Assembly (NCBI GenBank): GCA_963718875.1
Contig: OY970378.1
Location: 1,075,691-1,139,690 of the forward strand
Reading direction: 5' to 3'
Length of the DNA stretch: 64,000 bases
Source of the DNA: Candidatus Parcubacteria bacterium
GTDB lineage: Bacteria > Patescibacteriota > Saccharimonadia > UBA4664 > JBIOIQ01
Part shown: one piece after another, positions 1 to 64,000 of the stretch
How the letters are laid out: every line of letters begins with the position of its first letter
Position numbering within the stretch: the first letter of the stretch is position 1
The notes under the pieces: generated by a model
Told to the model about the DNA's origin: nothing
Seen by the model: only the letters and a program-made list of their open reading frames with translations
The model's database searches: none
Position numbers and translations under genes: made by a program

Positions 1-166
1 TGGAACAATATTCCAAAGCCTAAGCCCCGAAGATTATGTTGTCATACCGGAAATGCTTGCTAGCTAAGCCGCAAACCCTGTATATTCAACCGATACATAT
101 CCATTATACCTTCTATATATTTAGAAGTACGTAAGGTATGACCATTACGCTTATGCTAAAATAGAA

Positions 167-712
167 TTGGTGAAAGATATGCCTCTCAATCGACTTCAAG
201 AAACCATTTTGTATACCCTTGCTAAGGCTCACGACAAGGGTATTAATAACTTGTCTAAATTTCAGCTAATGAAGCTTGTTTATATGATTGAGATCAATTC
301 ACAGAGGTTCTTAGGTGAGTCTTTTATTCATAATGTGAAGTTCTACCGAGAAAAGAATGGCCCTATCTCATATGATATCTATAAGGCTGTAGACGAATTA
401 ACCAAAACCGGGTTTATTGAGGCGTGGGCTGAAGATAATACAGAGTATGGCCACCCTAGGCATTGCCACCGTATTAAGAAGCAGCCGGCCCAAGTAAGCT
501 TTGGAAAGTCGGAAAAAGTATTTTTGAATAGCATTCTAGAAGACTACTTGCCTCTAACCATAGCTAAGCTCAAAGCAGAGGCTTATAAAACCGAGCCAAT
601 GCAGAAAGCCCAGCAAGAAGAAAAAAGGCAGGGACACCCTCTCAACGGCCGTCCTTTAGACTTAGACACAGTTGCCTTGGACGAAGACATTCTTTCTGCA
701 ATCCTGGGGTAG
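167..712 (+). CDS. Panacea-domain (DUF4065/SocA-like) protein, putative antitoxin; ATG at 179 may be the true start (167 is TTG)
   Basis: ORF translation shows the DUF4065-like core (LMKLVYMIEI...GP) and an acidic C-terminus. Sits 4 nt upstream of a small MazF-like ORF. Confidence 0.5.
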   Translation: MVKDMPLNRLQETILYTLAKAHDKGINNLSKFQLMKLVYMIEINSQRFLGESFIHNVKFYREKNGPISYDIYKAVDELTKTGFIEAWAEDNTEYGHPRHCHRIKKQPAQVSFGKSEKVFLNSILEDYLPLTIAKLKAEAYKTEPMQKAQQEEKRQGHPLNGRPLDLDTVALDEDILSAILG

Positions 713-715
713 TCT

Positions 716-1132
716 ATGAGCTACGATCCAGGGGATATCCTATATTTTAAGGAGTATACGTTCAACGATACGGGCGAGGTCGCCCGTCATTTCGGCTTAG
801 TTATACTCCCGACAGAACTAACGGACTTTGAAAGTCAGATCTACTGCTGCGTAATAACCTCCAACGCTCCACGAAACACTTATGCCGTTCACCTTTTAGA
901 TCACAACGACTACCCCTGCTTCAGTAAGCCCACGTACGCAAGGGTACATTTGCAAGATTACATACCAATTAGTGGCGTCGACACCGGCCGGAAACAGCCG
1001 GTAGGCAAACTAGATCTGGTCGATAGAAAGAAGGTTTTTAAGATCTTGCGGAACGTTCTGTTTTCGCAAACTAATCCCGTAGATAAATACTTGCGGGCAA
1101 CCATTATTAAAGAGTGGAAGAAAACTCTTTAG
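716..1132 (+). CDS. MazF/PemK-like putative toxin paired with the upstream Panacea protein
   Basis: N-terminal GDILYF...TGEV...LVILP...CCVITSNAPR pattern resembles the CcdB/MazF-fold toxins. Tight 4-nt spacing to 167..712. Confidence 0.4.
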   Translation: MSYDPGDILYFKEYTFNDTGEVARHFGLVILPTELTDFESQIYCCVITSNAPRNTYAVHLLDHNDYPCFSKPTYARVHLQDYIPISGVDTGRKQPVGKLDLVDRKKVFKILRNVLFSQTNPVDKYLRATIIKEWKKTL

Positions 1133-1138
1133 GCTACC

Positions 1139-1889
1139 TCATTCGGCTGTAGACCTAGCCGCATAGTAAGCACAGTAGTCGCAGTTCTTACCCGGCTTGG
1201 GTATGGTTCTCTTGCAAAGCACTTTGTAGGCGTCCATAACGGCCTTTTCTACCCAACCGTCATTACCTTCGTATGGGATCAGCTTAATATCAAAGTCTAG
1301 CCTACCGTCGAATGCGTCGTTATCCCGGCGACCATTGCAGTACACAAAGTAGCCGGTGTTTGATACCGGTAGGCCATTTTTACGAAATAGCCATTGATAG
1401 ATTTCCATTTGTCGTTTATAGCCGTCTTGCCAATCGGCGTCGAGCGATACCTCGCCCTTTTTGCTAGTGGCCTTATAGTCGACGATAACTACCTCGCAGG
1501 TCTGGGGATCTTCCCAAACGTCGTCTACGCCGCCGGTAAGGACTAAATTGGTATCCGGTATAGCGTATGTAATGCCACGGTGGAGGCTATCTCGCCACTC
1601 CTCAATGTATCTATGGGAAAGGTACTAAATCTAGCCCGTAGGCTTTAACGAGCGGGTGGACGGTCTTAGCCTGCCGGTGGATATCGAACTCCTTTTTGAG
1701 TAACTCGTCGACTGCACTATTGAGGTTAAACGGATACCCAGGTGGCCGGCCCACGCCTAGTTTACGATCCAAGTAGAAGCACCGAGGGCATTCGATAAAT
1801 AGATCGAGCTTACTTCGGCTTAGGCGAAAGGGCTTATCGCTAGTGTGCTCGTATAAGTTTCTCTTTCTAGTTTTATAGTATTCCGACAT
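1139..1889 (-). pseudogene. Cas4/RecB-like PD-(D/E)XK nuclease with Cys cluster, apparent frameshift around 1611-1627
   Basis: N-terminal piece (1611..1889) has a single Cys (CPRCFYL). My manual translation shows the downstream frame continues from ~1625 through IVDYKAT (D-x-K motif) and QMEIYQW (QxxxY) to a C-terminal CDYCAYY Cys triad. The two pieces lie in different frames and overlap by ~15 nt. Confidence 0.55.
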
Positions 1890-1918
1890 TAATCCCTATT
1901 TTCATTTTATTAGTCTAG

Positions 1919-3802
1919 CTAATCGACTTTATAAAACACCTTGCCGTGGGGCAACTTGATATTAGGTATCCAGAAAGGTTGCCCTCCCCATTTGTTCTCT
2001 CGTTTTCCGTTTAGCCTATACATAGTCAAAACTGGAAGATTTTGTATCGAATTACCTAATTGTCTGTCGTCCGGCGAGAGTAAGGTGCCAGTTCCTTGGC
2101 TGATATCTCGATTACGTCGTACTATAAGCTTTGCGAGATTCAATGAGCCCTTTTCGTTTTTCAAAGCGTCTAATGCAGCAATAAGTGAAGCAGTGTCCCA
2201 GTTATTTGGTGTATCAGATCTTAAGCTCGATAGTATTTTTTCCAGATCCGGCAAAGTTATGTCGTAGACAGGGTGCTGATCGTCGTAAGCACTCATTACG
2301 TCGTCGAGAGTACCTGAATTTGACTGGTCTGGATCGGGCGGAAAATAGTTTACTCCTCCAACCAAAATGTTAAGCAAACCCTGGTCGACAACGTTCTTTC
2401 TCGTCGGTTTGAACTTAGACGAAGTCATTATTTGAATTTCGTCAATGTTCGACTCCTGAACCTGCTTGAGTAGCACCTCGTTTGAGTTATTAATCTCTGC
2501 AAATACATTAAACAATGGCATAGGCATAAAAACCCGCATTAGCATAGGATCTCTGTCATATCCAAACATACGACTGTGCTGCCAAAACGTATCAGCTTGT
2601 GGCCTTTTCGACGACCGGCAATAGTACACAGTCTGAAGCCCTTTAAAAGTTACCCCTCTTCCGAGGCTGTTTCCACCAACTACTATATTCATTCCCTCGT
2701 CAAACGATACCCTGGGATCGCTTTCTGGGCCAGAATTCATGGTGAAGACATTTATTTCTGGTGCTGTTTTGATAAACTCTATCAACTCCTTGAAATGCCT
2801 AATATCTGGTTTAGACTTCTTCAAATCTGACCAGGCAGTTTCCAGCCTATCTTGGGTTGCTTTATCGTCAATAGTCCGTAGGACGTGTTGGAGATAATGC
2901 TTTGCTTTCTCTGCAATTTTCTCGTGATCTTCTATCCTAACGCTTGGGTGGATCAAGAAGTTGCAAACCTTAGAGTCTTTATTAACAAACTGGTGAGCTG
3001 CGGTGATTAGATAGGTATCAGTTGCAAGCTTTAGACCCTCGGCAATTTCGTCGGTTTTAAGGAGCACACTTAGCTCGTCGTCCTCTGTAAACCTGTTAGT
3101 GAAAGGTGCTGGCTTACTATAAAAAAACGAGCCACCAAGGTAACCTCTGCCCGGCGGGAAGTAATGAACAAATGCTGGTTTCCAATTTGACGATTTTGCT
3201 TGAAGTAATAAGGATTGGGGCGTAGCAGTTACTTGAAGATAAAAGCTGCTTGTTGATAGGTTTCTAATGTTTTCCAAGTGCCGGTTAATTGCACTTTGCT
3301 CTTCACGGTTTACTTCAGTATTTAAACTGGCTGCGTCAGCCTCGTCGTCTACTATGAAAATCGGCCTGCCTTTACTAAATCCCGTTGAGGCTAAAATATC
3401 TTTCCACTTTTTCAAAACAGTCGTATTTTTCTTTAAGATAATTAAAGCGGGCTTACGCATATTAAGAGCCTTGAACCTCAATTCGTCGCCCTCGTCGCAT
3501 ATATTAAAAGTATCTAAATTTAGTAAAGCACGCTCATAAGTCTGCTTTTGGAGGGCATTGATCGGGCTGGTTAATACGAAAAATATTTCGAAGCCAGCGT
3601 CTGCTGCTGCGGCCACTACTCCGAACATTTGACCTGTCTTACCGCTTTGGACTTCTCCGAGTAGTAGCCCGGTTATGTGCTCCTTAAAGTTAAACGCCTC
3701 TATATGTTCCGGCACAATCTCTTGGAGGGTTTCTTTAACAGATCCGACGGCATTAGGCGAGGACTCGGCGAGCCTAGCTAGATAGTTCTGTAAATGGCTC
3801 AC
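1919..3802 (-). CDS. DEAD-like P-loop ATPase with Z1 domain (H.CglI / N.NgoAVII-like R-M accessory ATPase)
   Basis: Walker A GEVQSGKTGQM and Walker B/DEAD IFIVDDEADAAS. The size and downstream region fit a Z1-domain protein. In an operon with a PLD nuclease and a C5-MTase. Confidence 0.55.
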   Translation of the reverse strand: MSHLQNYLARLAESSPNAVGSVKETLQEIVPEHIEAFNFKEHITGLLLGEVQSGKTGQMFGVVAAAADAGFEIFFVLTSPINALQKQTYERALLNLDTFNICDEGDELRFKALNMRKPALIILKKNTTVLKKWKDILASTGFSKGRPIFIVDDEADAASLNTEVNREEQSAINRHLENIRNLSTSSFYLQVTATPQSLLLQAKSSNWKPAFVHYFPPGRGYLGGSFFYSKPAPFTNRFTEDDELSVLLKTDEIAEGLKLATDTYLITAAHQFVNKDSKVCNFLIHPSVRIEDHEKIAEKAKHYLQHVLRTIDDKATQDRLETAWSDLKKSKPDIRHFKELIEFIKTAPEINVFTMNSGPESDPRVSFDEGMNIVVGGNSLGRGVTFKGLQTVYYCRSSKRPQADTFWQHSRMFGYDRDPMLMRVFMPMPLFNVFAEINNSNEVLLKQVQESNIDEIQIMTSSKFKPTRKNVVDQGLLNILVGGVNYFPPDPDQSNSGTLDDVMSAYDDQHPVYDITLPDLEKILSSLRSDTPNNWDTASLIAALDALKNEKGSLNLAKLIVRRNRDISQGTGTLLSPDDRQLGNSIQNLPVLTMYRLNGKRENKWGGQPFWIPNIKLPHGKVFYKVD

Positions 3803-4860
3803 GACGCCTCAACCCCAAAGTTCATAAACCATTTGTTGCTGCCCTCAATCCTCGATAATGAAATTGTGTTTCTTCCATATTTGCTTAAAACCTCGTCGGT
3901 TACGGGTGTCCCCGGTTCTAATGCACCGTTCACTTCTAATCTGCCCTTTATCCATTTTCCTAATATTTTAAGATCGCCGTCTGAACGCAGGTTTTTACTG
4001 TAGTCCCCACTTACCTTACAATCAAACTCCCAGCCGTCGTCAGTAACCACTTGAAATACTCCACCTTCACCACCTGAATCTGCTTTTGGATAATACGGCA
4101 GAGAGGTTATTTCTTTAGGTACAATCAATTCGACTTCGTACCAAGGGCGTGGCATAACAAAACCCTGTTGATTCCGGCGACCTTCTCCAAAGAAAGCATT
4201 CAAGTTGCTCTTTGGGGCGTCGTTGGCCTTCAAGGGTATTTCTATCTTATCTGACGACAATTGGTTTATGAGTGCCGATACCTCACTACTAGTTACTTTC
4301 GTAACTCCGTATTGGTCGTTCAAAAGAGGATTGGTAGACACCACTAGCGGGATATCTACTTCCCCTATCGGCTCGCAAGCTTTTTCTAGAAGTTCACCAA
4401 TGAATGTTTCTAGCCTGATAGCTTCGCTATGGTTCTCTATTAGGTAATCGGCCTCATAAAGTCTTTGCCCAAATACAATATTGGAAAGGTTTGAAGAACC
4501 GACAATAGACCCTATAATGCTACCCTTAGACTTAAAGCTGGCTAGCTTGCCGTGGAACGGAAATGTAACAGATACAAATACTCCACCCAGGTTGTTGAGG
4601 GTGAGGTAATCATTTAATGACTCCAAGGCCACTTTTTGAGAGTTGGTTAGTCCCTCGAAGAAGTGCATACCAATGCAAAGTGTCAATTTTGGGCCGTGGT
4701 TCTGTTCAATAATATTTCTTAGGTCTACCGCCGAGTCGGCAGAAATATACCCAGACGCAATAGACAGCTCGTCAGAGGATTTTATGAGTTTATGGAATAT
4801 TTCAGTATAAGAGTCGAGTTCGGTTTTGACAGGCGGGAAGTTTGAAAATAGTAGTGCCAT
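3799..4860 (-). CDS. PLD-family restriction endonuclease (NgoFVII/NgoAVII/CglI R-like) with C-terminal B3-like DNA-binding region
   Basis: HxK...GSxN phospholipase-D nuclease motif (FHGKLASFKSKGSIIGSIVGSSNLS). 4-nt overlap with the upstream MTase stop and downstream ATPase start. Confidence 0.55.
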   Translation of the reverse strand: MALLFSNFPPVKTELDSYTEIFHKLIKSSDELSIASGYISADSAVDLRNIIEQNHGPKLTLCIGMHFFEGLTNSQKVALESLNDYLTLNNLGGVFVSVTFPFHGKLASFKSKGSIIGSIVGSSNLSNIVFGQRLYEADYLIENHSEAIRLETFIGELLEKACEPIGEVDIPLVVSTNPLLNDQYGVTKVTSSEVSALINQLSSDKIEIPLKANDAPKSNLNAFFGEGRRNQQGFVMPRPWYEVELIVPKEITSLPYYPKADSGGEGGVFQVVTDDGWEFDCKVSGDYSKNLRSDGDLKILGKWIKGRLEVNGALEPGTPVTDEVLSKYGRNTISLSRIEGSNKWFMNFGVEAS

Positions 4861-4863
4861 TTG

Positions 4864-5958
4864 CTAGTCCGCCGATATTGCCAGTTGATTGAGTCCCACC
4901 CCGTTTAACGAAACGCTATATTCACTTACTTTAGCTGGTTCAGTTAACTTACTAGCTTCAAACACTGGCATTAGGTAGCCTGCGATAGTCTTTGCCGCTA
5001 CGGGGGGGACTGAATTGCCGATTTGCCTACGAACTTCCGTGATTGAGCCTTCGAAGATAAAGTCGTCAGGATAACCGAAAAGTCTAGCACGTTCCCTGTT
5101 AGTCAAAGGCCGTGGTTCTTCGTAATGATACCCCCAGGTGCCACCTCCGCCTCCTGCGATTATTGTGGTAGAGGGCTTGTTTTTGTCTAACCGACGATAT
5201 ACGTGGCTGATCATACCCTTAACATAGTAAGGACTATCTTTAGGCAAAGAGGAAAAATTGCCACCGGCGGGGATCAGTTTTAGCATTTCTCTGGTCTTGT
5301 CCTTGATATTCTGGTGCTCGTTGTTGTGGGGTACTTTTTCAACCCCCTCTAATGCCTCTCCAGCCGTTACGAAATTTCCGGCTGTGTGAGTGGGATCGGG
5401 TTTCTCGAAATTGAAATCAATGTCATTCCTGATACCAACTATCAATACACGTTCTCTCAATTGTGGTGCTCCATAGTGGGCGAAATTGTAGAGATCGGCT
5501 CGTATTTTGTATCCAAGTCGTGCGAAGTCCTCAATAATCTGTCGTATTGCCTTACCGTCATTCGCCGTTAGGAGGCCTTTAACGTTTTCAGCCACAAAAA
5601 CTTTTGGCTTCTTAGTTTCAACCGCACGTACAAAATGCTTGTACAGGTTTCCTCGGTCTGTTTCTAAACCGCCCCGTTTCCAAATCATTGAAAAATCCTG
5701 ACAGGGGAAACCACCGGTGATAATATCTGCGTCCGGTACTTTATTGAAATCGATATCCGTAATGCTAGCGTGGGTGATATGGGGGCCGAAATTACGTTCG
5801 TAGGTCTTGCAGGACGAGGCTTCAAAATCGTTAGCCCATACAACTTCAAAACCCGCTAGCTTGAAGCCAAGATCGAGCCCACCACAACCGGAAAATAGAG
5901 ATAAAAGCTTAGGACGTTTGGAAATTTTAGTATTCTTATTTATCATTTTCATACTCAT
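4864..5958 (-). CDS. DNA (cytosine-5)-methyltransferase
   Basis: Motif I LFSGCGGLDLGF, motif IV GGFPCQDFS and the ENV motif. Confidence 0.85.
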   Translation of the reverse strand: MSMKMINKNTKISKRPKLLSLFSGCGGLDLGFKLAGFEVVWANDFEASSCKTYERNFGPHITHASITDIDFNKVPDADIITGGFPCQDFSMIWKRGGLETDRGNLYKHFVRAVETKKPKVFVAENVKGLLTANDGKAIRQIIEDFARLGYKIRADLYNFAHYGAPQLRERVLIVGIRNDIDFNFEKPDPTHTAGNFVTAGEALEGVEKVPHNNEHQNIKDKTREMLKLIPAGGNFSSLPKDSPYYVKGMISHVYRRLDKNKPSTTIIAGGGGGTWGYHYEEPRPLTNRERARLFGYPDDFIFEGSITEVRRQIGNSVPPVAAKTIAGYLMPVFEASKLTEPAKVSEYSVSLNGVGLNQLAISAD

Positions 5959-6153
5959 ATACCCCTTTCGTATGATTATAGACTAAAGCGTTATAAATTG
6001 CCGCAACATTTTTCTCTGGAACGAAACTAATCTATTCGGCTTTTGTTCGGTATCTTTACTCTACGAGAATCGTCGAGAAAACACAACACTTAGTACTTAA
6101 TTTCTTAACACCTCAACGGGAGTGGAGGGTATGCTTTTTTATCGAAAAATACC

Positions 6154-6462
6154 CTACTTTCGGGCAAATTCTGGGTCGTGCCGTTCCAAGTACCAGCGAG
6201 CTGCGACTGCGTCCCCATTTCTTATAGCGTCTACAATTATCAGCCGTGCCTTTTCTTTAGTAGCACTCTCTGCACCAACGAATATATCGGTAAATTCACC
6301 CTCTCTACGGATATGGTCGTAATACGCCCCGTAGGACACGCCAGCGTAGCGACAGGCCGCCCGAACGCTCAAACCCCTATGTAGAGCCCCGACGATCTTA
6401 CTTACCGCCTCTGCGTCGATCACTGACGGTCTGCCGACATTTGTTTTGAGAGTTTGAGGCAT
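6154..6462 (-). CDS. HTH protein resembling phage terminase small subunit (gp3-like DNA-packaging protein)
   Basis: GRPSVID...ARWYLERHDPEF pattern. Start chosen at internal ATG 6462 with AAGGAG 8 nt upstream; the ORF-track start at 6567 is unsupported. Confidence 0.5.
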   Translation of the reverse strand: MPQTLKTNVGRPSVIDAEAVSKIVGALHRGLSVRAACRYAGVSYGAYYDHIRREGEFTDIFVGAESATKEKARLIIVDAIRNGDAVAARWYLERHDPEFARK

Positions 6463-6529
6463 ATAGTTCTCCTTATCGGTTCGCCTCCGAGTATCTCCAT
6501 TATACCCGTTCAGATATAATTGAAGCAGT

Positions 6530-7204
6530 ATGAAAATGACGACCGAAGAAAAGCACGAATATAACACTTGGCTGGTTTTATCCGCTTTGAGAGAAAAGCA
6601 ATTAACCGTAGGTAATACCTTTAGCTTCCCAACCGATTACGTTGACGACCTAAATCCCGAACTGACACACGGGATAATTCGTCTACTACACGAGCAGGGC
6701 TATCTGCTCCGGCTGGATTTCCCGTCTGAACTAAACATACCGATCAACGGCGATAGGATTATGGTGCCTAGGATAGACTGGCCCGATAATTTGGCACGCC
6801 GTATACAGGTGGAATTGATACCGAAAAAATTTAACCGTATTTATCAAACACTCACAAAAAAGTTTGCTATCAAATCGGCGGTAGAACCACGTTCTGGAAC
6901 CCCTATGCTTTCGTTCGCACAGGTCGACGGAATAGCCTCATTCAAAACAGGGTGGTACACATTTAAGCCTGGGACAAAGGCCCATACGATATTGGAGTTC
7001 TTGCAGTCCAATAAGGGCTGGCCACAAGGTACTAACGACATTATCGAGGGCTGTAATAAGAAAATAGCTACAGGTAACTATAAATTTCGTGCTGAAAAGG
7101 ACATACGGGATACCCTAAACAATATTAGAAAGAACTTAAAGGTGAACAAGGGTGAGTTTTTTCCAATTATCAAACAGGGCGACAAGTGGGTTTGGAAGGA
7201 GTAA
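6530..7204 (+). CDS. hypothetical protein (mobile-element cargo)
   Basis: 224-aa ORF divergent from the terminase-small-like gene. No recognisable motif. Confidence 0.4.
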   Translation: MKMTTEEKHEYNTWLVLSALREKQLTVGNTFSFPTDYVDDLNPELTHGIIRLLHEQGYLLRLDFPSELNIPINGDRIMVPRIDWPDNLARRIQVELIPKKFNRIYQTLTKKFAIKSAVEPRSGTPMLSFAQVDGIASFKTGWYTFKPGTKAHTILEFLQSNKGWPQGTNDIIEGCNKKIATGNYKFRAEKDIRDTLNNIRKNLKVNKGEFFPIIKQGDKWVWKE

Positions 7205-7317
7205 ACCCTACAACCTAAGCTAGCAAGGTTCGTTCACTTTTTTCACCTAGTAACTCAATTACTCCTGGTATCAGAAAATGACTAGTACAAGTCATTTTTT
7301 AATTTCGCAGGATTACT

Positions 7318-7560
7318 ATGAGCCAGGAAGAAAGCACAATCAAAACCGCCGATCTCGCCCTGGCTTCCGTTTTGGTTGAGAAAAATTATGAACTTCTTGA
7401 ACTCGAACGCAACTATGGCAATCGAGTTTCTTTTGTTTTTGAACGTACTCCTGAAATCGAGGGGGTCTTGGCGGACTATTGGGGAAACCGAATAACTGTA
7501 AACCCCCGTATCTACTTCGACGCAATCAAGCACCTTAAGACTCGGATTTATGGCGGCTGA
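7318..7560 (+). CDS. small DUF5659-like protein
   Basis: 80-aa ORF, ADLALASVLVEKNYELLELERN...FVFE pattern typical of a small phage/CPR domain family. Confidence 0.35.
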   Translation: MSQEESTIKTADLALASVLVEKNYELLELERNYGNRVSFVFERTPEIEGVLADYWGNRITVNPRIYFDAIKHLKTRIYGG

Positions 7561-7795
7561 TATGCAATTAACCGACTCTGACATTTTGGAGTTTAAAGAG
7601 CTTGCTAAGAAGCACCTCGGCGTAGATCTAACGTGGGAGGCCGCACAAGATCAAGCCATAAAGCTTGTCCGGCTAATGCAAATTGTTCACCGACCATTGA
7701 GCGTCGAGGATTATGAAGCTATTCGCCTAAAAGACGGCTTTAGCCGCAATAAAAATGAGAACGAATATGAGCCAAGCGGATCAAAAGAGATTTAA
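7550..7795 (+). CDS. hypothetical small acidic protein
   Basis: ORF overlapping its neighbours by a few codons, operon-like arrangement. Confidence 0.3.
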   Translation: MAADMQLTDSDILEFKELAKKHLGVDLTWEAAQDQAIKLVRLMQIVHRPLSVEDYEAIRLKDGFSRNKNENEYEPSGSKEI

Positions 7796-8276
7796 TAAGT
7801 ACTTCCGGCAAAAGGGCATTCTCTACCAGCCGGGCTACGCCATTATTTTTGGCAACCTAAATGCCGGTATCTTGCTAAGCCAGCTCCTATATTGGCACGG
7901 AAAGGGTAAAGACAGGGAGGGCTGGATTTACAAAACTGCCGAGGGTTGGAGGAAAGAAACTGGGCTTACCCGGTATGAGCTAGAAACTGCAAGACGTACT
8001 CTAATTAAGCACAGCATTCTCGACTACAAGCGATCGGGAAACCCCTGCACAAGCCACTATCGACTTAACCTTCTAAAGCTAGAAGAGGCACTTCCTAGTT
8101 TGCTGGAAACCAACAATCTGGTTTATCTGAAACCACCCGACAGTATTTCGGCAAAACCGCAAACTCTTATTTCAGAGAGTACCCAAAAGACTACGACAAA
8201 AAGTACTCCGCCGATTAATAAATCCAATTATAAAAAACAACGGACTGCATTACTTGATATGAAAGGTTTTCCCTAG
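7767..8276 (+). CDS. phage-type replication initiator / DnaD-like winged-HTH protein
   Basis: GWRKETGLTRYELETARRTLIKHSIL resembles replisome-organiser N-terminal wHTH. Start at second ATG. Confidence 0.35.
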   Translation: MSQADQKRFNKYFRQKGILYQPGYAIIFGNLNAGILLSQLLYWHGKGKDREGWIYKTAEGWRKETGLTRYELETARRTLIKHSILDYKRSGNPCTSHYRLNLLKLEEALPSLLETNNLVYLKPPDSISAKPQTLISESTQKTTTKSTPPINKSNYKKQRTALLDMKGFP

Positions 8277-8334
8277 CTAGAGATCACTATTCAAAGCACT
8301 AACAATATTGTGTAATATATAAGGAGTAATGACT

Positions 8335-9954
8335 ATGCAAAGCCAAAATCTAAAATATTTCCTCTACGCTCGTAAGTCCTCCGAGGACGAGGACAGACAA
8401 ATTCAGTCAATCGACGACCAAGTTAATTGGTTAATACAAAAAGCCAATCAAACAGGAGTTGTTCTAAAGAAAAATCAGATCTTTACAGAGGCTAAATCGG
8501 CTAAGAAGCCGAATAATCGGCCCGTGTTCGCCGAAATGCTAGCCCGGATCGAAAAGGGCGAAGCAAATGCCCTACTAGTTTGGGACATTTCTCGCTTATC
8601 GAGAAACCCGATCGATAGTGCGGCGATACAATGGCTGCTCCAAGAAGGTAAGCTACGGTTAATCCATACGCACACACGAGAGTACCGCCCAGAGGATAAT
8701 ACGCTTCTATATAGCGTCGAGAGCGGTATGGCCAATCAGTACATTATCGAGTTACGTGCGAATACACAGCGAGGGATCAATAGTAAGCTTGAAAAGGGCT
8801 GGAAGCCTGGTTTAGCTCCCGTTGGCTACATAAACAACCCCGATCCCGACGAACGCAAGGGTGAAAAAACAATAATCCCCGATCCGGAGCGGTTCGATAT
8901 AGTGCGGAAAGCCTGGGATTTAATGCTTACCGGCAATTACAATCCCCGCCAAATACACCAAATAGCTACAGAGGAATGGCATTTAACTACCAAGGAGCGA
9001 AAAACGAAGCGTGGCAAGGTAGCGATTAGCCGCACGATCTCTCACAACGGCACATACCGTCTACTAACTAATATATTCTACGCAAAGGTAATTGATTATG
9101 GTGGCAAAATATATGAGGGGAGCCATAAGCCAATGATCACAATGGCGGAGTTTGACCGGGTACAAATGTTACTCGGAGCTAAGGGTCGCCCTCGCCCCCA
9201 GTCCCGTGAGCATTCTTATACGGGCAGCATTACCTGCGGCGAATGCTCGGCTCAAGTAACGGCCGAAACCAAGACCAAGTTCGTGAAAAAGACCGGTCAG
9301 CTCAAGGATTACGTCTATTACCGCTGTACCCACCGTAAGACCGGCGTGCCGTGCAAACAGCGGCCGATCCGCCTGGAAGACCTAGAGCCACAAATGGACG
9401 CACAACTACGGCAATTTACGATCCTACCGGTATTTCGGGACTGGGCATTAGAAAAGCTGAACCGGTCTAATGACCAAGAGATCGTAGATCGTACAAAAGT
9501 CCAAGAGTCGCTTACTAAGGCTCTGGACGACAATCAACAGCAGCTAGATAACCTGACTAAAATGCGTTACAGGGATATGATCGACGACGACGAGTTCAAA
9601 AAGGAAAAGAAGGCCCTCCAAACGGAGCTAGCTAGGCTTCAACAAGAGCGGGACGGCAATGAGGGGCGAGCTAGGAACTGGCTTAAGCTCACGGAGGATA
9701 CCTTCAAGTTCGCTTGCTACGCCCAACGATCGTTTATGTTTGGCGACGTTAGAACTAAGCGGGAAATCTTCGCCGCTCTCGGTAAGGGTGCGACGCTAAA
9801 AGACGGCGTGCTAACAATCACTCCTCATAAATGGTTTCAACCGATCGTCGAAAATTACGCCGAATTAGAAGCTGCGTATGAGGAGGTTAGAACTAAAAAA
9901 ACAGCCAATCTCAATCGAGAAATGGCTGTTTTGATAAATAATTGGGGCGAGTGA
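8335..9954 (+). CDS. large serine recombinase (integrase)
   Basis: N-terminal resolvase catalytic domain (YARKSSEDEDRQ, catalytic Ser), recombinase domain, Cys-rich zinc ribbon (CGEC...C) and C-terminal coiled coil. AAGGAG RBS. 3' end overlaps tRNA-His. Confidence 0.85.
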   Translation: MQSQNLKYFLYARKSSEDEDRQIQSIDDQVNWLIQKANQTGVVLKKNQIFTEAKSAKKPNNRPVFAEMLARIEKGEANALLVWDISRLSRNPIDSAAIQWLLQEGKLRLIHTHTREYRPEDNTLLYSVESGMANQYIIELRANTQRGINSKLEKGWKPGLAPVGYINNPDPDERKGEKTIIPDPERFDIVRKAWDLMLTGNYNPRQIHQIATEEWHLTTKERKTKRGKVAISRTISHNGTYRLLTNIFYAKVIDYGGKIYEGSHKPMITMAEFDRVQMLLGAKGRPRPQSREHSYTGSITCGECSAQVTAETKTKFVKKTGQLKDYVYYRCTHRKTGVPCKQRPIRLEDLEPQMDAQLRQFTILPVFRDWALEKLNRSNDQEIVDRTKVQESLTKALDDNQQQLDNLTKMRYRDMIDDDEFKKEKKALQTELARLQQERDGNEGRARNWLKLTEDTFKFACYAQRSFMFGDVRTKREIFAALGKGATLKDGVLTITPHKWFQPIVENYAELEAAYEEVRTKKTANLNREMAVLINNWGE

Positions 9955-10020
9955 TGGGGCTCGAACCCACGACATTCTGCTCCACAAGCAGACGCTCTAA
10001 CCAACTGAGCTACACCCGCC
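9943..10020 (-). tRNA. tRNA-His (GTG) with genomically encoded G-1 and CCA
   Basis: Manual fold: 7-bp acceptor stem with G-1:C73, D-arm TAGCTCAGTTGG, anticodon loop ttGTGga, T-arm GTGGGTTCGAGCCCCAT, CCA at 9943-9945. Confidence 0.9.
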
Positions 10021-10023
10021 TCG

Positions 10024-10287
10024 TTAACTAACGGCCTTCATAATACCGTCGCTTATTATTTTCTCAATATAATCCTTTCTCTTCCAGCGTTTAATTCTTC
10101 TTTCAGCATCTCTCGCTTCAGATAATGAGCCAAATTCTTGATGAAACACAAGCTTTAGCTCTCCCATTCGACTAGTACTTGGGGTACTTCCAGCAGAATG
10201 CTGGGAAATACGCCGATTAAGATTTGTGGTACTCCCGACGTAATACTTACCTGAACTTGAATATAAGATATAGAGATAGCTTTTCAT
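10024..10287 (-). CDS. GIY-YIG nuclease family protein (small stand-alone)
   Basis: YLYILYSSSGKYYVGSTTNLNRRISQH is the GIY-YIG motif. Confidence 0.75.
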   Translation of the reverse strand: MKSYLYILYSSSGKYYVGSTTNLNRRISQHSAGSTPSTSRMGELKLVFHQEFGSLSEARDAERRIKRWKRKDYIEKIISDGIMKAVS

Positions 10288-10784
10288 ATATTCCTAACCA
10301 AAGCCGACGCAAAGGTCGGCTCCCCGACAACTATAGCTCGTCGGGGCTGAGCTACAACCGCCATATAAGTTTCATTTGTATAAGTTTCGAATTACATTTG
10401 TACTTGACAGCATGAAAATTGAAAATTGATTAAATGATACTTGCATTCTGGTGGAGGCAATCCCGCAAGCGGGACGGCCCCCGAACTAATTTCAATTCGT
10501 TGTTTCAAATTCAAATCAGATCGGGTATATTTTAGAGCTCTTTCAAAATCCCTCCGTCCTGCAAACCCGTTTGTAGGGCAATCTACTGATTTTTTACTTC
10601 TCAAGGTAGCACTATGGCTATCTCTCAAACTAAGAAAATCACTATATTACTCCTAAAACGGGTTTTCGGATTTCGAATGGGTTTTGAAAGGGCTTTATTA
10701 CATTTTACCTGTAACCTATGACATTTGACACTTCTTCTAATGGCTAAAAGCCATGAGCAATCCGTCAGCTGACGGAGAGTCGAA

Positions 10785-10861
10785 TGGTGCCCCCGGTTGG
10801 ATTCGAACCAACGACCTTAGGCTTAGAAGTCCTCTGCTCTATCCAGCTGAGCTACAGGGGC
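10785..10861 (-). tRNA. tRNA-Arg (TCT), anticodon stem appears weakly paired
   Basis: Acceptor GCCCCTG/CGGGGGC, D-arm GCTCAGCTGGATAGAGC, T-arm GTTGGTTCGAATCCAAC, CCA encoded. Anticodon loop cTTCTaa gives TCT. Only 3 central Watson-Crick pairs in the anticodon stem by hand folding. Confidence 0.75.
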
Positions 10862-10908
10862 GCATTGTCAAGTATACTTTAATATTAGGCTTTATTAATG
10901 GATGTTGG

Positions 10909-11340
10909 TTATTGGGTGTTTTTGAGCTTGACTTGGTAAACAAACTTATCTACGTCATCTACGGGGATATTATTGACACCCGACAGTCTGCCAAAAGCTA
11001 GGTTACTCCACGATGCTTGTCCAATTTGGTAAATTTCCATCTCTTTCTTTTTGGCAAAAGCATAGCCATTCTCAAGTTGAACCCCTGCAGAGACTCGTTC
11101 CTCCAAAAGAATGATTAATTTATCGGTATTATCAATTTCGTCAAAATCTTTTTGGAGTTCTGCTTCGGGCAGCTTAACCCCTCCCAAGCTCCATCGCGCA
11201 TGCTCCAAAGCGCAAAACACAACGTGATCGGCTTTGCGTAAGGAAACCAGCAAATCTTCTATTGCAGCTCGGTAATCTGCAGTCACCCGACCATCGGGAT
11301 CTACTTTAGACGAGAACGGGATTGAAAGAAATATACGCAT
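10909..11340 (-). CDS. nucleoside 2-deoxyribosyltransferase-like protein
   Basis: MRIFLSIPFSS... start and overall pattern resemble the Nuc_deoxyrib_tr family. Start moved to internal ATG 11340 because the longer ORF would run toward tRNA-Gly. Confidence 0.45.
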   Translation of the reverse strand: MRIFLSIPFSSKVDPDGRVTADYRAAIEDLLVSLRKADHVVFCALEHARWSLGGVKLPEAELQKDFDEIDNTDKLIILLEERVSAGVQLENGYAFAKKKEMEIYQIGQASWSNLAFGRLSGVNNIPVDDVDKFVYQVKLKNTQ

Positions 11341-11568
11341 AATACCTGACTCTTTCTCTGCCAAAGTTTGTGTCCATTTTGTTGATATGGGCACAAACTT
11401 TGGAGCGGGTGGCGGGGATGTGGCTTGTGCCACCTTCCTGCGGTGCTCGGAAAGACCAAAAGCCAACTTTAATCTTTCCTGCGCTCCTCGTACACCGAAC
11501 CTAAAGGTTCGCTCACCACCACCCATTGTACCAAGAAAATAGCCCCAAACAAGCTGAGACTATTTTCT

Positions 11569-11643
11569 TGGAGCGGGTGGCGGGGATCGAACCCGCGTCT
11601 CCAGCTTGGAAGGCTAGCATAATAGCCACTATACGACACCCGC
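11569..11643 (-). tRNA. tRNA-Gly (TCC)
   Basis: Acceptor GCGGGTG/CACCCGC, anticodon loop cTTCCaa, T-arm GCGGGTTCGATCCCCGC, CCA encoded. Confidence 0.9.
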
Positions 11644-11803
11644 ATGCTTACTGATTATCCGAAGTATTGTAGCAGAGAAAGGCTTTAGCGCAAAGGCTTA
11701 CTTAGGGCCAATAAGTCTCGGGTCATAATTAATTTGACTTCCCTGTGCACAAGTGCTATAATTGTGTGACGATTTTTGGCAGTTCTTGTTTCGGTCAACT
11801 CCT

Positions 11804-12571
11804 ATGAAAGGCCACGCCATGCGTCGAGCACTTGTCTTTGTTGTCGTAATCGGGCTACTGACCGTAGCCTGCAGAAGCGACAAGGAAGCCCCTTCAACAT
11901 CTTTCCAGCAAGTAGCAGCCGCCGCCGAAGCGGCGGCTCCGGTCAGCACAACCGTCGTCACAACCACCGCCCCACCAGTGGTATCAACTACCATGGTTGC
12001 GCCAACGGCTACCACAGCCCGGCCGACAACCACGATGATGGCTACCACCACAACGGTTCGTCCATCACCTACCACCACCGTGCCAGTCGCCACAACAGCG
12101 GCGCCCGACATGTTCAGCTCCGAACGAGAGTTCGACAAGGTGCTGATTGGCGGGTCGGCGGTTCGCATTGGCCAGGACTTTGCGTCGATGCAAGGCCGGT
12201 TCAGCGATCTGGGATTTGGCCGTTGGCAGTCCCAGACTGCCTTCACTACCTTCGTGTCGGTGAGCGGCGGTAAGATCGTGGCCATCGTCAGCATCCAAGA
12301 CCATGGCCGCCACGCAGCAACCGTGACGGTGCCGGATTTCTACTACGGCATGCAGCTCGCTGAACTACGCATTTGGTACCCCGAGATGCAGTTCGACAAG
12401 TTCGATACCCAGCCTGCGCTGCGAAAGAACCTGCGTAACGGTAGTTTCTACGCCGTAGGAGGAGGTTGCACCACAGGAGGGGTCGACGTGGTGGCAATAG
12501 CCCTAACGGGTTTTCAATCCACTGCGGAACAGATGGTTCATCTCGGGGACTGCAACCCCGACAAGGACTGA
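11804..12571 (+). CDS. Thr/Pro/Ala-rich secreted lipoprotein, compositionally foreign (high GC)
   Basis: Signal peptide with lipobox-like LTVAC, long T/P/A-rich linker, C-terminal globular part. A sampled 60-mer is ~65% GC versus ~47% background. Confidence 0.55.
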   Translation: MKGHAMRRALVFVVVIGLLTVACRSDKEAPSTSFQQVAAAAEAAAPVSTTVVTTTAPPVVSTTMVAPTATTARPTTTMMATTTTVRPSPTTTVPVATTAAPDMFSSEREFDKVLIGGSAVRIGQDFASMQGRFSDLGFGRWQSQTAFTTFVSVSGGKIVAIVSIQDHGRHAATVTVPDFYYGMQLAELRIWYPEMQFDKFDTQPALRKNLRNGSFYAVGGGCTTGGVDVVAIALTGFQSTAEQMVHLGDCNPDKD

Positions 12572-12578
12572 TCCGAAG

Positions 12579-12624
12579 CCCCGAGGACGACGCAATTCGC
12601 GCGTCGTCCTCGGGGCAGTTTTTT
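12579..12624 (+). terminator. intrinsic terminator (perfect 15-bp GC stem plus T6)
   Basis: ccccgaggacgacgc...gcgtcgtcctcgggg followed by tttttt immediately after the high-GC lipoprotein gene. Confidence 0.6.
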
Positions 12625-12688
12625 ATTATAAAGTGCTTGTGCTTATTTTTGCTGCGTGGTATAACCACATTATAAGCGCCGTTTAAAA

Positions 12689-13927
12689 ATGAAATTTCGT
12701 TCAAAATATTGGTTACTGGCCGCAGCATTACTGATTAACTTTCTACCTCTTAACTTTGCTGGCAACAATACTGCACTAGCAGAAAGCAACATCTGTCCCC
12801 TAGCGGGTGACCCACCCATAATGAGTGCTTACAGAACTGCAGAACGTCCCAACCACAAGGGTCTTGATTTGGATGTTCCTGAAGGTACAGCAATTTATGC
12901 AGTTGAGAGCGGCAGCGTTGAAGCGCCTCCGTATGATGACGGTGGTTATGGCGTGTGGCTAATTTTGTCGAGTGGAAATTATACGTTTCGCTACGGGCAT
13001 ATTGGTCAAATAGTCAAAACCGGCTCAGTTAACGCTGGGGACGTTATTGCCTATTCCGACACTAGCGGGAATGCTTCTGCACCTCATCTGCACTGGGAAG
13101 TGCGTAACCCCGTGAACGATATTGATCCAACACCGTTTTGGAATTCTTGCACTGAGCCGGGAGGCGGAGGTGGATCCACTCCAACCGCTCCTCCAGTAAC
13201 TTCACCACCAACTACAGCACCTGTAATAAACCCTGTCCCCGTTACAAACCCTACTCCGGTAAGCTCGGATAGCAGCTGCCACGCCCAGGTCTTGCGCCAA
13301 GGTACCTCTAGCGACTGCGTGACCCACCTTCAGAACCACTTGAACGGCTATGGCTACGGTATTCCTACCACCGGTTATTTTGGTACTATTACTTTCAACT
13401 CAGTCTGTGACTTTCAAAACAAGCACGGCTTATCTCCGTGTGATGGTGTGGTAGGCCCAAACACTTGGAATGCTCTGCATAGCGGCTCTGGTGCGTCAGC
13501 GCCTGTTCAGACAACTCAACCATCGAATCCAACTGTAAGCTCAAACTCTGGGCAAATCGTAAACGAGTATAACGGGTTATGTTTAGATGTACCGGGAGCC
13601 GATTTTAGCAACATGGTTTTTGTGCAGCTGTACGGCTGCAATGGAACTGCTGCCCAAAGATGGACACTAGCATCGAATGGCTCGCTTCAAACAGCCAACA
13701 ACATGTGCTTGGACGTTCGAGATGGCGATACTAGCAATGGCAAGCGTGTGCAAATTTATTCTTGCCTAAATAACGCCAACCAACAATGGCAGCGGCGGTC
13801 AGACCAAACAATTCGGCCAAATATTAATACCAATAAATGCTTGGAGGATTACGGCTTTGGTACCGGTGACGGTGCAATAGTAGCTTTATGGGACTGTAAC
13901 GGTGGGAGTAACCAAAAATGGCGATGA
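12689..13927 (+). CDS. secreted M23 (LytM) peptidase with peptidoglycan-binding domain and C-terminal ricin-B (QxW) lectin domain
   Basis: Signal peptide. HKGLDLDVPEGTAIYAVESGSV...PHLHWEV is the M23 motif set. A PG_binding_1-like segment follows. QxW repeats: AAQRW, NQQWQ, NQKWR. Confidence 0.8.
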   Translation: MKFRSKYWLLAAALLINFLPLNFAGNNTALAESNICPLAGDPPIMSAYRTAERPNHKGLDLDVPEGTAIYAVESGSVEAPPYDDGGYGVWLILSSGNYTFRYGHIGQIVKTGSVNAGDVIAYSDTSGNASAPHLHWEVRNPVNDIDPTPFWNSCTEPGGGGGSTPTAPPVTSPPTTAPVINPVPVTNPTPVSSDSSCHAQVLRQGTSSDCVTHLQNHLNGYGYGIPTTGYFGTITFNSVCDFQNKHGLSPCDGVVGPNTWNALHSGSGASAPVQTTQPSNPTVSSNSGQIVNEYNGLCLDVPGADFSNMVFVQLYGCNGTAAQRWTLASNGSLQTANNMCLDVRDGDTSNGKRVQIYSCLNNANQQWQRRSDQTIRPNINTNKCLEDYGFGTGDGAIVALWDCNGGSNQKWR

Positions 13928-14029
13928 CAGAGGTTAACGTAAATGTGAATAAGCAAGCTAACAAAAGGTCAGGGGTGGCGGCGCAAAAACAGCACAAGCA
14001 GCAGCAACAATCAGCCAGGATCAAACAAG

Positions 14030-14611
14030 GTGCTTTTTTCGGCAATTAGCTTTAGCCCCAAAAGCCCACTTTTAATTGGCTTGGCGCTAGCAATCCTGGC
14101 CGCAGTAACATTTGTGGTGGTCAAAGCTGCAACTATAACAAGCTTAGAGGAGTCTGTACGACTTTCCAACGGCCAAGAAGTGCGTCTAGGTCAACCTACA
14201 GGTGAGCTTAAAACCGGCATTCATAAAGTTAACGACCAATTGTTCCAATATCCTAACAACAGGTTCAGGCCCATCGAAGCAATCATATATGCCGAGAATA
14301 ATGTAGTCAGCGCCATTCAAATCATAAAGCCAAGCAGTAACTCATTGGCCTTGAGCGGGGTCAAAGTAGGGGCGTCAGCATTAGAAATATCAGCCCGATT
14401 AAGGGGGAAGCTTGAGCCATTAGAGGCAAGATTGCTTAGTTTGAATCGCCGCGGCAACCAAGTCAATCAGTCTCGATCGGTAGCATACTTCTTAAAGCCT
14501 CCGTGCAGTACTAGTGAGCAGGTTACTACAATTACACTAGCTTTGAAAGACTATGCAACCAAGCTGGCTGCGCGGACAATACCTTCTGACTGTAATACGG
14601 AAACAGACTAG
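14030..14611 (+). CDS. hypothetical membrane-anchored protein
   Basis: N-terminal TM helix, no recognised motif. Confidence 0.4.
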   Translation: MLFSAISFSPKSPLLIGLALAILAAVTFVVVKAATITSLEESVRLSNGQEVRLGQPTGELKTGIHKVNDQLFQYPNNRFRPIEAIIYAENNVVSAIQIIKPSSNSLALSGVKVGASALEISARLRGKLEPLEARLLSLNRRGNQVNQSRSVAYFLKPPCSTSEQVTTITLALKDYATKLAARTIPSDCNTETD

Positions 14612-14626
14612 TCATTTTATACTGAG

Positions 14627-15130
14627 TTAGAGAGCTTGGCCGCCGGCATGGTCTGTCCAGTCTTTTAAAAACCAACTTGAAGACCACTTTTTATCAAGCC
14701 CTACACCAGTCATAATTTCGATTCCGTGTTTTTGACAGGTGTCCCATTCGCGAATTGTTTTGGCGTCAACTCTATCACCACCTTTTGTAAATATATGAGG
14801 TTTAATTTCATTGAGCGCTTGAATAACCGATAAATCCCCTTCAATTTCAAAAGGTACAACATAATCCACGCCTCTAAGTGAACTTACAATTAGACTGCGA
14901 GTAGCTAAATCCTGAAAAGGCTTGCCTTTCTTGGCGGTTAGAAAAGCGTCACCATTAACAATTACAACCAGTGTGTCACCATATTGTTTGCTTTCAACAA
15001 TACAGCTGATGTGTCCGGGGTGAATAGGGTCATAGCCACCACTCGTGGCTACTATTTTTCCTAACTGGGGGCGCAAAATTTTAAGCTCATCCATACTTAT
15101 AATTGGCGCACCGAAATGTGTATGTTGCAT
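14627..15130 (-). CDS. cytidylyltransferase-like nucleotidyltransferase (RfaE domain II / TagD-like)
   Basis: GGYDPIHPGH matches the HxGH nucleotidyltransferase signature. Confidence 0.6.
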   Translation of the reverse strand: MQHTHFGAPIISMDELKILRPQLGKIVATSGGYDPIHPGHISCIVESKQYGDTLVVIVNGDAFLTAKKGKPFQDLATRSLIVSSLRGVDYVVPFEIEGDLSVIQALNEIKPHIFTKGGDRVDAKTIREWDTCQKHGIEIMTGVGLDKKWSSSWFLKDWTDHAGGQAL

Positions 15131-15277
15131 AAATAATCTCGACTACTTAGTTCATTTTTGCATAAACCAATTTGTAAACCAAGCCACCAGGCTGTTTACA
15201 AATTGGAAAGCGAGGCTTTGAGCAAAAGCCAGAATAATTTCAGTATGAAATTGTTTAGACTGAAGCACAAAATGAGC

Positions 15278-15352
15278 TGGTCGGGGTGAAAGGACTCGAA
15301 CCTTCGGCCTCCTGCTCCCAAAGCAGGCGCGCTACCAACTGCGCCACACCCC
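15278..15352 (-). tRNA. tRNA-Pro (TGG)
   Basis: Acceptor CGGGGTG/CACCCCG, anticodon loop tTTGGGa gives TGG, T-arm GAAGGTTCGAGTCCTTTC, CCA encoded. Confidence 0.9.
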
Positions 15353-15585
15353 GTCCTCCAAGTTGAACTGCGGCCTACAGAATATAATTAATATTCTTTC
15401 AGCCTTCGCTCAACTTCTCGTCTACCCTCGCCAAACAGGCTGGTGCCTTAGTTCGGCTCGGGTTATACGCTCAAGCGATGCTACTATCGCTGCTCCTCTA
15501 AGTTTTGCAAAAAAATAACCCAATGCGGAGCTCGGTTGAACCTGATAATTATAATGTTTTTGAGAAGAGATAGCCATACATGACT

Positions 15586-15618
15586 CGACCCGGCCCCACT
15601 GGTGGTGGGGCCGGGTCG
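15586..15618 (-). terminator. GC-rich 13-bp hairpin downstream of the pup-like gene (actinobacterial-style terminator lacking a clear U-tract)
   Basis: cgacccggcccca...tggggccgggtcg, a perfect inverted repeat. Confidence 0.4.
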
Positions 15619-15695
15619 TACTAGCTGCCGACTACTTGGCAATGTCCGCCGAAGATAGATCTGGATCACCTCCTAACTCGCGGTCGAAGCTCCCA

Positions 15696-15887
15696 TTACT
15701 GGCCGCCCTTCTGGACGTAACTGCGAACGAATTCTTCGGCGTTGTCCTCCAACACCTCGTCGATCTCGTCCAAGAGCTCGTCGAGCTCGGCCTTGAGCTT
15801 GTCACCTTGCTTGGCTGGGAGGGTCGTGTCCACCACCTCGTCTGTTCGAGTGGTGGATTGCTTCCTTTTCTGTTCCCTTTCGGCCAT
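15696..15887 (-). CDS. pup: prokaryotic ubiquitin-like protein Pup homologue (C-terminal GGQ)
   Basis: 63 aa. ...LDELLDEIDEVLEDNAEEFVRSYVQKGGQ is nearly identical in pattern to actinobacterial Pup. GAGGAG RBS. High-GC composition. Confidence 0.8.
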   Translation of the reverse strand: MAEREQKRKQSTTRTDEVVDTTLPAKQGDKLKAELDELLDEIDEVLEDNAEEFVRSYVQKGGQ

Positions 15888-15925
15888 GGGCCGACTCCTC
15901 TCGGGATGCAGTAATCGGATGATTG

Positions 15926-15958
15926 TTGGATAGGCAAGCCGCTGACTTGCCTATCCAA
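15926..15958. promoter_or_regulatory. 33-bp palindrome TTGGATAGGCAAG-N7-CTTGCCTATCCAA upstream of pup (candidate operator)
   Basis: 13-bp perfect inverted repeat. The half-site TTGGATAGG/CCTATCCA recurs upstream of another high-GC island gene at 54473..54492. Confidence 0.3.
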
Positions 15959-16105
15959 CTTCCCGCTCCTACTTAGTGCCTGCGCGCGACTTAGACAGCC
16001 ACAGCTGCGGCTGTCTCGGTTGGGTTGTCAGTGGGCATGGCCACCTCCGTAAATAGACGGATCCTTGATTACCCTTTTATAATACTCATGTAGTCAAGCA
16101 TTACC

Positions 16106-16139
16106 ACAAAAAAACCACCCAAAGTTGGTGGTTTTTTTA
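16106..16139. terminator. bidirectional intrinsic terminator (A7-hairpin-T7)
   Basis: aaaaaaaccaccc aaag ttggtggttttttt directly after the hup stop. Confidence 0.6.
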
Positions 16140-16158
16140 AAGTTTTGACGCAAAGAGA

Positions 16159-16431
16159 TTAGCGGACGATTTCTTTGAGTCGCTTACCCGCTCTAAAACG
16201 AGGCATGGGCATTTCAGGAATCCGAATTTCTGCACCAGTTTGCGGATTTACCCCGCGACGGGCTGCCCGTTTGCCGAGATCAAAAGTGCCAAATCCGGTA
16301 ACCGATACTTTTTCGCCTTTTTTAACAGTACGTCCTACAATTGAAACGAAGGTCGATAAAACCGTTTGAACTTGGCGCTTGGTCATCTTGGTCTCGCCGG
16401 CAAGTGTTTCAATTAGTTGTTGTTTTGTCAT
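16159..16431 (-). CDS. hup: HU family DNA-binding protein
   Basis: Classic HU sequence (GFGTF...RAARRGVNPQTG...). Confidence 0.9.
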   Translation of the reverse strand: MTKQQLIETLAGETKMTKRQVQTVLSTFVSIVGRTVKKGEKVSVTGFGTFDLGKRAARRGVNPQTGAEIRIPEMPMPRFRAGKRLKEIVR

Positions 16432-16580
16432 TATTAACTCCTTTTGTTATTAATCTAATACATTAAATACGAGGCTTTGGCTTAACTTTAATCCCTCAAT
16501 TTAATAGCCATTCTATCGTGATAAACCACCCGTCTGCAACTATAAGCAGTATAGCTTTATGCCTTATGGTAGTTTAAATA

Positions 16581-17180
16581 TTAATCCTTAAGAATACCTG
16601 AGACTTTAAGTGCTTTAACAGCAGACAATGCCGAGACCCAAGCATCAAAGCGAGGATTGTGATGTAAATTTGGAACATCAACAATTTGCTCGGCCACATA
16701 CCTATAGCGGACAGCCAAGGGTTTAACGCCAATCATAATAAACATTGAGGCAAGATCTAGCAATGGGAATGAATGGTCCCAATAGCGCTCCTCTAAGTCA
16801 TCGTCTTGGCAGTTTACGAGAAAGCGTGCCTCCACAGGATAGCCATTGTCGGTTAACATATAGTCGGACTGTTCTTTGGCAACTTTGTACCATTCCCAAA
16901 AATCATCGCGCATAGCTCGTGAGGTACGGTGGGTTTCAGGAAAATTTTCTAATACCGGTAAAACATTCTTTTTAACCCAAGGGTCAAGCTCGCCTTCGAC
17001 TGGACAGCGGGCGTAAAATTCGTCTACTACAGTGCCGTCCATTTTTATGACCACCGCACCCACGGCAAATGCTTTACCGTGCAAACCATTGCTTTCCACG
17101 TCGATCGAAAGCAATTTCGTTTCAGGTGTTATGGGTAAGGCAGGCTGGTCAGGTTCAATTTTCAATTCATCAATTTTCAC
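16581..17180 (-). CDS. DEDDh 3'-5' exonuclease family protein
   Basis: LSIDVESNG (Exo I D-x-E) and H...NPRFDA (Exo III) motifs. Confidence 0.65.
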   Translation of the reverse strand: MKIDELKIEPDQPALPITPETKLLSIDVESNGLHGKAFAVGAVVIKMDGTVVDEFYARCPVEGELDPWVKKNVLPVLENFPETHRTSRAMRDDFWEWYKVAKEQSDYMLTDNGYPVEARFLVNCQDDDLEERYWDHSFPLLDLASMFIMIGVKPLAVRYRYVAEQIVDVPNLHHNPRFDAWVSALSAVKALKVSGILKD

Positions 17181-17182
17181 TT

Positions 17183-17539
17183 TTATTTCCTTTTTTCGTC
17201 AACGTTTTCATTCTGTTCAGTATACCAGTCGGGGTTGGTGATGGTTAAAAGTTTAAGATGATTGCCAATTAGGTAGCTAGTGCTGCCGGAAGGTATAACG
17301 GCCACGTCACCAGGCAAAATGACGTCTTCTTTCCCATCTATGACTATCTGGGCGCTGCCTTCTAATACGTAATAAAACTCGTCACAAACGGTATTTTTTG
17401 CAGATCCATCAGCGGGGACTCGCCCATGAATCTCTTGGTAAGATAAGCCCATGCTAATACCGGGCAAGGCATAGTCATATAATTTTGACACTCCATTGTC
17501 TAGCTCTTTAACTCTGGTCTGTTTTCGAATAACAGTCAT
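17183..17539 (-). CDS. cupin domain protein
   Basis: Small beta-barrel pattern GDVAVIPSGSTSYLIGN. Confidence 0.6.
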   Translation of the reverse strand: MTVIRKQTRVKELDNGVSKLYDYALPGISMGLSYQEIHGRVPADGSAKNTVCDEFYYVLEGSAQIVIDGKEDVILPGDVAVIPSGSTSYLIGNHLKLLTITNPDWYTEQNENVDEKRK

Positions 17540-18081
17540 TGATGCAGCTTTCTTTTTAATTCCATTACAAGCTCATCAAAAGGTTTATCATATAAAAAGT
17601 GGCCGCGGTCATTCATTTCGTAATATTCGGTTTGCAACTGTTCGTGAACGAAGCGCGGTTCGTCGATGGGAATGTAAGGGTCGTCTGTGGAAGCGAACTG
17701 AATAATCCAACCTTGGTTGGATCGAATTGCTTCCCAATTCCAGGGTCGGTTAAAGTAACCGCTTTGCTTTTCGCCCTCGTCATCTAGGTCGGTGTGACTG
17801 GCTCCTATTAAAACTGATCCAAGAATGCGGTGGGTTTCGGCAAAGCGCATGGCGGCGATTGCTCCCGAAGAATGGCCAACTAGCACAGTGTTTTGGTCGG
17901 CCTTAAGCTCGTCCTGCAAGTAAGGGATCCAATATTGCTCACGGGCATGGACGGCGTCAGGGAAGTCGGGGCTAATCGCGGCAATGCCGGCATCTTTCAA
18001 TTTACGAACCACATCGGGCTGCCAATTATCTTGGCCGCTGGCGCCACCATTGCCGTGAATTAAAATTACTCGAATGCTCAT
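17536..18081 (-). CDS. alpha/beta serine hydrolase (YdeN/RBBP9-like)
   Basis: ILIHGNGG...GHSSGA nucleophile elbow. Start set at MSIRVILIHG (ATG 18081). Confidence 0.6.
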   Translation of the reverse strand: MSIRVILIHGNGGASGQDNWQPDVVRKLKDAGIAAISPDFPDAVHAREQYWIPYLQDELKADQNTVLVGHSSGAIAAMRFAETHRILGSVLIGASHTDLDDEGEKQSGYFNRPWNWEAIRSNQGWIIQFASTDDPYIPIDEPRFVHEQLQTEYYEMNDRGHFLYDKPFDELVMELKRKLHQ

Positions 18082-18100
18082 TTCTTTGTTTCCGATTCTT

Positions 18101-18160
18101 CTCCAAGGATACAAGAAACAAGAAGCAAGTTACAAACAACTTTCAAATTACAATATTCGG
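18101..18160. repeat. left arm of inverted-repeat element flanking the four-helix-bundle gene (CTCCAA..ATACAAGAAACAAG..ACAAACA..TTTCAAA)
   Basis: Homologous to 36415..36472 and inverted relative to 18533..18567. Confidence 0.5.
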
Positions 18161-18170
18161 AATCCACAGC

Positions 18171-18530
18171 CTAGCCCTGACTCTTAATAATGATGGCTGA
18201 AAGTATGTTTTTTAATTCGTTTGCCTCATTTTTTAATGTTTTAACCGAGATTCCATCGTTGGCTTCTTCAAGAAGCTCAAGCCAATGGAGGGTTTCTTTG
18301 GCTTCTTTACGAGCGGTTTTGAGCCTCAAGAGGAAATCTTTCTTGCCTAAAGCGTCATTTGCTTCTCGATAGTTTGCTCCGACGGAACCTGCAGACCCTA
18401 CTAGTTGGCCACAGATGCGACTATTTATTGAGTCCTTTGATACTGAACGGCACACTCGAACAACTTCACGGCCGAAAGCTGTCGTTCTGGCCTCTAGATC
18501 ATACTTTTGAACTGTTTCGGAATTGTTCAT
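18171..18530 (-). CDS. four-helix-bundle protein ('23S rRNA intervening sequence protein' / Avd-like family)
   Basis: ERTTAFGREVVRVC...GSAGSVGANYREA...RKEAKETLHWLEL pattern of the TIGR02436-type family. Confidence 0.75.
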   Translation of the reverse strand: MNNSETVQKYDLEARTTAFGREVVRVCRSVSKDSINSRICGQLVGSAGSVGANYREANDALGKKDFLLRLKTARKEAKETLHWLELLEEANDGISVKTLKNEANELKNILSAIIIKSQG

Positions 18531-18532
18531 TG

Positions 18533-18567
18533 AGCTTTGTTTGTATCCTTGTCTCTTGTATCTTGTT
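18533..18567. repeat. right arm of inverted-repeat element (TTTGTTTGTATCCTTGTCTCTTGTATCTTGTT)
   Basis: CTTGTATC-type heptamer repeats. Homologous to 36500..36541. Confidence 0.5.
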
Positions 18568-18580
18568 ACTTGCGTCAGTT

Positions 18581-20098
18581 CTACTTAGCAAATTCCATAG
18601 CACGGGTTTCACGAATAACATTCACTTTGATCGTTCCGGGGTATTTGAGAGTGGCTTCAATTTTAGTAGCCATGTCGCGGGCAAGCTTGATAGCGGAGAG
18701 GTCATCGATTTGCTCAGGGCGGACTATAACGCGAATTTCACGGCCGGCGCTGATGGCGTAAGCCTTGTTGATGCCAGGAAAGGTCATTGCGATGTTTTCG
18801 AGATCGGTCATACGCTTAGCGTAATTTTCGAGTGTGTCGCCTCGGGCACCAGGACGGCCGGCGCTGAGAGCATCGACAACCCGCACCACTAGAGCTTCAA
18901 CCGTGGTGGCTTCGATATCGTCATGATGGGCCTCGGCTGCGTGAGCGATTGTTTCATCCATACCATATTTACGGATGAGCATGCCCGAAATATGGTGATG
19001 GTTGCCTTCAATTTCATGGGTCATGGCTTTACCAATGTCGTGTAGTAGCGCAGCGGTTTTACAAATACGCACGTCGGCACCCAGTTCGGCAGCGATCATG
19101 CCGGCCATGTGGCCCATTTCCACAGAGTGACCCAACACATTTTGACTAAAACTGGTGCGGAACTTAAGTTGGCCTACTATTTGAACGAGCTCTGGTGGAA
19201 TACCGACTACGCCAACTTCTTTAATAGCCATTTCGCCGGCGTCTTTAATTATTTTATCAATTTCTTCTTCGGCTTTTGCAACTACCTCTTCGATCCTGGC
19301 TGGGTGGACTCGACCGTCGGCCAATAACTTTTCGATTGCTACCCTAGCCACCTGTCGGCGGATGGGGTCAAAACTGGAAAGCACAATTACGCCGGGTGTT
19401 TCGTCGATTAGTACATCGACTCCGGTAGCGCGCTCAATGGCTTGGATGTTACGGCCTTCTTTCCCTATGATCCGGCCTTTCATTTCATCACTAGGGATGG
19501 CAACAGTGGTAACTGTACGTTCGCTGGTTTGGTCGGAAGCAACCCTTTCCATAGCGCTTGCCACAATCATGCGAGCTTGCTCGTCGGCGGTTTCTTTGGC
19601 GGTGTCTTTAAGCTTATCAACCAACTTTACAAGATCAGTTTTAATGTCTCGCTCTGTCATGGCCATGAGCTTGTCTTTGGCTTCGTCTTTACTAAGCTTG
19701 GCAATTTTTTCGAGTGTTTCTTGTTGCTTGGTGCGCATGGAACGAATATCGTTTTTTAACTCCTCGAGCTCGGTTTCACTTTTTCGTAAAGCCTCGCCAC
19801 GCCTATCAAGCTCTTCAATTTTGCGGTCGAGGGTTGTTTCGCGGCTGCTAACGCGATTTTCGATTTCAGTAAGCTGTTTGCGCCGTTCACCATCTTCGCG
19901 TTTGCTTTCCTCGCTGGCTCGTAATGCCTGGGTCTTGGCCTCGAGAACAGTTTCTTTGGCTTTGGCTTCGGCATCGGACAGAATTTTAGCAGCCTTAGAG
20001 TCGGCTGAGTCGGTTTTGCGCTTGGCTATTACCATGTTGGCACCAAAACCAGCCCCACCGCCTAGCACGAGTGCGGCAATTACAAATAAAGCTAGCAT
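18581..20098 (-). CDS. rny: ribonuclease Y
   Basis: N-terminal TM helix, coiled coil, KH domain, HD domain (LLHDIGKA, HH...). Confidence 0.9.
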   Translation of the reverse strand: MLALFVIAALVLGGGAGFGANMVIAKRKTDSADSKAAKILSDAEAKAKETVLEAKTQALRASEESKREDGERRKQLTEIENRVSSRETTLDRKIEELDRRGEALRKSETELEELKNDIRSMRTKQQETLEKIAKLSKDEAKDKLMAMTERDIKTDLVKLVDKLKDTAKETADEQARMIVASAMERVASDQTSERTVTTVAIPSDEMKGRIIGKEGRNIQAIERATGVDVLIDETPGVIVLSSFDPIRRQVARVAIEKLLADGRVHPARIEEVVAKAEEEIDKIIKDAGEMAIKEVGVVGIPPELVQIVGQLKFRTSFSQNVLGHSVEMGHMAGMIAAELGADVRICKTAALLHDIGKAMTHEIEGNHHHISGMLIRKYGMDETIAHAAEAHHDDIEATTVEALVVRVVDALSAGRPGARGDTLENYAKRMTDLENIAMTFPGINKAYAISAGREIRVIVRPEQIDDLSAIKLARDMATKIEATLKYPGTIKVNVIRETRAMEFAK

Positions 20099-20656
20099 AA
20101 GCCCTTCTTTCTATAAGAATGTGGCAATAAAATCCACAGGTTAAGTCGCTTGGCGCGCTTGCCTGGTTACTCCAAGGTGGTCGTAGCAGTTAGGGAGAAA
20201 TAAAATGAATAAAATTGAGCGGGGAAACTGTAGATGACCGAGAAAAGAAGTAATAGCTTTGCGCTATAAAGCGAAAAATTGTTTAATATCAACATTTGTA
20301 ATTGTCGCTTTTTTTGCTAAGGCCGTCAAGCAAAAGCGATAAGCGATTTTATTAAGTCAGACTTCAAATCGGTTTACTTGGCTATCCAAGATTAAAGTCT
20401 GACTTTGTGTAACGCGATGTGTCACTAGCGAGAAGTCTCGCCCGGGCAGCACGACGTGGCAATCCTGCCTGCCGGCAGGCAGGCAGGCTCATGAGTTTTT
20501 AGAAGTCAGGCTTCGATAACAATAGTTTAAAAATCTGGATTTGAAATTTGACTTCGATACTCGATTATCACGCTTAACCTTGCAGGTCTGAGCTCAACGT
20601 TGTACTATGTTGAAACTGTTGGCCAATGAAGGCTGACTCGAGCTCGTAGGAGCAAG

Positions 20657-20890
20657 ATGAAAGCACTGACGACAAGGGGCGTGGCGTTTTGCAAGCGCCA
20701 TCTGACCTTACAGCCGACCCCCTCCACGACGCACGTACGCAGTCCCCTCCTTCCCATCCTCAACTCCACCTGCAGCAAGTGCCATGCAACGCTCAACCCG
20801 TGCGGAGTCTGTCACGGCCACCGCAGGCACAACTGCAGCACTTGCAACAACACAGGCACGGTCTGTCCCACGCACGGCGGGTTTCACTAG
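20657..20890 (+). CDS. small Cys-rich (CxxC x3) putative zinc-ribbon protein, high-GC island
   Basis: CSKCHATLNPCGVCHGHRRHNCSTCNNTGTVC. GC-rich composition. Followed by a 17-bp GC hairpin terminator. Confidence 0.4.
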   Translation: MKALTTRGVAFCKRHLTLQPTPSTTHVRSPLLPILNSTCSKCHATLNPCGVCHGHRRHNCSTCNNTGTVCPTHGGFH

Positions 20891-20917
20891 AACACGGACA
20901 CGTCGCCCATTCCCCAT

Positions 20918-20968
20918 GAGCCCCCGGCTCCGCCCACCATGGCGGAGCTGGGGGCTCGTTCCCTTTTA
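20918..20968 (+). terminator. intrinsic terminator (17-bp GC stem, one G-U, then T-rich)
   Basis: gagcccccggctccgcc...ggcggagctgggggctc gttcccttttatc. Confidence 0.55.
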
Positions 20969-21051
20969 TCTACCTATTTTAGTTCTCGTTGTCATCTCGA
21001 GCCTGTCGAGAGATGACAGGTGGTTAATACAAAGTTTTTATGGCGAGGCAT

Positions 21052-21540
21052 CTATCCTCTTGGCTTGGTAATGTTGGCCTCGGCGCCGTAGAATGGCATG
21101 ACGATGCCGGTAAAAATATTTGATTGTAATTTCCCAGTTCCCCACTCCAACCAATCTTCGCCGGTGGCTCCGACAATTGGTTTGTTTAGCACGAAAGCGG
21201 CTGTGTTTGCTACCGTTATGCCGATACGAAGGCCGGTAAAAGAACCCGGGCCTTCATAAACAACAATGCCTGAGAGATTTTGCCAAGTTAGATCATTGCG
21301 ATCCAAAAGTTCGTGGATTTTTGACAGCAATGTAGCCGACAGTTGGCGGCCGGCAGTCCAAACTATTTGATCGCTTAGTTTGCCATCATCGGATGCCAAC
21401 ACGAGACATGCCTCGGCGGTTTCGGTGCGGATACCTAGAAGAACTTTTGACCCTTCGACTCGGCTCAGGGTTGGCTTTTGAGCTTTGAGTGTTAACACAG
21501 AATTATTAATATCAAGCTTTTGATTGCTTGCTTTAACCAT
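21052..21540 (-). CDS. tsaB: tRNA threonylcarbamoyladenosine biosynthesis protein TsaB
   Basis: GPGSFTGLRIG motif. Confidence 0.8.
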   Translation of the reverse strand: MVKASNQKLDINNSVLTLKAQKPTLSRVEGSKVLLGIRTETAEACLVLASDDGKLSDQIVWTAGRQLSATLLSKIHELLDRNDLTWQNLSGIVVYEGPGSFTGLRIGITVANTAAFVLNKPIVGATGEDWLEWGTGKLQSNIFTGIVMPFYGAEANITKPRG

Positions 21541-22000
21541 TGTTTAAACTTTCAATGACGTAGTTAAATTTTGAATCAAGCGCGGTTACTTTAATGTGCC
21601 GTGTATTTTCGTCAACTGCTTCTATATCGATGCGAATGCGAGCGGAAGGCATGGCAGTGCCGGCGTTACCCGCCCACTCTACCGCCACAATTACGCTTGG
21701 ATCTCCAACTACTTCAGCCAGCTCTGTAGCGACAATGTCGTCGGAATCAATGCGGTAAAAGTCAAAATGATGCAGCTCCAGGTCATCCCGAACGTGGTAT
21801 ACCCGACTAATGGTAAAGGTTGGGCTTGTAACTTCACCATTATAGTCCAATCCAACAGCCACCCCTTTGACAAGCACGGTCTTGCCACCACCAAGATCGC
21901 TAGCGAGCTCGATTGTCTCGCCGCCTTGAAGGGCTTTACCGAGAGATTCCCCGAGCTTTAAGGTAGCGTTTAGTGATGTGGTAATAGTTTCGTACATCAT
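21533..22000 (-). CDS. tsaE: tRNA threonylcarbamoyladenosine biosynthesis ATPase TsaE
   Basis: SDLGGGKTVLVKG...VTSPTFTI P-loop pattern. Confidence 0.75.
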   Translation of the reverse strand: MMYETITTSLNATLKLGESLGKALQGGETIELASDLGGGKTVLVKGVAVGLDYNGEVTSPTFTISRVYHVRDDLELHHFDFYRIDSDDIVATELAEVVGDPSVIVAVEWAGNAGTAMPSARIRIDIEAVDENTRHIKVTALDSKFNYVIESLNNG

Positions 22001-23339
22001 GGCGGAATTCATAGATTGCGTATCCTATACTAAGCATGGCCAGCCCAATTAGCAACCATGTACCGGAATAATTATTTGCCGATGCTACTAAGGCGGTTTG
22101 GGGTGTGGTTGTCGATTTTTTAGCTTTGGAGGTTTTGGGCTTAGTTGCTTTGGGGACTTTAGGCTTAGCAGCTTTTGTGGTTTTTGTCGTAGACTTGGGT
22201 GTTGAAGTAGCCTTAGCTTTTGTAGTGGAGGCAACGGTTTTGGCTTTTGGAGTTGCAGCAGTTTTTAAGGCAACTGCAGGCACTACCAAAATATTGTCCG
22301 CCCCAGGAGTAGCCTGCATACTCCACCTCCATTCACCGTCGACTAATGACCAGCTTTGCCCGGTAGCGGCTTTGCCATAATCACCGGTTGTACCAACAAT
22401 GTTACCGGCTGGATCAAGTACTTGAGCCGATCCGCCTGCGTTGGTAAGCCCCACATGACTTTGGTTAGAGTAAACGGCTAGGTACGCTCCAGGGGCAATA
22501 ATTACATCTGGTAGATTGTAAAATGAATGAAAATTACTCCCTGCTCGAATTGTGTAGCCTTCAATATTAACGGGATCGGCATTGGGGTTATATAGCTCGA
22601 TAAACTCATTGTGAGCATCGGTTTGAGGTGAAGCTGGGTCGGGCACAAGTTCTGTAATCATTAGCGCTGCGTAAACTGTAGGGGCAGGAGCGGGTTGATC
22701 GTCGACTGGTGGATCTTCGATAGTAACCGGGGAGGTGATAGAAGGATCTTCTAAAACTGCAGTGGTCGACTGGGGTTGTGGGGTGCTTCGTATAACAAAG
22801 TCCTCGGTATTATTATCAGTATCGGTGGAGTTACCACCATCTTCGATCAATCGGCCGGGCAGACGTTCGATGCTCTCCTCTGTTGCAGGAGCCTCCACCG
22901 GAGTGGTTTCGGCCGCGTTGGCAGTCGTGCCCCATCCAACCAGATCAACCACTGCGTTACTCTGATCCTTGAGCCGCACGTGGCCGCCAGTACCAGAGAG
23001 ACCGGCCGTGGAAAGATCGGCATCGGCAGTAGATAAGTAGATCTTTTGGCTTATGAGATAAAACCCGTGCGACTTAACCACACCCGTCAGAGTTGCTCGC
23101 TTTGACCATGAGTTTTCAGCAAGTGCAGATGTAGCGGACTTATATTGCAACACCCATCCATCTACAGATATGTCGCTTGTAGTGGGGTTATAAAGCTCAA
23201 CAAACTCTTGGCCAGAACTTGTAGCTGAACCGGTTTGAATTTCGCTGATAACAAGGGATGTGCTGGCAGATTGAACACTGAGTGGCTTAATTACTAGCAA
23301 TAAAAGTAGACATAATGGAAGGGCTTTAAAGCGCGACAT
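21936..23339 (-). CDS. surface protein with two lamin-tail (LTD) domains, Lys/Thr-rich stalk and C-terminal TM anchor
   Basis: Signal peptide. Two ISEIQ/ITELVP...EF[VI]ELYNP...GW/GY LTD-like repeats. KTTK-rich region. Hydrophobic C-terminus. The stop overlaps tsaE by ~65 nt. Confidence 0.65.
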   Translation of the reverse strand: MSRFKALPLCLLLLLVIKPLSVQSASTSLVISEIQTGSATSSGQEFVELYNPTTSDISVDGWVLQYKSATSALAENSWSKRATLTGVVKSHGFYLISQKIYLSTADADLSTAGLSGTGGHVRLKDQSNAVVDLVGWGTTANAAETTPVEAPATEESIERLPGRLIEDGGNSTDTDNNTEDFVIRSTPQPQSTTAVLEDPSITSPVTIEDPPVDDQPAPAPTVYAALMITELVPDPASPQTDAHNEFIELYNPNADPVNIEGYTIRAGSNFHSFYNLPDVIIAPGAYLAVYSNQSHVGLTNAGGSAQVLDPAGNIVGTTGDYGKAATGQSWSLVDGEWRWSMQATPGADNILVVPAVALKTAATPKAKTVASTTKAKATSTPKSTTKTTKAAKPKVPKATKPKTSKAKKSTTTPQTALVASANNYSGTWLLIGLAMLSIGYAIYEFRHDVRNYYHITKRYLKARGISR

Positions 23340-23912
23340 TAAGAGGGCTCCTTTTTTTAATCACCCTCCTAAGTTTTATACGAGCTCCATAGACTGGAGC
23401 TTTATTTCCATAATATACGAACAAAAAGCGAACAGTCAACACTTTTCTTAGGCTTTTTTACAGTTTAGTAATAAACTAGCTGTTTCTGTTGTGATTTTGC
23501 ACTATTTCTGTTACAAAAGTTCCACGCGCTTCTACGGAAGATGGCGTTTTTTGAAAGGAGTTAGATCAGTGTCAGCGTTCCCTTTAGAAAGGACGGTTAC
23601 CGTGGAACGCGGAATAGTAGTTTTTACGGGAGTAATCCCAGGAACAACCAGTTTGGCTTTATCCGGTCGGAAGCAGGTGATGAGGTCTACTTCAATACAT
23701 TTGGGCGATCGTTCGTCCTAGTGGTTGAAGACGGCATCGGAAGATTTTCCCGAGGCTGGTCAGGGTGGGTTACACTGGTGCCTCCAGTGCAGTTAAGTTT
23801 TGAGTAATACTCGTATGTTACACGGGAGGCACCCGTGTAATCGAATTGTCAGATCGGGACGCGAGGCCTTCGACAAACTCAGGCAGTAAATAGGAATCCA
23901 ATAATAAGCCGG

Positions 23913-24830
23913 TTACCCCAAAATGTGCGCCAGCAAGGCCATCCTCACATACAGGCCGTTTTGGGCTTGACGAAAGTAGGCTGCGCGAGGATCGGTGTCT
24001 ATGATGGGATCGATTTCACCTACTCTTGGTAGCGGATTAAGAATGCGGGACTCGGGCTTCATGCGAGCCAATGTCTCGTTGCCCAATATAAAGCAGGTTT
24101 TATGTTTTTCATACTCTAGCGGATCGGCAAACCGCTCTTTTTGGATACGATTGATATAAACTATGTCGGTAGATCCATCGACGGCCGACAAGCTATCCAC
24201 TTGGCGGTATTTGATGTTTTTATCGTCTAAGTAATGTTTGTATTGCGATGGAAGCTGCAGCTGCTCCGGGGATATTAAGAGGATGGTGGGATGGAAGAGA
24301 CCCATTAGCAATAAAAACGAATGAATGGTGCGGCTATGCTCTAAATCGCCAACTACAGCGATATTTAGGCCTTCCACACTCCCCAACTCTTCCAAAATTG
24401 TAAAGATATCAAGCAGTGCCTGAGTGGGATGGTCTTTGCCTCCGTCACCAGCATTTATGATAGGAACACTTGAAACCGCGGTGGCTCGCTCGGCCGATCC
24501 TGGCTCGGGATGGCGCAAAACGATGGCATCGGCATATCCACCAATAATTTTTATGGTGTCTTCTAGATCCTCACCCTTGATGGCGGAAGAAAATTGCCCG
24601 GCCGATTCCGCCGAGATAGTAGAACCGCCTAGCCTCGTCATGGCTGATTCAAAAGAGAACCGAGTGCGGGTACTCGGTTCGTAGAAAAGATTGGCTAACA
24701 CCTTGCCCTGGAGCAGGGGTCCAGGGGCTTTTCCCTTCATATACTTAGAAGACTCAAATAACATATCCAATATCGAACGATCAAAAAACTGGTCTGTGGA
24801 GATGAAATGACGTGAGTCTGTAATAGTCAT
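23913..24830 (-). CDS. pyrB: aspartate carbamoyltransferase catalytic subunit
   Basis: STRTR, HPTQ and HxLP motifs. Confidence 0.9.
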   Translation of the reverse strand: MTITDSRHFISTDQFFDRSILDMLFESSKYMKGKAPGPLLQGKVLANLFYEPSTRTRFSFESAMTRLGGSTISAESAGQFSSAIKGEDLEDTIKIIGGYADAIVLRHPEPGSAERATAVSSVPIINAGDGGKDHPTQALLDIFTILEELGSVEGLNIAVVGDLEHSRTIHSFLLLMGLFHPTILLISPEQLQLPSQYKHYLDDKNIKYRQVDSLSAVDGSTDIVYINRIQKERFADPLEYEKHKTCFILGNETLARMKPESRILNPLPRVGEIDPIIDTDPRAAYFRQAQNGLYVRMALLAHILG

Positions 24831-24923
24831 TAGTGATAACTATACTACAAGAGTCAACACCTGCAACAGATGAAATGGCTAGGAGGTACGGAATCCATCT
24901 TGCTTATGGTAAAATGGTAGTAT

Positions 24924-26945
24924 ATGCGAATATCTGATGATGCGCTCAAGAAAATATTAACGGCTTCGGGGCGAGTAAAGGCCGAGGACCTGGCTGAGGC
25001 CGATAAAAATCATCAGCAGACGCAAGAACCACTTCTTGCCACTATTATAAAGCGCAATTTGATTAGTGAAAAAGATCTGACTCAATTGTATGCCAAAAGC
25101 ATTGATGTTCCGTTTGTTGAGCTCGCTGGGATTAAAATACCTCATGAAGTTCTCATAAAAATACCTGAGCGCATTGCCCGTAAATACCAGGCTGTGTTGT
25201 TTGGTTCAATTGACAACCAAATGCAACTAGCAATGGCCGACCCAGAAGATTTCCAAGCTGCCGACTTTATTCAAAAGCAAACAGTGGGGGGGGTAAAAAT
25301 ATACATTGCCACTCCGGCTGATATTGCCGGAGCCCTGGATCAGTATCAAGCGAATATGGATAGTGAGATCAGCAAGGCTATTCAAGACTCGGCAGTGCCT
25401 GATCAAGACGAACGAAAAGAGCCAGAGGTTAGCGCAAAAGACATTGCTGAAGATGCCCCTATCGCTAAAACAGTCAACGTGATGGTGGAATATGCCATGC
25501 GATCAAGGGCGTCTGATATCCACATTGAACCACACGAAAACATTGTGCAGGTGCGCTATCGCATTGATGGCGTTTTGCGAGAGTCAATGACGTTGCCTCG
25601 CAATATTCTGCCTGCCGTTGTAAGTAGAATCAAAATCCTGGCTAATCTTAAGATCGATGAGCATCGCATCCCACAAGATGGTCGGTTCAAATTTAGTATG
25701 GGGAGCAAAACCGTAGCCCTGCGAGTTTCAACCTTACCAGTAATGGACGGGGAGAAGGTTGTGATGCGTTTGCTAGATGAGTCAAGTCGAGCCCTAACCC
25801 TGGAAGAACTGGGTTTTTCCGGCCTTTCACTAGATATTATTAACCGTAACCTTCACAAACCCCACGGTATGACGCTTGTTACGGGGCCAACCGGGTCAGG
25901 AAAAAGCACAACACTTTATAGTGTTTTAAATGTACTTAACACAGCGGGAGTTAATATCTCGACAGTCGAAGACCCAGTAGAATACCGCATACAAGGCGTT
26001 AATCAAACCCAAGTTAACCCCAAAGCCGGTATGACTTTTGTAAGCGGTTTACGGGCTTTGTTGAGGCAAGACCCCAACATTATTATGGTGGGTGAAATTC
26101 GGGATGGCGAAACGGCTGATCTGGCCGTTCAAGCCGCTTTAACCGGCCACTTAGTGTTATCTACACTGCACACGAATAATGCGGCCACCTCCCTCCCCCG
26201 TCTGCTCGACATGGGAATTGAACCGTTTTTGATTGCGTCGACTGTTAACACTGTAATCGGGCAACGTCTGGTGCGTAAGCTTTGCCCTGCCTGTAGAGTA
26301 CCTTATGTTCCGCAAGGAAAGGAGCTTGAAGATATAAAAAAGGATTTTGATGTTGATGTGGCATTGAAGCATTACTTGGAACAAATTAACGTTCCTCCGG
26401 TTGTACCTGCGGCATCAGCTGCACCAGCCATAACTGTACCCGCACTTGCTCCTATTACTTCCCAAGGAGGTGTAGTCAGCGGCACTAAGGTTATCCATCC
26501 CGTGCGTGATATAGAAATGGATAAATCAATTTTAGATAAAATTGCCGCTGACCCAAACATTATAGACCGCAGCGTGGGCGCTGCTTCTATGAAACCAGTT
26601 ATAGCAGCCTCTCATGAAGACTTGACGACAACTCTGCCAGATGCTCCTGCTTTGACGACTGTTCCTATTCCAACAACTGTCAACTCTGAGGAGCTGCAAA
26701 TTTTTAAAGCAGGTCCAGGATGTGCTGAGTGTGGACAGGGCAGTTATCAAGGCCGAATGGGGATTTATGAAGTTTTGGAGATCAACGAAGGCATTAGTAA
26801 AATGATTGTGTCTCACGCCACGAGCGAGGAAATACAGGCTGCTGCCATTTCAAATGGTATGCTTACAATGCAACAAGACGGCTTTTTAAAAGTACTCAAA
26901 GGGCTAACTACCATAGAAGAAATATTGAGGGTTACGCGTGAATAA
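24924..26945 (+). CDS. pilB: type IV pilus assembly ATPase PilB (GspE family) with C-terminal extension
   Basis: T2SE N-terminal domain, Walker A GPTGSGKST, tetracysteine CPAC. Confidence 0.9.
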   Translation: MRISDDALKKILTASGRVKAEDLAEADKNHQQTQEPLLATIIKRNLISEKDLTQLYAKSIDVPFVELAGIKIPHEVLIKIPERIARKYQAVLFGSIDNQMQLAMADPEDFQAADFIQKQTVGGVKIYIATPADIAGALDQYQANMDSEISKAIQDSAVPDQDERKEPEVSAKDIAEDAPIAKTVNVMVEYAMRSRASDIHIEPHENIVQVRYRIDGVLRESMTLPRNILPAVVSRIKILANLKIDEHRIPQDGRFKFSMGSKTVALRVSTLPVMDGEKVVMRLLDESSRALTLEELGFSGLSLDIINRNLHKPHGMTLVTGPTGSGKSTTLYSVLNVLNTAGVNISTVEDPVEYRIQGVNQTQVNPKAGMTFVSGLRALLRQDPNIIMVGEIRDGETADLAVQAALTGHLVLSTLHTNNAATSLPRLLDMGIEPFLIASTVNTVIGQRLVRKLCPACRVPYVPQGKELEDIKKDFDVDVALKHYLEQINVPPVVPAASAAPAITVPALAPITSQGGVVSGTKVIHPVRDIEMDKSILDKIAADPNIIDRSVGAASMKPVIAASHEDLTTTLPDAPALTTVPIPTTVNSEELQIFKAGPGCAECGQGSYQGRMGIYEVLEINEGISKMIVSHATSEEIQAAAISNGMLTMQQDGFLKVLKGLTTIEEILRVTRE

Positions 26946-27001
26946 GAAAAAGATGAGCTTGTTATTGCTTATGCTGTCAGATCACAGAAAAGAAAAATAT
27001 T

Positions 27002-28231
27002 ATGGCTAGTTTTGAATATACGGCGCGAGATAAGAGCGGAACAATCAGCAAAGGCGCTATTGCTGCCAGCGATCGTGGAGCTGCGATCAATAGTTTAGGC
27101 GAAAAAGGCTTATCGCCCATTCTTTTAATTGAAGGGAAAGAGACTGGTAAGGCTGGGGGAGTGACGCCTTCATTCCTTAAAAATTTTAAGCTTCAGGGTA
27201 AGGTTAAGCTTAATGATAAAGTAATTTTCTCGCGGCAGTTTTCGACCATGATCAATGCTGGCGTTCCAATTACGAAAGCACTAAGTATTTTGAAGCAGCA
27301 AACTACATCTAAGGTTTTTGCCAATGCCATAAACGACATAGGTACGCGAGTCGAAGGCGGTTCGACGCTGGCCAACGCCCTTAATGAGCATCCAAATATT
27401 TTTTCAGGGGTCTATATTAACATGGTTCGTGCTGGAGAAACGGGGGGTATTTTAGACGACATCCTTAATAGGCTTGCCGAACAGCAAGAAAAAGATGCGG
27501 AAATAGTAGGTAAGGTCCGTGGTGCTATGATATACCCTGCTGTTATTACCTCCGTAACGATTGCGGCTTTTTTCTTCCTTATGACGGTTATTGTTCCTAA
27601 GCTTGGGGTAGTATTTGAAGGCCTCGGTGCCAAGTTGCCGATATATACCACGATATTGCTTGGTATTAGCCACTTTATGGTCAAATATGGCCTATTTCTC
27701 ATTATAGGTATGGTTGTAGGAGTCGTTGGGTTTATTCGTTTTATAAAAACCCAGAATGGAAAACGGATAATTGACAGTGTCCTTATAAAGTTGCCAATTT
27801 TTGGCCCCATAATTGTAAAAGTTAATGTCGCACGGTTTGCCCGCACCTTCGGGTCTTTAATGTCTTCCGGAATAGCCGTTTTGGACGCGCTTAATGCCAC
27901 CTCAAGCGCCATTGGCAACTCAGTCTTTAAAGAATCTTTGGCCGACATTGCCCAAGACGTTAAAAACGGCCGGCCGATTTCAGAAGGGATACACCGCAAC
28001 AAGCATTTTCCGCTTATAGTGGGGCAAATGGTTGCAGTCGGTGAAGAGACTGGTGAGCTTGATAAGATTTTGCTTAAGCTGGCAGAGTTTTATGAGAAAG
28101 AAGTCGACACGGTCGTAAGCGGTATGACTTCTATTATTGAGCCAATTTTGATAATGGTAATCGGCGGGATGGTTGGCTTCGTGGTTATTTCAGTGTTTGG
28201 GCCGTTAGCCGCACTTAATAATGCTGTTTAG
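27002..28231 (+). CDS. pilC: type IV pilus platform protein PilC (GspF family)
   Basis: Two GspF repeats with 3 TM segments. Confidence 0.9.
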   Translation: MASFEYTARDKSGTISKGAIAASDRGAAINSLGEKGLSPILLIEGKETGKAGGVTPSFLKNFKLQGKVKLNDKVIFSRQFSTMINAGVPITKALSILKQQTTSKVFANAINDIGTRVEGGSTLANALNEHPNIFSGVYINMVRAGETGGILDDILNRLAEQQEKDAEIVGKVRGAMIYPAVITSVTIAAFFFLMTVIVPKLGVVFEGLGAKLPIYTTILLGISHFMVKYGLFLIIGMVVGVVGFIRFIKTQNGKRIIDSVLIKLPIFGPIIVKVNVARFARTFGSLMSSGIAVLDALNATSSAIGNSVFKESLADIAQDVKNGRPISEGIHRNKHFPLIVGQMVAVGEETGELDKILLKLAEFYEKEVDTVVSGMTSIIEPILIMVIGGMVGFVVISVFGPLAALNNAV

Positions 28232-28257
28232 GTAAAATGCTTGTGTTTTTATGAAGA

Positions 28258-28286
28258 TTGCAATATAGTAAATTTCAGTATATTAA
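28258..28286 (+). promoter_or_regulatory. candidate sigma70-type promoter for the major pilin (TTGCAA-17-TATTAA)
   Basis: Hexamers read by eye. AAGGAG RBS follows. Confidence 0.3.
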
Positions 28287-28318
28287 AAGTAATTATATGC
28301 AAGGAGTGAGCACTTAGC

Positions 28319-28726
28319 ATGAAAAGTATTTTAAAGAAGAGTGGTGGGTTTACCCTCCTAGAGCTTCTGATCGTCATCGTCATCATCGGCATTTTAGCCG
28401 TTTTAATTGTACCAAACCTAACAGCTGGACCAAAACGAGCCCGTGACTCTCAACGTAAGAGCGATATGCGCAACGTTAAGACTGCCCTTGAGACCTATTT
28501 CAACGATAACAACGTCTATCCATCAGCAGCCAACTATGCAGGGTTGACTTCGGTTCTAGTGCCTGGCTTTATTAAAGCCATGCCAACCGACCCCAAAGCC
28601 GGTAACGCTGCCTATACTTACACATCAGCTTCACCTTATTCAACCTACAGTATAACGGCTACTTGTGAAGTTGCCACCGATCCTAAATGTCCCGGCGGTG
28701 TCCATACTGTTACCAGCGTCAACTAA
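28319..28726 (+). CDS. pilA: type IV major pilin (prepilin, G/FTLLE cleavage-methylation motif)
   Basis: KKSGGFTLLELLIVIVIIGILA N-terminus. Confidence 0.85.
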   Translation: MKSILKKSGGFTLLELLIVIVIIGILAVLIVPNLTAGPKRARDSQRKSDMRNVKTALETYFNDNNVYPSAANYAGLTSVLVPGFIKAMPTDPKAGNAAYTYTSASPYSTYSITATCEVATDPKCPGGVHTVTSVN

Positions 28727-28754
28727 CGACTAGAAACGTCAAAGTTAGAATAAA

Positions 28755-28780
28755 AAGCGGCTTAACAGCCGCTTTTTATA
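28755..28780 (+). terminator. intrinsic terminator after the major pilin
   Basis: aagcggct taac agccgctt followed by tttt. Confidence 0.65.
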
Positions 28781-28859
28781 TTTTAAAGTTGGTAGAACTC
28801 GCACCCAAACAGACCATTGCGTTATGCTTTTATTGCGGTTACGTTTATAATGAATTCTG

Positions 28860-29261
28860 ATGGATAGGAATAAAAGACAAGCTGGTTTCACTTTACTAGA
28901 AGTAGTTGTAACGATTGCAATTATTGCAATCGGCACGCTAGCCATCGCAACAATATCAATAAATACTGGAAACTTAAATCGTCAATCTCGGAACTTGGCA
29001 ATCGCAACGGCTATTGCTCAGCAAAAGATGGAGGCAGTCCGCAATTTACCTTACGCCTCAATTTCGGCTAACGAAAACTTTACAAGTTCACTGCCACCAC
29101 AACTTGGTTCGCCACGCTCGGCAACCGCCACTTTTAATAACCTTACTCCACCAGTGCCAAACCTTAAGCGATTCGACATAATAATTTACTATACCGATAG
29201 AGGCCTGAGGCGTGACGCACATGTATCAACATTAATCTACGCGCAAGGGATTAATCGGTGA
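28860..29261 (+). CDS. minor pilin (prepilin-type N-terminus)
   Basis: QAGFTLLEVVVTIAIIAIG. Confidence 0.7.
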   Translation: MDRNKRQAGFTLLEVVVTIAIIAIGTLAIATISINTGNLNRQSRNLAIATAIAQQKMEAVRNLPYASISANENFTSSLPPQLGSPRSATATFNNLTPPVPNLKRFDIIIYYTDRGLRRDAHVSTLIYAQGINR

Positions 29262-29923
29262 GGGTTTTTTTAGAAACTGAGGGCTATTCATTAATTGAAA
29301 TGGTATTTGTCATGAGCATATTGGGTGGACTCTTTTTGATTATGTCAGATTTTTATGCAAACGAGCTGGTTAGCTACAATCGAAACTTCACGCAAACAAT
29401 TCTTCAAAACAATGTTAAGCAAGCACTTGAGACGGTTGGAAGGGATTTAAGAGAAGCAAGTAGCGTTCAAGATAGCAACGTTTGGGGTGATCCCAATAGG
29501 CCCGGAGGATGGCAAAGCACGCCTACTGCAATTGTATTGGCTGAGCCTGCCTTAGATTCCTCTGATAACGTAATTTATGCCGACCCTACTCACACAACAA
29601 TCAAGACAAATGATGTAATTTATTTTGTGGGGTCAGATAACTCCTTATATAGACGGCGTATAGCGAACCCCGATGTAAATAATGCGGAGCCAACAACTTG
29701 TCCGGCTGCATCGGCTAGCCCGAGCTGTCCCCCCGATGGTAAGGTTGTGGAAAACATTGCTTCTCTTTCAATTTTATATTTTGATACTTCTAACAATAAC
29801 GTACCTAGTTCTCCGTATAGCGCAGTTTATTCTGTTCAGCTTACAATGACTCAAAGTCTTACTTCATTCGGCAAGACTTATACCACTGGACTTACAAGCC
29901 AATCGTCATTGAGGAACCGATAA
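29258..29923 (+). CDS. minor pilin / PilW-like prepilin-type protein
   Basis: EGYSLIEMVFVMSILGG N-terminus. Confidence 0.6.
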   Translation: MRVFLETEGYSLIEMVFVMSILGGLFLIMSDFYANELVSYNRNFTQTILQNNVKQALETVGRDLREASSVQDSNVWGDPNRPGGWQSTPTAIVLAEPALDSSDNVIYADPTHTTIKTNDVIYFVGSDNSLYRRRIANPDVNNAEPTTCPAASASPSCPPDGKVVENIASLSILYFDTSNNNVPSSPYSAVYSVQLTMTQSLTSFGKTYTTGLTSQSSLRNR

Positions 29924-31275
29924 TGGGAAAACTTATGAATCTTAAAATCATTACCCATGTTTTACGTTCAAGCGTTCAGCTTGTAGAGAACGGTAAGGAT
30001 CAAGGTGGCTCGGTCTTGGTGGGTGTACTCATTAGCATGGTGTTCTTTATGACTGTGACTGTAGCTGTCTCTGAATATAGCGTTAATCATTTTTCCAGCA
30101 CAAAGCGCACACTAGCCGCACTTGACGCCTTAGCTGTGGCTGAGGCTGGTGCAGATAGTTTTTTGTACAATATTAACCAAGTAAACACATACACCGGTAC
30201 TGCTGAGACAAATCTATACACCAATGACCCAGTTAAAGGAAGGGGAACATATCAGTCAAGCGTAGCCAATGGGACTGTGCCAAATGAAAAAATCGTTTTT
30301 ATCACTGGCCGGGTTTATCTGCCTCACACTGCCACTACTCCAAAAGTTACCCGTAAAATAAAGTTAGTTATTAATAGCACTAATCCTACTCCACCTGTTT
30401 TGCCAGGTTCTTTTAATTTGCCCATAGACATATTAACTGGCAACGACAATGATAGTTTGGTTATGAACAACGGTGCCTTTATAAACAATGGGAAGGTTCA
30501 CTCTAATGGGGGAATCCGGCTTAGCAATATGGCTAGAATCGGTTCGGTCGCGATACCGGTGCCTGTAACTGTATCCAATAGTAATAACATTGCAAACCCC
30601 ATAAATATTCTTAACATGTCTCGAATCATTGGCGATGTCAGTGCCAACCTGCAGACAGATGGTTCCGACATGAGCAATGCCGGGTTGATTGCCTCAGGAG
30701 GTGTAGCACCAGTAGCATTTCCAAATCATAATCGAGCGGGACAAATAGCAGTAGCTAGCCCGGCCGTCTCAGGAGCCTCAGCAAGCTGTAGTGGTTCTAC
30801 TGCTACTTGGCCCGCTAATTTTCATGTTAGCGGTGATGTCACTATCTCTAACTGCACCATTACAATAATGGGTGATGTCTGGATTGAAGGTCGTTTGACA
30901 TTACAAAACTCCACAATACTTCAAGTCGACTCGTCTGTCGTGACCTTTCCAGTCCTCATGGTAGATGGGAATGCTGGTGGAGGTATAGCCCTACATAACT
31001 CTGCGGCTTTTACACCAAATTCCGCTGGCTTTGGTTTTATAGTGGCCTCATATAGTACTGCTAACAATAGTATTATTTTTAATAACACATCTAATGCTGT
31101 GGGGAGCGTCTTGTATTCTCCGGTGGGGACAACTGCTTTTAATAATAACAGCGGGATTGGCACAAGAGCTGTTTTTAGCTATAGGATTGTGATGAATAAT
31201 GTTTTTACGCTAACAATTGGATCTCCGGGAACTCTTATATGGAGCGTCGGGTATTATCAGCAAGATTTTAGCTAG
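29923..31275 (+). CDS. PilX-like minor pilin / large pilus-tip protein
   Basis: N-terminal hydrophobic helix GSVLVGVLISMVFFMTVTVAV. Long Ser/Thr/Asn-rich beta-rich C-terminal region. Confidence 0.55.
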   Translation: MGKLMNLKIITHVLRSSVQLVENGKDQGGSVLVGVLISMVFFMTVTVAVSEYSVNHFSSTKRTLAALDALAVAEAGADSFLYNINQVNTYTGTAETNLYTNDPVKGRGTYQSSVANGTVPNEKIVFITGRVYLPHTATTPKVTRKIKLVINSTNPTPPVLPGSFNLPIDILTGNDNDSLVMNNGAFINNGKVHSNGGIRLSNMARIGSVAIPVPVTVSNSNNIANPINILNMSRIIGDVSANLQTDGSDMSNAGLIASGGVAPVAFPNHNRAGQIAVASPAVSGASASCSGSTATWPANFHVSGDVTISNCTITIMGDVWIEGRLTLQNSTILQVDSSVVTFPVLMVDGNAGGGIALHNSAAFTPNSAGFGFIVASYSTANNSIIFNNTSNAVGSVLYSPVGTTAFNNNSGIGTRAVFSYRIVMNNVFTLTIGSPGTLIWSVGYYQQDFS

Positions 31276-31350
31276 CCTTGACAAGCTAATCTTAGACTAT
31301 GCCTAGTAAGAGGTGTTATAATTAACATGCTAATGCTTAATTAGTTAGAG

Positions 31351-32412
31351 GTGAGATTGCGCGTCCCGATCGTATATAAAAATTTACCCGTACTGGGCTT
31401 GGATATTGGGAGTCGGACGGTCAAGTTGGTGCAGTTGGCGACTCAAGGATCACCGAGCCGTGTACTTGGTTATGGATTTGCGGCTTTTCCACCCGATTCT
31501 ATTACAGAAGGCATTATTTCTGACCCTGAGCCTATTGCTGCTGCTATTAAGTCGGTTTTGCGAGACCCTAAAGGTGGCCATTTTTCTGCGCGACGAGTAA
31601 TTATGTCTGTCCCTGTCGCCAAAGTTTTTACCCGGACACTTCAGCTCCCCACCCTACTATCTTCGGCAGAGCTCGAGCAAGCAGTTAAACTTGAGGCGGA
31701 ACAATACGTACCAGTACCGCTGGCCGATCTTTATATTGATTATGAGATAATCCCAGCCAGTGAGAGCCAAGACTACCTTGAAATACTAATGGTGGCTGCG
31801 CCAAAAGCAATCATTGATTCATATATAAAACTATTCGACTTTGTCGATTTTGAAGTTGAGGCCATAGAAACAGGTTTAACATCCATCACTCGTGCTATGG
31901 TGGCTGCCAGTAGGCCTAAGGGCAATGCATTGATAGTAGATTTTGGCACCCGATCAGCTGACCTTGCCATTTACGATAAAGCGGTTCGACTGACAGGGAC
32001 TTTTGCCGTTGGTGGAGAGGACTTAACTCAGACCCTTGTGAAACAACTAGGAATTACGGCTGATCAAGCTACGGAGATAAAGTATAAATTTGGTATTAAT
32101 CAAAGTGGGTTACAGGCCAAAATACTAGAAGCTCTTCGCCCACAACTCAATACTTTGACGAATGAAATTAAAAAGGTTTTAAAATACTACGAAGATCGCA
32201 GTCGAAACCAAACCAAGATTGAAGCCATGATTGCCACAGGGGGGAGCGCTAGTATGCCGGGGTTGGTTGATTATATGTACCATAATATTGGAGTGCCCAT
32301 TATCGTAGGTAATCCGTGGTATGGGTTACAAGTAGATACCTCCCCCGATAAACTTGAGGCACCGATGTATGCTACAGCTATTGGCCTGGCTCAACGGAGT
32401 CTTAAAGAATGA
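31351..32412 (+). CDS. pilM: type IV pilus assembly protein PilM (actin-like ATPase fold)
   Basis: LGLDIGSRTVKLVQL N-terminus, actin-like second domain. GTG start. Confidence 0.8.
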   Translation: MRLRVPIVYKNLPVLGLDIGSRTVKLVQLATQGSPSRVLGYGFAAFPPDSITEGIISDPEPIAAAIKSVLRDPKGGHFSARRVIMSVPVAKVFTRTLQLPTLLSSAELEQAVKLEAEQYVPVPLADLYIDYEIIPASESQDYLEILMVAAPKAIIDSYIKLFDFVDFEVEAIETGLTSITRAMVAASRPKGNALIVDFGTRSADLAIYDKAVRLTGTFAVGGEDLTQTLVKQLGITADQATEIKYKFGINQSGLQAKILEALRPQLNTLTNEIKKVLKYYEDRSRNQTKIEAMIATGGSASMPGLVDYMYHNIGVPIIVGNPWYGLQVDTSPDKLEAPMYATAIGLAQRSLKE

Positions 32413-32936
32413 TTAATCTTATTCCCCCTGCAATAAAGGAAGAAATGAAGTTTGCGCGCTGGAATACTTCATTAATTCGATATATTGCTGTGGTAGCTTT
32501 AGTGGCAATACTGCTTGGAGCAAGCTTTGCGGGAACGTTTATTTATTTAAAACGAAAAGTCTCTAGCATAGATCAAAGCTTGGTTGAAAAGCAGCTAAAG
32601 ATTGACTCCTATGAATCAGTCGTAAAAGCTGCCAGTGAGCTCAATGAGAGGGTAGCGGCAATTAAAATTATTCAAAAGAACCAGCCTAAGTTTTCTCTAT
32701 TACTTGAAGATATTGCTAAGTTCTCCTTAAAAGGCACTTCTATTACGAGCATAGCCTTAACTGGTGACGACAAAAAATCGGTACAAGTATCTGCTACGAC
32801 TAATGGGTACGTGGCGGGGGTAAGTTTGCGCGACGCCTTAGCATCGTCTCCTCGCGTAAATGCCGCTGATATAGTTTCAGTCAGCAACACCAACGTAGTA
32901 ATTGTGATTGGATTTAAACCGGGGCAGGCAAGATGA
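32409..32936 (+). CDS. pilN: PilN-like bitopic membrane protein
   Basis: Position after pilM, single TM helix, coiled coil. Confidence 0.65.
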   Translation: MINLIPPAIKEEMKFARWNTSLIRYIAVVALVAILLGASFAGTFIYLKRKVSSIDQSLVEKQLKIDSYESVVKAASELNERVAAIKIIQKNQPKFSLLLEDIAKFSLKGTSITSIALTGDDKKSVQVSATTNGYVAGVSLRDALASSPRVNAADIVSVSNTNVVIVIGFKPGQAR

Positions 32937-33487
32937 GTGCAAGACGATTTTATTTTGGTGCACTTGGAGGTTTAGGAGTGCTGGTGGCGATAGGGGTAGC
33001 AGGTGACTACTTTGCAACCGTAACGCTACGCAAGCAAAAAACCGTATTGCAAACGAGGCTAGCTTTTGACGAAGTAACAAGTAATAAAATTATTCAGTTG
33101 GCTGAACTTGAAAAGACTTACAAAAAACTCAAGCCTCTGGTGCCACAGATCCAGGCCGCCCTTCCAAAAAGCAAACAACAATCCGAAGTTGCCCTCCAGC
33201 TACAAAAATTGGCGGCTTCAGCTGAAATGACTATACCTAGCGTATCATTTACTGCCCCAAAGGATTTACCAAACGCTACTAGCCAAACAATAGCCGAAAA
33301 CGGAGTGCTGGCATTACCAGTAACTTTTCAAATGGAGGGTACTTACCCCAAGCTTCAAACCTTTTTGCGAAGTGTCGAAAATCTTAATCGCTATACGGGG
33401 GTTTCATCCCTTTCAATATCACGCAAAGATGATAAGTCTGACTTGCTTAAATTTGATATAACTGTGAAGGTATATATAAAGCCATGA
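32933..33487 (+). CDS. pilO: PilO-like protein
   Basis: Position, single TM helix, coiled coil. Confidence 0.6.
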   Translation: MSARRFYFGALGGLGVLVAIGVAGDYFATVTLRKQKTVLQTRLAFDEVTSNKIIQLAELEKTYKKLKPLVPQIQAALPKSKQQSEVALQLQKLAASAEMTIPSVSFTAPKDLPNATSQTIAENGVLALPVTFQMEGTYPKLQTFLRSVENLNRYTGVSSLSISRKDDKSDLLKFDITVKVYIKP

Positions 33488-33777
33488 GTAAGCCGCAAGA
33501 TAGCCTTAAGCCGATACTGTCAACAATCGTTAAATTCCGCGCATTTCTTGTTACTCTCGTAATTTTGGCAGTTTGCGGATACACGACTTACCAAATCAGC
33601 GGGGTTGTAGCTGTAAGCCCTGACGCTACCAGCATTGAAAGTGCAAATAAAGCTGTGGGAGCTACTGAGGTAAGGTTTGATATGCCAACAATTAACACTA
33701 TAGTGAAGCAAAATCCGCTTCAAGTTAGCACAGACTTAAATGGGATTGGTACTTCCAACCCATTTTTGGGAAATTGA
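33484..33777 (+). CDS. small membrane protein at the end of the pil operon
   Basis: TM helix. Translationally coupled to pilO. Confidence 0.4.
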   Translation: MSKPQDSLKPILSTIVKFRAFLVTLVILAVCGYTTYQISGVVAVSPDATSIESANKAVGATEVRFDMPTINTIVKQNPLQVSTDLNGIGTSNPFLGN

Positions 33778-33799
33778 TTCCTTTTAAAAACTCCTAAGG

Positions 33800-34339
33800 C
33801 TAAGGTCGGACATAGGTATGCTCTTTTTCAAATATTTCATGAGCATCGTTAATTGTTTCGGCCACCGTTAGCGGATCGCCTACCGGGCGAAAAACAAAGT
33901 TTTCGTTCTCTCCGGCCGTTTCGATCAAAATTTCGCCGTAATTAAGCAGGGTAGGTAAAACCCCTTTGCGCGTACCTTTTACATCTTGTAACTCGTCAAG
34001 GCTAAATTTGGATAATACCCGACCAAACAGACCGGTTTGGGTAATCTGGGTCAAATGTTGGTTGGTGAGGATAACGCGGTTTTGGCGAAATATAATGTAA
34101 GCAACTACTGCAACCACAATCATTAGTAAATCTACGACCATTATGAGTGTAGTGACTGTTGCGGCACTAACCAGCGACCCAAAAACATTGGTATTAGCGG
34201 TTAGCCAACTTTGGGCAAAAGCACTTGCAAGCAGCACCAAGACCGTTGCCACTATTACTGGAACATAGTTTATGATATGGCGATGATATATATACAGAAC
34301 TTCTTCGCCAGGATTTAATGTCATATATGTTTCGGGCAC
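33800..34339 (-). CDS. bacterial PH-domain (bPH_2/YdbT-like) membrane protein
   Basis: Two TM helices followed by a PH-like domain pattern. Confidence 0.55.
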   Translation of the reverse strand: MPETYMTLNPGEEVLYIYHRHIINYVPVIVATVLVLLASAFAQSWLTANTNVFGSLVSAATVTTLIMVVDLLMIVVAVVAYIIFRQNRVILTNQHLTQITQTGLFGRVLSKFSLDELQDVKGTRKGVLPTLLNYGEILIETAGENENFVFRPVGDPLTVAETINDAHEIFEKEHTYVRP

Positions 34340-34529
34340 TTGCTTGTCTCGTTAAATGTTTATGTATTATACAACCTCTCGACCACTTTTACTAGAGTTC
34401 GGGGTTGTCGCCAGCTCAAAAATGACGACGCCCCTGAACTACGGGGAATCGCCAAAGCGATTGCGACCGTGGCCCAAGGGCGGAATCAGGCCGAAAGCTC
34501 GGCAAGTTCTGGTCAAGGCGGACAATGAA

Positions 34530-35003
34530 TTACGTTTTCAAAGGAACGGGTTTGCCCAGGCGAGAACTCAGGGTGTCAGACTCAAGAACCTGGAGTCGTA
34601 CGGTGTATCCCCTATGTGTGGGCTCTTGGCGGCGGTCCACCCCTGGTGACATTGTCCAACCTTCTCCCATGTCCAACCTGAATGTGGTGTATGCCATAGG
34701 CCCTTCACCGGGCTCAGGCACGATCGCACGATTAAACCCGATCTTGCACGAAGCGACTGGCTTTCCCTCAAGGAATAATGCAATAACTTGGTCACGAATG
34801 ACTCGAGAAAGTGTCTCTGAACCCAACTCTGTGCGAGGGCCATACACTGTCACGACAAGGTTGACTTGCGCCTTTCCCCATCGGGCATAATGGATTCCGA
34901 CAGAGAACCCTGGGTGATCTGGCAGTTCCATACTGGTGCAACCACCTTCGGCAAAGCTTAACTGAGCTAATGCATGGGATACCGATTCGAGTAGACTAAG
35001 CAC
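34530..35003 (-). CDS. hypothetical protein in a GC-elevated segment; GTG start with AAGGAGG RBS
   Basis: AAGGAGG then 5 nt then GTG at 35003. No motif recognised. The region is open in several frames on both strands. Confidence 0.4.
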   Translation of the reverse strand: MLSLLESVSHALAQLSFAEGGCTSMELPDHPGFSVGIHYARWGKAQVNLVVTVYGPRTELGSETLSRVIRDQVIALFLEGKPVASCKIGFNRAIVPEPGEGPMAYTTFRLDMGEGWTMSPGVDRRQEPTHRGYTVRLQVLESDTLSSRLGKPVPLKT

Positions 35004-35376
35004 AACAGCCTCCTTAAAGCTTCCGGGAATGCGCAACATTTGTGCACATAATGGTGATTATGAACTCGCTAAAGTGTTTTTTCAAGCATAAGCAGTCCCA
35101 ACGCGTTTTTGTTTTCGGGCAAAATAAAAGAATTCATCTAATATACTTCGTGTCAGCTGAAACTAATTTTTCAACCCTCTGGAAGCGCTTATACCTTTTC
35201 CCCATAGCTCAATTTGTAATACAATACATTACAATCCGTTATAATCCGAAGCTTCTAAAAAGACCGGGGTGCTCCTTGGGAGGGTTGAATAAATTGGTGT
35301 TTATAATACAAGAGCCACGAGTCACAAAATAATATCATTAGAGGTTAACTGAACGTACGAAAGAAGAACAGTCGGA

Positions 35377-36408
35377 TTAGAGGAGAGTCGTTTGGTCAAT
35401 TGTAGTGGGCGGTTGAACGCCAAGGTGTAGATAAGCCTTGGGCGTAACCTTGCGACCACGGTTGGTGCGTTCAAGTAACCCGAGTTGCATTAAGTAAGGC
35501 TCATAGACATCTTCTACGGTAGCTTTTTCTTCTGAACAAATAGCCGCAATCGTCTCAATCCCCACCGGCCCACCTGCGTAATGCTCGATAATAGCAGACA
35601 AAATACGGCGGTCATTGGCATCTAGGCCTAGTTCGTCAATTTCCAGCATATCCAGTGCTTGTCCGGCCAAGCTAACATTAATGGTGCCACTCCCATTAAC
35701 CTGGGCAAAGTCCCTCACCCTTTTAAGTAAGCGGTTAGCTATGCGAGGCGTCAAGCGAGAGCGTTTGGCAACTTCGGCGGCCGAAGCCTGGTCTATGTCG
35801 ACATTTAAAATACCAGCGGCGCGTTGAAGGATTTGTTCAATCTCAGCCTGTGAATAGTATTCAAAGCGGTGGACAATGCCAAAGCGGTCACGTAGCGGCG
35901 CCGACAGCGCTCCTACTCGAGTAGTAGCTCCAATAAGAGTAAATTTGGGCAGGTCGAGCCGAATCGACTTTGCCGATGGACCTTTGCCCAGCATAACGTC
36001 AATACCGTAGTCTTCCATGGCAGGATATAAAACTTCTTCGACTGTTTTAGGCAGACGATGGATTTCGTCAACAAATAATATGTCACCATCACTTAAGTTT
36101 GTCAGGATCGACGCCAGGTCTCCAGCCCGTTCAATAGCCGGTCCGCTAGTGACTCTAAGTCCTGACCGCATTTCAGCGGCTATCACGCCCGCCATAGTAG
36201 TTTTACCTAAACCCGGGGGACCATATAGCAATACGTGGTCTACCGGCTCGCCGCGCTTGCTAGCTGCTTCAATAGCGAGCTGCAGGTTGTCCTTAATGGC
36301 TCTTTGGCCAATTAGACTGGCAAAGCTTCGTGGCCGCAGGGTTTCTTCAATTTGCTGCTCGCCTGGGTCTAGCTGCTCCTCGTCGGCGGCCGTGATTCGC
36401 TCAATCAT
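35377..36408 (-). CDS. ruvB: Holliday junction branch migration ATPase RuvB
   Basis: [15 protein letters not shown], sensor motifs. Confidence 0.95.
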
Positions 36409-36414
36409 CGCTTA

Positions 36415-36541
36415 CTCCAACCAACAAGATACAAGAAACAAGGCACAAACAGACTCCTACTTTCAAAATCCAAAGAGTTTGATTATTGAATATTGATACT
36501 TGGAGATTCTTTGTATCTTGTATCTTGTATCTTGTATCTTT
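36415..36541. repeat. 'empty' copy of the inverted-repeat element: left arm CAACAAGATACAAGAAACAAGG, ~65-nt spacer, right arm (CTTGTAT)x4
   Basis: Left arm 36425..36443 is the near reverse complement of 36511..36530, 17 of 19 positions. Homologous to the arms at 18101..18160 and 18533..18567. Confidence 0.5.
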
Positions 36542-36546
36542 AAAAA

Positions 36547-37113
36547 TCATCGTGCGGCCTTTAATGCTGCCTTAATCCGTTCTTGATCGCCTGTTACGCT
36601 AGCTGGTATTTTGGCAACGGCGGCGGCGGCTTGAACAGGAGTGAAGCCCAATCCTACTAAAGCCTGATAAGCCGCATCGCCTTCAGCGGCGGCATTGGAA
36701 TGGACGTCATTTAGCTTCCCCCGTAACTCCACAATAATCCGCTCGGCGGTTTTTTTACCTACTCCGGCAGTGCCTTTGAGCAAATCTGAATCGCCGCTGG
36801 CAATAGCTTGCTGCAAGCGCGATAAAGAGGCGGCTGAAAGCACTGCCAAGGCTACTTTTGGACCTACACCACTAACGCCAAGGAGGGAGGTAAATAAATC
36901 CTTGGCCGCTAGTTCGCTAAATCCAAATAAGTTATGGGCGTCCTCTCGGATTTGTTCATATATATAGTAGCGGCCCTCTTGACCCACTTTGGCAGCACCC
37001 CAATCAGAGGTTGCAACGTGCAACTCATATTCAACCGCTCCCGCGCCTACCAGTAGGGTATCGGGCAATTTTTCGGTCACTAGTCCTGTAATTCGCCCAA
37101 TCAATTTTGACAC
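36547..37113 (-). CDS. ruvA: Holliday junction DNA helicase RuvA
   Basis: Domains I-III, HhH motifs. Confidence 0.9.
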   Translation of the reverse strand: MSKLIGRITGLVTEKLPDTLLVGAGAVEYELHVATSDWGAAKVGQEGRYYIYEQIREDAHNLFGFSELAAKDLFTSLLGVSGVGPKVALAVLSAASLSRLQQAIASGDSDLLKGTAGVGKKTAERIIVELRGKLNDVHSNAAAEGDAAYQALVGLGFTPVQAAAAVAKIPASVTGDQERIKAALKAAR

Positions 37114-37197
37114 TCAGACAGTAGGAAGAAGGCAGAAGGCGGTAGTTTTTGATAGTACTGACCCCTGATGCCTGACCCCTGATGCCTATAACGAGAT

Positions 37198-37413
37198 TTA
37201 GTGAACATGAGATTTAGCTTTTAGCTCGATCATATCGGCTGAGTGTTCATGGATGACGCCCTTTATTATTTGGATATCAGATTTTACCTCTGCCATATCG
37301 GTCTTAAGCACGCCGATATCCTCACGAGTAGCAAGAACCACCTCAACTACACCATCAATCTTTGAGTGCAGATCTTCTAAAATAACTTCAAAATGTTCTT
37401 TTTTCACATTCAT
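37198..37413 (-). CDS. small hypothetical protein
   Basis: 71-aa ORF. Confidence 0.35.
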   Translation of the reverse strand: MNVKKEHFEVILEDLHSKIDGVVEVVLATREDIGVLKTDMAEVKSDIQIIKGVIHEHSADMIELKAKSHVH

Positions 37414-37477
37414 CCTTTTTATTCTAAACCAGGTCTATTAGATAGTATACCGAACTAAAGCCGAACAAGCAAGTTAC

Positions 37478-37515
37478 CCCTTTAAATACAAAAGAAGCCG
37501 TTTGACGGGCTTCTT
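37478..37515 (-). terminator. intrinsic terminator for the minus-strand gene ending at 37767
   Basis: aaagaagccg tttga cgggcttctt. The minus-strand reading is followed by ttttgtattt. Confidence 0.4.
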
Positions 37516-37766
37516 GTTGCGATGGTGTGTTTTTAATAAACCATCTTTACCACCTGTAGTGGTACAAGTTCATTATGCTTTTTTGAACAATGCTAACTAA
37601 TGGATATTGTTACAATTATTGGTTACTTTGGCGGTCGAGTTATTGGAACCGTAGCCTGTAATTGTGTACCAATCTAAAACCTCGATTCGCGATCAAGGGC
37701 TTGGGTTGGGGCGGCTCCCCGGTCGATGTGACCGAGGAGCCGCAAGATGGACGAGAGCGATCTTGG

Positions 37767-38204
37767 CTAGCCGACGTGGATGCTCCTGCCTTGTGCGGAG
37801 ATGTTCACGTTCTGGAACTTGGCCAACTCTGGAACCAGGGCCTTGGGGATGATGACCCAGCCGTTCCGGTCAACGAATGAAAGGGTGCCCGTGATTTGGC
37901 CCATTGACCTGGGCGAAAGTCCAGTGGGTGTCTCAACGACCCTGTACACCGTTGCGCGGAAATTAACGAGAGAGTCGAGGCTGGCTCGCTCAGTCCCAAC
38001 GGCTGTGAATCGCACGTTCAGAGTCAGCTGCTTGCCACCCCAGACGGAACTCGCCTGAAGGGTGATCACAACAATCCGGCGGTCCGCCAGACTGCGGTTG
38101 ATGGTGTCCATCTCAGACGGGGATGCGACGATGCCGAACTCCTCGTAGAGGTCGGTGTCGACTTCAACCATCTGCAGATGCTTGGCACGGATAGGGTGAC
38201 CCAT
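37767..38204 (-). CDS. hypothetical protein, high-GC island
   Basis: 145-aa ORF with ~58% GC. No motif recognised. Confidence 0.45.
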   Translation of the reverse strand: MGHPIRAKHLQMVEVDTDLYEEFGIVASPSEMDTINRSLADRRIVVITLQASSVWGGKQLTLNVRFTAVGTERASLDSLVNFRATVYRVVETPTGLSPRSMGQITGTLSFVDRNGWVIIPKALVPELAKFQNVNISAQGRSIHVG

Positions 38205-38619
38205 GATGGGCGCTCCTTTGGAACAGGTTCCTTGACAGGCAGGAACGACCTCTTATTTCGGCCTAAACCGAAACGGCCTGGCCATAACGACACAGGACTT
38301 TTATTATACCAATAATGCTCATGTTTGTCAACTTTGCGCTCAGTTTGATGGCTTTGTCGGTATTTACTCCCTGAGCCTGTCGAAGGGCCGATTTTTGCGC
38401 TGTCTAGATTAATAGATCCCGGATCCGGAGCGCCACCGTAGACATCGTTCGCGGTGGCTTCCGGTGCGGGATGACAGTGTAGGAAGAAGTCGGGCTGTTT
38501 GCACTTTGCTACTTACTCTGCAGCCATTGCTTGATTCGTTATTCTCAAAAACCATATGCAGACTGGGCTAAATATGTCAAGACTATCGTCTGCACGCTCA
38601 AACGGGTATAATAGCAGCT

Positions 38620-40188
38620 ATGTCAAAACTTACCCCTCCCCCATCACCGTTGAAGGTGTTATTTGTTTCAGCCGAAGTTGCTCCCTTTTCTTTTGTGGGC
38701 GGCTTATCCCAGGTATCTTATTTTTTGCCCCGTGCGCTGGTAAAGCGCGGTCTCGATGTGCGCGTTTTTACACCGCGTTATGGCAATTTTAAGGAAGAGC
38801 TTATCCCGATGCTGGAACCAGTCATACCCAGCCTTATGGTCCCGACGGGCGAGGCAAAGGGCGGAGAGCACCCTCACGAATTGGAGGTAGCGATTAAAAC
38901 TATCAAAGGCGCAAAAGGCGATGAGCCCATTGTTTATCTATTGGAAAACTTGGAATACTACCAACATCGTGCCAATGTTTATTCCTACGGCGATGACCAT
39001 GTCCGCTTTGGACTGCTGTGCCGAGCAGCTTTGGAGTTTCTTAAATCCGGCGTTTTTGTACCTGATATTATCCATTCAAATGATTGGCATACGGCTTATT
39101 TATTAAACTTGTTACGGGTTGAAGAGGCTAAAAATATTGATTTCAAAAAAATCGCCGGTATGCTTACCATCCACAACACACATCAGGGTAACTTTGATTT
39201 TCGACATGCACCAGAGAGCGAAGCCGACGATGGGTCTGGTCACCTAGCGCCGTTGTTTAACGCGCGATTTAAACGCCAAAACGGTCTTAAGCGCGGCGTT
39301 ATCCATGCTGATCTTGCAAACACCGTTTCAGGGACCTACGCACAAGAATTAATGACCGAGGAGTTGGGAGCAGGTTTGGATCGAATCTTTCGAGAAATGC
39401 GAGGCAAATTGTATGGCGTTATTAATGGCTTAGATTATGATGATTTTAACCCCAAAACTGACCGGCTAGTGCGGCATAATTATGACAAAGACGAGCTAAA
39501 CTTGAGAGCAAAAAACAAAGACGAGCTGCAGCGGCTATTTGGTCTTGACCAAGAGCCAGATACGCCGCTTTTGGCATTATCGGGACGGCTAGATACTCAA
39601 AAAGGCATTGAGCTGGTTATAAAAGTACTTGAGCGGCTAATGAACGAGCTTGAGATGCAGATTGTGGTGATGGGCGCGCCTTCAGGAGCAAACAGAGATG
39701 AATACCGCAAGTTTTTTGAGGGACTAGCTAAGCTATTTCCAGGTCGTGTAGGTTTACACCTGCAGTCTGATTTTAGCTTGCCACGGCAAATTTTTGCCGG
39801 AGCCGACATGCTACTTATGCCAAGCAAATTTGAGCCCGGGGGAATCGTAGCCGTTGAAGCCATGCGTTATGGCTGTGTACCAATTGTGCGCGCCACTGGC
39901 GGCCTGGCTGATACGGTCAAAGATTTTGATCCCACAACTGGTGAGGGTTGGGGATTTTCGTTTAAACGATTTTCGGAACTCAGTTTGTTAATCGCCATAG
40001 TGCGAGCTATTGAAACGTTCAAGCATAATGACGCATGGGAAAGTGTGGTGCTTCAAGCTATGGAGCAGGACTTTAGTTGGGATAAAACTGCGCTGGAATA
40101 TCTTGACCTCTATGAAAGAGCTATAAAGTTTCGCGAAGCTTCAACCAAGGCCAACCCCGCCATGGCATTTAAGCAAAAGGTGCGCTAG
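38620..40188 (+). CDS. glgA: glycogen/starch synthase (GlgA-like, GT5 plus GT1 domains)
   Basis: KVLFVSAEVAPFSFVGGLSQV N-terminus typical of the starch synthase catalytic domain. Confidence 0.75.
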   Translation: MSKLTPPPSPLKVLFVSAEVAPFSFVGGLSQVSYFLPRALVKRGLDVRVFTPRYGNFKEELIPMLEPVIPSLMVPTGEAKGGEHPHELEVAIKTIKGAKGDEPIVYLLENLEYYQHRANVYSYGDDHVRFGLLCRAALEFLKSGVFVPDIIHSNDWHTAYLLNLLRVEEAKNIDFKKIAGMLTIHNTHQGNFDFRHAPESEADDGSGHLAPLFNARFKRQNGLKRGVIHADLANTVSGTYAQELMTEELGAGLDRIFREMRGKLYGVINGLDYDDFNPKTDRLVRHNYDKDELNLRAKNKDELQRLFGLDQEPDTPLLALSGRLDTQKGIELVIKVLERLMNELEMQIVVMGAPSGANRDEYRKFFEGLAKLFPGRVGLHLQSDFSLPRQIFAGADMLLMPSKFEPGGIVAVEAMRYGCVPIVRATGGLADTVKDFDPTTGEGWGFSFKRFSELSLLIAIVRAIETFKHNDAWESVVLQAMEQDFSWDKTALEYLDLYERAIKFREASTKANPAMAFKQKVR

Positions 40189-40775
40189 TTTTTTTTGCGA
40201 ATTATGAATCAAGAATCATGAATTATGGCGCCAGTATGGGCAATTGTTTTTCGAAGTAGCGACCCGTACTGTCATCCTCGATCGGAAGGCCGAAATACAA
40301 TTGCCTTTACGTACAATCGTCCGCTCCGGATCGGGGATCCACCATCGATGTGCACAGTGAATTGACGGCTGTGCATTCTTCTAACAATGATCGAGCCATA
40401 CTTATTGTGGAGTCATTATTTATAACTGTATTTTATCCTAACCCAGATTATTAAAAAATGATTACGGGGGAATATAATTCATTTTAGCCCTTTTTAGAAT
40501 TATATAACTTGTTATATAATTCTTGCTACTTATGAAAATTGCAAGCTTGTAGTGCAGCATATTCATAAAAATATGAGTTATTTTTGCAAACTCTTTATAA
40601 AATACGCCAAACATTTTTGAAAATTATATAACTCCTAAAACCGCCAAAAGGCGATATGCCTACCTGTAGCTAAAATTTACATATCGGTCAGAAAAAATGA
40701 TTTTTTGCTTTTTCAGCCGGGAAAATTATTGAAAATGAATTGCTGACCGTGAATTATCAAATCTCCCATTAAACT

Positions 40776-40838
40776 GTCATTCCCTATAGGAAGCCAAACT
40801 CCACCATTGCCTAGTTTGGTACTCCTGATAGGGAATCC
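40776..40838 (+). other. conserved two-tier hairpin element, copy X
   Basis: Outer stem TCCCTATAGGA/TCCT(G)ATAGGGA, inner stem CCAAACT/AGTTTGG, 12-nt loop. Homologous to 58314..58372 on the opposite strand. Confidence 0.4.
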
Positions 40839-41053
40839 AGAATAAAAACATTCTAAATTTTTCATACTGGGTCCCCGATTAGAAGCGGTCGTTGACCTCT
40901 AAAGAGTGACTGAAAAGACCTTTCTGTCGAGGATGACATACGGGGTGTTAGTGGATGTTTAGGGATTCACGGACGAATAAGTTTGCAATTTTTCTATTAT
41001 TAGTGTAAAGTATGTTTACTTTTGTCCAACCCAAGACCACGAGGTGATAAGAA

Positions 41054-41575
41054 ATGGCAAACGTACCAACCGCACCTGTCACGATAACCGAAGAGCAGTT
41101 CATGGCCTTGCACACGCTCTGGCTGGCAATCCCCACCCACAGCCCTCTCGACTTCGCACGCATCCTCTGCGAAGTACTGGATTTGCCGTTTGAGGCAGTT
41201 AGAGACGGGATGGAGTTCAAGCTGCTCGGGGGTGTGTTCGACGAAGACGGCGAGGACGAATGTCTAATAGGTTGGCTTCATGGAATTATCCCCGGAGTCG
41301 TCCTTTACAGCGACCCATTGCTCGATAACAGCCTACTGGCAGGGTTGTTACAACGACAAACAGACGGGGTGTTGTATTCGGTGCGTCACTTCGACCCATG
41401 CGCCAGGGTGCGCATCTATGACACCCGTCATGTCTCGGCCGGTTTCCGGATTTGTCCAGCTGTCATGACGGGGGACTATGACCGACAGCAAGCGCTACCG
41501 ACGGTCGGCTTCGCGCCCCATCGCTGGAATCAAGAACTTCAGCCCTGGCTCGAGCGCTGGCTTCCCAAGACCTGA
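41054..41575 (+). CDS. hypothetical protein, high-GC island
   Basis: 173-aa ORF with ~58% GC, flanked by AT-rich DNA. Followed by a cttacgc...gcgtaag hairpin. Confidence 0.45.
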   Translation: MANVPTAPVTITEEQFMALHTLWLAIPTHSPLDFARILCEVLDLPFEAVRDGMEFKLLGGVFDEDGEDECLIGWLHGIIPGVVLYSDPLLDNSLLAGLLQRQTDGVLYSVRHFDPCARVRIYDTRHVSAGFRICPAVMTGDYDRQQALPTVGFAPHRWNQELQPWLERWLPKT

Positions 41576-41666
41576 CCGAAGATCCGGCCAATAACCACAC
41601 ACAACCACGCCTCCAGGCGGCCACTTACGCTTCCGCTTGGAGGCGTAAGTCGTTTCATATATAGTA

Positions 41667-43355
41667 GTGAACATGACCAATCAAAACCTTAATTCGCTCT
41701 CCAATCCTGTCCCAAAGTTAACCCCCCAACATCCAATCGCATTTTTTAGTGCCGAATACGCGATAGAAAACAGCCTGCCAATTTACGCTGGAGGCCTTGG
41801 CGTGCTGGCTGGCGACATGGTGCTTGAAGCGCAAGCCGAAAACCTGCCTTTTGTGGCATTTGGAGTCCTATATTCCTACGGCTTTGATACTGCCGGCCAG
41901 AAAAATGGCCGTTTAGACCCTGTGACCGCTGGCTTTTCACTGATAGTGGATGGAGATGAAACCTTAACTGTAGAGGTGCCCTGTAACGACCATTTGGTAT
42001 TAGTGCAGGCTTGGCAAAAAGATTATGGCTCGGCTAAATTAATTTTGCTCGATACCGACCATCCTCGTAATAACACCGAGGATCGCCAGTTAACAGCGCA
42101 TCTGTATGACCCGAATATTATAACTAGGACGTGCCAGGAGTGGGTGGTGGGCCTAGCAGCTGGACAATTTATGCGTAAGCTCGGTATAACCCCGGCAGTA
42201 CATCATATTAATGAAGGTCATACGGCTTTTGTTATTGTGGGTCTGGTTCTAGATTATCTGCAAAATAATTTACATTCCAGTTTTGAAGAGGCGAGAGAAG
42301 TAGTGAGGCAGCAGGTGGTTGCTAGCAAACACACCATTCTGCCGGGCGCAGGATTGTTTATAGACCGCTTGGTGCTGCGCTCGATTGCTGGAGCCGCGCT
42401 TCATAACGTAAATTTTGACGACTTATTTGCGCTCGGCACGACCCCTGGCCGACCAGATCATTTCTCTACGACCAAATTCATTTTAGCCCATGCCCGCGCC
42501 GTCAGTGGCGTAAGCAAGCTCCATGTAGCGCGCGAAAAAGCCGACCACCCCACTAGCAAACTAATTCCAGTAACAAATGGGGTGGCCAGTCAAAGATGGT
42601 TGGCACAGAACTTTCGCGAGCGCCCGCATACCGAGTTATCCGACAATGAATTATGGAAATTGCACACTAGTAACCGTAGCGACCTCACGGCCATGGTGAA
42701 TGATACTGTTGGCAGCCGCTTAGACCCAAACTTCCTAACTGTGGTGTGGGCAAGGCGAATTACAGCCTATAAGCGTCCGGCGCTATTGTTTAACAACCTC
42801 GAGCGGCTGGAGCGCTTGGTAAGCTCTACTAAAATACCGGTGCAATTCATTATTGCGGGCAAGGCCAACACTGAAGATACCGAGGCAAGACGGATTTTAG
42901 AAGAAATATTAAAAAATTGCCGTTTGCCAAAATTAGAAGGGCGAGTTGTATATTTACCCGGTTATTCCGTACGCACCACCCAGGCCTTGTCCGCTGGAGC
43001 CGACCTTTGGTTAAATACTCCCATTCGAGGGCAAGAGGCCTGTGGTACTAGCGGGATGAAGGCTAGCCTTAACGGTGCATTGCAGCTTTCTACCAGCGAC
43101 GGATGGATTGATGAAGTGTCGGCCGACTGTATTGGATGGAAACTGCCTGAAGAAGGTATTGAAAGCGCCCTTTATGACACATTAGAAAATAAGATTGCGC
43201 CGACTTTTTACGATTGCAACAAGGATGGTGTCCCAGAGCAGTGGGTCCGCCGCATGCGAGATACAATGACTTTGATTGAAAATGACTTTACAGCCAAACG
43301 CATGCTCCATGATTACATGACTAGGCTGTATTTTTCTAGCGCTCAAGGACTTTGA
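41667..43355 (+). CDS. glgP: alpha-glucan phosphorylase (GT35, short GlgP-like form)
   Basis: FSAEYAIENSLPIYAGGLGVLAGD N-terminal motif. Confidence 0.8.
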   Translation: MNMTNQNLNSLSNPVPKLTPQHPIAFFSAEYAIENSLPIYAGGLGVLAGDMVLEAQAENLPFVAFGVLYSYGFDTAGQKNGRLDPVTAGFSLIVDGDETLTVEVPCNDHLVLVQAWQKDYGSAKLILLDTDHPRNNTEDRQLTAHLYDPNIITRTCQEWVVGLAAGQFMRKLGITPAVHHINEGHTAFVIVGLVLDYLQNNLHSSFEEAREVVRQQVVASKHTILPGAGLFIDRLVLRSIAGAALHNVNFDDLFALGTTPGRPDHFSTTKFILAHARAVSGVSKLHVAREKADHPTSKLIPVTNGVASQRWLAQNFRERPHTELSDNELWKLHTSNRSDLTAMVNDTVGSRLDPNFLTVVWARRITAYKRPALLFNNLERLERLVSSTKIPVQFIIAGKANTEDTEARRILEEILKNCRLPKLEGRVVYLPGYSVRTTQALSAGADLWLNTPIRGQEACGTSGMKASLNGALQLSTSDGWIDEVSADCIGWKLPEEGIESALYDTLENKIAPTFYDCNKDGVPEQWVRRMRDTMTLIENDFTAKRMLHDYMTRLYFSSAQGL

Positions 43356-43362
43356 AATTAAT

Positions 43363-43977
43363 ATGACTCCAGACACGCCCTTTTCGCCAGACTCTCCCGA
43401 TGCAGAGGACCTTTTACTGGAAGGTACTGATACGGGTGAGCGTCGTGAAAAAATTGCATTCAATGGCACTATCAGACCTATTGCTCCTGGGGACACTGAT
43501 CAGATTAGGCCTATTTTAGAAGAGTTGGTGCGAGATAGCGAGACTGGACAGCCAATAAGAGATGAGATAGAACGCTACATTCAGGCAATGGAAGAAAGCG
43601 CTCAAGGTAACAGCGACCGCATTTTCATGGTGGCTCAATCTGGCGAGGGCCAAACTGTGGGAGTTATGGGACTTGCAAGCCCAGATGAAGAACTGAGACA
43701 TTACGCTGAAACGGATTTGCCGATTGAAGCTATTAATGCGTATGTGACGGGTAGCCATCGTGATAGAGGTATCGGTAAACTTTTATACTATGCTTTAGAA
43801 GAAAAGGTACGTCTGATGGGATTTACTGAAGTTTTGGTAGGTAGTGGCCCACGTTACGAGAAGCTTGGGTATCCTTTTTGGATAAGTTTGTTTGGTCAGC
43901 CTATAGCGATTATAAAAAATAAGTACGGTCCGGGACAGGATGCTCCAGTGTGGCGCAAAAGCCTAATCGAAAATTAA
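43363..43977 (+). CDS. GNAT family N-acetyltransferase
   Basis: RDRGIGKLL acetyl-CoA-binding motif A. Confidence 0.65.
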   Translation: MTPDTPFSPDSPDAEDLLLEGTDTGERREKIAFNGTIRPIAPGDTDQIRPILEELVRDSETGQPIRDEIERYIQAMEESAQGNSDRIFMVAQSGEGQTVGVMGLASPDEELRHYAETDLPIEAINAYVTGSHRDRGIGKLLYYALEEKVRLMGFTEVLVGSGPRYEKLGYPFWISLFGQPIAIIKNKYGPGQDAPVWRKSLIEN

Positions 43978-44015
43978 AGGGAGCCTCCCTTGAAGTTGTT
44001 ATGTTTAATGATCAT
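43974..44015 (+). repeat. REP-like palindromic element copy 1 (AAGGGAGCCTCCCTT + GAAGTTGTTATG)
   Basis: Palindrome immediately after the GNAT stop. Same consensus as 45651, 50036 and 50694. Confidence 0.45.
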
Positions 44016-44029
44016 GTTAAAATAGCTTC

Positions 44030-44347
44030 ATGGATCAAATGCAGCTTATAAAAGACCTTGGTATTGAAGGACTCGACGAGAAACATCAGCAGCAGTTACT
44101 AGCCAGTTTTGCCGACTTGGTGCAACTACGTATGACCGAAAAATTAAATGCTTACCTGGATGACGCTGCCTTAACCGAGTTAGATGACTTGGCCGAACAA
44201 CAAAAAGGCGATGAAGCTTTGGCAAGCCTTGAACAATATGTTCCCAATTATCAAACTATTCTTGCAGAAACAATCGAGGAGACTAAAGTAGAGCTAAAGC
44301 AAGACGCCCAAGCTGTGCTTCAACGCGTAAATAGACCAACGTCCTAA
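44030..44347 (+). CDS. hypothetical acidic protein
   Basis: 105-aa ORF. Confidence 0.4.
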   Translation: MDQMQLIKDLGIEGLDEKHQQQLLASFADLVQLRMTEKLNAYLDDAALTELDDLAEQQKGDEALASLEQYVPNYQTILAETIEETKVELKQDAQAVLQRVNRPTS

Positions 44348-45654
44348 TGGGCGCTGACACTTTACCAGCCTCGCCTGAAGCAGACGGTGAATTTCGCTCA
44401 GCCTTGAATGTGGCTGACTTATTGGGCGAAAGAACACCAAATGATTTGTCTGGTTTGCCAGAATCGACTTTGACCGATACTTCTCCTGACCGCAGTGATC
44501 ACGCACCATCTGCAGAGGACTTTGCAGATCTACCACCTATACAGAGTTGGGGTGATGCCGTGCGTGAGAGCGACGCACTGAACGCCAAATATACCGACAG
44601 CGACGGTCGTCATCTACCAATGACTCCAGAGGATGCCAGGCGCCACATGCAGCTGATTGTCTATCGCGGTGACTACAATAGCGCCTATCACGAAACGGCC
44701 GACCGCCTACACGATGAACTTGATGACGCCAGAGAAGCGTTTCTTCAGGCACGAGTCAAGGGACATACTAACGAAGAAAAGGAAGCTACCCAAAAAGCTT
44801 ACAAAGCTAAGCTCTTTGAACTTATTGGATCTGATATTAAATACCAAACCGGAGAAACTGCCAGGCCAGAGCTTTCTACCGTCATAGGGACTCTCATAAC
44901 TGAGGCTCAAAAACGCGAAGAACGGATTACGGAGATGCGCGCCGGAACAGTAGGCGGTAAATTTCGAAAGTTTTTCCGTAACCACCCGGGAATATTAATG
45001 GGTACGGCGGTAGCTGCCTTCGGGGGAAGTTTACTGACTGCCAAAACTGGTATATTACCAGAAGTAGCTACCGATACAGCCAACTATATAGCCACGTTTA
45101 TGGTGGGGGTAGCTGGATATGCATCTACGCGCGATTCTATGGCGGCAGTGCTGGCAAGACGCGTGCAGAAACAAGATAGTGAAATAACTGCCACCCGGGA
45201 AGAGGCTTTTTATGGTGACGAGAGCGCCGTCTCTCGTTATATTGATCAGCGACAAGTAAGTTCTTTGCCTGATCTTCAAAAGCAAACCGCTAGTGACGAC
45301 CCAGATCAAAACAGAAAAACCGTTAAGTGGCTTGAAAAAGCTAGGGATTTGCATTACGACAAAGACGATGCCGATGAGGCTCAAATGCTACGGGCCAACT
45401 CGGAAGATCTGCTGTCGAACAATGGGCTCGTTGAACTACTTAAAAGCCAACCTGAATCCGCCCAAACTTATGAAGTTTTGGCTCGGTTAATTGAACGACA
45501 AGTAGACGAAGCGGGCAAAAAAATTGATCAAAGCCGTCGACATACGCGAATATCAAAGCTCGTTGGGGCAACTGCTGGCGTCGCAACCCTTGGAATGACG
45601 TCGTTATTCGGGTATCAACGCATAGACGCTCCAAGCACTACCTCAAATGATTAA
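44347..45654 (+). CDS. hypothetical protein with acidic N-terminal region and central TM segments
   Basis: 435-aa ORF. No motif recognised. Confidence 0.45.
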   Translation: MGADTLPASPEADGEFRSALNVADLLGERTPNDLSGLPESTLTDTSPDRSDHAPSAEDFADLPPIQSWGDAVRESDALNAKYTDSDGRHLPMTPEDARRHMQLIVYRGDYNSAYHETADRLHDELDDAREAFLQARVKGHTNEEKEATQKAYKAKLFELIGSDIKYQTGETARPELSTVIGTLITEAQKREERITEMRAGTVGGKFRKFFRNHPGILMGTAVAAFGGSLLTAKTGILPEVATDTANYIATFMVGVAGYASTRDSMAAVLARRVQKQDSEITATREEAFYGDESAVSRYIDQRQVSSLPDLQKQTASDDPDQNRKTVKWLEKARDLHYDKDDADEAQMLRANSEDLLSNNGLVELLKSQPESAQTYEVLARLIERQVDEAGKKIDQSRRHTRISKLVGATAGVATLGMTSLFGYQRIDAPSTTSND

Positions 45655-45690
45655 GAGGGAGCTTCCCTCGAATTTGTTATGGTTAATGAC
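45651..45690 (+). repeat. REP-like palindromic element copy 2 (GAGGGAGCTTCCCTC + GAATTTGTTATG)
   Basis: Directly after the stop of 44347..45654. Confidence 0.45.
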
Positions 45691-45731
45691 TTGCGCTACA
45701 TCTGGATATTTGGTAACTTAAAGTACAAGTT

Positions 45732-46844
45732 ATGAGCAAACGTTTGACTAAACCAGTTGAAACCAAAAAAAACGTTAAGGGTCGTCCCGAAAGGGGCGAT
45801 TTTTTTAAAATCAGCCCGAGCGAGTTAGTGCTGTCCGACGGGGCGCGCTTTAATGGATTTTCGCCGATTTGGCAGTCCGAGAAGTACGAAGGAGAGGTGG
45901 TCTTTAACACCGGCATGACCGGATATGTCGAGTCTTTAACTGATCCGTCCTATTCCGGTCAAATACTGGTCTTTACCTATCCATTGATTGGAAATTACGG
46001 AGCTTTGTCGAATTCTAGTTGGGAGTCAGATAAAATTTATGCAGCCGGTGTGGTAGTAAGTGAGGCTTGTACAAACTGGAGCCACAGCGCTAGCCAGAGT
46101 TCGCTATTGGAATGGTTGCAGCAACAAAATATCCCAATAATAACGGGGATTGATACGCGGGAGTTGACAAAACATTTGCGCTCACGCGGGACTATGTCCG
46201 GTGTCATTACCGATAAGATCGGTTCGGCCGCGCCATTAAACAATTTAAAGACCGTTAAGGTTAAGCTCCAACCGCCCAAAGTTTATAACGAGCATGAGTC
46301 AAAACTGGTAATCGTTGTTGATTGCGGTATGAAACAAAATATTTTGAGATCCTTACTCGCCCTTCCCTTGCAGGTAAAGCGCGTCGCTTATAACTATGAC
46401 TACAGCGGTGAAAGTTATGATGGGCTGTTGATATCTAATGGACCCGGAGACCCAACTGATTACCCCGAAACAATTGCTATCGCAGCTAAGGCTATGAAGC
46501 TTGGCCGGCCCATGTTTGGCATATGCTTAGGAACACAAATAATGGGGCTGGCGGCAGGAGCGCAAACTTATAAGCTGCCTTTTGGGCATCGTGGGCACAA
46601 CCAACCTTGTATTGAGCCTGAAAATGGGCGTTGTGTAATAACCAGTCAGAACCACGGATATGCCATAGACGAAACTACTTTGCCTAAGGGGTGGAAGGTT
46701 ATTTTTCGAAATCTCAATGACGGCTCCGTGGAAGGGATTGCTCACAATACCAAGCCATTTTGGTCGGTTCAATTCCACCCTGAAGCGACACCAGGTCCAA
46801 CCGATACCAAAGGGCTATTTGAGAGGTTTTACGCGAGCCTATGA
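45732..46844 (+). CDS. carA: carbamoyl-phosphate synthase small (glutaminase) subunit
   Basis: GICLGTQ catalytic Cys, HRGHNQP. Confidence 0.9.
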   Translation: MSKRLTKPVETKKNVKGRPERGDFFKISPSELVLSDGARFNGFSPIWQSEKYEGEVVFNTGMTGYVESLTDPSYSGQILVFTYPLIGNYGALSNSSWESDKIYAAGVVVSEACTNWSHSASQSSLLEWLQQQNIPIITGIDTRELTKHLRSRGTMSGVITDKIGSAAPLNNLKTVKVKLQPPKVYNEHESKLVIVVDCGMKQNILRSLLALPLQVKRVAYNYDYSGESYDGLLISNGPGDPTDYPETIAIAAKAMKLGRPMFGICLGTQIMGLAAGAQTYKLPFGHRGHNQPCIEPENGRCVITSQNHGYAIDETTLPKGWKVIFRNLNDGSVEGIAHNTKPFWSVQFHPEATPGPTDTKGLFERFYASL

Positions 46845-49800
46845 GCAAGCCTAAGCAAACTAAAATACTTATACTTGGATCGGGCGGCTTGCGCATTGGA
46901 CAGGCAGGTGAATTTGATTATTCTGGATCCCAAGCCATAAAAGCCCTCAAGGAAGAGGGCATCTATACTGTGTTGATAAACCCAAATGTAGCCACCGTCC
47001 AAACGGATGGAGACATGGCCGATAGGGTCTATTTTCAGCCGCTCAATACGGCGACGGTCACAAAAATTATCAAGCGAGAACGTCCAACTGCTATTTTCCT
47101 AAGTTTTGGTGGTCAAACCGCCCTCAACCTTGGACTAGCGCTAAACGACGATGGAACGCTCGCAAAATACAAAGTTGAGGTACTCGGTACGCCGGTAAAA
47201 GTCATTAAGACCACCGAAGACAGGGAGTTATTTAAAAAAGCATTGTCCCAGATTAATGTTAAAACTGCCAATAGTTTGGCGGTGTACTCTGTGGCAGAGG
47301 CACTAAGCGCTGCCAAAAAAATTGGCTACCCAGTAATGATGCGGTCTGGATACAGCCTAGGCGGTCTGGGGTCAGGACGGGTAGAAACAGCTGGGGAACT
47401 CAAGACCAAAACTGCCGAAGCATTTCAGGCTGTGCCCCAAATATTAATTGAAGAATATTTGGGAGGATGGAAAGAGGTGGAATACGAGGTAGTTAGGGAT
47501 GCAGGTGGTAATGCTATAACCGTATGCAACATGGAAAACTTGGATCCTATGGGTATCCATACCGGAGAAAGCATTGTGGTGGCACCGTCACAAACTTTGA
47601 CCAATGAAGAATACCACCGCTTGCGGGAAATTGCCATCAAGACCATTTCACACCTGGGGATTATTGGTGAATGCAACATCCAATATGCGCTGAATCCAAT
47701 TAGTGGCGACTATCGGGTTATTGAGGTTAATGCCCGCCTCAGCCGCTCGAGCGCTTTAGCCTCCAAAGCTACCGGATACCCGCTGGCACATGTGGCGACC
47801 AAGCTAATGTTGGGTCAGCTGTTAAACGAAATTAAAAATTCTGTTACCGGTTCCACGCCAGCTTTTTTTGAGCCAGCTTTGGACTACATTGCAGTCAAAA
47901 TGCCGCGCTGGGACCTAGATAAGCTCAAATCGAGTAGTCATAGATTAGGTTCTGAAATGAAAAGCGTAGGGGAGGTCATGGCCCTCGGGCGTTCTTTCCC
48001 AGAGGCTTTGCAAAAAGCCATTCGAATGCTTGGCATTGGCGCAGATGGACTATCTTATAATCCTCATAAATTCCTTAAACCCATTGATGAAGTCCAGCAG
48101 GCTACGGATAGGCGCTTGTTTGCTGTATACGAGCTGTTTAAACGCGGTCACGACGTGGAAGAACTTCACCGAATGTCCTCTATTGACCGGTGGTTTTTAC
48201 ATCACATTAAGTCAATTCAGGAATTGGAGAAGGAATTAGGCGCTTCCCCGCTGTCACGCGACCGTTTGCTTCAAGCTAAAAAAATGGGGTTTTCAGATAA
48301 GTCTCTGGCTAGATTGCAGGGTACAACCGAACCTGTTATTCGAGCACGACGTAAAAAGCTTGGGATTACGCCGGTTATAAAGCAAATTGACACATTGGCA
48401 GGAGAGTTTGATGCTGAAACCAATTATCTTTATGCGACTTATCATGGTTCTAGTACGGACGTCAAACCACTTAGCAAAAAACCGGTAATCGTTTTGGGGT
48501 CTGGCCCATACTGCATTGGCTCATCGGTTGAGTTTGACTGGTGCGCTGTCAATACCGCTAAAACATTGCGACAGCAGAACCGTCCTACAATTATCATTAA
48601 CTCTAATCCTGAAACGGTTTCGACAGATTTTGACCATTCTGATAGATTGTATTTTGAAGAGTTGACATTAGAGAGGGTGCAAGACATTGCGGAATTTGAG
48701 TCTGGTGCAAGTATTGTAGTGTCAGTTGGAGGCCAAATTGCGAATAACTTGGCGTTGCCTCTGAATAAGGCCGGTTTTAGTATTTTGGGAACTGCAGCAG
48801 AATCAATCGACCAAGCGGAGGATCGAAAAAAGTTTTCATCAATGCTAAACCGTCTTGGGGTTGACCAGCCAGAATGGGAAGAGGTGACAACCTATGCGAA
48901 TGCCAAAAAATTTGCGAAAAAAGTAGGTTATCCCGTGTTGATTCGTCCTTCATACGTTTTGTCTGGCGGAGCCATGAACGTTGTAACGGACGAATTTGAG
49001 CTTAAGCATTATTTGGAGGCGGCAACTCACCTTTCCCCAGATCATCCGGTAGTATTGTCGCAGTTTATTACTAATGCCAAAGAGCTAGAAGTTGATGGAG
49101 TAGCCGATAATGGCCAAGTAGTGATTTATGCGATCAGTGAGCATGTGGAAAACGCTGGCATTCATTCTGGAGATGCCACAGTAGTGTTGCCGCCTCAGCG
49201 GTTGTACCTGGAAACGATTCGTCGCAGTAAAAGCATTACTAAGCAAATTGTTAAGACTCTCGGTATTACTGGTCCTTTTAATATCCAGTTTATTGCTAAG
49301 GATAACGATATAAAAGTTATTGAGTGCAACGTCCGGGCCTCCCGTTCATTCCCTTTTGTTTCTAAAGTAACCAACCATAACTTCATTGCCATCGCTACTA
49401 TGACTATGCTTGGCAAGGCGCCGAGGGCAGAGTATCAAACTTTGGAGCTTGATTATGTCGGCGTAAAAAGTCCGCAATTTTCGTACAACCGCCTTAAAGG
49501 AGCCGACCCAGTGGCGGGAGTGGAAATGGCCTCTACTGGCGAGGTGGCATGCTTGGGAAGTGACCTTGTGGAAGCATTTTACGCCTCTTGGCTTGCTACC
49601 GAGCAAAGCGTACGTGGTAAAAGTCTGTTTGTTAGTATTGGCGGGGATCATAAGCACAAGCTGATTGATGAAATCCAAAAACTTCATGGGTTGGGTTGGA
49701 AATTATCTGCCACTGAAGGAACGCGAGATTATTTGAAGGTTCGCGGCGTCCCTTCCAAGTGTCTTTACAAGCTGAGCGAGCAGGTTGAGCCAAGTGTGGC

Positions 49801-50023
49801 GACGGCTATTTTAAAACGTAAACTTGATCTAATCATAAGCATTCCATCAGGCACGGATACCAACAAAGACGGATTTGAAATGAGGCGCCTCGCAATAGAC
49901 AACCACATACCTCTGGTAACTAACGCGGAAATTGCCAAGTTATTATTGCGTTGCTTAGCCGAAGTTGATCTCAATAAACTTGAACCAAGATCGTGGCAGG
50001 AGTTTATGGAAGCACGAGATTAA
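46841..50023 (+). CDS. carB: carbamoyl-phosphate synthase large subunit
   Basis: 1060 aa, two ATP-grasp halves, MGS-like C-terminus. Confidence 0.95.
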   Translation: MSKPKQTKILILGSGGLRIGQAGEFDYSGSQAIKALKEEGIYTVLINPNVATVQTDGDMADRVYFQPLNTATVTKIIKRERPTAIFLSFGGQTALNLGLALNDDGTLAKYKVEVLGTPVKVIKTTEDRELFKKALSQINVKTANSLAVYSVAEALSAAKKIGYPVMMRSGYSLGGLGSGRVETAGELKTKTAEAFQAVPQILIEEYLGGWKEVEYEVVRDAGGNAITVCNMENLDPMGIHTGESIVVAPSQTLTNEEYHRLREIAIKTISHLGIIGECNIQYALNPISGDYRVIEVNARLSRSSALASKATGYPLAHVATKLMLGQLLNEIKNSVTGSTPAFFEPALDYIAVKMPRWDLDKLKSSSHRLGSEMKSVGEVMALGRSFPEALQKAIRMLGIGADGLSYNPHKFLKPIDEVQQATDRRLFAVYELFKRGHDVEELHRMSSIDRWFLHHIKSIQELEKELGASPLSRDRLLQAKKMGFSDKSLARLQGTTEPVIRARRKKLGITPVIKQIDTLAGEFDAETNYLYATYHGSSTDVKPLSKKPVIVLGSGPYCIGSSVEFDWCAVNTAKTLRQQNRPTIIINSNPETVSTDFDHSDRLYFEELTLERVQDIAEFESGASIVVSVGGQIANNLALPLNKAGFSILGTAAESIDQAEDRKKFSSMLNRLGVDQPEWEEVTTYANAKKFAKKVGYPVLIRPSYVLSGGAMNVVTDEFELKHYLEAATHLSPDHPVVLSQFITNAKELEVDGVADNGQVVIYAISEHVENAGIHSGDATVVLPPQRLYLETIRRSKSITKQIVKTLGITGPFNIQFIAKDNDIKVIECNVRASRSFPFVSKVTNHNFIAIATMTMLGKAPRAEYQTLELDYVGVKSPQFSYNRLKGADPVAGVEMASTGEVACLGSDLVEAFYASWLATEQSVRGKSLFVSIGGDHKHKLIDEIQKLHGLGWKLSATEGTRDYLKVRGVPSKCLYKLSEQVEPSVATAILKRKLDLIISIPSGTDTNKDGFEMRRLAIDNHIPLVTNAEIAKLLLRCLAEVDLNKLEPRSWQEFMEARD

Positions 50024-50029
50024 CGATAA

Positions 50030-50066
50030 GCACTTAAAGGGAGGCTCCCTCTAAGCACTTAAGCTT
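50030..50066 (+). repeat. REP-like palindromic element copy 3 (AAGGGAGGCTCCCTCT) immediately upstream of the Y1-transposase-like gene
   Basis: Same GGGAG..CTCCC palindrome. The tail differs: TAAGCACTTAA direct repeat on both sides. Confidence 0.35.
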
Positions 50067-50098
50067 GCTTAGGCGAACAAAAACCGTACAATGATTTT

Positions 50099-50725
50099 AT
50101 GCCAAGGATCAATGCCGTAAAACCCTATATCGAAAACACCTACTACCATGTATACAACCGTGGAGTAGATAAGGAATTGATATATATTGATGATCAGGAT
50201 TACCATTACTTTATTCGCCTGTTAAATTTCTACTTGACTCCAGCTAAGTTTGAAGCGGAAACCTTATTTCGAAATCGATCGTGGAGATCAATAGAAAATG
50301 ATTTATCAATGGACGTAAAGCTTATATCCTATTGTTTGATGCCAAATCATTTTCATCTTCTACTCAAGCAACTACCCAATGATGGCCTAACTAAATTAAT
50401 GAAACGAGTTAGTGCGTCTTACGCCCTTTATTTCAATCTCAAGCATCAAAGAGTTGGACATTTGTTTGAGTCGAGCTGCAAAGCCAGGGCTATTTTCAAT
50501 GATGAGGATTTTATTGGGACCAACGCATACGTTCATCGAAACGCAAAAGATATTATGTACGACTACACTAAGTACCCTTACTCAAATCTGAAAGATATTA
50601 TTACGATGACAAAAAATTCTTGGACGAGTCCAACAGAGTTGCTTGAATTCTTTAACGGCGATCCCGTTAATTATCGTGATTACGTTTTAGTTGAGAGGGA
50701 GGCTCCCTTGAAATTGTTATGCTAA
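50099..50725 (+). CDS. HUH Y1 transposase-like protein (IS200-like; possibly REP-associated tyrosine transposase, RAYT)
   Basis: YHVYNRG near the N-terminus, HuH motif LMPNHFHLLL, conserved Tyr region NAYVHRN. Flanked by REP-like palindromes. Confidence 0.55.
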   Translation: MPRINAVKPYIENTYYHVYNRGVDKELIYIDDQDYHYFIRLLNFYLTPAKFEAETLFRNRSWRSIENDLSMDVKLISYCLMPNHFHLLLKQLPNDGLTKLMKRVSASYALYFNLKHQRVGHLFESSCKARAIFNDEDFIGTNAYVHRNAKDIMYDYTKYPYSNLKDIITMTKNSWTSPTELLEFFNGDPVNYRDYVLVEREAPLKLLC

Positions 50726-50730
50726 GCGGA
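50694..50730 (+). repeat. REP-like palindromic element copy 4 (GAGGGAGGCTCCCTT + GAAATTGTTATG) overlapping the 3' end of the transposase-like ORF
   Basis: Consensus shared with copies 1 and 2. Confidence 0.45.
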
Positions 50731-51193
50731 TTTGACTAGAGTGGGTGATGGCAATAGCGAGGGCGTCGGCGGCGTCATCGGGTTTTGGTATAGTGTTCAG
50801 GCCTAGCAAGCTTTTGACCATTTCCTGGATTTGATGTTTGTCTGCCTTGCCGTACCCTGTAACGGCCTGCTTGACTTGCAATGGAGTATATTCGGCAATA
50901 GGTAAATTAGCTTGGGCCGCCACTAGAATTGCCACTCCCCTTGCCTGGCCTACTGTCATGGCAGTGGTTACATTTGTAGCAAAATACAGCAGTTCAATGG
51001 CTACGACGTTGGGTTTATGCTCTGATATTAACTCCCCGAGCTCATCGTAAATCGTTATTAAGCGGTCCTTCATGTCGACATCCGATTTTGTGGTAATAAC
51101 GCCAGCATCGATAAACTTCAGTTTCCCTCTCTCTATATCAATAACGCCAAAACCGGTGGTGGCGGTGCCGGGGTCAATGCCAAGTATTCTCAC
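50717..51193 (-). CDS. ruvC: crossover junction endodeoxyribonuclease RuvC
   Basis: MRILGIDPGTATTGFGVI. Confidence 0.9.
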   Translation of the reverse strand: MRILGIDPGTATTGFGVIDIERGKLKFIDAGVITTKSDVDMKDRLITIYDELGELISEHKPNVVAIELLYFATNVTTAMTVGQARGVAILVAAQANLPIAEYTPLQVKQAVTGYGKADKHQIQEMVKSLLGLNTIPKPDDAADALAIAITHSSQIRLA

Positions 51194-51687
51194 TAGACCT
51201 TACCGAAATTGATACTGCCACCGTTTAGTAGCTCTAGCCCGCGCTTAACTACCGCTATTTCTGGGTCATCGGCTGGTCTAGATACGAACATATCGCTAAT
51301 GTTGGCAGGCCCAACCCAGATATACTCGGAATGATCGTTAGGATCCAACTTGAGCTGGTCGATCGGCTCGACAAAAGTAGAAAAATAATCTACTTCTATA
51401 GTATGTTCACCTTTTTCTTCATAAACATACGTAAAAGCAGCGAATGGATCGCTCACAACAATGTGCATTCCAAACTCTTCCATAATCTCACGCTTGAGGC
51501 CTTCGACGATGTCTTCACCTACCTCAATATGTCCTCCAGGTAATTCATATACACCTGGCAAAAACTTCTTTGTAGCTGCCCGCTTAGCCAAAAAGACTTT
51601 TTCAACTCCATCAAAACTTTGATGGATAAAAGCACAGGCTGTTATCACTTGATGAATCTTGATAGATGTTTCGGCTTCGCTCAACAT
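51193..51687 (-). CDS. NUDIX hydrolase
   Basis: Nudix box GGHIEVGEDIVEGLKREIMEEFG. Confidence 0.7.
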   Translation of the reverse strand: MLSEAETSIKIHQVITACAFIHQSFDGVEKVFLAKRAATKKFLPGVYELPGGHIEVGEDIVEGLKREIMEEFGMHIVVSDPFAAFTYVYEEKGEHTIEVDYFSTFVEPIDQLKLDPNDHSEYIWVGPANISDMFVSRPADDPEIAVVKRGLELLNGGSINFGKV

Positions 51688-51691
51688 GACC

Positions 51692-52417
51692 CTAGGCCGG
51701 TTCTTCTGGCAAATCGGCATTGGTATAGGTTTCTGTCACATCGTCTAGTTCGTCTAGTGCTTCCATCAGTTTCATAACAGTTTCGGCGGATTTGCCGTCT
51801 ACTGCCACCATAGTTTGAGGAATGTAGCTTAAGACGGCTGATTCAATTTCATATTGTGCATCACTCAAAGCTTTGCGAACTTTATCCAGGTCAGAAGGAG
51901 CGGTATATGCTAATAGGCCTTTTTCAATTTCGTCAATGTCTTCAGCGCCTGCTTCGATGGCGTCCAAAGTCCCCTGGTCTTTGTCGCTGGCCTTGATCTC
52001 GATCACGCCCTTTTGGTCAAACTGGTACGCCACAGAACCGGCCGTGCCCATACTGCCGCCGTGCTTGGAAAATGCTGAACGCACTTCTGGTGCCGTGCGA
52101 TTGCGATTATCGGTGGCTGTTTCGACAATAACTGCCACTCCACCAGGACCATAACCTTCATAAATTACTTCTTCTAGCGCCGCTCCCCCATCCAGCCCGG
52201 CTCCACGCCTAATGGCGCGCTCGATATTATTGTTTGGGACGCCCGCTTTGCGGGCTTGATCAACGGCCAGACGTAGCTTAAAGTTCGACTCAGGTTCTGC
52301 GCCACCGCGGGCGGCAACGGAAATAAGATTAGCGAATTTGGTAAAAGCCGCTCCACGACGGGCATCTTTGATACCTTTTTGGTGCTTGATTGTGGCCCAT
52401 TTAGAATGTCCTGACAT
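51692..52417 (-). CDS. yebC: YebC/PmpR family DNA-binding transcriptional regulator
   Basis: MSGHSKWATIKH start. Confidence 0.9.
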   Translation of the reverse strand: MSGHSKWATIKHQKGIKDARRGAAFTKFANLISVAARGGAEPESNFKLRLAVDQARKAGVPNNNIERAIRRGAGLDGGAALEEVIYEGYGPGGVAVIVETATDNRNRTAPEVRSAFSKHGGSMGTAGSVAYQFDQKGVIEIKASDKDQGTLDAIEAGAEDIDEIEKGLLAYTAPSDLDKVRKALSDAQYEIESAVLSYIPQTMVAVDGKSAETVMKLMEALDELDDVTETYTNADLPEEPA

Positions 52418-52509
52418 CTGTGTTTACCTTCCTGACCTGAGCTTAGTCGAATGGTTGACTTTTAACCCTTAACTTTTGACTTACGCTCGGCGATAGCGTC
52501 AGTTAAACG

Positions 52510-53943
52510 TCAGCGTGTTACTTGTTCATTAAGCGTTTCTTTAAGTATTATATCACCGGCCGCTGAAGCTGTGGGTTTTCTTCGACTAAATGCCACTGCT
52601 GCAATTACTATGGCCGCGTACAACAATAGAATGGTAGCAAATGAGACTTTTAGGCTGATGCTAGCCCAGTTAAGACTGGCTAGTAGTTCTACTACTCCTA
52701 GCATTACCTTGAGCACAATATAGGCTGGCAAGCTGGCCCAACCGAAGGCAGGAGTAAGTAAATTTATGACTCCAGCTACGAAGCTTGCGAGCATAGCAAG
52801 TGGTACAAGTGGCAAAACAAGGACGTTAGCCAGCACTCCAACCACTGAGAATTGATGAAAAACGCTCAAAATAATGGGGAAGGTTAGGAGTTGAGCGCAA
52901 AACGCTTCAACTATAATTTTTTTGACCCAAGTGGGGCGTTTTAGGCGTTTTTCTATCATGGGTGCAACTACCAAAATACCGATAAAAGCTAAAAATGATA
53001 GTTGCCACCCTACGTCGCTCCATAAGTATTCTGGTTTCCATAGGGTGGTCAGCACAGCTGGTACTGCCACCAGCACCCATGGTTTAATTTTACGACCGTA
53101 ATAATAGGTTATGAGTGCAAACACAGAGACTACGGCCGCACGAACAATCGAAGCGCTGGTTCCCGCTACGACTACGAACCCGCCAATTAACCACAAGTTG
53201 ATAGTTAAGGCCACAAAACGGGAGGTACGCGTTAACAAGCGCCTGACAGTTTGGACTATGATGGTGAGGTTATACCCCGATACCGCCACAAGGTGAGAAA
53301 GCCCGACGATGGCTAACTGGTTCTGTAAGTTTTTTGGTATTAGTGACCGGGCGCCCATCAAAAGTCCTAAAGCAAAGCTATTGAGGGGGTCGGGAACAGT
53401 GCTGTTGATGCTGGCTATAAAACGCTGGCGCAATTTTTCCAGTCCGGTTTGAGTGCGCGAAATAATAACTACTGAACCGTAGACACCGGCTTGACGACTA
53501 CCGAGGACCGAATAAAGTTTTCCGGTAACTTGGACCTTGTATCCCCGTTGATATTTGGCGCTATAGGTTTTAACAGTCAAAGCGCCTGGTACTGACTGGT
53601 TTTGCAGCGTAAGCGACCCTAGCAAGAAAGTAGTGGTGCCTTTTTCATTAGTAGCAGGATCGTCTTTTACAGTCCCGTTAAAACTTACACTGCGCCCTAT
53701 TAGGTTATTTATGACCTGATAGCGCGATAACGATTGATGCCCATAAAATATTCCGAGCGCTAAACCTATAGTTAGCATGGCTATTATTAATAACCGAGAC
53801 CTCCAGGCGACCATGCAAACTACAATTGCCACCACAGCAAGCGAAATGTTGGCGTACCAGCCGAGGTGACCAAGCCATAAACCAGCCAGCCAGGCGGTGG
53901 AAAAACCGACGATGCTCCATGAATACTGGTTTCTTAAACGCAA
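52510..53943 (-). CDS. comEC: ComEC/Rec2 family DNA uptake channel protein (DUF4131 plus Competence domain, no beta-lactamase domain)
   Basis: Multi-TM protein with IVGLSHLVAVSG competence-domain pattern. Confidence 0.75.
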   Translation of the reverse strand: MRLRNQYSWSIVGFSTAWLAGLWLGHLGWYANISLAVVAIVVCMVAWRSRLLIIAMLTIGLALGIFYGHQSLSRYQVINNLIGRSVSFNGTVKDDPATNEKGTTTFLLGSLTLQNQSVPGALTVKTYSAKYQRGYKVQVTGKLYSVLGSRQAGVYGSVVIISRTQTGLEKLRQRFIASINSTVPDPLNSFALGLLMGARSLIPKNLQNQLAIVGLSHLVAVSGYNLTIIVQTVRRLLTRTSRFVALTINLWLIGGFVVVAGTSASIVRAAVVSVFALITYYYGRKIKPWVLVAVPAVLTTLWKPEYLWSDVGWQLSFLAFIGILVVAPMIEKRLKRPTWVKKIIVEAFCAQLLTFPIILSVFHQFSVVGVLANVLVLPLVPLAMLASFVAGVINLLTPAFGWASLPAYIVLKVMLGVVELLASLNWASISLKVSFATILLLYAAIVIAAVAFSRRKPTASAAGDIILKETLNEQVTR

Positions 53944-54112
53944 AATGAGGGCTCCAAGCCCTCATTAAATATTGGTCTTATTGTGTCATGGAACTAGTTA
54001 GAATTTCAAGCTAAATTTAGTTTAGTCAGCTTTGTACATTATATGACAACGTCCTCTAGCCGAACCCTAAGGATCCAGCTAGAGGACGTTTGAGCAGAAC
54101 GAGGCGATGTGG

Positions 54113-54454
54113 CTAGAACACCAAGCGACCGTTCCGGCGAACTTCGATGACTTCACCCGTGCTGGTGTTGTTGACGCCGAACTTGCGACCGAACCTGACG
54201 ATTCGATCGACCGATGTCCGATCCGGACTGATCAGAAGCTGTCCGAAGGTCCGGCTATTGGTCTGGATGAAGACCCCATGCACCCGGGTCGACGTAACGG
54301 TAGAGCCGGTAGCCCTTGTGAAGTACCAGTTCGACGCGTCAGTTCGGACCCAAAGCACCTCGCCAGGGTCCAGCTCGGCCAGATCGAACTCGAACGTTCG
54401 ATTGGTGCTCGGGTGGGGCTTGACGGTGCCACCGTCTCTCATTGCTGATCTCAT
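54113..54454 (-). CDS. hypothetical protein, high-GC island; start chosen at ATG 54454 with GGAGG RBS
   Basis: ~56% GC. Palindrome CCTATCCA-ctc-TTGGATAGG just upstream. Confidence 0.4.
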   Translation of the reverse strand: MRSAMRDGGTVKPHPSTNRTFEFDLAELDPGEVLWVRTDASNWYFTRATGSTVTSTRVHGVFIQTNSRTFGQLLISPDRTSVDRIVRFGRKFGVNNTSTGEVIEVRRNGRLVF

Positions 54455-54518
54455 TGGGCCTCCCCAATGTAGCCTATCCACTCTTGGATAGGAGTTGTCG
54501 GCCAATCCCTCCATTCCG

Positions 54519-55530
54519 TTTTGAATCAGGACAGTCAACCCGTAGAGTGTCATCATGGTAAAAGCTACTAAACTAACATCGGCAGAGCGTTCGGAAATAG
54601 AAATTCTTTTAAATAAAGGTCACACTCTTAGGGCCATTGGTCGGGCTTTGGGCCGGAGCCTCAATACCATCAGTGATGAGGTGAAGCGTAATAAGACCCC
54701 GGAAGGCTACAATGCCCGCATCGCCAAACAAAAAGCCTACGTCAAACGCAAGTATGCCAAGTACCAGGGCAAGAAGATCCAGGAGAATGATGATTTGCGC
54801 TGGTACATCATTGTGCGCCTCATGGATGGCTGGAATCCCGATGAGATAGCGGGACGACTAAAAAAAGATCAGCACGGTTACTATGCCTCTAAGACAGCCA
54901 TCTACGAATGGCTCGACAGCGCCAGAGGGCAGAAGTACTGTGACTACCTGCCCTCCCGTAGGTACAGACCAAAGAAGCGCAAACCAAAGACCGATCGGGT
55001 GATGATTCCAGATCGGGTGAGTATTACAGAGCGCCCCCATGAAGCTACCGTCCGGAGCGAAGTGGGCCACTATGAGGGGGATACCATCGTTAGCGGCAAG
55101 CGGACTGGATCAAAAGCAGCAATCGTAGTGATTCAGGAACGAGTCACCAGACTGATTGCTGCTAGACCCATCCCAGACTTGTGTCCGGTGAGCTTTAATG
55201 GAGCCATCAGCTCTTCCAAACTGGTCTTGCTCTCATCAGCAGTCTGACTCTCGACAACGGTATCGAGAACCGTTGGCACAGATTGCTCGATATGCTCGTT
55301 TTTTTCTGTGACCCCTATTCTAGCTGGCAAAAAGGAGGGGTGGAAAACGCCAACCGAATGATTCGGCACTACTTGCCCAAAGGCATGGATCTAGCCACCG
55401 TGACGAACAAAGAATTGCAGCGTATCATTACGATCATAAACAACAAACCCAGGAAGATCCTGGGATATATGTCCGCTATTGAAATGGCTAAAGAGAAAGG
55501 AGTTTTACGAGAGACTGTCCTGATTGAGGG
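54519..55530 (+). mobile_element. IS30-family insertion sequence with 13-bp terminal inverted repeats (AATCAGGACAGTC)
   Basis: IR at 54524..54536 and its exact reverse complement at 55513..55525. Internal IS30-type transposase. Confidence 0.7.
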
Positions 55531-55534
55531 GTGA
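54555..55534 (+). pseudogene. IS30 transposase, split into two frames (230 aa plus 83 aa) by a frameshift near 55247-55283
   Basis: N-terminal HTH, DDE region with HYEGDTIV, C-terminal SWQKGGVENANRMIRHYLPKG in a different frame. Confidence 0.6.
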
Positions 55535-55605
55535 ATTCAGGATCCGACAAGTTAAATTACTATACTACATTAGAAGCATAAATAATAGTTTTAATTTGCC
55601 AAAGA

Positions 55606-57288
55606 CTAATGAGCAAGCCTTAGCTTATATCGAACGACTGAACGGGCACGCCGAACTGCTGCCAAGGCTTTATGGTTATATGAATATTTGAACTTCCACG
55701 CTGCCGTCGAATCCAGGCGATAAGGATAATGTGGGTAGAGTCGATTTTGAGCCTGAAGTGTTTTAACAACCTCAAGTTTTGGGTTAGATAGAAACAGCTT
55801 GTGGTCCAGGCGAGCTTGCCATCCGTTTTCGCTATCATGACGCGTGGGTCGGCGGTGAGATTTGGCAATAACAGCCAGCGCGGATAGAGTCCAGGCTTGG
55901 GTTTGTTCAGGAATGTTTGTCCCCCTTATAAGGGTAAAATTATCAATGTGAAGGTGGGTTTGGGGAGGGCCAAAATAAACCCGGTTGTCTGGACCGCAGT
56001 AAAAAAATTCGGGATACCCTTGGGTAATGATCGAGCCGTTTACCAGGCAGGTCTCGAGCTGGTTAGCTAAGCGGGCGAATCCTTGCCGCCGCAAACCTCT
56101 GGAAATGTTAAAAGTTTCCTTAGGCCAGACTGTCCAAGCGCCATGATAGTCGTGATGCCCTACCACATTTGCAAAGCGCAGGGAGCGACTACGTATCCCT
56201 ACAGGTGTGAGAAACTGGTGACTATATATGCCCCTTACCAAAACTTCGACATATTTCTGAGATAGTGATTTGGCAAGATTATCGAATATTGATGTGCCAA
56301 GTAACAATGCCGGGTTGGATGAAGAGATGGTAATTTGTCTGGTAACTCCGGTTACCGGATGACGGTCGAGTGCTTGGGCAAAATAGTGTTTCGACGGCAT
56401 CCAAAATAATTTAAAAGTCTGAGCTTGAACCGTATCTGCCAAAACTTTCCACTGGTGTGCCGGTCCGGGGTGTTGCCTATGCAATAGTTGATGTCCCCGC
56501 GTAAAAGCATCATAGGTGTAACCCTGCACCTCAATCGGTGCTATCGGAGCCGCGTGATTGGCTATTTCGCCGTTTGCATGAACATATGCTTCTAAAGAAT
56601 CTTTCCAGACTTGGTTTTCAATTCCTCTTGAATTGGTTCGGTGGTACTCCAACAGGCTTATTTCAGAGTTGTTAATCCTGGTGCTAAGCCATTGCAAACT
56701 CGCTAAAATTGATTGTTCAATGGTGACGACATGACCGTCTTTATTAACGACTGTTTCAGCTAATATTGCGGCGCCATGAACACGACAATAATCTGCCACT
56801 AGGCAAACATATTGCGGCGTGGCGTCAATACAGCCGTAATAAAGTAAAAAATCTTCTTCTGGGTAGCCCCACTTTTTTTGTAAATCCCGTAGTATTGCCT
56901 CCGAGCTAGGTGCAATCCTACTCCCGTCGATAAATAAGGAACGATATTCGTGATGGATCCGGCCGGGCTCTTCCTCTGTATGCTTGTTATATTTGGTGCC
57001 CTGAAGCTTGGCCAGGGTTAAGATTACTTCTTTGGCGACGTCGGGAAAAATTGATAAAACGTCACTGGCAACTTCTATTGAGTCACGCCCAATCACGGCA
57101 TCTTTGAACAAATTGTTATTGCTGGCATACACCCCCATGCCGGTTTTAGATCGAATCCGGTCAAAATCGGCTATGGGATTGGGAATGTTTATAGATGTTT
57201 GTTGGGCAACACGGGTGGCCATACCATCTATTATACCCTTTTTGCTTATGCTTTGATTAGGAAAGATCTCTAATAATGATAACGACAA
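55606..57288 (-). CDS. glycogen debranching enzyme-like protein (amylo-alpha-1,6-glucosidase / GDE_C family)
   Basis: Size and several segments resemble the (alpha/alpha)6-barrel GDE family. Assignment by pattern only. Confidence 0.6.
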
Positions 57289-57475
57289 GAGGAGATTCTA
57301 ATTTCATCATCGGCGACTATATAGACTAAGCGGTGCTCATCGTTAATCCTACGCGACCAAGCACCCGATAAATCCCCTTTGAGTGGCTCTGGTTCCCCGT
57401 GCTGGCACGTTTGATTGAATGCCGCGTCCCTGTGTGTCTGTATCAGGAATCAAACAAAACTGTTATATTATCAAT

Positions 57476-57994
57476 ATGTTCAATATTGGTGCAGGCTTTA
57501 TGGCATTTGGGTTAATGTTGTGGCTGTACAAGAAGTTACCTGCGATTGGTGGCGGAACGCGTTTGACAACAACTGGAACTATTGTAGGATACAAGCAGTT
57601 CCCGTCTGACAAGACAATAACCAATAACAATATTTTTCGAGGTCAAAATTTTACATGGCTACGTGTCGTAACATTCAAGAATCCTCAAACTAGTGAAACT
57701 TTAGAGATGCACAGTAACCCGGGAGTCGCCAATCCTGAGCCAATTGGCACAGAAATTAAAATAGGTTTTAATCCAAAAAAAACTGATTCAGCGAAAGATT
57801 TTGTATGGGTACAAAACGGAATGCGTGCCGTTGGAACAATCGCACATGTAAGTTTTGTTACAGGCCTGGTGGTTTTCGTTATTTTACTGTTTGTGTCAAA
57901 ATCTTCACCATTGCAATTTATCCTTATAATACCGGCATTCATGATTGTGTTTGTTGCCAGCTATATAAACGTCTGGAAACGGCCTAATCAATAA
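57476..57994 (+). CDS. hypothetical membrane protein
   Basis: Two predicted TM helices flanking a soluble domain. Confidence 0.35.
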   Translation: MFNIGAGFMAFGLMLWLYKKLPAIGGGTRLTTTGTIVGYKQFPSDKTITNNNIFRGQNFTWLRVVTFKNPQTSETLEMHSNPGVANPEPIGTEIKIGFNPKKTDSAKDFVWVQNGMRAVGTIAHVSFVTGLVVFVILLFVSKSSPLQFILIIPAFMIVFVASYINVWKRPNQ

Positions 57995-58121
57995 GATTAT
58001 TGATTAGCATCATCGTTTTTAACCACTTTAATGAAGCTGCACCGCCACAACACCGTGAGCAAGTTACTGGAATTGCCCGGATCGTAGTCCGGGGTAAGCT
58101 ACTCGCCCCACCGTTTTCTTC

Positions 58122-58160
58122 CCAAGAAAAAACCCGACACGAGGTCAGGTTTTTTCTTGG
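58122..58160. terminator. A/T-flanked 13-bp hairpin abutting the tRNA-Lys 3' end
   Basis: ccaagaaaaaacc...ggttttttcttgg. Confidence 0.4.
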
Positions 58161-58233
58161 AGGGCCCAGTGGGGCTCGAACCCACGACACAAGGCTTAAA
58201 AGGCCTCTGCTCTACCGACTGAGCTATGGGCCC
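58158..58233 (-). tRNA. tRNA-Lys (TTT)
   Basis: Acceptor GGGCCCA/TGGGCCC, anticodon loop cTTTTaa, T-arm GTGGGTTCGAGCCCCAC, CCA encoded. Confidence 0.9.
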
Positions 58234-58313
58234 TCGTCGCAACGACATTTCGGTTTACGTATCATATCCGAATACTTCAACCTCATGTCGTTGTTCCTAA
58301 AGACGGGGTGATC

Positions 58314-58372
58314 CCCTATCCGGAGCGCCAAACTAGGCAGTAGTTTGAGTTTGGCTTCCGATAGGGAATGAC
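58314..58372 (-). other. conserved two-tier hairpin element, copy Y (reverse orientation), ~75 nt upstream of tRNA-Lys
   Basis: The reverse complement aligns with 40776..40838. Outer stem TCCCTATCGGA/TCCG(G)ATAGGG. Confidence 0.4.
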
Positions 58373-58515
58373 GGTGATATGCTTTTTCACGAGGGGCAAG
58401 CGTTTTTAACAACCGAGCTACTATATCTTAAATCAGCCTCAAAATCAATTTGGCAGTTTGCACAAAGCTTTTACACAAGCAGTATGGCATCCTTAATTAA
58501 CTAATCGAGGGAAAT

Positions 58516-59763
58516 ATGCGCAAACTAAAAGTTGCTATGATCGCGCCGCCGTGGTTAAAAATCCCACCCAAAGGTTATGGCGGAATTGAAACTGTGTTGG
58601 ATTATTTAGTCCCTGGTTTGCAAAAATTGGGTTGCGACGTTACCTTGTTTTCCATTGGTGCTACCGACATGCCTGGAGTCGACACGCGCTACTTTTACGA
58701 AGAAGAGCAGTATTCTCATATCCACAAAGAAATTTACGACGTGGCGGCAATTCCGATTACACAAGCTTTGTTTGCCTTAAATCAAATTCGCGAAAGCGGT
58801 GATTACGACATTATTCATAACCACAATGGTTATATTGGAGATGCAATCATGGCGTTTCTTGATCCGGCACATTTTCCACCAGTAGTTAATACTCTTCATG
58901 GTCCTTTCGTTAACCATGAAAATGAAATATTCGATTATCGTTCGATGTACGCAGAGATGGCTTTAGCTAAGCGCAGTTTTTACGTAAGTATTTCTGAGGC
59001 GATGGTAGCGACTGCGCCTGATGCTATCCGCCCACAGCTGCTAGGGACAGTCCATAATGCAGTAAAGCTGGAGGAGTGGCCATTTCAGCCAAGGAAAAGT
59101 GATTATTTTGTAACGCTGGCGCGTTTTACTAAAGACAAAGGTCAAGACATTGCCATTAAACTGTGTCAAAAGCTGGGTATTAAACTGAGAATGTCTGGAG
59201 TAGTAGCAGGAATTACCAACTCACGGAAACTTTTACTTGAACTAGCAAACCCTTTGAGCTCTTACAGAAATATGGCTGACTTTAAGTATTATAGCGACAA
59301 AATTTTTCCTCATATCGATTCAAGCATGATTGACTACGTCGGTAATGCCAGTGGCAAAGATAAAGTAAAGCTCTTGACCAAAGCGCGTGCATTACTCTTT
59401 CCAATCCGTTGGAACGAGCCATTTGGCGTAGCCGTGATCGAGGCTCTTGCATGTGGGACTCCAGTTATTGCCATGAATAAAGGCGCCATGCCTGAAATTA
59501 TCCAACATGGAGTAAACGGCTTTTTGGCCAATAGCGAAGATGAATTTGAAGAATATATGCAGCGAGTAGATGAAATTGACCCTGCCAAATGCCGTCAAAG
59601 CGTGAGAGATAATTTTTCGGCACCGGTAGCCGCTCGAAAGTATTTAGAAAAATATTACGAAGCGATGTTTCGAGTCGAACCTAACGAAACAATTTACAAA
59701 GCTTCGCGAGCTGGGTTACTACAAGCCGGAGCATTTGCTGAAATGCTAAACCAATATATTTAA
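58516..59763 (+). CDS. GT4-family glycosyltransferase
   Basis: N-terminal KVAMIAPPW...GYGGIE and C-terminal EPFG...E GT-B motifs. Confidence 0.7.
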   Translation: MRKLKVAMIAPPWLKIPPKGYGGIETVLDYLVPGLQKLGCDVTLFSIGATDMPGVDTRYFYEEEQYSHIHKEIYDVAAIPITQALFALNQIRESGDYDIIHNHNGYIGDAIMAFLDPAHFPPVVNTLHGPFVNHENEIFDYRSMYAEMALAKRSFYVSISEAMVATAPDAIRPQLLGTVHNAVKLEEWPFQPRKSDYFVTLARFTKDKGQDIAIKLCQKLGIKLRMSGVVAGITNSRKLLLELANPLSSYRNMADFKYYSDKIFPHIDSSMIDYVGNASGKDKVKLLTKARALLFPIRWNEPFGVAVIEALACGTPVIAMNKGAMPEIIQHGVNGFLANSEDEFEEYMQRVDEIDPAKCRQSVRDNFSAPVAARKYLEKYYEAMFRVEPNETIYKASRAGLLQAGAFAEMLNQYI

Positions 59764-59772
59764 GTTGTCGCT

Positions 59773-60264
59773 TTAATGAGAGCCTTTGGGCTTTATAAAC
59801 ATCCCAACAATAATGGCTATTGGCACTGCGGCTAGCCATACTAGGCGCAGATTAAACAGTTGAGTCGCAATCTGGGAATTGTTGAGGTATTCTACTGTCG
59901 TCTTAGGATCCATTAAATGCATGTAGCTTGCCACTATTAGGCAGGCGATCAACACGCTAGTGACAAGTGTAATAATAAGGCCTTTTTGGTGCTTTTTTGA
60001 CTTTGAATGTTTCCCAAAGGCCAAAAACAAAATTGGAGCTACAAATAGACTTAGGCGGATGCTGGCGGGAGCAAAGGACTGCCCGTGGCCGTTTACAAAG
60101 TCACCCACTATCCCGCTGAGCTCGTAGGCTAGAGCCAGGCCAACATAGATCGTCAATGCGAATGATCTCAGGCGTTCTTGGCCGAGGGCAAACCCAAACA
60201 GGACTACCAGAGCAAACGTGCCCAGAATTACAACATCAACCGATAAATTTATATGTGGTAGCAT
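59773..60264 (-). CDS. small multi-pass membrane protein (possibly CvpA-like)
   Basis: 4 predicted TM helices. Start at internal ATG. Confidence 0.3.
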   Translation of the reverse strand: MLPHINLSVDVVILGTFALVVLFGFALGQERLRSFALTIYVGLALAYELSGIVGDFVNGHGQSFAPASIRLSLFVAPILFLAFGKHSKSKKHQKGLIITLVTSVLIACLIVASYMHLMDPKTTVEYLNNSQIATQLFNLRLVWLAAVPIAIIVGMFIKPKGSH

Positions 60265-60356
60265 TTTTATTACGCTTAAGCTTCTTCTGTAAGTATACCA
60301 CGACGACAAGCGCTCCTAGCAATCAATGGGCCTATCAGGTTACAATTAAGGTTGTT

Positions 60357-61538
60357 ATGCCAAATTGGATTCACAATGCCGTTATATACCAAATATTTAT
60401 AGACCGCTTCGCTGGCTATGCCCCAAACGCGGACGATTCCAGGCCAGAGTGGTGCGGCGGTAATTTAGCCGGGATAACAAGTAAACTAGACTATCTTGCA
60501 GATTTAGGGGCAACTGCATTGTGGGCCACCCCTTTTTTAAAAGCCGCTGATTACCATGGCTATAGTACGGTTGACTTATACCAAGTAGACCCCCATTTTG
60601 GTACGCTAGCTGATGCAAAAAAACTGGTCCAGGAGTGCCATAAACGCGGTATTAAATTTATTTTGGACTTTACCGCCAACCATGTATCGGAATACCATCC
60701 ATTTTTTATTGAGGCAAAAAGAGATCAAAAAAGCCCATACCGCGATTGGTTTTACTTTGACCCTAAAAATCCTGATACTTATTTAACATTTTTACAATTT
60801 ACGACTTTGCCCAAGATTAATTTGGATTTTGGCCCAGCCAGAGAGCATGTAATAGGTAGTGCATTACATTGGATTTCTGAGCTCGATATTGACGGAATTC
60901 GTCTGGATCATGCGGTAGGTCCAAGTTTGGACTTTTGGAGTGAGTTTGGACGACGTTGCCGAGAGTTAAAACAGGATATTGTACTGCTTGGAGAAGTGGC
61001 TTTTTTTGGTGTTAAACCAATTGATCTAAAAACTTTTTTACTGCCAAGTGCGCGGCGAATTTATTGGAGCAATAAAATGTTGATCGGAGACCCTTTTGCG
61101 GCTGCAGTAAAAGAATATGTAGGCATACTTGATGGCTGTTTTGATTTTGGTTTTCGTGAAACGATGGATAGGTTTGCAAAGGATGAATTAGACGAGAGTC
61201 AGGTGCGAAAAAGGCTTGCCAAACATTATCGTCGCTTACCGGCTAAATATATACTTCCGACTTTTCTAGACAATCAAGACTATAGCCGATATTTATACCT
61301 AGCCAACCAGAGTTACGACAAACTTAAAGCCGCTTTAACCATTCAGTTTAGCTTTCCACACCCTAAAGTTATTTATTACGGCAGTGAAGTTGGCATGACC
61401 CATAAAGACGTGGTGGTGCAAAACTCTGGCTGGGCCGGAGACTTACCCACTAGACGTAAAATGAATTGGAATCCAAACGCCAAAGAGCAGGAGCTGTTAG
61501 GATTTTATAAAGAGCTAATTGCAAAATCAAAGGCTTGA
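60357..61538 (+). CDS. GH13 alpha-amylase family enzyme
   Basis: DGIRLDHAV (catalytic Asp region), GEV, FLDNQD. Start at ATG 60357 with AAGG RBS. Confidence 0.75.
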   Translation: MPNWIHNAVIYQIFIDRFAGYAPNADDSRPEWCGGNLAGITSKLDYLADLGATALWATPFLKAADYHGYSTVDLYQVDPHFGTLADAKKLVQECHKRGIKFILDFTANHVSEYHPFFIEAKRDQKSPYRDWFYFDPKNPDTYLTFLQFTTLPKINLDFGPAREHVIGSALHWISELDIDGIRLDHAVGPSLDFWSEFGRRCRELKQDIVLLGEVAFFGVKPIDLKTFLLPSARRIYWSNKMLIGDPFAAAVKEYVGILDGCFDFGFRETMDRFAKDELDESQVRKRLAKHYRRLPAKYILPTFLDNQDYSRYLYLANQSYDKLKAALTIQFSFPHPKVIYYGSEVGMTHKDVVVQNSGWAGDLPTRRKMNWNPNAKEQELLGFYKELIAKSKA

Positions 61539-61798
61539 CTATGGAAAGAGATGAGCGATTTTTGGATAGTGACAGCCGAGTTGTTCAATGGCCATCCAAG
61601 CAGGCAGATAAAGAATCAATTTTGGGATACTTAGCTAGCAAGTTTAGTAAGGAGCGGCCTTATAGCGAAATTGAAGTAAATGAAATATTGAAAGAATGGC
61701 ATACCTTTAGTGATTGGCCATTGCTGCGGCGTGAACTTTATGAGCGTGGTTATTTCGACCGGAACATCTCGGGGAGTGAGTACCGGCGACTGAAATGA
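61535..61798 (+). CDS. small DUF2087-like protein
   Basis: Pattern ...WHTFSDWPLLRRELYERGYFDR. Confidence 0.35.
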   Translation: MTMERDERFLDSDSRVVQWPSKQADKESILGYLASKFSKERPYSEIEVNEILKEWHTFSDWPLLRRELYERGYFDRNISGSEYRRLK

Positions 61799-61880
61799 CA
61801 TGACGACTCGACAGATCGACTTGTTTAGTTTATAATTTGGCATTAGGTGAATCCAACGAGTCTTTCGAGGAGGAGTTGAC

Positions 61881-62540
61881 ATGAGCAAAAGCCACACGAT
61901 TTGCATTGATGGAGGTCCGGGGTCTGGAAAGAGCACTGTCGGGATGATGCTCGCCCGATTGCTCGGGTACAGGTTCTTCAGCGCAGGTGATCACTTCCGA
62001 ACCTTCGCTCTGGCTGCACTTCGATATGGAGTTATCCAAGATGGCGAGGTCGACATGACTCGCTGTTTGGAGCTACTTGGCAATGTCGGCATAACAACCG
62101 ACGGCCGCGGAAGCTTCTATCTAAACGGTCTGTTGTTCAAGCAGACTGAGCTTCACTCCAAAGAAGCGACGGCGGCAGTCCACCTCGTAGCAGCAGTGCA
62201 GGAAGTGCGCGATTGGCACAACCGATGCATGCGTGACTATGCCGCAGGGCACGACGGGTGCGTCGTGTTCGAGGGACGACTGACGTGGGAGGTCTTCTCT
62301 GAGGCCATGCACTTTGCCTTCCGCGTACGCGACGAAGTCGCTCACCAGCGGACGACGAGCGGTAAAGGTGCTGACGTGGCGGAAGTCAACCACGATCGGC
62401 ACCGACACGATCTCACAAGGAAAGTTGCTCCAGTTAAGGAAGCTCCGGACGCCCACGTCATTGACACCTCCGATCGAACCCCCGATTCGGTGGTTGAGGA
62501 GATAGATCGAGTCAGAAAAGAGTGGCTGGTCGCCGTATAG
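61881..62540 (+). CDS. cytidylate kinase-like P-loop NMP kinase, high-GC island
   Basis: ICIDGGPGSGKSTVG...SAGDHFR resembles the Cmk N-terminus. GAGGAGG RBS. ~58% GC. Confidence 0.55.
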   Translation: MSKSHTICIDGGPGSGKSTVGMMLARLLGYRFFSAGDHFRTFALAALRYGVIQDGEVDMTRCLELLGNVGITTDGRGSFYLNGLLFKQTELHSKEATAAVHLVAAVQEVRDWHNRCMRDYAAGHDGCVVFEGRLTWEVFSEAMHFAFRVRDEVAHQRTTSGKGADVAEVNHDRHRHDLTRKVAPVKEAPDAHVIDTSDRTPDSVVEEIDRVRKEWLVAV

Positions 62541-62754
62541 CCACTTTCGTAGCACTTAACCGGTCGGATCATCAAATCTGACTGGTCGGCGGGATCCAAG
62601 TATGGATCCCGCCACAACCCAAGGTTTTAATCGCAACGATTGAAGTTTTAGGTTGTCATGACAGCATCAAGACTATTGCCTGAGCCTGTCGAAGGCCTTA
62701 CTTTTATGCCCTTCGATTACACTCAGGGTCTTCGACAGGGAATAAAAGAAACGA

Positions 62755-63855
62755 CTAGCCAAACAACCCTTTACGTTTGGGTTCGGCGGCAAATTGTTCC
62801 AATAGTTGCTTTTGGTGACTAGTAAGTTTGGTGGGGATTTCAACGGTCACTTCTATTAAATGATCCCCTCTCCCCCTTCCGCTGGTATGCGGAACTCCCC
62901 GTTCACTAAGTTTAAAAATTTTACCGCTTTGGGTGCCGGCTGGTATTTTAAGTTTAACATTTCCGTCCACCGTTTCTATCTGCACTTCAGTACCAAGGGC
63001 GGCCTGGACCATGCTGATAGTGGCTTCAGAAATAATGTTTTGACCTTCGCGGTTAAAGCGTTTGTCGCGGCGGACTCGAATATGGATGTATAAGTCACCT
63101 CTATGACCACCTTGGACGGCTTCACCTTGCCCAGTCATTCGAATTGTGTTGCCTTGGTCAACTCCGGCCGGTATTTTGGCCGTAATTTTTTTGGTGTGGC
63201 GAATAACGCCGCGGCCGTTACATTTTGTACAAGGCTTTTCGGGAATTTCACCGATGCCGTGACAGGTGTTACACGGACGGGTTTGGCGGATAGAGCCAAG
63301 GATGGTTTGTTGGACGGAAGCCACCTGTCCGCTACCCTGACATGTAGGGCAGGTTTTTAGCCTGGTTCCGGGCTCCGCGCCCTTGCCATGGCACCGGTCG
63401 CATTCATCTTGCAGTTCAAAAGCCAGCTCGCGCTCTATGCCAAAAACAGCTTCCTGAAAAGTTAAGTCGATGCCAACTTCGATGTCTCGACCGCGGCGTT
63501 CGCGCTGACCACCCCCGCCAAAACCGCCGCCCATGAACTGACTTAGTATGTCGCCCATGTCAAAACCGGCACCGTTAAAATCAAAGCCTCCAAAACCTTG
63601 GGCTCCGCCCCCTCCCCCACCGTTCCCGCCTGGACCGAAGGGTCCGCTGTGGCCATATTGATCGTACTGAGCCTTCTTTTGAGGGTCCTTTAACACATCA
63701 TAGGCCTCGCCCAGCTCCTTAAACTTGGTGTCGTCGCCACCGTGTTTGTCGGGATGGTGCTGCATGGCTTGCTTGCGATAGGCGCGCTTAATCTCGTCCG
63801 CCGAGGCTGACTTTGCAACTCCTAGAACTTCATAGTAATCGCGTTTATCGGCCAT
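62755..63855 (-). CDS. dnaJ: molecular chaperone DnaJ
   Basis: J domain with HPD, G/F-rich region, four CxxCxGxG zinc-finger repeats. Confidence 0.95.
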
Positions 63856-64000
63856 TACTTCTTAGCTTTCTTTAACATTATAGTTGTCAGTATCAAGCCG
63901 AGACCTGCAAAAACCAGATCTGCTGGCTTGTACTGGATCGGGCCGGAGCCATTCAAGTATCGATCATACATCTGCGGATAATTAAGGTAAAGCTTGCCAT

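Follow-up and report, generated by a model that had tools for sequence, protein, structure and literature searches.

The IVS of 23S rRNA, described from Coxiella burnetii, from Leptospira, and as the Xanthomonas/Brucella type, have so far been regarded as a 23S rRNA curiosity, and the four-helix-bundle (4HB) ORF that they carry has been without a function since 1993. In the Coxiella element, a 28-bp terminal stem is combined with tandem GACAGAT heptamers ahead of the S23p AUG and with a poor Shine-Dalgarno sequence; cleavage by RNase III falls within the repeats, at the first of them, and the ORF is reported to be decaying and probably untranslated (PMC4990558). The rRNA insertions of CPR bacteria likewise carry 23S_rRNA_IVP ORFs (PMC11270868). 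Among the papers that we searched, heptameric repeats in an IVS were mentioned only for Coxiella, and a general link between heptamer arrays and PF05635 genes was not found.

Other systems share parts of this arrangement. Avd, from DGRs, is a small basic four-helix bundle that forms pentamers and acts on RNA beside its own gene. REPIN/RAYT systems (REPtrons) and REP/BIME sequences consist of short palindromic repeats scattered in operon spacers, where the copies that flank a small gene, in inverted orientation, are heavily outnumbered by gene-less ones. The STRR of cyanobacteria are heptamers. Like other bacterial heptameric simple-sequence repeats, which are over-represented in many bacteria and attributed to polymerase slippage, they form tandem 7-nt arrays in intergenic or structured-RNA contexts with no assigned function (PMC4692102). 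Here we describe an IVS-type element that occupies the mRNA spacers of conserved operons in CPR bacteria with ultra-small genomes, starting from a window (the whole stretch of DNA analyzed, 64,000 nt) of a Saccharimonadia genome.

A 4HB Gene Between Inverted Heptamer Arrays

On the minus strand of the window, rny (18581..20098) is followed by a 4HB ORF (18171..18530) and a Ser_hydrolase gene (17536..18081). The 119-aa product belongs to the "23S rRNA IVS protein" family, as it exceeds the curated cut-offs of both Pfam PF05635 (8.5e-13, 48.9 bits; cut-off 33.8) and NCBIfam TIGR02436 (9.2e-19, 67.7 bits; cut-off 24), and an HMM comparison with the PDB matched it to 2RLD (1.1e-19). The AlphaFold2 monomer (pLDDT 92.9) has predicted helices at residues 12-29, 34-59, 63-90, and 97-118. 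In Foldseek searches, this modeled fold resembled the solved members 2RLD (E = 3e-5, TM 0.75-0.82) and 2GSC (TM ∼0.8), and it also matched Avd (4DWL and 8UB7, TM ∼0.7). The ORF is under strong purifying selection, with a dN/dS of 0.07 for one orthologous pair (L032/L035) and a pN of 0.07 vs. a pS of 0.80 for another pair (L001/L011). A Shine-Dalgarno motif is absent ahead of it.

The 5′ arm (18536..18576, minus strand), located downstream of the rny stop and upstream of the 4HB AUG, is an A/C-rich stretch of about five 7-nt units (GUAACAA GAUACAA GAGACAA GGAUACAA ACAA) of the ACAAGAU repeat type, in which a tandem-repeat finder reported a period-7 repeat at 18541-18566. On the other side of the gene, an inner segment (GCUGUGGAUUCCGAAUAUUGUAAUUUGAAA; 18141..18170, minus strand), delimited by aligning this site (site A) with the ORF-less copy described below (site B), leads from the 4HB stop to the 3′ arm; a UUUGAAAGU motif that starts at its 3′ end is common to site B. 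The 3′ arm (18104..18140, minus strand) consists of U/G-rich repeats (GUUGUUUGUAACUUGCUUCUUGUUUCUUGUAUCCUUG) that complement the 5′ arm, as judged from inverted-repeat pairs, the fold, the tandem-repeat finder, and the sequence itself. The sequence and the alignment of the two sites then place a terminal UUGGAG and a 19-nt spacer before the hydrolase AUG (18082..18106, minus strand). UUGGAG terminates both the occupied element and the ORF-less copy; at the occupied site, its distance to the hydrolase AUG appears too great for a typical Shine-Dalgarno sequence.

The initial annotation had placed imperfect inverted arms on either side of the gene, and three pairs within 18104-18135 / 18541-18572, 79-100% complementary, bear this out: 24 nt at 18112-18135 / 18549-18572 (79%), 15 nt at 18108-18122 / 18548-18562 (93%), and 11 nt at 18104-18114 / 18541-18551 (100%). 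The heptamers that it had noted in the arms are also present, not as mere scattered words but as tandem 7-nt units. In the minimum free energy fold of site A, both arms pair around the entire ORF (z = −2.2). The motif CTTGTATC occurs eight times in the window vs. 1.7 times expected, a count that none of 100 shuffles reached, and six of the eight occurrences fall at two loci, the rny/hydrolase junction and the ruvA/ruvB junction.

An ORF-less Copy Between ruvA and ruvB

The second locus is a paralogue without the ORF, which occupies the spacer from the ruvA stop (36547) to the ruvB start (36408). The 5′ arm of this copy (36508..36544, minus strand) follows immediately after the ruvA stop and reads (GAUACAA)x4 + AGAAUC, a period-7 repeat of 4.3 copies with 100% match on which inverted repeats and fold agree. 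Folds and a 50-nt imperfect palindrome (36424-36473 / 36486-36535) define the apical part of the hairpin (36449..36507, minus strand) as an imperfect inner stem with a 12-nt loop, at the position taken by the ORF in occupied elements. The 3′ arm (UUUGUGCCUUGUUUCUUGUAUCUUGUUGG) and the UUGGAG after it (36411..36448, minus strand) are supported by sequence, inverted repeats, and folds. Here, GGAG stands 7 nt ahead of the ruvB AUG, the correct spacing for a Shine-Dalgarno sequence, and two relatives (L212 and L214) retain UUGGAG 8 nt upstream of the AUG. The pairing of 17 out of 19 positions reported initially for this second set of arms was essentially right: the arms (36424-36441 / 36511-36528) are 18 nt long, 94% complementary, and 69 nt apart. 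As RNA, the copy folds into a single long hairpin of −45.6 kcal/mol (z = −6.3). When its ORF is removed, site A is 74% identical to site B over 121 aligned nt, with an alignment score of 118 vs. 54.6 ± 6.9 in shuffles (∼9 SD above).

The ORF-less copy is bracketed by an exact 8-bp direct repeat, AATCATCG (sense CGAUGAUU), whose left copy (36545..36552) includes the ruvA stop codon and whose right copy (36403..36410) includes the ruvB start codon. An uninterrupted relative, L213, has one CGATGATT only, and the ruvA TGA overlaps the ruvB ATG there. In L212, we found a 7-bp duplication, CGATGAT.

Presence, Absence, and Replacement in Close Relatives

Close relatives show presence, absence, and replacement of the element at both sites of the window. 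At ruvA/ruvB, L213 has an overlapping ATGA and no spacer, L214 has a 64-nt remnant, and L212 has a hairpin made of other heptamers, which folds no better than its shuffles (z = −1.3). At rny/hydrolase, the gap is 1 nt in a syntenic relative; in a further relative, the site holds (TGGAAAA)x3 and a 4HB ORF that is truncated and of a different type. The presence/absence polymorphism that the initial annotation had proposed to look for in orthologous spacers is thus found at both junctions.

Recurrence in Other Genomes

At least 582 of the 600 listed candidate JGI metagenome stretches encode a 4HB relative. Our first profile HMM, built from CPR sequences only, overlooked 4HB genes outside CPR, and a broader iterated profile was used afterward. 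In CPR, 55 of 66 related elements (from different loci, with full flanks) have a significant inverted arm pair. Their median arm is 34 nt long; the arms end 6 nt before the AUG and begin 22 nt past the stop, and the stems are imperfect, with a median complementarity of 85%. An element's own arms pair better with each other than with non-own arms (−45.3 vs. −36.4 kcal/mol; 52 of 66, p = 4e-7). Each flank of the 4HB ORF has a lag-7 autocorrelation of 0.46 vs. ∼0.32 at other lags, and strongly 7-periodic windows are enriched 15-fold in the flanks of 4HB elements. The ORF lies at the hairpin apex in the related elements, a median of 61 nt separates the upstream stop from the 4HB AUG, and the neighbors are co-directional with the ORF in nearly all cases (upstream in 54 of 59, downstream in 52 of 55). 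Host junctions include atpA/atpG and nusG/rplK. The arms, which the initial annotation had considered might be unique to the two loci of the window, recur in other CPR genomes, and its view that the 4HB gene is carried by an IVS-like stem-loop, of which cargo-less forms also occur, holds and extends to many unrelated CPR operon junctions. Neighbors differ from locus to locus, so the adjacency to rny at site A is incidental and a functional tie to it is ruled out.

Such repeats accompany the gene family in nearly every sampled copy, in several bacterial phyla. Arrays of 7-8-nt units flank 11 of the 12 4HB genes sampled from plasmids in other phyla, the 4HB genes of Chitinophaga L092 and of L184, L185, and L194, and likewise the cyanobacterial 4HB genes in the sample. 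The heptamers differ between elements (ACAAGAU, ACCAAUA, AAUCACA, AAACAGC), while the protein motif is nearly invariant. In two family members outside CPR (L216 and L221), the arrays are direct rather than inverted, and thus a stem cannot be a universal requirement. Hairpins of this type that lack the ORF are frequent, and a 4HB gene is present in 5 of 120 array-containing loci. None of 210 examined loci matched E. coli rrnH; the elements are therefore not misassembled rRNA IVS. A scan of viral contigs for the conserved 3′-arm word returned six matches, all by chance and with no arrays nearby.

Signals of Expression, RNA Selection, and Mobility

On the coding strand, the arms contain no promoter-like site in a scan for −35/−10 consensus sequences and no terminator-like site in a scan for a GC-rich stem followed by a U-tract; they are not the ordinary promoters that had been allowed for at the outset. 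Rfam, at its gathering threshold, found only tRNAs in the window, PADLOC and PHROGs gave no match, and no RNase III signature was seen within the window. The initial annotation had offered a processing stem-loop as one reading. The analogy with the Coxiella IVS stands behind it, but the arm mismatches show no bias of G:U over A:C (58 G:U-compatible, 48 A:C, and 204 transversions), and the stem thus cannot be claimed to be RNA-selected. The sense strand folds better than the antisense strand by a narrow margin only (p = 0.04).

The elements have no associated transposase. Although the duplication at ruvA/ruvB is exact over 8 bp, there is no signal of general target-site duplication across 50 elements, in which the longest common flank word is 4.88 nt for own and 4.88 nt for non-own flanks, and the arms are variable arrays.

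Comparison with Known Systems

The likeness to the 23S rRNA IVS is extensive. In both, terminal inverted repeats form a stem that bears a PF05635 ORF of ∼120 aa at its apex. Both also have tandem heptamers of variable copy number just upstream of the AUG (GACAGAT in Coxiella, GAUACAA here), a poor or absent Shine-Dalgarno sequence, an apparent dependence on host read-through, and short ORF-less versions. The location differs, however: the window elements are flanked by rny and hydrolase or by ruvA and ruvB, in mRNA spacers, and do not sit in an rRNA gene at helix 25 or 45 of 23S rRNA. RNase III cleavage has been shown for Coxiella, whereas the window stem is a candidate substrate. The window ORF is strongly conserved and the Coxiella ORF is reported to be decaying, so a purely "neutral IVS" picture is incomplete.

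Avd has the same fold and belongs to the same superfamily, yet its identity with the 4HB protein is 12-13%, and the window gene has housekeeping neighbors. Near it, we found neither a reverse transcriptase nor a direct repeat of the template repeat/variable repeat (TR/VR) type; the neighbors are RNase Y, a serine hydrolase, and a cupin. Membership in a DGR is therefore ruled out. In contrast to REPIN/RAYT, which the elements resemble in their scatter over operon spacers and in their excess of gene-less copies, the flanked gene does not encode a Y1 transposase, and the repeats are variable 7-nt arrays rather than a fixed palindrome of 20-40 nt. From STRR and other heptameric repeats, the window arrays differ in that two of them, in inverted orientation, enclose either an ORF or a short loop.

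Discussion

We consider it reasonably probable that the locus is an IVS-type insertion cassette of operon spacers whose stem serves as an RNase III substrate. A conserved, functional 4HB gene, carried at the tip of a long hairpin with imperfect pairing whose arms are oppositely oriented arrays of ∼7-nt repeats, would have inserted into the rny-to-hydrolase operon spacer of this Saccharimonadia genome, and a second, ORF-less member would have entered the ruvA/ruvB stop-start overlap. Without a promoter or terminator of its own, the cassette would be transcribed by read-through from the host operon. The arms could then pair in the transcript to form a stem of roughly 25-35 bp. RNase III would probably cut this stem, by analogy with Coxiella, separating the upstream and downstream cistrons and releasing the 4HB message, and the cassette may in this way influence the expression of its host genes.

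A more tentative reading makes the repeats themselves the point of the system. In a partnership of protein and repeat like that of RAYT and REPIN, the 7-nt arrays, as RNA or as DNA, would be the substrate of a putatively pentameric 4HB protein, the ORF-bearing copies would be the "master," the ORF-less arrays would be made, maintained, or used in trans, and the stem would be secondary. The arrays that flank almost all 4HB genes sampled across several phyla, and that far outnumber the genes, fit such a partnership, as do the strong purifying selection on the ORF and the homology to Avd, an RNA- and RT-binding pentamer; the direct arrays of L216 and L221 would suit binding sites better than a stem. 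However, the pairing of a nearly invariant protein motif with very different heptamers argues against sequence-specific recognition, and the heptamer excess of bacteria has been put down to polymerase slippage (PMC4692102). We think it unlikely that the locus is a MITE-like DNA element, as the initial annotation had proposed in parallel; the arms would then be terminal inverted repeats for a transposase encoded elsewhere, the 4HB gene a passenger, and the ruvA/ruvB copy non-autonomous. The insertion polymorphism upholds part of that proposal, together with the AATCATCG duplication, single in the uninterrupted relative, and the 7-bp duplication in L212; the lack of an RNA wobble bias among arm mismatches is also in keeping with it. 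Against it, target-site duplication gives no general signal over 50 elements, four of the eight duplicated bases at ruvA/ruvB are required anyway to preserve the stop and start codons, no transposase accompanies the elements, and the arms, variable in sequence and length, are not defined termini. The strict co-orientation of the ORF with host genes would moreover be unexpected of a DNA transposon whose insertions are not filtered by selection.

Two further explanations were considered. A regulatory or stability hairpin of the kind of a REP-like mRNA stabilizer could have evolved locally, leaving the 4HB gene as an ordinary operon member. Such a hairpin would account for a position in operon spacers with neither promoter nor terminator, for the stable fold, and for the GGAG correctly spaced before ruvB, but the unit of arms plus ORF is found at unrelated junctions in unrelated CPR lineages, a different 4HB type replaces it at the rny/hydrolase junction of another relative, and syntenic relatives lack it, their flanking genes abutting or overlapping. 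These presence/absence data largely refute local origin, to which we give very little credence. That the arms match by chance or composition, given A/C-rich and G/U-rich low-complexity sequence, would be suggested by shuffled flanks of these compositions, which still yield duplexes of −28 kcal/mol, and by the L212 hairpin, no better than its own shuffles. The motif count in the window, the preferential pairing of own arms, and the alignment of the two sites refute an artifact, and we assign it a negligible probability; the arrangement also recurs in dozens of independent loci.

An IVS-type cassette in mRNA spacers shifts the question from rRNA fragmentation to the role of the cassette and its protein. 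One possible answer, which we put forward with considerable reserve, is that PF05635 proteins are dedicated partners (binders, makers, or mobilizers) of bacterial heptanucleotide arrays. If so, 4HB genes within arrays and gene-less arrays would together make up a widespread system, selfish or semi-domesticated, able to invade transcribed spacers of any kind, from the rRNA helices of the classical IVS to operon junctions and the operons of CRISPR-Cas. The long-noted excess of heptameric repeats (STRR among them) in many bacterial genomes, so far unexplained, would then have a cause, and a family with over 10,000 protein clusters would have a function. The clean gain, loss, and replacement among relatives supply natural pairs of filled and empty sites. 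On the practical side, such hairpins interrupt short-read assemblies (the contig end in L213 is an example) and yield spurious calls of small ORFs, as in L212.

A four-helix-bundle cassette and its ORF-less derivative

The element is an intervening sequence (IVS)-type four-helix-bundle (4HB) cassette found, together with an ORF-less derivative, between the genes of operons in a CPR genome. At the occupied site (site A), a 119-aa ORF (18171..18530, −) is located between rny (18581..20098, −; RNase_Y_N, KH, and HD domains) and a serine-hydrolase gene (17536..18081, −), which is followed by a cupin gene; all relevant genes of the window are on the minus strand. The ORF matched Pfam PF05635 (8.5e-13) and NCBIfam TIGR02436, "four helix bundle protein" (9.2e-19), and a profile built from it and its relatives matched PDB 2RLD at 1.1e-19. 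An AlphaFold2 model (pLDDT 92.9) had four helices, with Foldseek matches to 2RLD, 2GSC, and the DGR protein Avd. A search of the whole window revealed no second 4HB gene. In mRNA sense, the 50 nt 3′ of the rny stop read AACUGACGCAAGUAACAAGAUACAAGAGACAAGGAUACAAACAAAGCUCA and are followed by AUG, and the 89 nt 3′ of the ORF stop include GUUGUUUGUAACUUGCUUCUUGUUUCUUGUAUCCUUGGAG. A tandem-repeat finder placed period-7 arrays on both sides of the ORF, and a repeat finder reported several inverted pairs that link the two flanks and overlap one another; they are 24, 15, and 11 nt long and 79%, 93%, and 100% complementary, respectively. In the minimum free energy fold of the 516-nt site A RNA, the arms pair and enclose the ORF, in agreement with the initial annotation, which had described a 4HB gene between inverted-repeat arms.

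That annotation had also proposed a cargo-less second copy between ruvA and ruvB, and this was borne out. The 138-nt spacer (site B) from the ruvA stop (36547) to the ruvB start (36408; minus strand) starts with (GAUACAA)x4, ends with UUUGUGCCUUGUUUCUUGUAUCUUGUUGGUUGGAGUAAGCG, and folds into a single long hairpin (−45.6 kcal/mol, z = −6.3; equally stable shuffles, 0/200). With its ORF removed, site A is 74% identical to site B over 121 nt, ∼9 SD above shuffles, and both copies terminate in UUGGAG. The sequence CTTGTATC occurs eight times in the 64 kb vs. 1.7 expected, and six of the eight are at these two sites. Repeat scans of the window found no further hairpins of this heptamer type. Different 7-nt arrays (GGCAUCA/GGGGUCA x4 and then CCUUCUG x3; 37119..37187) lie between a 71-aa ORF (37198..37413, −) and ruvA, where the spacers of relatives are shorter, and could be a degenerate array element, the third in the window.

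Recurrence, setting, and selection

The window protein reached 2042 clusters at 90% identity (E ≤ 1e-5), the best 120 of which were 60–74% identical to it and, where named, from CPR/Patescibacteria; the family profile reached 10,844 clusters at 50% identity (E ≤ 1e-3). We retrieved the DNA surrounding 83 relatives and inspected the flanks. Almost everywhere among these loci, the AUG is preceded by an A/C-rich 7-nt-periodic array (the 5′ arm), and the stop is followed by a U/G-rich array complementary to it (the 3′ arm). Autocorrelation over both flanks was 0.46 at lag 7, compared with about 0.32 for the other lags, and strongly 7-periodic windows were 15-fold enriched in the flanks relative to the remaining locus. 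A significant inverted arm pair was present in 55/66 elements. The arms have a median length of 34 nt, and since the median gaps are short (6 nt from 5′ arm to AUG and 22 nt from stop to 3′ arm), the ORF lies at the hairpin apex. The heptamer varies by element (ACAAGAU, ACCAAUA, AAUCACA, AAACAGC, AAAAUCC, and others), but within an element one arm matches the other: mean duplex energies were −45.3 kcal/mol for own arms, −36.4 for arms of different elements, and −28.2 for shuffles, with the own-arm duplex ahead of non-own duplexes in 52 of 66 elements (p = 4e-7). Twelve of the 66 (CPR loci L013, L024/L025, L002, L072, L028, and others) carry a second 5′-type arm and a short loop after the ORF, giving the order 5′ arm–ORF–5′ arm–loop–3′ arm, which resembles insertion of the ORF into the 5′ arm of a hairpin already in place.

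The elements occupy operon spacers and are co-oriented with their neighbors (upstream gene co-directional in 54/59, downstream in 52/55), with a median of 61 nt from the upstream stop to the 4HB AUG. Host junctions include atpA|atpG (loci L001 and L011), nusG|rplK (L032 and L035), sugar-nucleotide genes, and ABC-transporter genes. The spacer setting noted in the initial annotation therefore generalizes, and the adjacency to rny is incidental. No rRNA was found in any of the 210 loci examined. A Shine–Dalgarno-like motif precedes just 2 of 66 ORFs, the leader being A-rich and G-poor, and scanning of the coding strand found no sigma-70-like promoter or intrinsic-terminator-like site in either window copy. 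The 4HB ORF is under strong purifying selection (dN/dS 0.07 for L032/L035; pN 0.07 vs. pS 0.80 for L001/L011).

Turnover of the two sites in close relatives

Judged by its RuvA homologues, the organism belongs to Saccharimonadia. At ruvA|ruvB, the relative L212 (RuvA 85% identity) has a 152-nt hairpin of other heptamers (AGACACA, AGAUGCA), L214 (78%) has a 64-nt spacer with (UUUUCAA)x3 only, and L213 (80%) has no spacer, its ruvA TGA overlapping the ruvB ATG (CGATGATTGAA). At rny|hydrolase, gene coordinates of a syntenic contig (tsaE-tsaB-rny-hydrolase-cupin-...-HU-Pup) show no element, with just 1 nt between the end of rny and the start of the hydrolase gene. The same junction in another relative, L215 (1..195; hydrolase 78% identical) holds a 4HB ORF of a different subfamily, truncated after ...ETKYWLLL* and followed by (TGGAAAA)x3, a case of replacement or decay. 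Insertion polymorphism is thus demonstrated at both window sites: both copies are insertions, and the sites turn over.

Presence, absence, and replacement across orthologous spacers uphold one part of the MITE-like alternative raised in the initial annotation. A transposon-type mechanism would also fit the exact 8-bp direct repeat AATCATCG (sense CGAUGAUU) that brackets the site B insertion (36403..36410 and 36545..36552), which is single copy in the uninterrupted L213 and has a 7-bp counterpart duplication in L212. However, a general test for target-site duplication was negative over 50 elements, and four of the eight duplicated bases are required at ruvA|ruvB anyway for the stop and start codons; such a mechanism is not established.

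The arrays interfere with annotation and perhaps also with assembly: gene callers placed spurious 44–52-aa ORFs inside hairpins (L212 1416..1574; L213 contig end), and one contig terminates ∼130 nt beyond the ruvA stop. In the window, a 63-aa ORF (15696..15887, −) ending in ...QKGGQ matched Pfam Pup (prokaryotic ubiquitin-like protein); the syntenic relative shares this conserved ORF, whose presence looks unexpected in a Saccharimonadia genome.

Relation to rRNA IVS and proposed mechanism

The closest described system is the ORF-containing IVS of 23S rRNA. In Coxiella burnetii, this IVS (428–444 nt) has a 28-bp terminal stem and three tandem heptameric repeats (GACAGAT) directly 5′ of the AUG of S23p (PF05635), which has a poor Shine–Dalgarno sequence; repeat copy number differs among strains, and RNase III cuts where the first repeat begins (Warrier et al., PMC4990558). 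The window element has the same anatomy, a terminal stem and heptamers before a PF05635 ORF, which, with the recurrence of arms and ORF, supports the original main reading of an IVS-like stem-loop with or without 4HB cargo. In contrast to the rRNA helix of Coxiella, the host sites here are mRNA spacers; the Coxiella ORF is reported to be decaying, whereas the 4HB protein is clearly kept by selection; and the RNase III cleavage reported there is a prediction here. 23S_rRNA_IVP ORFs are sometimes present in CPR rRNA insertions (PMC11270868). The window element is classed as working like an IVS but not as an rRNA IVS, because that class is defined by location in rRNA. A DGR was rejected on finding no RT and no TR/VR pair nearby.

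In the best-supported mechanism, of which the anatomy is the observed part, host operon transcription would read through the element, the arms would pair into a stem of roughly 25–35 bp, and RNase III would cut this stem, so that the flanking cistrons would come apart and the 4HB message would be freed. Four observations count against a logic acting at the RNA level alone. Among mismatches in the arms, G:U is not favored over A:C (58 vs. 48, plus 204 transversions), the sense strand folds just slightly better than the antisense (p = 0.04), and the L212 hairpin is no more stable than its own shuffles. Moreover, outside CPR, the 4HB genes of L216 (Pseudanabaena; (AAAAGCU)n/(AAAAGCC)n) and L221 (Gemmatirosa; (CUCCUGCC)n) are surrounded by direct arrays, so that an enclosing stem cannot form. 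A rival reading, compatible with the RNase III-stem model, is modeled on RAYT/REPIN: the arrays may serve the 4HB protein as substrate or partner. It draws support from the wider association of 4HB genes with heptamers described below, although the diversity of heptamers beside a nearly invariant protein motif speaks against simple sequence-specific recognition.

Association of 4HB genes with heptamers beyond CPR

This wider association is the most interesting lead from the analysis. In Chitinophaga (L092), a 4HB gene between thiolase and fadB-like genes has inverted (AGACACA)n arrays on both sides, and loci L184, L185, and L194 are arranged likewise with other heptamers. A tblastn search recovered twelve 4HB genes on plasmids (Nostoc, Anabaena, Calothrix, Pseudanabaena, Picosynechococcus, Stanieria, Geminocystis, Riemerella, and Gemmatirosa), and 11 of these have 7–8-nt arrays, mostly inverted, on at least one flank. 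Scanning species-representative genomes for CTTGTNTCTTGTNTCTTG gave at least 120 stretches. The matches listed span many CPR phyla as well as Bacteroidota, Omnitrophota, Planctomycetota, Desulfobacterota, and others, and just 5/120 of them have a 4HB gene; several in CPR are ORF-less hairpins (e.g., L100, L102, and L178), and many others are plain arrays. The link is much tighter from 4HB gene to array than from array to gene. An excess of heptameric repeats has been reported for bacterial genomes; polymerase slippage has been put forward as a hypothesis to explain it, and the repeats have no function assigned to them (PMC4692102). Our literature search found no paper tying them to PF05635 genes.

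Three of the 12 plasmid-borne genes, all array flanked and cyanobacterial (L216, L217, and L223), lie inside CRISPR-Cas operons: two at cas6|cas4 (Pseudanabaena and Anabaena sp. 90, type I-D in the latter) and one at cas10|cmr3 (Picosynechococcus, type III-B). In a Saccharibacteria contig (L093, ∼5940..5990), an rplX-like ORF carries (GAGACAA)x4 in frame at its 5′ end (MRDKRQETRDKRIKIRLKKGD...), so arrays may be translated as N-terminal protein extensions.

Follow-up and report, generated by a model that had tools for sequence, protein, structure and literature searches.

The window, that is, the whole 64 kb stretch of a Saccharibacteria (TM7) genome that was analysed, carries a glgA-like gene whose stop codon lies at 40188 and which is followed by a gap of 865 nt, reaching to an ORF at 41054 that specifies 173 aa and precedes a glucan phosphorylase gene. 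This gap, previously described as an ORF-free region of 850 bp, contains a hairpin copy referred to here as X. A second copy, Y, lies in the opposite orientation near the gene for tRNA-Lys (58158-58233), the distance to the 5' end of which was measured as 77 nt against an earlier estimate of about 75 nt. The cores of the two copies (40776-40837 on the plus strand and 58310-58372 on the minus strand) are located where the sequence-only reading had placed them; that reading had recognised two copies, but at least five members of the family were found in the window. All of the units in the window are intergenic and occur in either orientation relative to their neighbours, which include the glgA-like, glucan phosphorylase and GT4 genes. 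Two of them, Z1 and Y, occupy divergent promoter regions, and Z2 and X are situated downstream of glgA. The units, the composites that they form and two genes considered as candidate partners are listed in Table 1.

Table 1. Hairpin units, composites and candidate partner genes in the window
Feature	Position	Strand	Remarks
Z1, unit in the divergent region upstream of the glgA-like gene	38412..38478	-	model 72.5 bits, training member
Z2, unit with weak upper stem	40268..40342	+	model 67.1 bits, training member
X, long-form unit	40773..40840	+	folds; model 84.7 bits, training member
X', inverted partner of X, subfamily AGAAAGGTC...GACCGCTTCT	40867..40940	-	model 37.1 bits, E 4e-7
X/X' composite (dimer), 226 nt	40747..40972	.	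both ends matched; folds, DNA z -4.2
Y, long-form unit, tag ACCGTC, tail CAC	58307..58375	-	folds; model 82.8 bits, training member
Decayed composite around Y	58234..58398	-	fold and alignment with X and L001; bounds inferred
GIY-YIG ORF, 87 aa, single-domain, candidate Ssn-type partner	10024..10287	-	PF01541, 58.5 bits
Y1_Tnp (RAYT-like HUH tyrosine transposase), 208 aa, candidate mobiliser	50099..50725	+	PF01797, 31 bits vs cut-off 23

Anatomy of the units and their composites

The cores of X and Y, for which a similarity of about 80% had been claimed, differ at 9 of the 63 aligned columns and are thus about 86% identical by count. Both contain the inner stem CCAAACT/AGTTTGG and a loop ending in TGCCT, and the compensatory change pointed out earlier is true, the A40788-T40826 pair of X being C-G in Y. 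The motif GGAAGCCAAACT-N(5-25)-CCTAGTTTGG has two matches in the window against 0.00 expected. Folding of the two copies on both strands gave z values, relative to shuffled sequences, of -4.0 to -5.2 as RNA and -4.2 to -5.7 as DNA, the folds consisting of a 13-bp lower stem, an internal loop, an upper stem of 7-8 bp and a terminal loop of 12-13 nt. X begins with the tag ACTGTC, which is followed by the lower stem ATTCCCTATAGGA/TCCT(G)ATAGGGAAT, an internal loop (A / AC), an upper stem GCCAAACT/AGTTTGGT whose first pair is a G-T wobble, and the tail CCAG.

Additional members were sought with an 18-mer from the outer stem of Y, GATCCCCGATCCGGAGCG, of which the window contains four occurrences for an expectation of 0.04, and with regular expressions for half-units, which identify Z1, Z2, X and Y; together with a covariance model search these bring the number of units in the window to five. 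The sequences (A)CTGTCAT, CGGAAG, GCTCCGGAT and GGGATC are contained in Z1, Z2, X and Y alike. The covariance model was built from six units and comprises 15 pairs of the lower stem and two pairs above the internal loop; X' was left out of the training but included in an alignment of nine members. Among the members retrieved by the model without having been used for training are two in L016, which together with L015 represents the syntenic loci of the closest relatives (80% identity, found by a search with the glgA-like protein). One of these (9696-9743, 29 bits) is a short form devoid of the upper stem, and the other (11595-11654) scores 19 bits.

The features shared by the nine aligned members are concentrated at the foot of the hairpin. 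The tag directly before the stem, of the general form (A)Y(C/T)GTC, is TGTC or CGTC in eight members and TATC in the remaining one. The first stem pair (7/86) is AU in 7/9 and the second (8/85) is UA in all nine. The lower stem, of about 13 bp, is interrupted by one bulge, and above it lies a conserved asymmetric internal loop with GGAAG or AGAAAG on its 5' side and YGCTCC or CGCTTC on its 3' side. A C follows the palindrome in seven members, the other two having no paired closing T, and the tail, which can also be described as YAG-like, reads CCA in five members, CTA in three and CAC in one, behind a closing AT that is replaced by AC in two members. None of the six training units departs from G4, T5 and C6 or from the ATC that follows the stem, and GTC is kept in 8/9 of the full alignment. 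The upper stem and the loop are freely variable among the units or absent; in Z1, for instance, CCACCG/CGGTGG takes the place of CCAAACT/AGTTTGG. A K-turn in the internal loop was considered and rejected, there being no GA on the 3' strand. As a separate observation, 18 nt of Z2 are identical to a stretch of a serine-recombinase coding sequence (8875-8892); with an expectation of about 0.1 pairs of this kind per window, the identity is probably due to chance, and the peptide IPDPER, which this stretch encodes as part of the recombinase itself, reads like a normal portion of such enzymes.

Pairing in the lower stem is maintained despite substitution. In the nine-member alignment 94.8% of the cells are paired and 8 of the 15 pairs are changed on both sides (20 cells), a degree of covariation reached by none of the 500 shuffled controls, and sliding of the partners reduces pairing to 33-47%. 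This alignment was fitted to the model and therefore favours the structure; an alignment of six sequences made with MAFFT gives 96.7% paired cells and six pairs changed on both sides. Pair 16/66, for example, to which A40788-T40826 of X belongs, is CG in four and AU in two of the six training units. Since covariation is found in the model-fitted as well as the MAFFT alignment, the hairpin is evidently maintained. The covariance search was among the checks proposed in the sequence-only reading, according to which a lack of further covarying homologues would have counted against it; such homologues were retrieved, in the form of more members with compensatory changes. There are seven wobble cells, and on the tag strand G-U pairs exceed A-C mismatches, which would fit the folding of one strand.

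X and Y are each one half of a larger inverted-repeat composite, namely the left units of inverted dimers bounded by CCGTGAA-type inverted repeats. X and X' face one another, GTCAT at 40776 pairing with ATGAC at 40933, and the bounds of their composite are the imperfect inverted repeats CCGTGAATTATCAAA... and ...TTTAGGGATTCACGG, its edge sequences being also given as CCGTGAAT... and ...ATTCACGG. The decayed composite around Y opens with the leader CCCCTCGTGAAAAAG (58383-58398; also given as CTCGTGAA), which is followed by Y, by a degenerate partner in the form of a 9-bp hairpin, CAACGACAT/ATGTCGTTG, and by the right end CGACGAGGG that abuts the 5' end of tRNA-Lys. The same layout as that of X and X' is seen at 3151-3303 in L001, a Candidatus Saccharibacteria MAG and the one relative obtained when 185,579 species genomes were scanned for the inner stem with a strict pattern. 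The L001 composite folds with -82 kcal/mol (z -9.7), has perfect terminal inverted repeats of at least 21 bp and shows on either side a 5-bp direct repeat, TTCGA, resembling a target-site duplication; it lies between an unannotated 162-aa ORF and a gene reading like that for ribosomal protein L10. Inverted dimers are thus represented by X/X', the L001 pair and, in decayed form, Y, and singletons by Z1 and Z2.

The ends of these composites raise the question of whether they are MITEs of 150-230 nt moved by a DDE transposase through the CCGTGAA... termini, with the inner hairpins as cargo. MITEs such as the Correia elements of Neisseria are comparable in that the composite is of 150-230 nt with terminal inverted repeats and one copy has a possible 5-bp target duplication; moreover, X has the termini of L001 and Y retains a related leader. 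However, Z1, Z2 and all of the L016 units lack the CCGTGAA ends and yet possess the tag, the stem and the tail, and therefore the conserved, covarying unit is the hairpin and not the terminal repeat. In contrast to the Correia-type MITEs, conservation here centres on the inner tagged hairpin, which is also found as a single unit devoid of terminal repeats, and no parent IS was found, none with CCGTGAA-type ends being seen in the Saccharibacteria DNA examined, about 180 kb in all. A target duplication is absent at X, and the one in L001 is a single example of a 5-bp match that would arise by chance about once in 1000. Mobilisation through the outer termini is thus considered very unlikely. An integron attC site was also considered for the hairpins and rejected, given the wrong core sites, the mixed orientation and the absence of a cassette array.

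Distribution in related genomes and the question of an RNA role

The sample is small and comprises the five units in 64 kb of the 1.19-Mb source genome and about a dozen units overall, from three genomes. Behind glgA the window has a spacer of 865 nt that holds three units; the corresponding spacer of L016 is 266 nt long and contains a single unit, and that of L015 is 92 nt long and contains none. The model search detected no units in the 11.7 kb of L015 covered. In L016 related units flank glgA on both sides. Upstream of the gene, the interval between conserved blocks contains a single unit in the window and three units in L016, with a difference in orientation as well. Z2 and an L016 unit (E3) occupy the same site about 80-85 nt (about 80 nt for Z2) past the glgA stop codon in sense orientation; in view of this common place and their aligning 5' halves the two may be orthologous, which may suggest slow vertical evolution rather than recent mobility.

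Three further relatives, with glgA 66-72% identical, have no units in the 57.8 kb available from them in all. A metagenome scan with the strict pattern CGGAAGSC...GCTCCGGATNNGGRATC returned 13 loci, each of which is a chance match within GC-rich coding DNA and lacks the GTCAT tag, and of two viral scans with strict patterns one was empty and the other gave a chance 19-mer inside a phage gene. The counts across the window, L015, L016 and the other relatives therefore indicate a family that is narrow, patchy and variable in copy number. It is a multi-copy, intergenic and orientation-free family, the stems of which are kept by compensatory change and which undergoes turnover between close relatives.

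The strong fold and the clear covariation, together with the excess of G-U pairs over A-C mismatches on the tag strand, are also what a structured ncRNA or a cis-regulatory RNA would display, such as a leader controlling the glycogen-metabolism genes and tRNA-Lys. Copies do adjoin the glgA-like, glucan phosphorylase and GT4 genes, and a promoter-like site directed at tRNA-Lys lies upstream of Y. Against such a role, the upper stem, in which the specificity of an RNA would be expected to reside, is either missing or hypervariable; the units occur in both orientations and as inverted dimers, with Z1 and Y in divergent regions; the L001 copy lies between unrelated genes; and relatives keep the genes but lack units in the same intergenic regions. 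The Rfam scan proposed for this option found no family match, the gathering and permissive thresholds returning tRNAs and noise, with a microRNA model on Y as the best sub-threshold hit (24 bits vs 70). The hairpins are not a dedicated ncRNA gene, and a regulatory leader of the kind described is highly improbable. The hairpin, its conservation and its covariation, as earlier described, thus stand, while the structured-ncRNA option advanced with them is not supported, in view of the multiple copies, both orientations, the inverted dimers and the lack of an Rfam match.

A more passive involvement of RNA can also be envisaged, in which co-transcribed hairpins act as 3' stabilisers, terminators or RNase targets and no dedicated DNA enzyme exists. 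The sense-oriented position of Z2 and E3 past the glgA stop agrees with this, and REPs in general have been proposed to act in such a manner (PMC3733652). The stems, however, have no T-tract after them and terminator scans found no terminator-like site; an intrinsic terminator was rejected for the want of a T-tract. A passive role is moreover insufficient because the conserved GTC tag, the C after the stem and the ATTCCC/GGGAAT foot shared with NTS (see below) stay unexplained by it, and it is regarded as quite unlikely to be the whole account.

Likeness to CGTC-tagged REPs and NTS

The second option of the sequence-only reading, a protein-binding cruciform, comes closer to the evidence when taken as a hairpin site at the DNA level, the units bearing the tag, stem and tail signature of CGTC-tagged REPs and NTS. 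CGTC-tagged REPs, as defined by Di Nocera et al. (2013, PMC3733652), have an unpaired CGTC tag (often TGTC, with the variant CCTC), A-T almost invariably in stem positions 1 and 2, a stem of 8-9 bp with a loop of 4-5 nt and a CCA-like 3-nt tail. They mostly form head-to-head dimers, are unevenly distributed, are described without association to Y1 transposases and include dRS3 of Neisseria and RPE-4/RPE-6 of Rickettsia. The present family agrees with that description in the tag, the A-T/T-A opening of the stem, the CCA-like tail, the occurrence as intergenic repeats and inverted dimers, the uneven spread among related species and the lack of a flanking Y1 transposase gene. It differs in size, the 8-9-bp stems being replaced by units of 62-75 nt with a second stem, and in its host, Saccharibacteria/Patescibacteria not being named among the hosts in the parts of the article consulted. 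Short forms do exist in L001, where a canonical short unit reads TGTC-ATCCTGAA-CTTGT-TTCAGGAT-CCA, and only the short L001 units at 3430-3453 and 3244-3274 fit the stem and loop size described for CGTC-tagged REPs.

dRS3 is part of the 28-nt NTS, with the consensus CGTCATTCCCGCGMAVGCGGGAATCYRG, which is bound and cut solely as ssDNA and on one strand by SsnA, a single-domain GIY-YIG nuclease of 94 aa (Chenal et al. 2025, PMC11893778). Cleavage depends critically on the GTC that precedes the palindrome, and binding on the C that follows it. The identity of the loop is irrelevant, and extensions, even an additional stem, can take its place; motifs of this kind usually flank ssn genes (single-domain GIY-YIG, cd10448), and the SsnA/NTS system modulates natural transformation (PMC11893778). 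The ends of X, TGTCATTCCC...GGGAATCCAG, fit the consensus CGTCATTCCC...GGGAATCYRG (PMC11893778), and the GTC critical for SsnA is kept in 8/9 and the C in 7/9 of the aligned members. Further points of agreement are the clustering of the units near particular genes, the natural competence of the host and the presence of a small single-domain GIY-YIG ORF in the window. Unlike NTS, in which the apical part is of 0-5 nt, that of the present units is of about 35-45 nt; in X the foot, tag and tail of NTS enclose a structured insert of roughly 40 nt.

The units were also compared with the Ssn-related motif (SRM), HGTCWYN(0-2)YYVSBRHN(0-5)WNVSBRGN(0-2)RNCYNB (PMC11893778), which in its strict form has a chance rate of 0.23 per window. 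One strict match was found, at 3244-3274 of L001, where it is formed by the short unit that lies inverted beside a long one. Z1 fits the motif if a loop of up to 70 nt is permitted; only the 5' half is matched in X, Y and the long L001 unit, and only the 3' half in Z2 and X'. Most units thus fail the strict motif, and at 62-75 nt they exceed the 20-50 nt described for SRM. X and Y are named a long-form variant since their stem is far longer than in the described members.

On these grounds X and Y probably belong to a family of palindromic REP-type DNA repeats of the CGTC/TGTC-tagged class that is dispersed in a Saccharibacteria genome. Literature searches on REP, REPIN and RAYT elements in Patescibacteria yielded no report of such repeats.

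Candidate partner enzymes and possible role

The dimer architecture resembles that of REPIN elements, and the hairpins may be looked upon as a REPIN-type element mobilised by the RAYT-like Y1 transposase of the window, which would recognise the tag and the ssDNA hairpin and copy the inverted dimers. The gene is apparently intact and about 8-9 kb from X and Y, its translation shows HFH (HUH) and YVHRN motifs, its Pfam score is above the cut-off, and a REP-associated model outscores an IS200 model. In both L015 and L016 the gene is found at the syntenic position between carB and ruvC, in the manner of domesticated RAYTs. REPIN/RAYT systems (GTAG REPs; Bertels and Rainey; PMC3116915, PMC5581495) are alike in having inverted REP dimers that form one long hairpin and a single-copy, vertically inherited Y1 gene; they are unlike in the tag, which is GT[AG]G there and (C/T)GTC here, and in that the Y1 gene of the window has no matching flanking REP. 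Instead, it is flanked by a different, inverted 26-nt repeat (AGGGAGSCTCCCTTGAARTTGTTATG; AGGGAGSCTCCCT-type) present in the window, L015 and L016, without GTCAT hairpins, and a relationship between these flanks and the hairpins was accordingly rejected. A Y1 gene flanked by an unrelated repeat corresponds to the 'TIRtron' situation of Di Nocera et al. (PMC3733652), where CGTC-tagged REPs appear without Y1 transposases, and several TnpA-Y1 subclasses lack any REPs (Quentin et al., PMC6006769). Further, L015 has the Y1 gene yet no units in its 11.7 kb, and the NCBIfam REP_Tyr_transpos score is 31.5 bits vs a cut-off of 80. Mobilisation by this transposase is therefore unlikely, and as a partner of the hairpins the Y1 HUH enzyme is likewise an improbable alternative to a GIY-YIG nuclease.

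Within the reading of X and Y as CGTC/TGTC-tagged DNA repeats, a small GIY-YIG nuclease would be the most likely partner, although by analogy with SsnA this can be suggested only tentatively. The 87-aa ORF was found by tblastn. Its residues Y6, Y16 and E62 compare with Y6, Y17 and E64 of SsnA; it is 37% identical to P0252, a small Erythrobacter GIY-YIG protein, and 39% identical to P0251, an unnamed relative of P0252, and its best PDB relatives are UPF0213 proteins. The ORF has a partial tRNA copy on one side and tRNA-His on the other and looks like a tRNA-gene-associated cassette. The model search found no repeat unit within 5 kb of it, and the contigs of its homologues, on which this tRNA-linked arrangement is seen again, carry no units either.

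The tag strand may be envisaged to fold into a hairpin when the DNA becomes single-stranded, during replication or natural transformation, and this hairpin would then be the recognition site of a hairpin-specific ssDNA enzyme. The covariation would be accounted for by the need for the hairpin to stay recognisable, and the variable top would be tolerated because the identity or extension of the loop is immaterial to recognition, as shown for NTS. When transcribed, the hairpins may incidentally serve as RNA stem-loops, and RNA-level side effects are possible for Z2, located after glgA, and for Y, located in the tRNA-Lys leader downstream of the promoter-like site. Saccharibacteria are naturally competent (PMC10633639 / PMC10187176), and therefore the entry of ssDNA is routine and such sites could matter. 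A more specific, and rather doubtful, proposal drawn from the same analogy is that a single-strand-specific Saccharibacterial nuclease of the Ssn type, for which the 87-aa GIY-YIG ORF is a possible candidate, has the long-form hairpins as its cognate sites, and that these hairpins constitute a previously unseen extended-stem SRM class gating recombination.

If the assignment of the family is right, the CGTC/NTS class of hairpin repeats reaches the Patescibacteria and tolerates a large structured insert in the apical part of the hairpin, with foot, tag and tail preserved, a tolerance that is exactly what the in vitro work on SsnA predicts. For annotation, it would be advisable to mask the units instead of calling small ORFs or ncRNAs there, and the elements would provide new pairs of enzyme and site for ssDNA tools. 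A hairpin marking ssDNA for a site-specific nuclease could shape recombination in the competence-dependent Saccharibacteria, and, if the Ssn reading were true, the units flanking glgA and other genes would gate the recombination of incoming ssDNA in an obligately competent, genome-reduced epibiont.

The Y1_Tnp gene and the repeat at gene 3' ends

The Y1_Tnp protein (HUH, RAYT-like) is encoded by a single gene (50099-50725, +), which is conserved in three genomes, with carB on one side and ruvC on the other; some of its homologues at 37-60% identity are from Patescibacteria (Saccharimonadales, WWE3 and Woykebacteria) and are labelled just 'transposase' by their sources. The gene is bracketed by two copies, in inverted orientation, of a second repeat, AGGGAGSCTCCCTTGAARTTGTTATG, composed of a short palindrome and a tail, with the 3' copy contained in the last codons of the gene. 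Copies of this repeat are placed at gene 3' ends or slightly beyond, and their positions are kept in the syntenic loci of both closest relatives, L015 and L016. AGGGAGSCTCCCTTGAARTTGTTATG could represent the terminal repeats of the Y1 transposase itself or a common terminator motif.

Coordinates of the repeats and of the GIY-YIG/tRNA layouts
Feature	Sequence	Position	Strand or orientation
AGGGAGSCTCCCTTGAARTTGTTATG repeat	window	43978-44003	+
AGGGAGSCTCCCTTGAARTTGTTATG repeat	window	45656-45681	+
AGGGAGSCTCCCTTGAARTTGTTATG repeat	window	50025-50050	-
AGGGAGSCTCCCTTGAARTTGTTATG repeat	window	50696-50721	+
AGGGAGSCTCCCTTGAARTTGTTATG repeat	L015	4522, 8945, 9603	
AGGGAGSCTCCCTTGAARTTGTTATG repeat	L016	14240, 18763, 19422	
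CCTGAGCCTGTCGAAGG hairpin repeat	window	38365-38396; 62674-62705	
CCTGAGCCTGTCGAAGG hairpin repeat	window	23864-23888	inverted
Inverted arms, 50 nt, spaced 12 nt	window	36424-36535	
GIY-YIG/tRNA layout	window	10024-10360	-
Homologous layout	L020	2700-3270	
Homologous layout	L021	2130-2640	
Homologous layout	L022	4600-5105	

Surroundings of the hairpin units and other repeats

An exact 18-nt identity was observed between 8875-8892 (+), where the large serine recombinase coding sequence specifies IPDPER, and 40322-40339 (-), in the 3' arm of Z2, the first unit downstream of the glgA-like gene. With an expectation of about 0.1 pairs of this kind per window, the identity is probably due to chance; an intragenic partial unit at 8875-8892 is possible. 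Between Z2 and the next unit, X, lies an AT-rich stretch (40450-40640) with AATTATATAAC direct repeats and several promoter-like sites, which has no counterpart in L015 and L016. In L017, a Saccharibacteria MAG contig carrying glgA (GCA_964580985.1), the called genes in the ~4.8 kb past glgA (5785-10567) are all tiny (67-106 aa), and the contig lacks genes for glucan phosphorylase, carB and Y1_Tnp.

CCTGAGCCTGTCGAAGG is a further short hairpin repeat, one copy of which adjoins Z1, the unit upstream of the glgA-like gene. The 50-nt inverted arms are composed of TCTTGTA-type heptamer runs, just upstream of the stop end of the RuvA-like gene, and a similar run occurs at 18546-18572.

The GIY-YIG ORF and the likely island at tRNA-His

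The region ~1900-9950, which ends at tRNA-His and is likely to be an integrated island, carries the large serine recombinase together with restriction-modification genes (Z1 domain, NgoFVII-type endonuclease and cytosine methylase). The tRNA-His gene lies 4 nt downstream of the 87-aa GIY-YIG ORF, whose protein has no identical entry in the protein collection. Before the ORF comes a partial tRNA 5'-half copy, in which a hairpin (CCCCGAC...GTCGGGG) takes the place of the anticodon arm. Homologues on other contigs show the identical arrangement upstream of tRNA-Pro and tRNA-Asp, the CCCGAC/GTCGGG hairpin being common to all these loci. Together, the ORF, partial tRNA and hairpin look like a selfish GIY-YIG cassette associated with tRNA genes.

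Follow-up and report, generated by a model that had tools for sequence, protein, structure and literature searches.

A single-copy Y1 HUH gene bracketed by low-copy palindromes in a Candidatus Parcubacteria genome: a probable REPtron/TIRtron-type locus

Introduction

What kind of system is formed by a Y1 HUH gene that lies between carB and ruvC in a Candidatus Parcubacteria genome of 1.19 Mb and that has a palindrome on either side? The locus belongs to a stretch of 64,000 nucleotides, the whole of which was analysed and is referred to here as the window, and an earlier description made from the DNA alone (the sequence-only reading) had proposed a REPtron- or REPIN-like system around an IS200-like transposase gene. 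The kind of system is already known in the form of REPtrons, TIRtrons and domesticated RAYTs. In the E. coli REPtron, the RAYT protein TnpAREP is encoded between flanking REP/BIME sequences (PDB 4ER8; Nunvar 2010, Ton-Hoang 2012 and Messing 2012, cited through PMC6006769 and PMC3479197). TIRtrons and their TIRYT proteins (Di Nocera et al. 2013, PMC3733652) largely correspond to subclass 2.1 of TnpAY1 as defined by Quentin et al. (2018, PMC6006769), which is the same as Group 1 of the RAYTs in Bertels et al. (2017, PMC5581495).

For the question of the host role of RAYT-type domesticated transposases, Patescibacteria offer a minimal setting without a large REP population. No description of REP/RAYT systems in this phylum was found in the searchable full-text literature, and the only case in which a full-text search found RAYT and the candidate phyla radiation in one paper was a KEGG K07491 match in an archaeon.

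Results

Identity of the Y1 HUH protein

The gene (50099..50725, + strand) encodes a protein of 208 aa that was classed as RAYT/TIRYT-like (TnpAY1 class 2) on its Pfam Y1_Tnp domain, motifs and fold. Its identification as a Y1 HUH protein was borne out by Y1_Tnp (PF01797), which was matched with E = 3e-07 at 31 bits (cut-off 23 bits), and the HFHLL and YHVYNRG motifs that had been read from the DNA are both in the ORF. Comparison with Y1_Tnp and RAYT profiles, which the sequence-only reading had suggested as a check, gave a divided answer, in that the Y1_Tnp cut-off was passed but the REP_Tyr_transpos equivalog was matched at 31.5 bits against its cut-off of 80. REP_Tyr_transpos was the sole NCBIfam family matched by all 34 members of an alignment of the window protein with 33 homologues (best E = 6e-15). 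The motif residues of the window protein are H84-F-H86, Y144-V-H-R-N148 and S162, and H84, H86, Y144, H146, N148 and S162 are invariant in this alignment.

Sequence searches of the PDB, whether with the single protein or with a family profile, gave marginal matches (E of 0.9 and 0.013 for ISDra2, and 0.5 for 4ER8), and a search by fold was needed to settle the identity of the protein. The AlphaFold model (pLDDT 87.9) places Y144 in a helix spanning residues 135-151, and its best Foldseek match in the PDB was 4ER8, E. coli TnpAREP bound to a REP hairpin. The top matches, 4ER8, 2A6M, 2VJV and 2XO6, all had a probability of 1.00, with the IS608, ISDra2 and IS200 transposases ranking after 4ER8.

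The family consensus (length ~225 aa) carries NHFH, LFQ, YIHLNP and YSSY. It thereby matches all four motifs in the published signature of subclass 2.1, namely NH[YF]H, FQ, Y[IV]HLNP and, near the C-terminal end, SS (PMC6006769), an assignment made by motifs only. The window protein diverges from the family in that NHFH is kept but the other motifs read FE, YVHRNA and YSN; relative to the class signature Y---NP, YVHRNA retains the Asn and replaces the Pro by Ala. No C-terminal HTH-like domain (Bac_DnaA_C, HTH_23 or HTH_28) was found, as Pfam at E ≤ 1 returned Y1_Tnp alone, and PADLOC and PHROGs gave zero matches for the Y1 protein and for two genes between the palindrome copies c1 and c2 described below.

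Homologues are numerous. In a phmmer search, the representatives of 14,579 clusters (50% identity) were matched at E ≤ 1e-3, and 4,253 of them also at E ≤ 1e-10; at least 581 matching stretches were found in GTDB species genomes. In annotations, the homologues go by the name 'transposase' and are assigned to Saccharimonadales or Patescibacteria.

Four palindrome copies in the window

The four palindrome sites that had been reported were all present when the region was read directly, with the elements at 43978, 45656, 50038 and 50696. The GGGAG/CTCCC core attributed to them is real, but its centre is one base (GGGAG-N-CTCCC) and not two, and the form GGGAG-NN-CTCCC has zero exact matches. The tail GAANTTGTTATG, said to be common to three copies, indeed occurs in three, with zero expected by chance. 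GGGAGNCTCCC is found exactly at 43979, 50039 and 50697 and in the one-mismatch form GGGAGCTTCCC at 45657; allowing up to one mismatch, it has six matches in the window as against 1.08 expected, a level reached in none of 100 shuffles. For a motif of 26 nt, AGGGAGSYTCCCTYGAANTTGTTATG, three occurrences were found, all on the + strand, at 43978, 45656 and 50696, and again none was expected.

Two of the copies are dispersed and lie on the + strand. In c1 (43974..44011), the core at 43978-43990 is followed by the tail GAAGTTGTTATG to 44003 and then by TTTAATGA, and in c2 (45651..45689), the core AGGGAGCTTCCCT at 45656-45668 is followed by the tail to 45681 and then by GTTAATGA. The other two bracket the Y1 gene, as had been claimed, with c1 and c2 nearby. 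The left flanking palindrome c3 (50024..50064, assigned to neither strand) is two-armed and imperfect, with the core AGGGAGGCTCCCT at 50038-50050, and the right flanking element c4 (50691..50724, + strand) has the same core at 50696-50708 and a tail, TGAAATTGTTATG, that runs to 50721. An identical 13-mer thus stands 49 nt ahead of the Y1 ATG and again within the last 10 codons of the gene, where c4 is translated as the last Y1 residues, REAPLKLLC.

Motif scans of the rest of the window (~57 kb) found no further copies. Zero copies in ~57 kb corresponds to a density below ~0.05 per kb at 95% (Poisson), and hence to no more than some tens of copies across the 1.19 Mb. The repeat family is low-copy in the window, where the four copies all lie within 6.8 kb and give no sign of a dispersed or high-copy REP/REPIN population, which counts against a REPtron-type reading. 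Inverted doublets of the REPIN type, which the sequence-only reading had led us to look for, are absent from the window, where the spacing between copies ranges from 658 bp to 4.4 kb. The canonical REP tetranucleotide GT[AG]G (GTAG or GTGG) was at the foot of none of the copies listed in the window and in two related loci, L001 and L002, and GGGGWSAS was absent from the flanks, which are self-complementary palindromes with a GGGAGSCTCCC core. An Rfam search of 43300-51300 gave zero matches. No dnaA-type gene was found near a change of sign in GC skew at 21-22 kb, a possible replication origin.

The full repeat and its folding

Two perfect palindromes in L002, AGCATAACAATTAAGAGGGAG-G-CTCCCTCTTAATTGTTATGCT and CGTAACAACTTAAAGGGAG-G-CTCCCTTTAAGTTGTTACG, have 18-20 predicted pairs per arm (-20 to -22 kcal/mol, z of -8 to -10), and they indicate that the tail GAANTTGTTATG is the 3' arm of a palindrome of ~41-43 bp. 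The full repeat reads CCATAACAAyTTnAAGGGAG-S-CTCCCTTnAArTTGTTATGG. Comparison of the arms showed that c3 keeps both of them, imperfectly, and that c1, c2 and c4 keep the GGGAG/CTCCC tip and the 3' arm only, with the last codons of the respective ORFs occupying the position of the 5' arm. As single-stranded DNA, c3 folds at -9.1 kcal/mol in the window and at -12 kcal/mol in L001. The folds of c1, c2 and c4 are weak, at -3.4 to -5.4 kcal/mol, and do not surpass those of shuffled sequences, so that hairpin recognition may be impaired in this genome, or the 3' arm, which is conserved, may be read as sequence. The weak folds count against a REPtron/TIRtron interpretation.

Gene, hairpins and upstream block in distant relatives

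Saccharimonadales homologues of 46% identity (P0007, at locus L084 in the order BaxI-Y1-YchF) and 54% identity (P0006, at L088) lie in other genomic contexts and are still flanked by hairpins with a GGGAGG(C/T)TCCC core, which at L088 form arrays of two to three. A block directly upstream of the gene is also shared. In the window, this promoter-like block (50060..50098, + strand) has the form ..TTAAGCTTGC..CGAACAAAAACCGTACAAT, 6-8 nt, ATG; it contains a TACAAT -10 box and a very short leader without a Shine-Dalgarno sequence, and it adjoins the left palindrome at its foot. Relatives of 46-79% identity keep the block across differing genomic contexts, and at L084 and L088 it takes the form TATGCTTGC..CGAACA..CGTACAAT, 6-8 nt, ATG. 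A consensus scan did not detect the block at 50060..50098, which may act as a promoter. The core and the block accompany homologues of 46-54% identity into other contexts, and the repeat belongs to the gene.

A more distant set comprised 80 GTDB loci with 31-45% best-segment identity, labelled mostly as Microgenomates-group and Saccharibacteria and in many cases only generically, of which 73 ORFs were used for counts in the flanks. A word of at least 11 nt was common to both flanks in 66 of these 73 homologues, the 95th percentile of the controls being 10. Perfect hairpins with an identical tip on both sides were present in 46 of the 73, typically in the form AAGG/AGGG, a loop of 3-5 nt and CCTT/CCCT. 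Tips were of 34 distinct kinds, and pairs of loci with the same tip had a mean protein identity of 0.62 as against 0.45, such that hairpin and protein co-vary across the family. Inverted doublets flank the homologues at L008, L010, L019, L023, L034 and L043. Since the layout of gene plus flanking hairpins recurs in 66/73 distant homologues, the suggestion of a REPtron-like system held up, and the arrangement in the window is not a coincidence.

In 17 of the 46 loci with perfect hairpins, the locus's own hairpin is also found in-frame inside the ORF, at two recurrent sites, one ahead of HUH and one just past the Y motif, and the encoded peptide varies by genome. The window gene has no internal palindrome copy besides the C-terminal c4. 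At distances beyond 1.5 kb from the gene, 21 cognate tips were counted in 560 kb, or ~0.04 per kb.

Gene ends, copy turnover and a possible regulatory role

The positions of the ORFs confirmed that all four copies in the window are at gene 3' ends, as the sequence-only reading had noticed. Thus c1 begins 1 nt beyond the stop codon of a GNAT gene; c2, which is upstream of carA, begins 2 nt beyond that of a 435-aa ORF; c3 starts directly past the carB stop codon; and c4 falls within the final 10 codons of the Y1 ORF, where it overlaps the stop of ruvC, a convergent gene on the opposite strand. Such a placement would be expected if the palindromes were host regulatory elements (bidirectional terminators, stabilisers of mRNA 3' ends, or operators) and the Y1 protein a domesticated factor that binds DNA or RNA and has ceased to move them, so that the copies on either side of the gene would serve only in its termination and autoregulation. 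This explanation also draws on the fit of c1 and c2 to a loose terminator pattern, on the conservation of copy positions between lineages, on the left copy that adjoins a conserved promoter-like block, and on the housekeeping-like character of the Y1 gene described below. Against it, terminator-like sites were not enriched (7 as against 8.2 in shuffled sequences), and T-tracts are poor.

The distribution of copies in L001 and L002 also bears on this explanation. The c2 copy is orthologous to L001:4522 and L002:5416, which are each the single copy upstream of carA at those loci. The c1 copy is without an orthologue in L001 and L002, where the GNAT, DUF5663 and 435-aa genes are absent too. One of the perfect palindromes of L002 (L002:13492) lies between the divergently transcribed ComEC and DAGK genes, at no gene 3' end, and it is missing from the orthologous spacer upstream of ComEC in both the window and L001. 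The presence and absence of L002:13492 and of c1 imply that copies have been gained or lost between lineages, and this turnover, together with at least one copy that is at no gene 3' end, argues against a pure terminator role. The in-frame hairpins, which encode differing peptides in each genome, point to a process at the DNA level, and the catalytic His, Tyr and Asn are invariant; both observations speak against a factor that has only a regulatory function. We therefore regard a purely regulatory role as unlikely.

Between c1 and c2, which have the same orientation, are a DUF5663 gene and the 435-aa orphan (44030..45654, + strand). A search of 5.8 billion proteins found no homologue of the orphan. 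That these two genes are part of the palindrome system is a conjecture.

Inheritance, selection and the case for an insertion sequence

The Y1 proteins of L001 and L002 (~78% aa identity) are encoded at the same carB-Y1-ruvC site, with the same ruvC overlap. Comparison of the Y1 gene with these two gave pN of 0.12-0.15 and pS of ~0.85, with synonymous sites saturated, and the amino acid identity of Y1 (78%) is close to that of RuvC (79-80%) and YebC (82%) and higher than that of CarA (69-72%). The gene evolves in a housekeeping-like manner, by vertical descent under purifying selection. The palindromes are also conserved at the nucleotide level, beyond coding constraint and despite saturation: the carB-Y1 spacer has 87% column identity with L001 and L002, c3 is kept at the same place in both, and in c4 only 1-3 of 9 third positions differ as against 54-59% in the rest of the gene.

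In public collections, the 90%-identity cluster of the Y1 protein has one member on one contig, there being no copy of ≥90% identity on record, and a short-read assembly from the same sample reads straight through the Y1 gene. The 26-nt motif had zero matches in 185,579 GTDB species genomes, which implies that neither this genome nor a close relative is among those scanned. A relaxed 23-nt motif had one match in JGI metagenomes, on a contig of 1.4 kb (L083).

These data bear on the view that 50024-50724 is an active or recent insertion of the IS200/IS605 type between carB and ruvC, for which one could cite the Y1_Tnp domain, the hairpins at both ends, and the occurrence of the hairpin-bounded module in differing genomic contexts over long time scales. 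The label 'IS200-like', applied to the gene by the sequence-only reading, could not be upheld. The transpos_IS200 model of NCBIfam was matched at 16.2 bits against a cut-off of 55, the tyrosine motif is Y---N and not Y---Q (class definitions in PMC6006769), and the gene is single-copy and syntenic, its site and its ruvC overlap being shared by three lineages with saturation at synonymous positions. The sole member and contig of the 90% cluster, the lack of tnpB and of a second Y1-like ORF in the 64-kb window, and the presence of the same hairpin at both ends instead of distinct left and right ones also speak against such an insertion, which we consider very improbable.

A chance resemblance, in which short palindromes rich in GC would merely have ended up beside a Y1 gene, could appeal to the short stems (5-6 bp) and unexceptional folding energies in the window but has practically no likelihood left, as it is refuted by the 26-nt motif (three occurrences against none expected) and the 11-mer count that no shuffle reached, by conservation of the elements in L001, L002, L084 and L088, and by the 66/73 layout above controls.

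Discussion

Our results indicate that the locus is probably of the REPtron/TIRtron type, with a domesticated, single-copy gene for a Y1 HUH ssDNA nuclease/ligase bracketed by cognate palindromes. Counted against this reading were the missed RAYT equivalog, the YVHRNA motif, and the lack of a GT[AG]G foot. By analogy with E. coli TnpAREP and IS608 TnpA, the Y1 protein would bind the palindrome where it folds into a hairpin on DNA that is transiently single-stranded, and it would cut and rejoin the DNA beside the hairpin through Tyr144, with the metal ion held by His84, His86 and Asn148. Such activity could, in the course of evolution, both seed and remove a few copies of the repeat, mostly at gene 3' ends. 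Binding, cleavage and a benefit to the host are thus attributes that the Y1 protein would be predicted to have from its characterised relatives. The repeats may serve as 3'-end RNA hairpins as well, and the left palindrome may let the Y1 gene regulate itself through the adjoining promoter-like block.

A broader synthesis can be put forward only tentatively, and we hold it to be possible but somewhat doubtful. It would see here a housekeeping-like Y1 nuclease found throughout the Patescibacteria, with cognate hairpins of which the enzyme maintains a small, genome-specific set, including in-frame copies in its own gene, and possibly with cargo. Such cargo might be carried by hairpin pairs of like orientation, and the DUF5663/orphan segment at 43978-45681 is a candidate for it. 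If it is true that an ssDNA editing system has been retained in streamlined genomes of ~1 Mb, a host function is implied.

The REPtron/TIRtron-type reading describes a Y1 gene under housekeeping-like selection in a streamlined genome of ~1.2 Mb with a handful of cognate repeats, and it has a practical consequence for annotation, in that such genes in this phylum should not be called active IS200 transposases. With the TnpA proteins of IS608 and ISDra2, the window protein shares the catalytic fold and the HUH and Tyr chemistry, and recognition of ssDNA hairpins by these transposases serves as a mechanistic model. Unlike IS200/IS605 elements, the locus is not mobile and multi-copy; its motif is Y---N, it has no TnpB, the same hairpin stands at both ends, and it is syntenic.

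The locus also resembles the E. coli REPtron. The protein is a Y1 HUH protein whose best structural match is the E. coli enzyme and which has Asn in Y---N, and the gene is single-copy and vertically inherited, with cognate palindromes on both sides and more at gene 3' ends. The locus differs from the E. coli REPtron in that the protein falls under the RAYT equivalog cut-off, the palindrome is without a GT[AG]G guide, the copies are few (4 in 64 kb), the right repeat forms the C-terminus of the protein, and the phylum is Patescibacteria.

In-frame REPs inside the tnpAREP gene have been described for subclass 2.4 REPtrons (PMC6006769), which recalls the relatives with their own hairpins in-frame (17/46 loci) and the translated right repeat of the window. 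The signature of subclass 2.4 (WQ and YIxNNP) and its insertion between HUH and Y set it apart from the proteins analysed here.

In TIRtrons, some TIRs are self-complementary and some flanking repeats overlap gene ends (PMC3733652), and both features recur in the window, where the flanks are self-complementary and the right repeat overlaps the end of the gene. The 16-mers that flank Group 1 genes number ~12 per replicon (PMC5581495). The flanking repeats studied here are likewise low-copy or absent elsewhere, as in TIRtrons and Group 1, and ~0.04 per kb fits the counts of Bertels et al. In contrast to TIRtrons, the locus has no GGGGWSAS and its protein no HTH/DnaA_C-like C-terminal domain, and the window motifs are FE, YVHRNA and YSN. 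With subclass 2.1/TIRYT proteins, the family shares the motifs NHFH, FQ, YIHLNP and SS and a length of ~210-230 aa. No REP-like structures were reported beside subclass 2.1 genes (Quentin et al., PMC6006769), whereas cognate hairpins flank the gene here and in 66/73 relatives. With the locus and its relatives, an organisation of the REPtron kind is extended to proteins that bear the signature of subclass 2.1.

Conserved block upstream of the Y1 gene

The Y1 gene (window 50099-50725, forward strand) is preceded at window 50060-50098 by a conserved block, GCTTGC..CGAACAAAAACCGTACAAT, followed by 6–8 nt and then the ATG; this block was kept across genomic contexts and down to 46% protein identity. 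The block resembles a promoter, its -10 box being TACAAT. As the ATG lies only 6 nt past the TACAAT box and there is no Shine-Dalgarno sequence, the Y1 transcript would have little or no leader.

Hairpin copies inside Y1 reading frames

Among the 46 distant homologues with an identical hairpin tip on both flanks, 17 carried an in-frame copy of the gene's own flanking hairpin within the Y1 ORF (counted at ≤ 1 mismatch to the flanking hairpin). These comprised loci L017 (positions 10150 and 10417), L057 (10178 and 10456), L062 (10450), L069 (10177) and L076 (10174), as well as 12 more. The copies recurred at two sites, namely ~aa 50–60, before the HUH motif, and ~aa 150–165, just after the Y motif, and the peptide that they encode varied between genomes. 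The window Y1 gene had no hairpin insertion at either recurrent site.

Other features of the window

A 435-aa ORF (window 44347-45654, forward strand) lies between repeat copies c1 and c2. A comparison with 5.8 billion clustered proteins recovered the ORF itself and no homologue, and Pfam, PADLOC and PHROGs gave no match. This ORF, a DUF5663 gene (44030-44347) and a GNAT gene (43363-43977) were all absent from the orthologous site in the relatives L001 and L002.

Another small palindrome, GAGGGCTCCAAGCCCTC, adjoins the start of ComEC (window 53946-53962; L001 ~13120-13140) and was kept in L001 and degenerate in L002. This palindrome does not belong to the GGGAGSCTCCC family.

Gene calls on a Logan contig that carries a protein identical to the 138-aa protein of window 716-1132 indicated a cluster (window ~170-10000) encoding SocA_Panacea, a Z1 domain, an RE_NgoFVII restriction enzyme, a DNA methylase and a serine resolvase. 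Its gene content resembles that of a restriction-modification or defence island, possibly a mobile one. GC skew switches from negative to positive at ~21000-22500, where the neighbouring genes included TsaE, a TsaB-like protein, an LTD-domain protein, a T2SS/T4P ATPase and an aspartate/ornithine carbamoyltransferase-family gene (OTCace domains) and did not include dnaA. The switch may mark a replication origin or merely a change of gene orientation.

Inverted hairpin doublets in relatives

Many GTDB records with the Patescibacteria-type Y1 family (L003, L004, L008, L014, L016, L017 and others) were titled 'uncultured Gammaproteobacteria/Pseudomonadales', 'Nanoarchaeia' or 'Bathyarchaeia', which could reflect mislabelled bins or true spread outside Patescibacteria.

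In several Patescibacteria genomes the Y1 gene was bracketed on both sides by inverted doublets of its cognate hairpin, as at L008 (9954-9985 and 10680-10715) and L010 (917-950 and 1612-1645); doublets also occurred at the Y1 gene flanks in L019, L023, L034 and L043. These doublets form super-palindromes of 13–16 bp and are REPIN-like.
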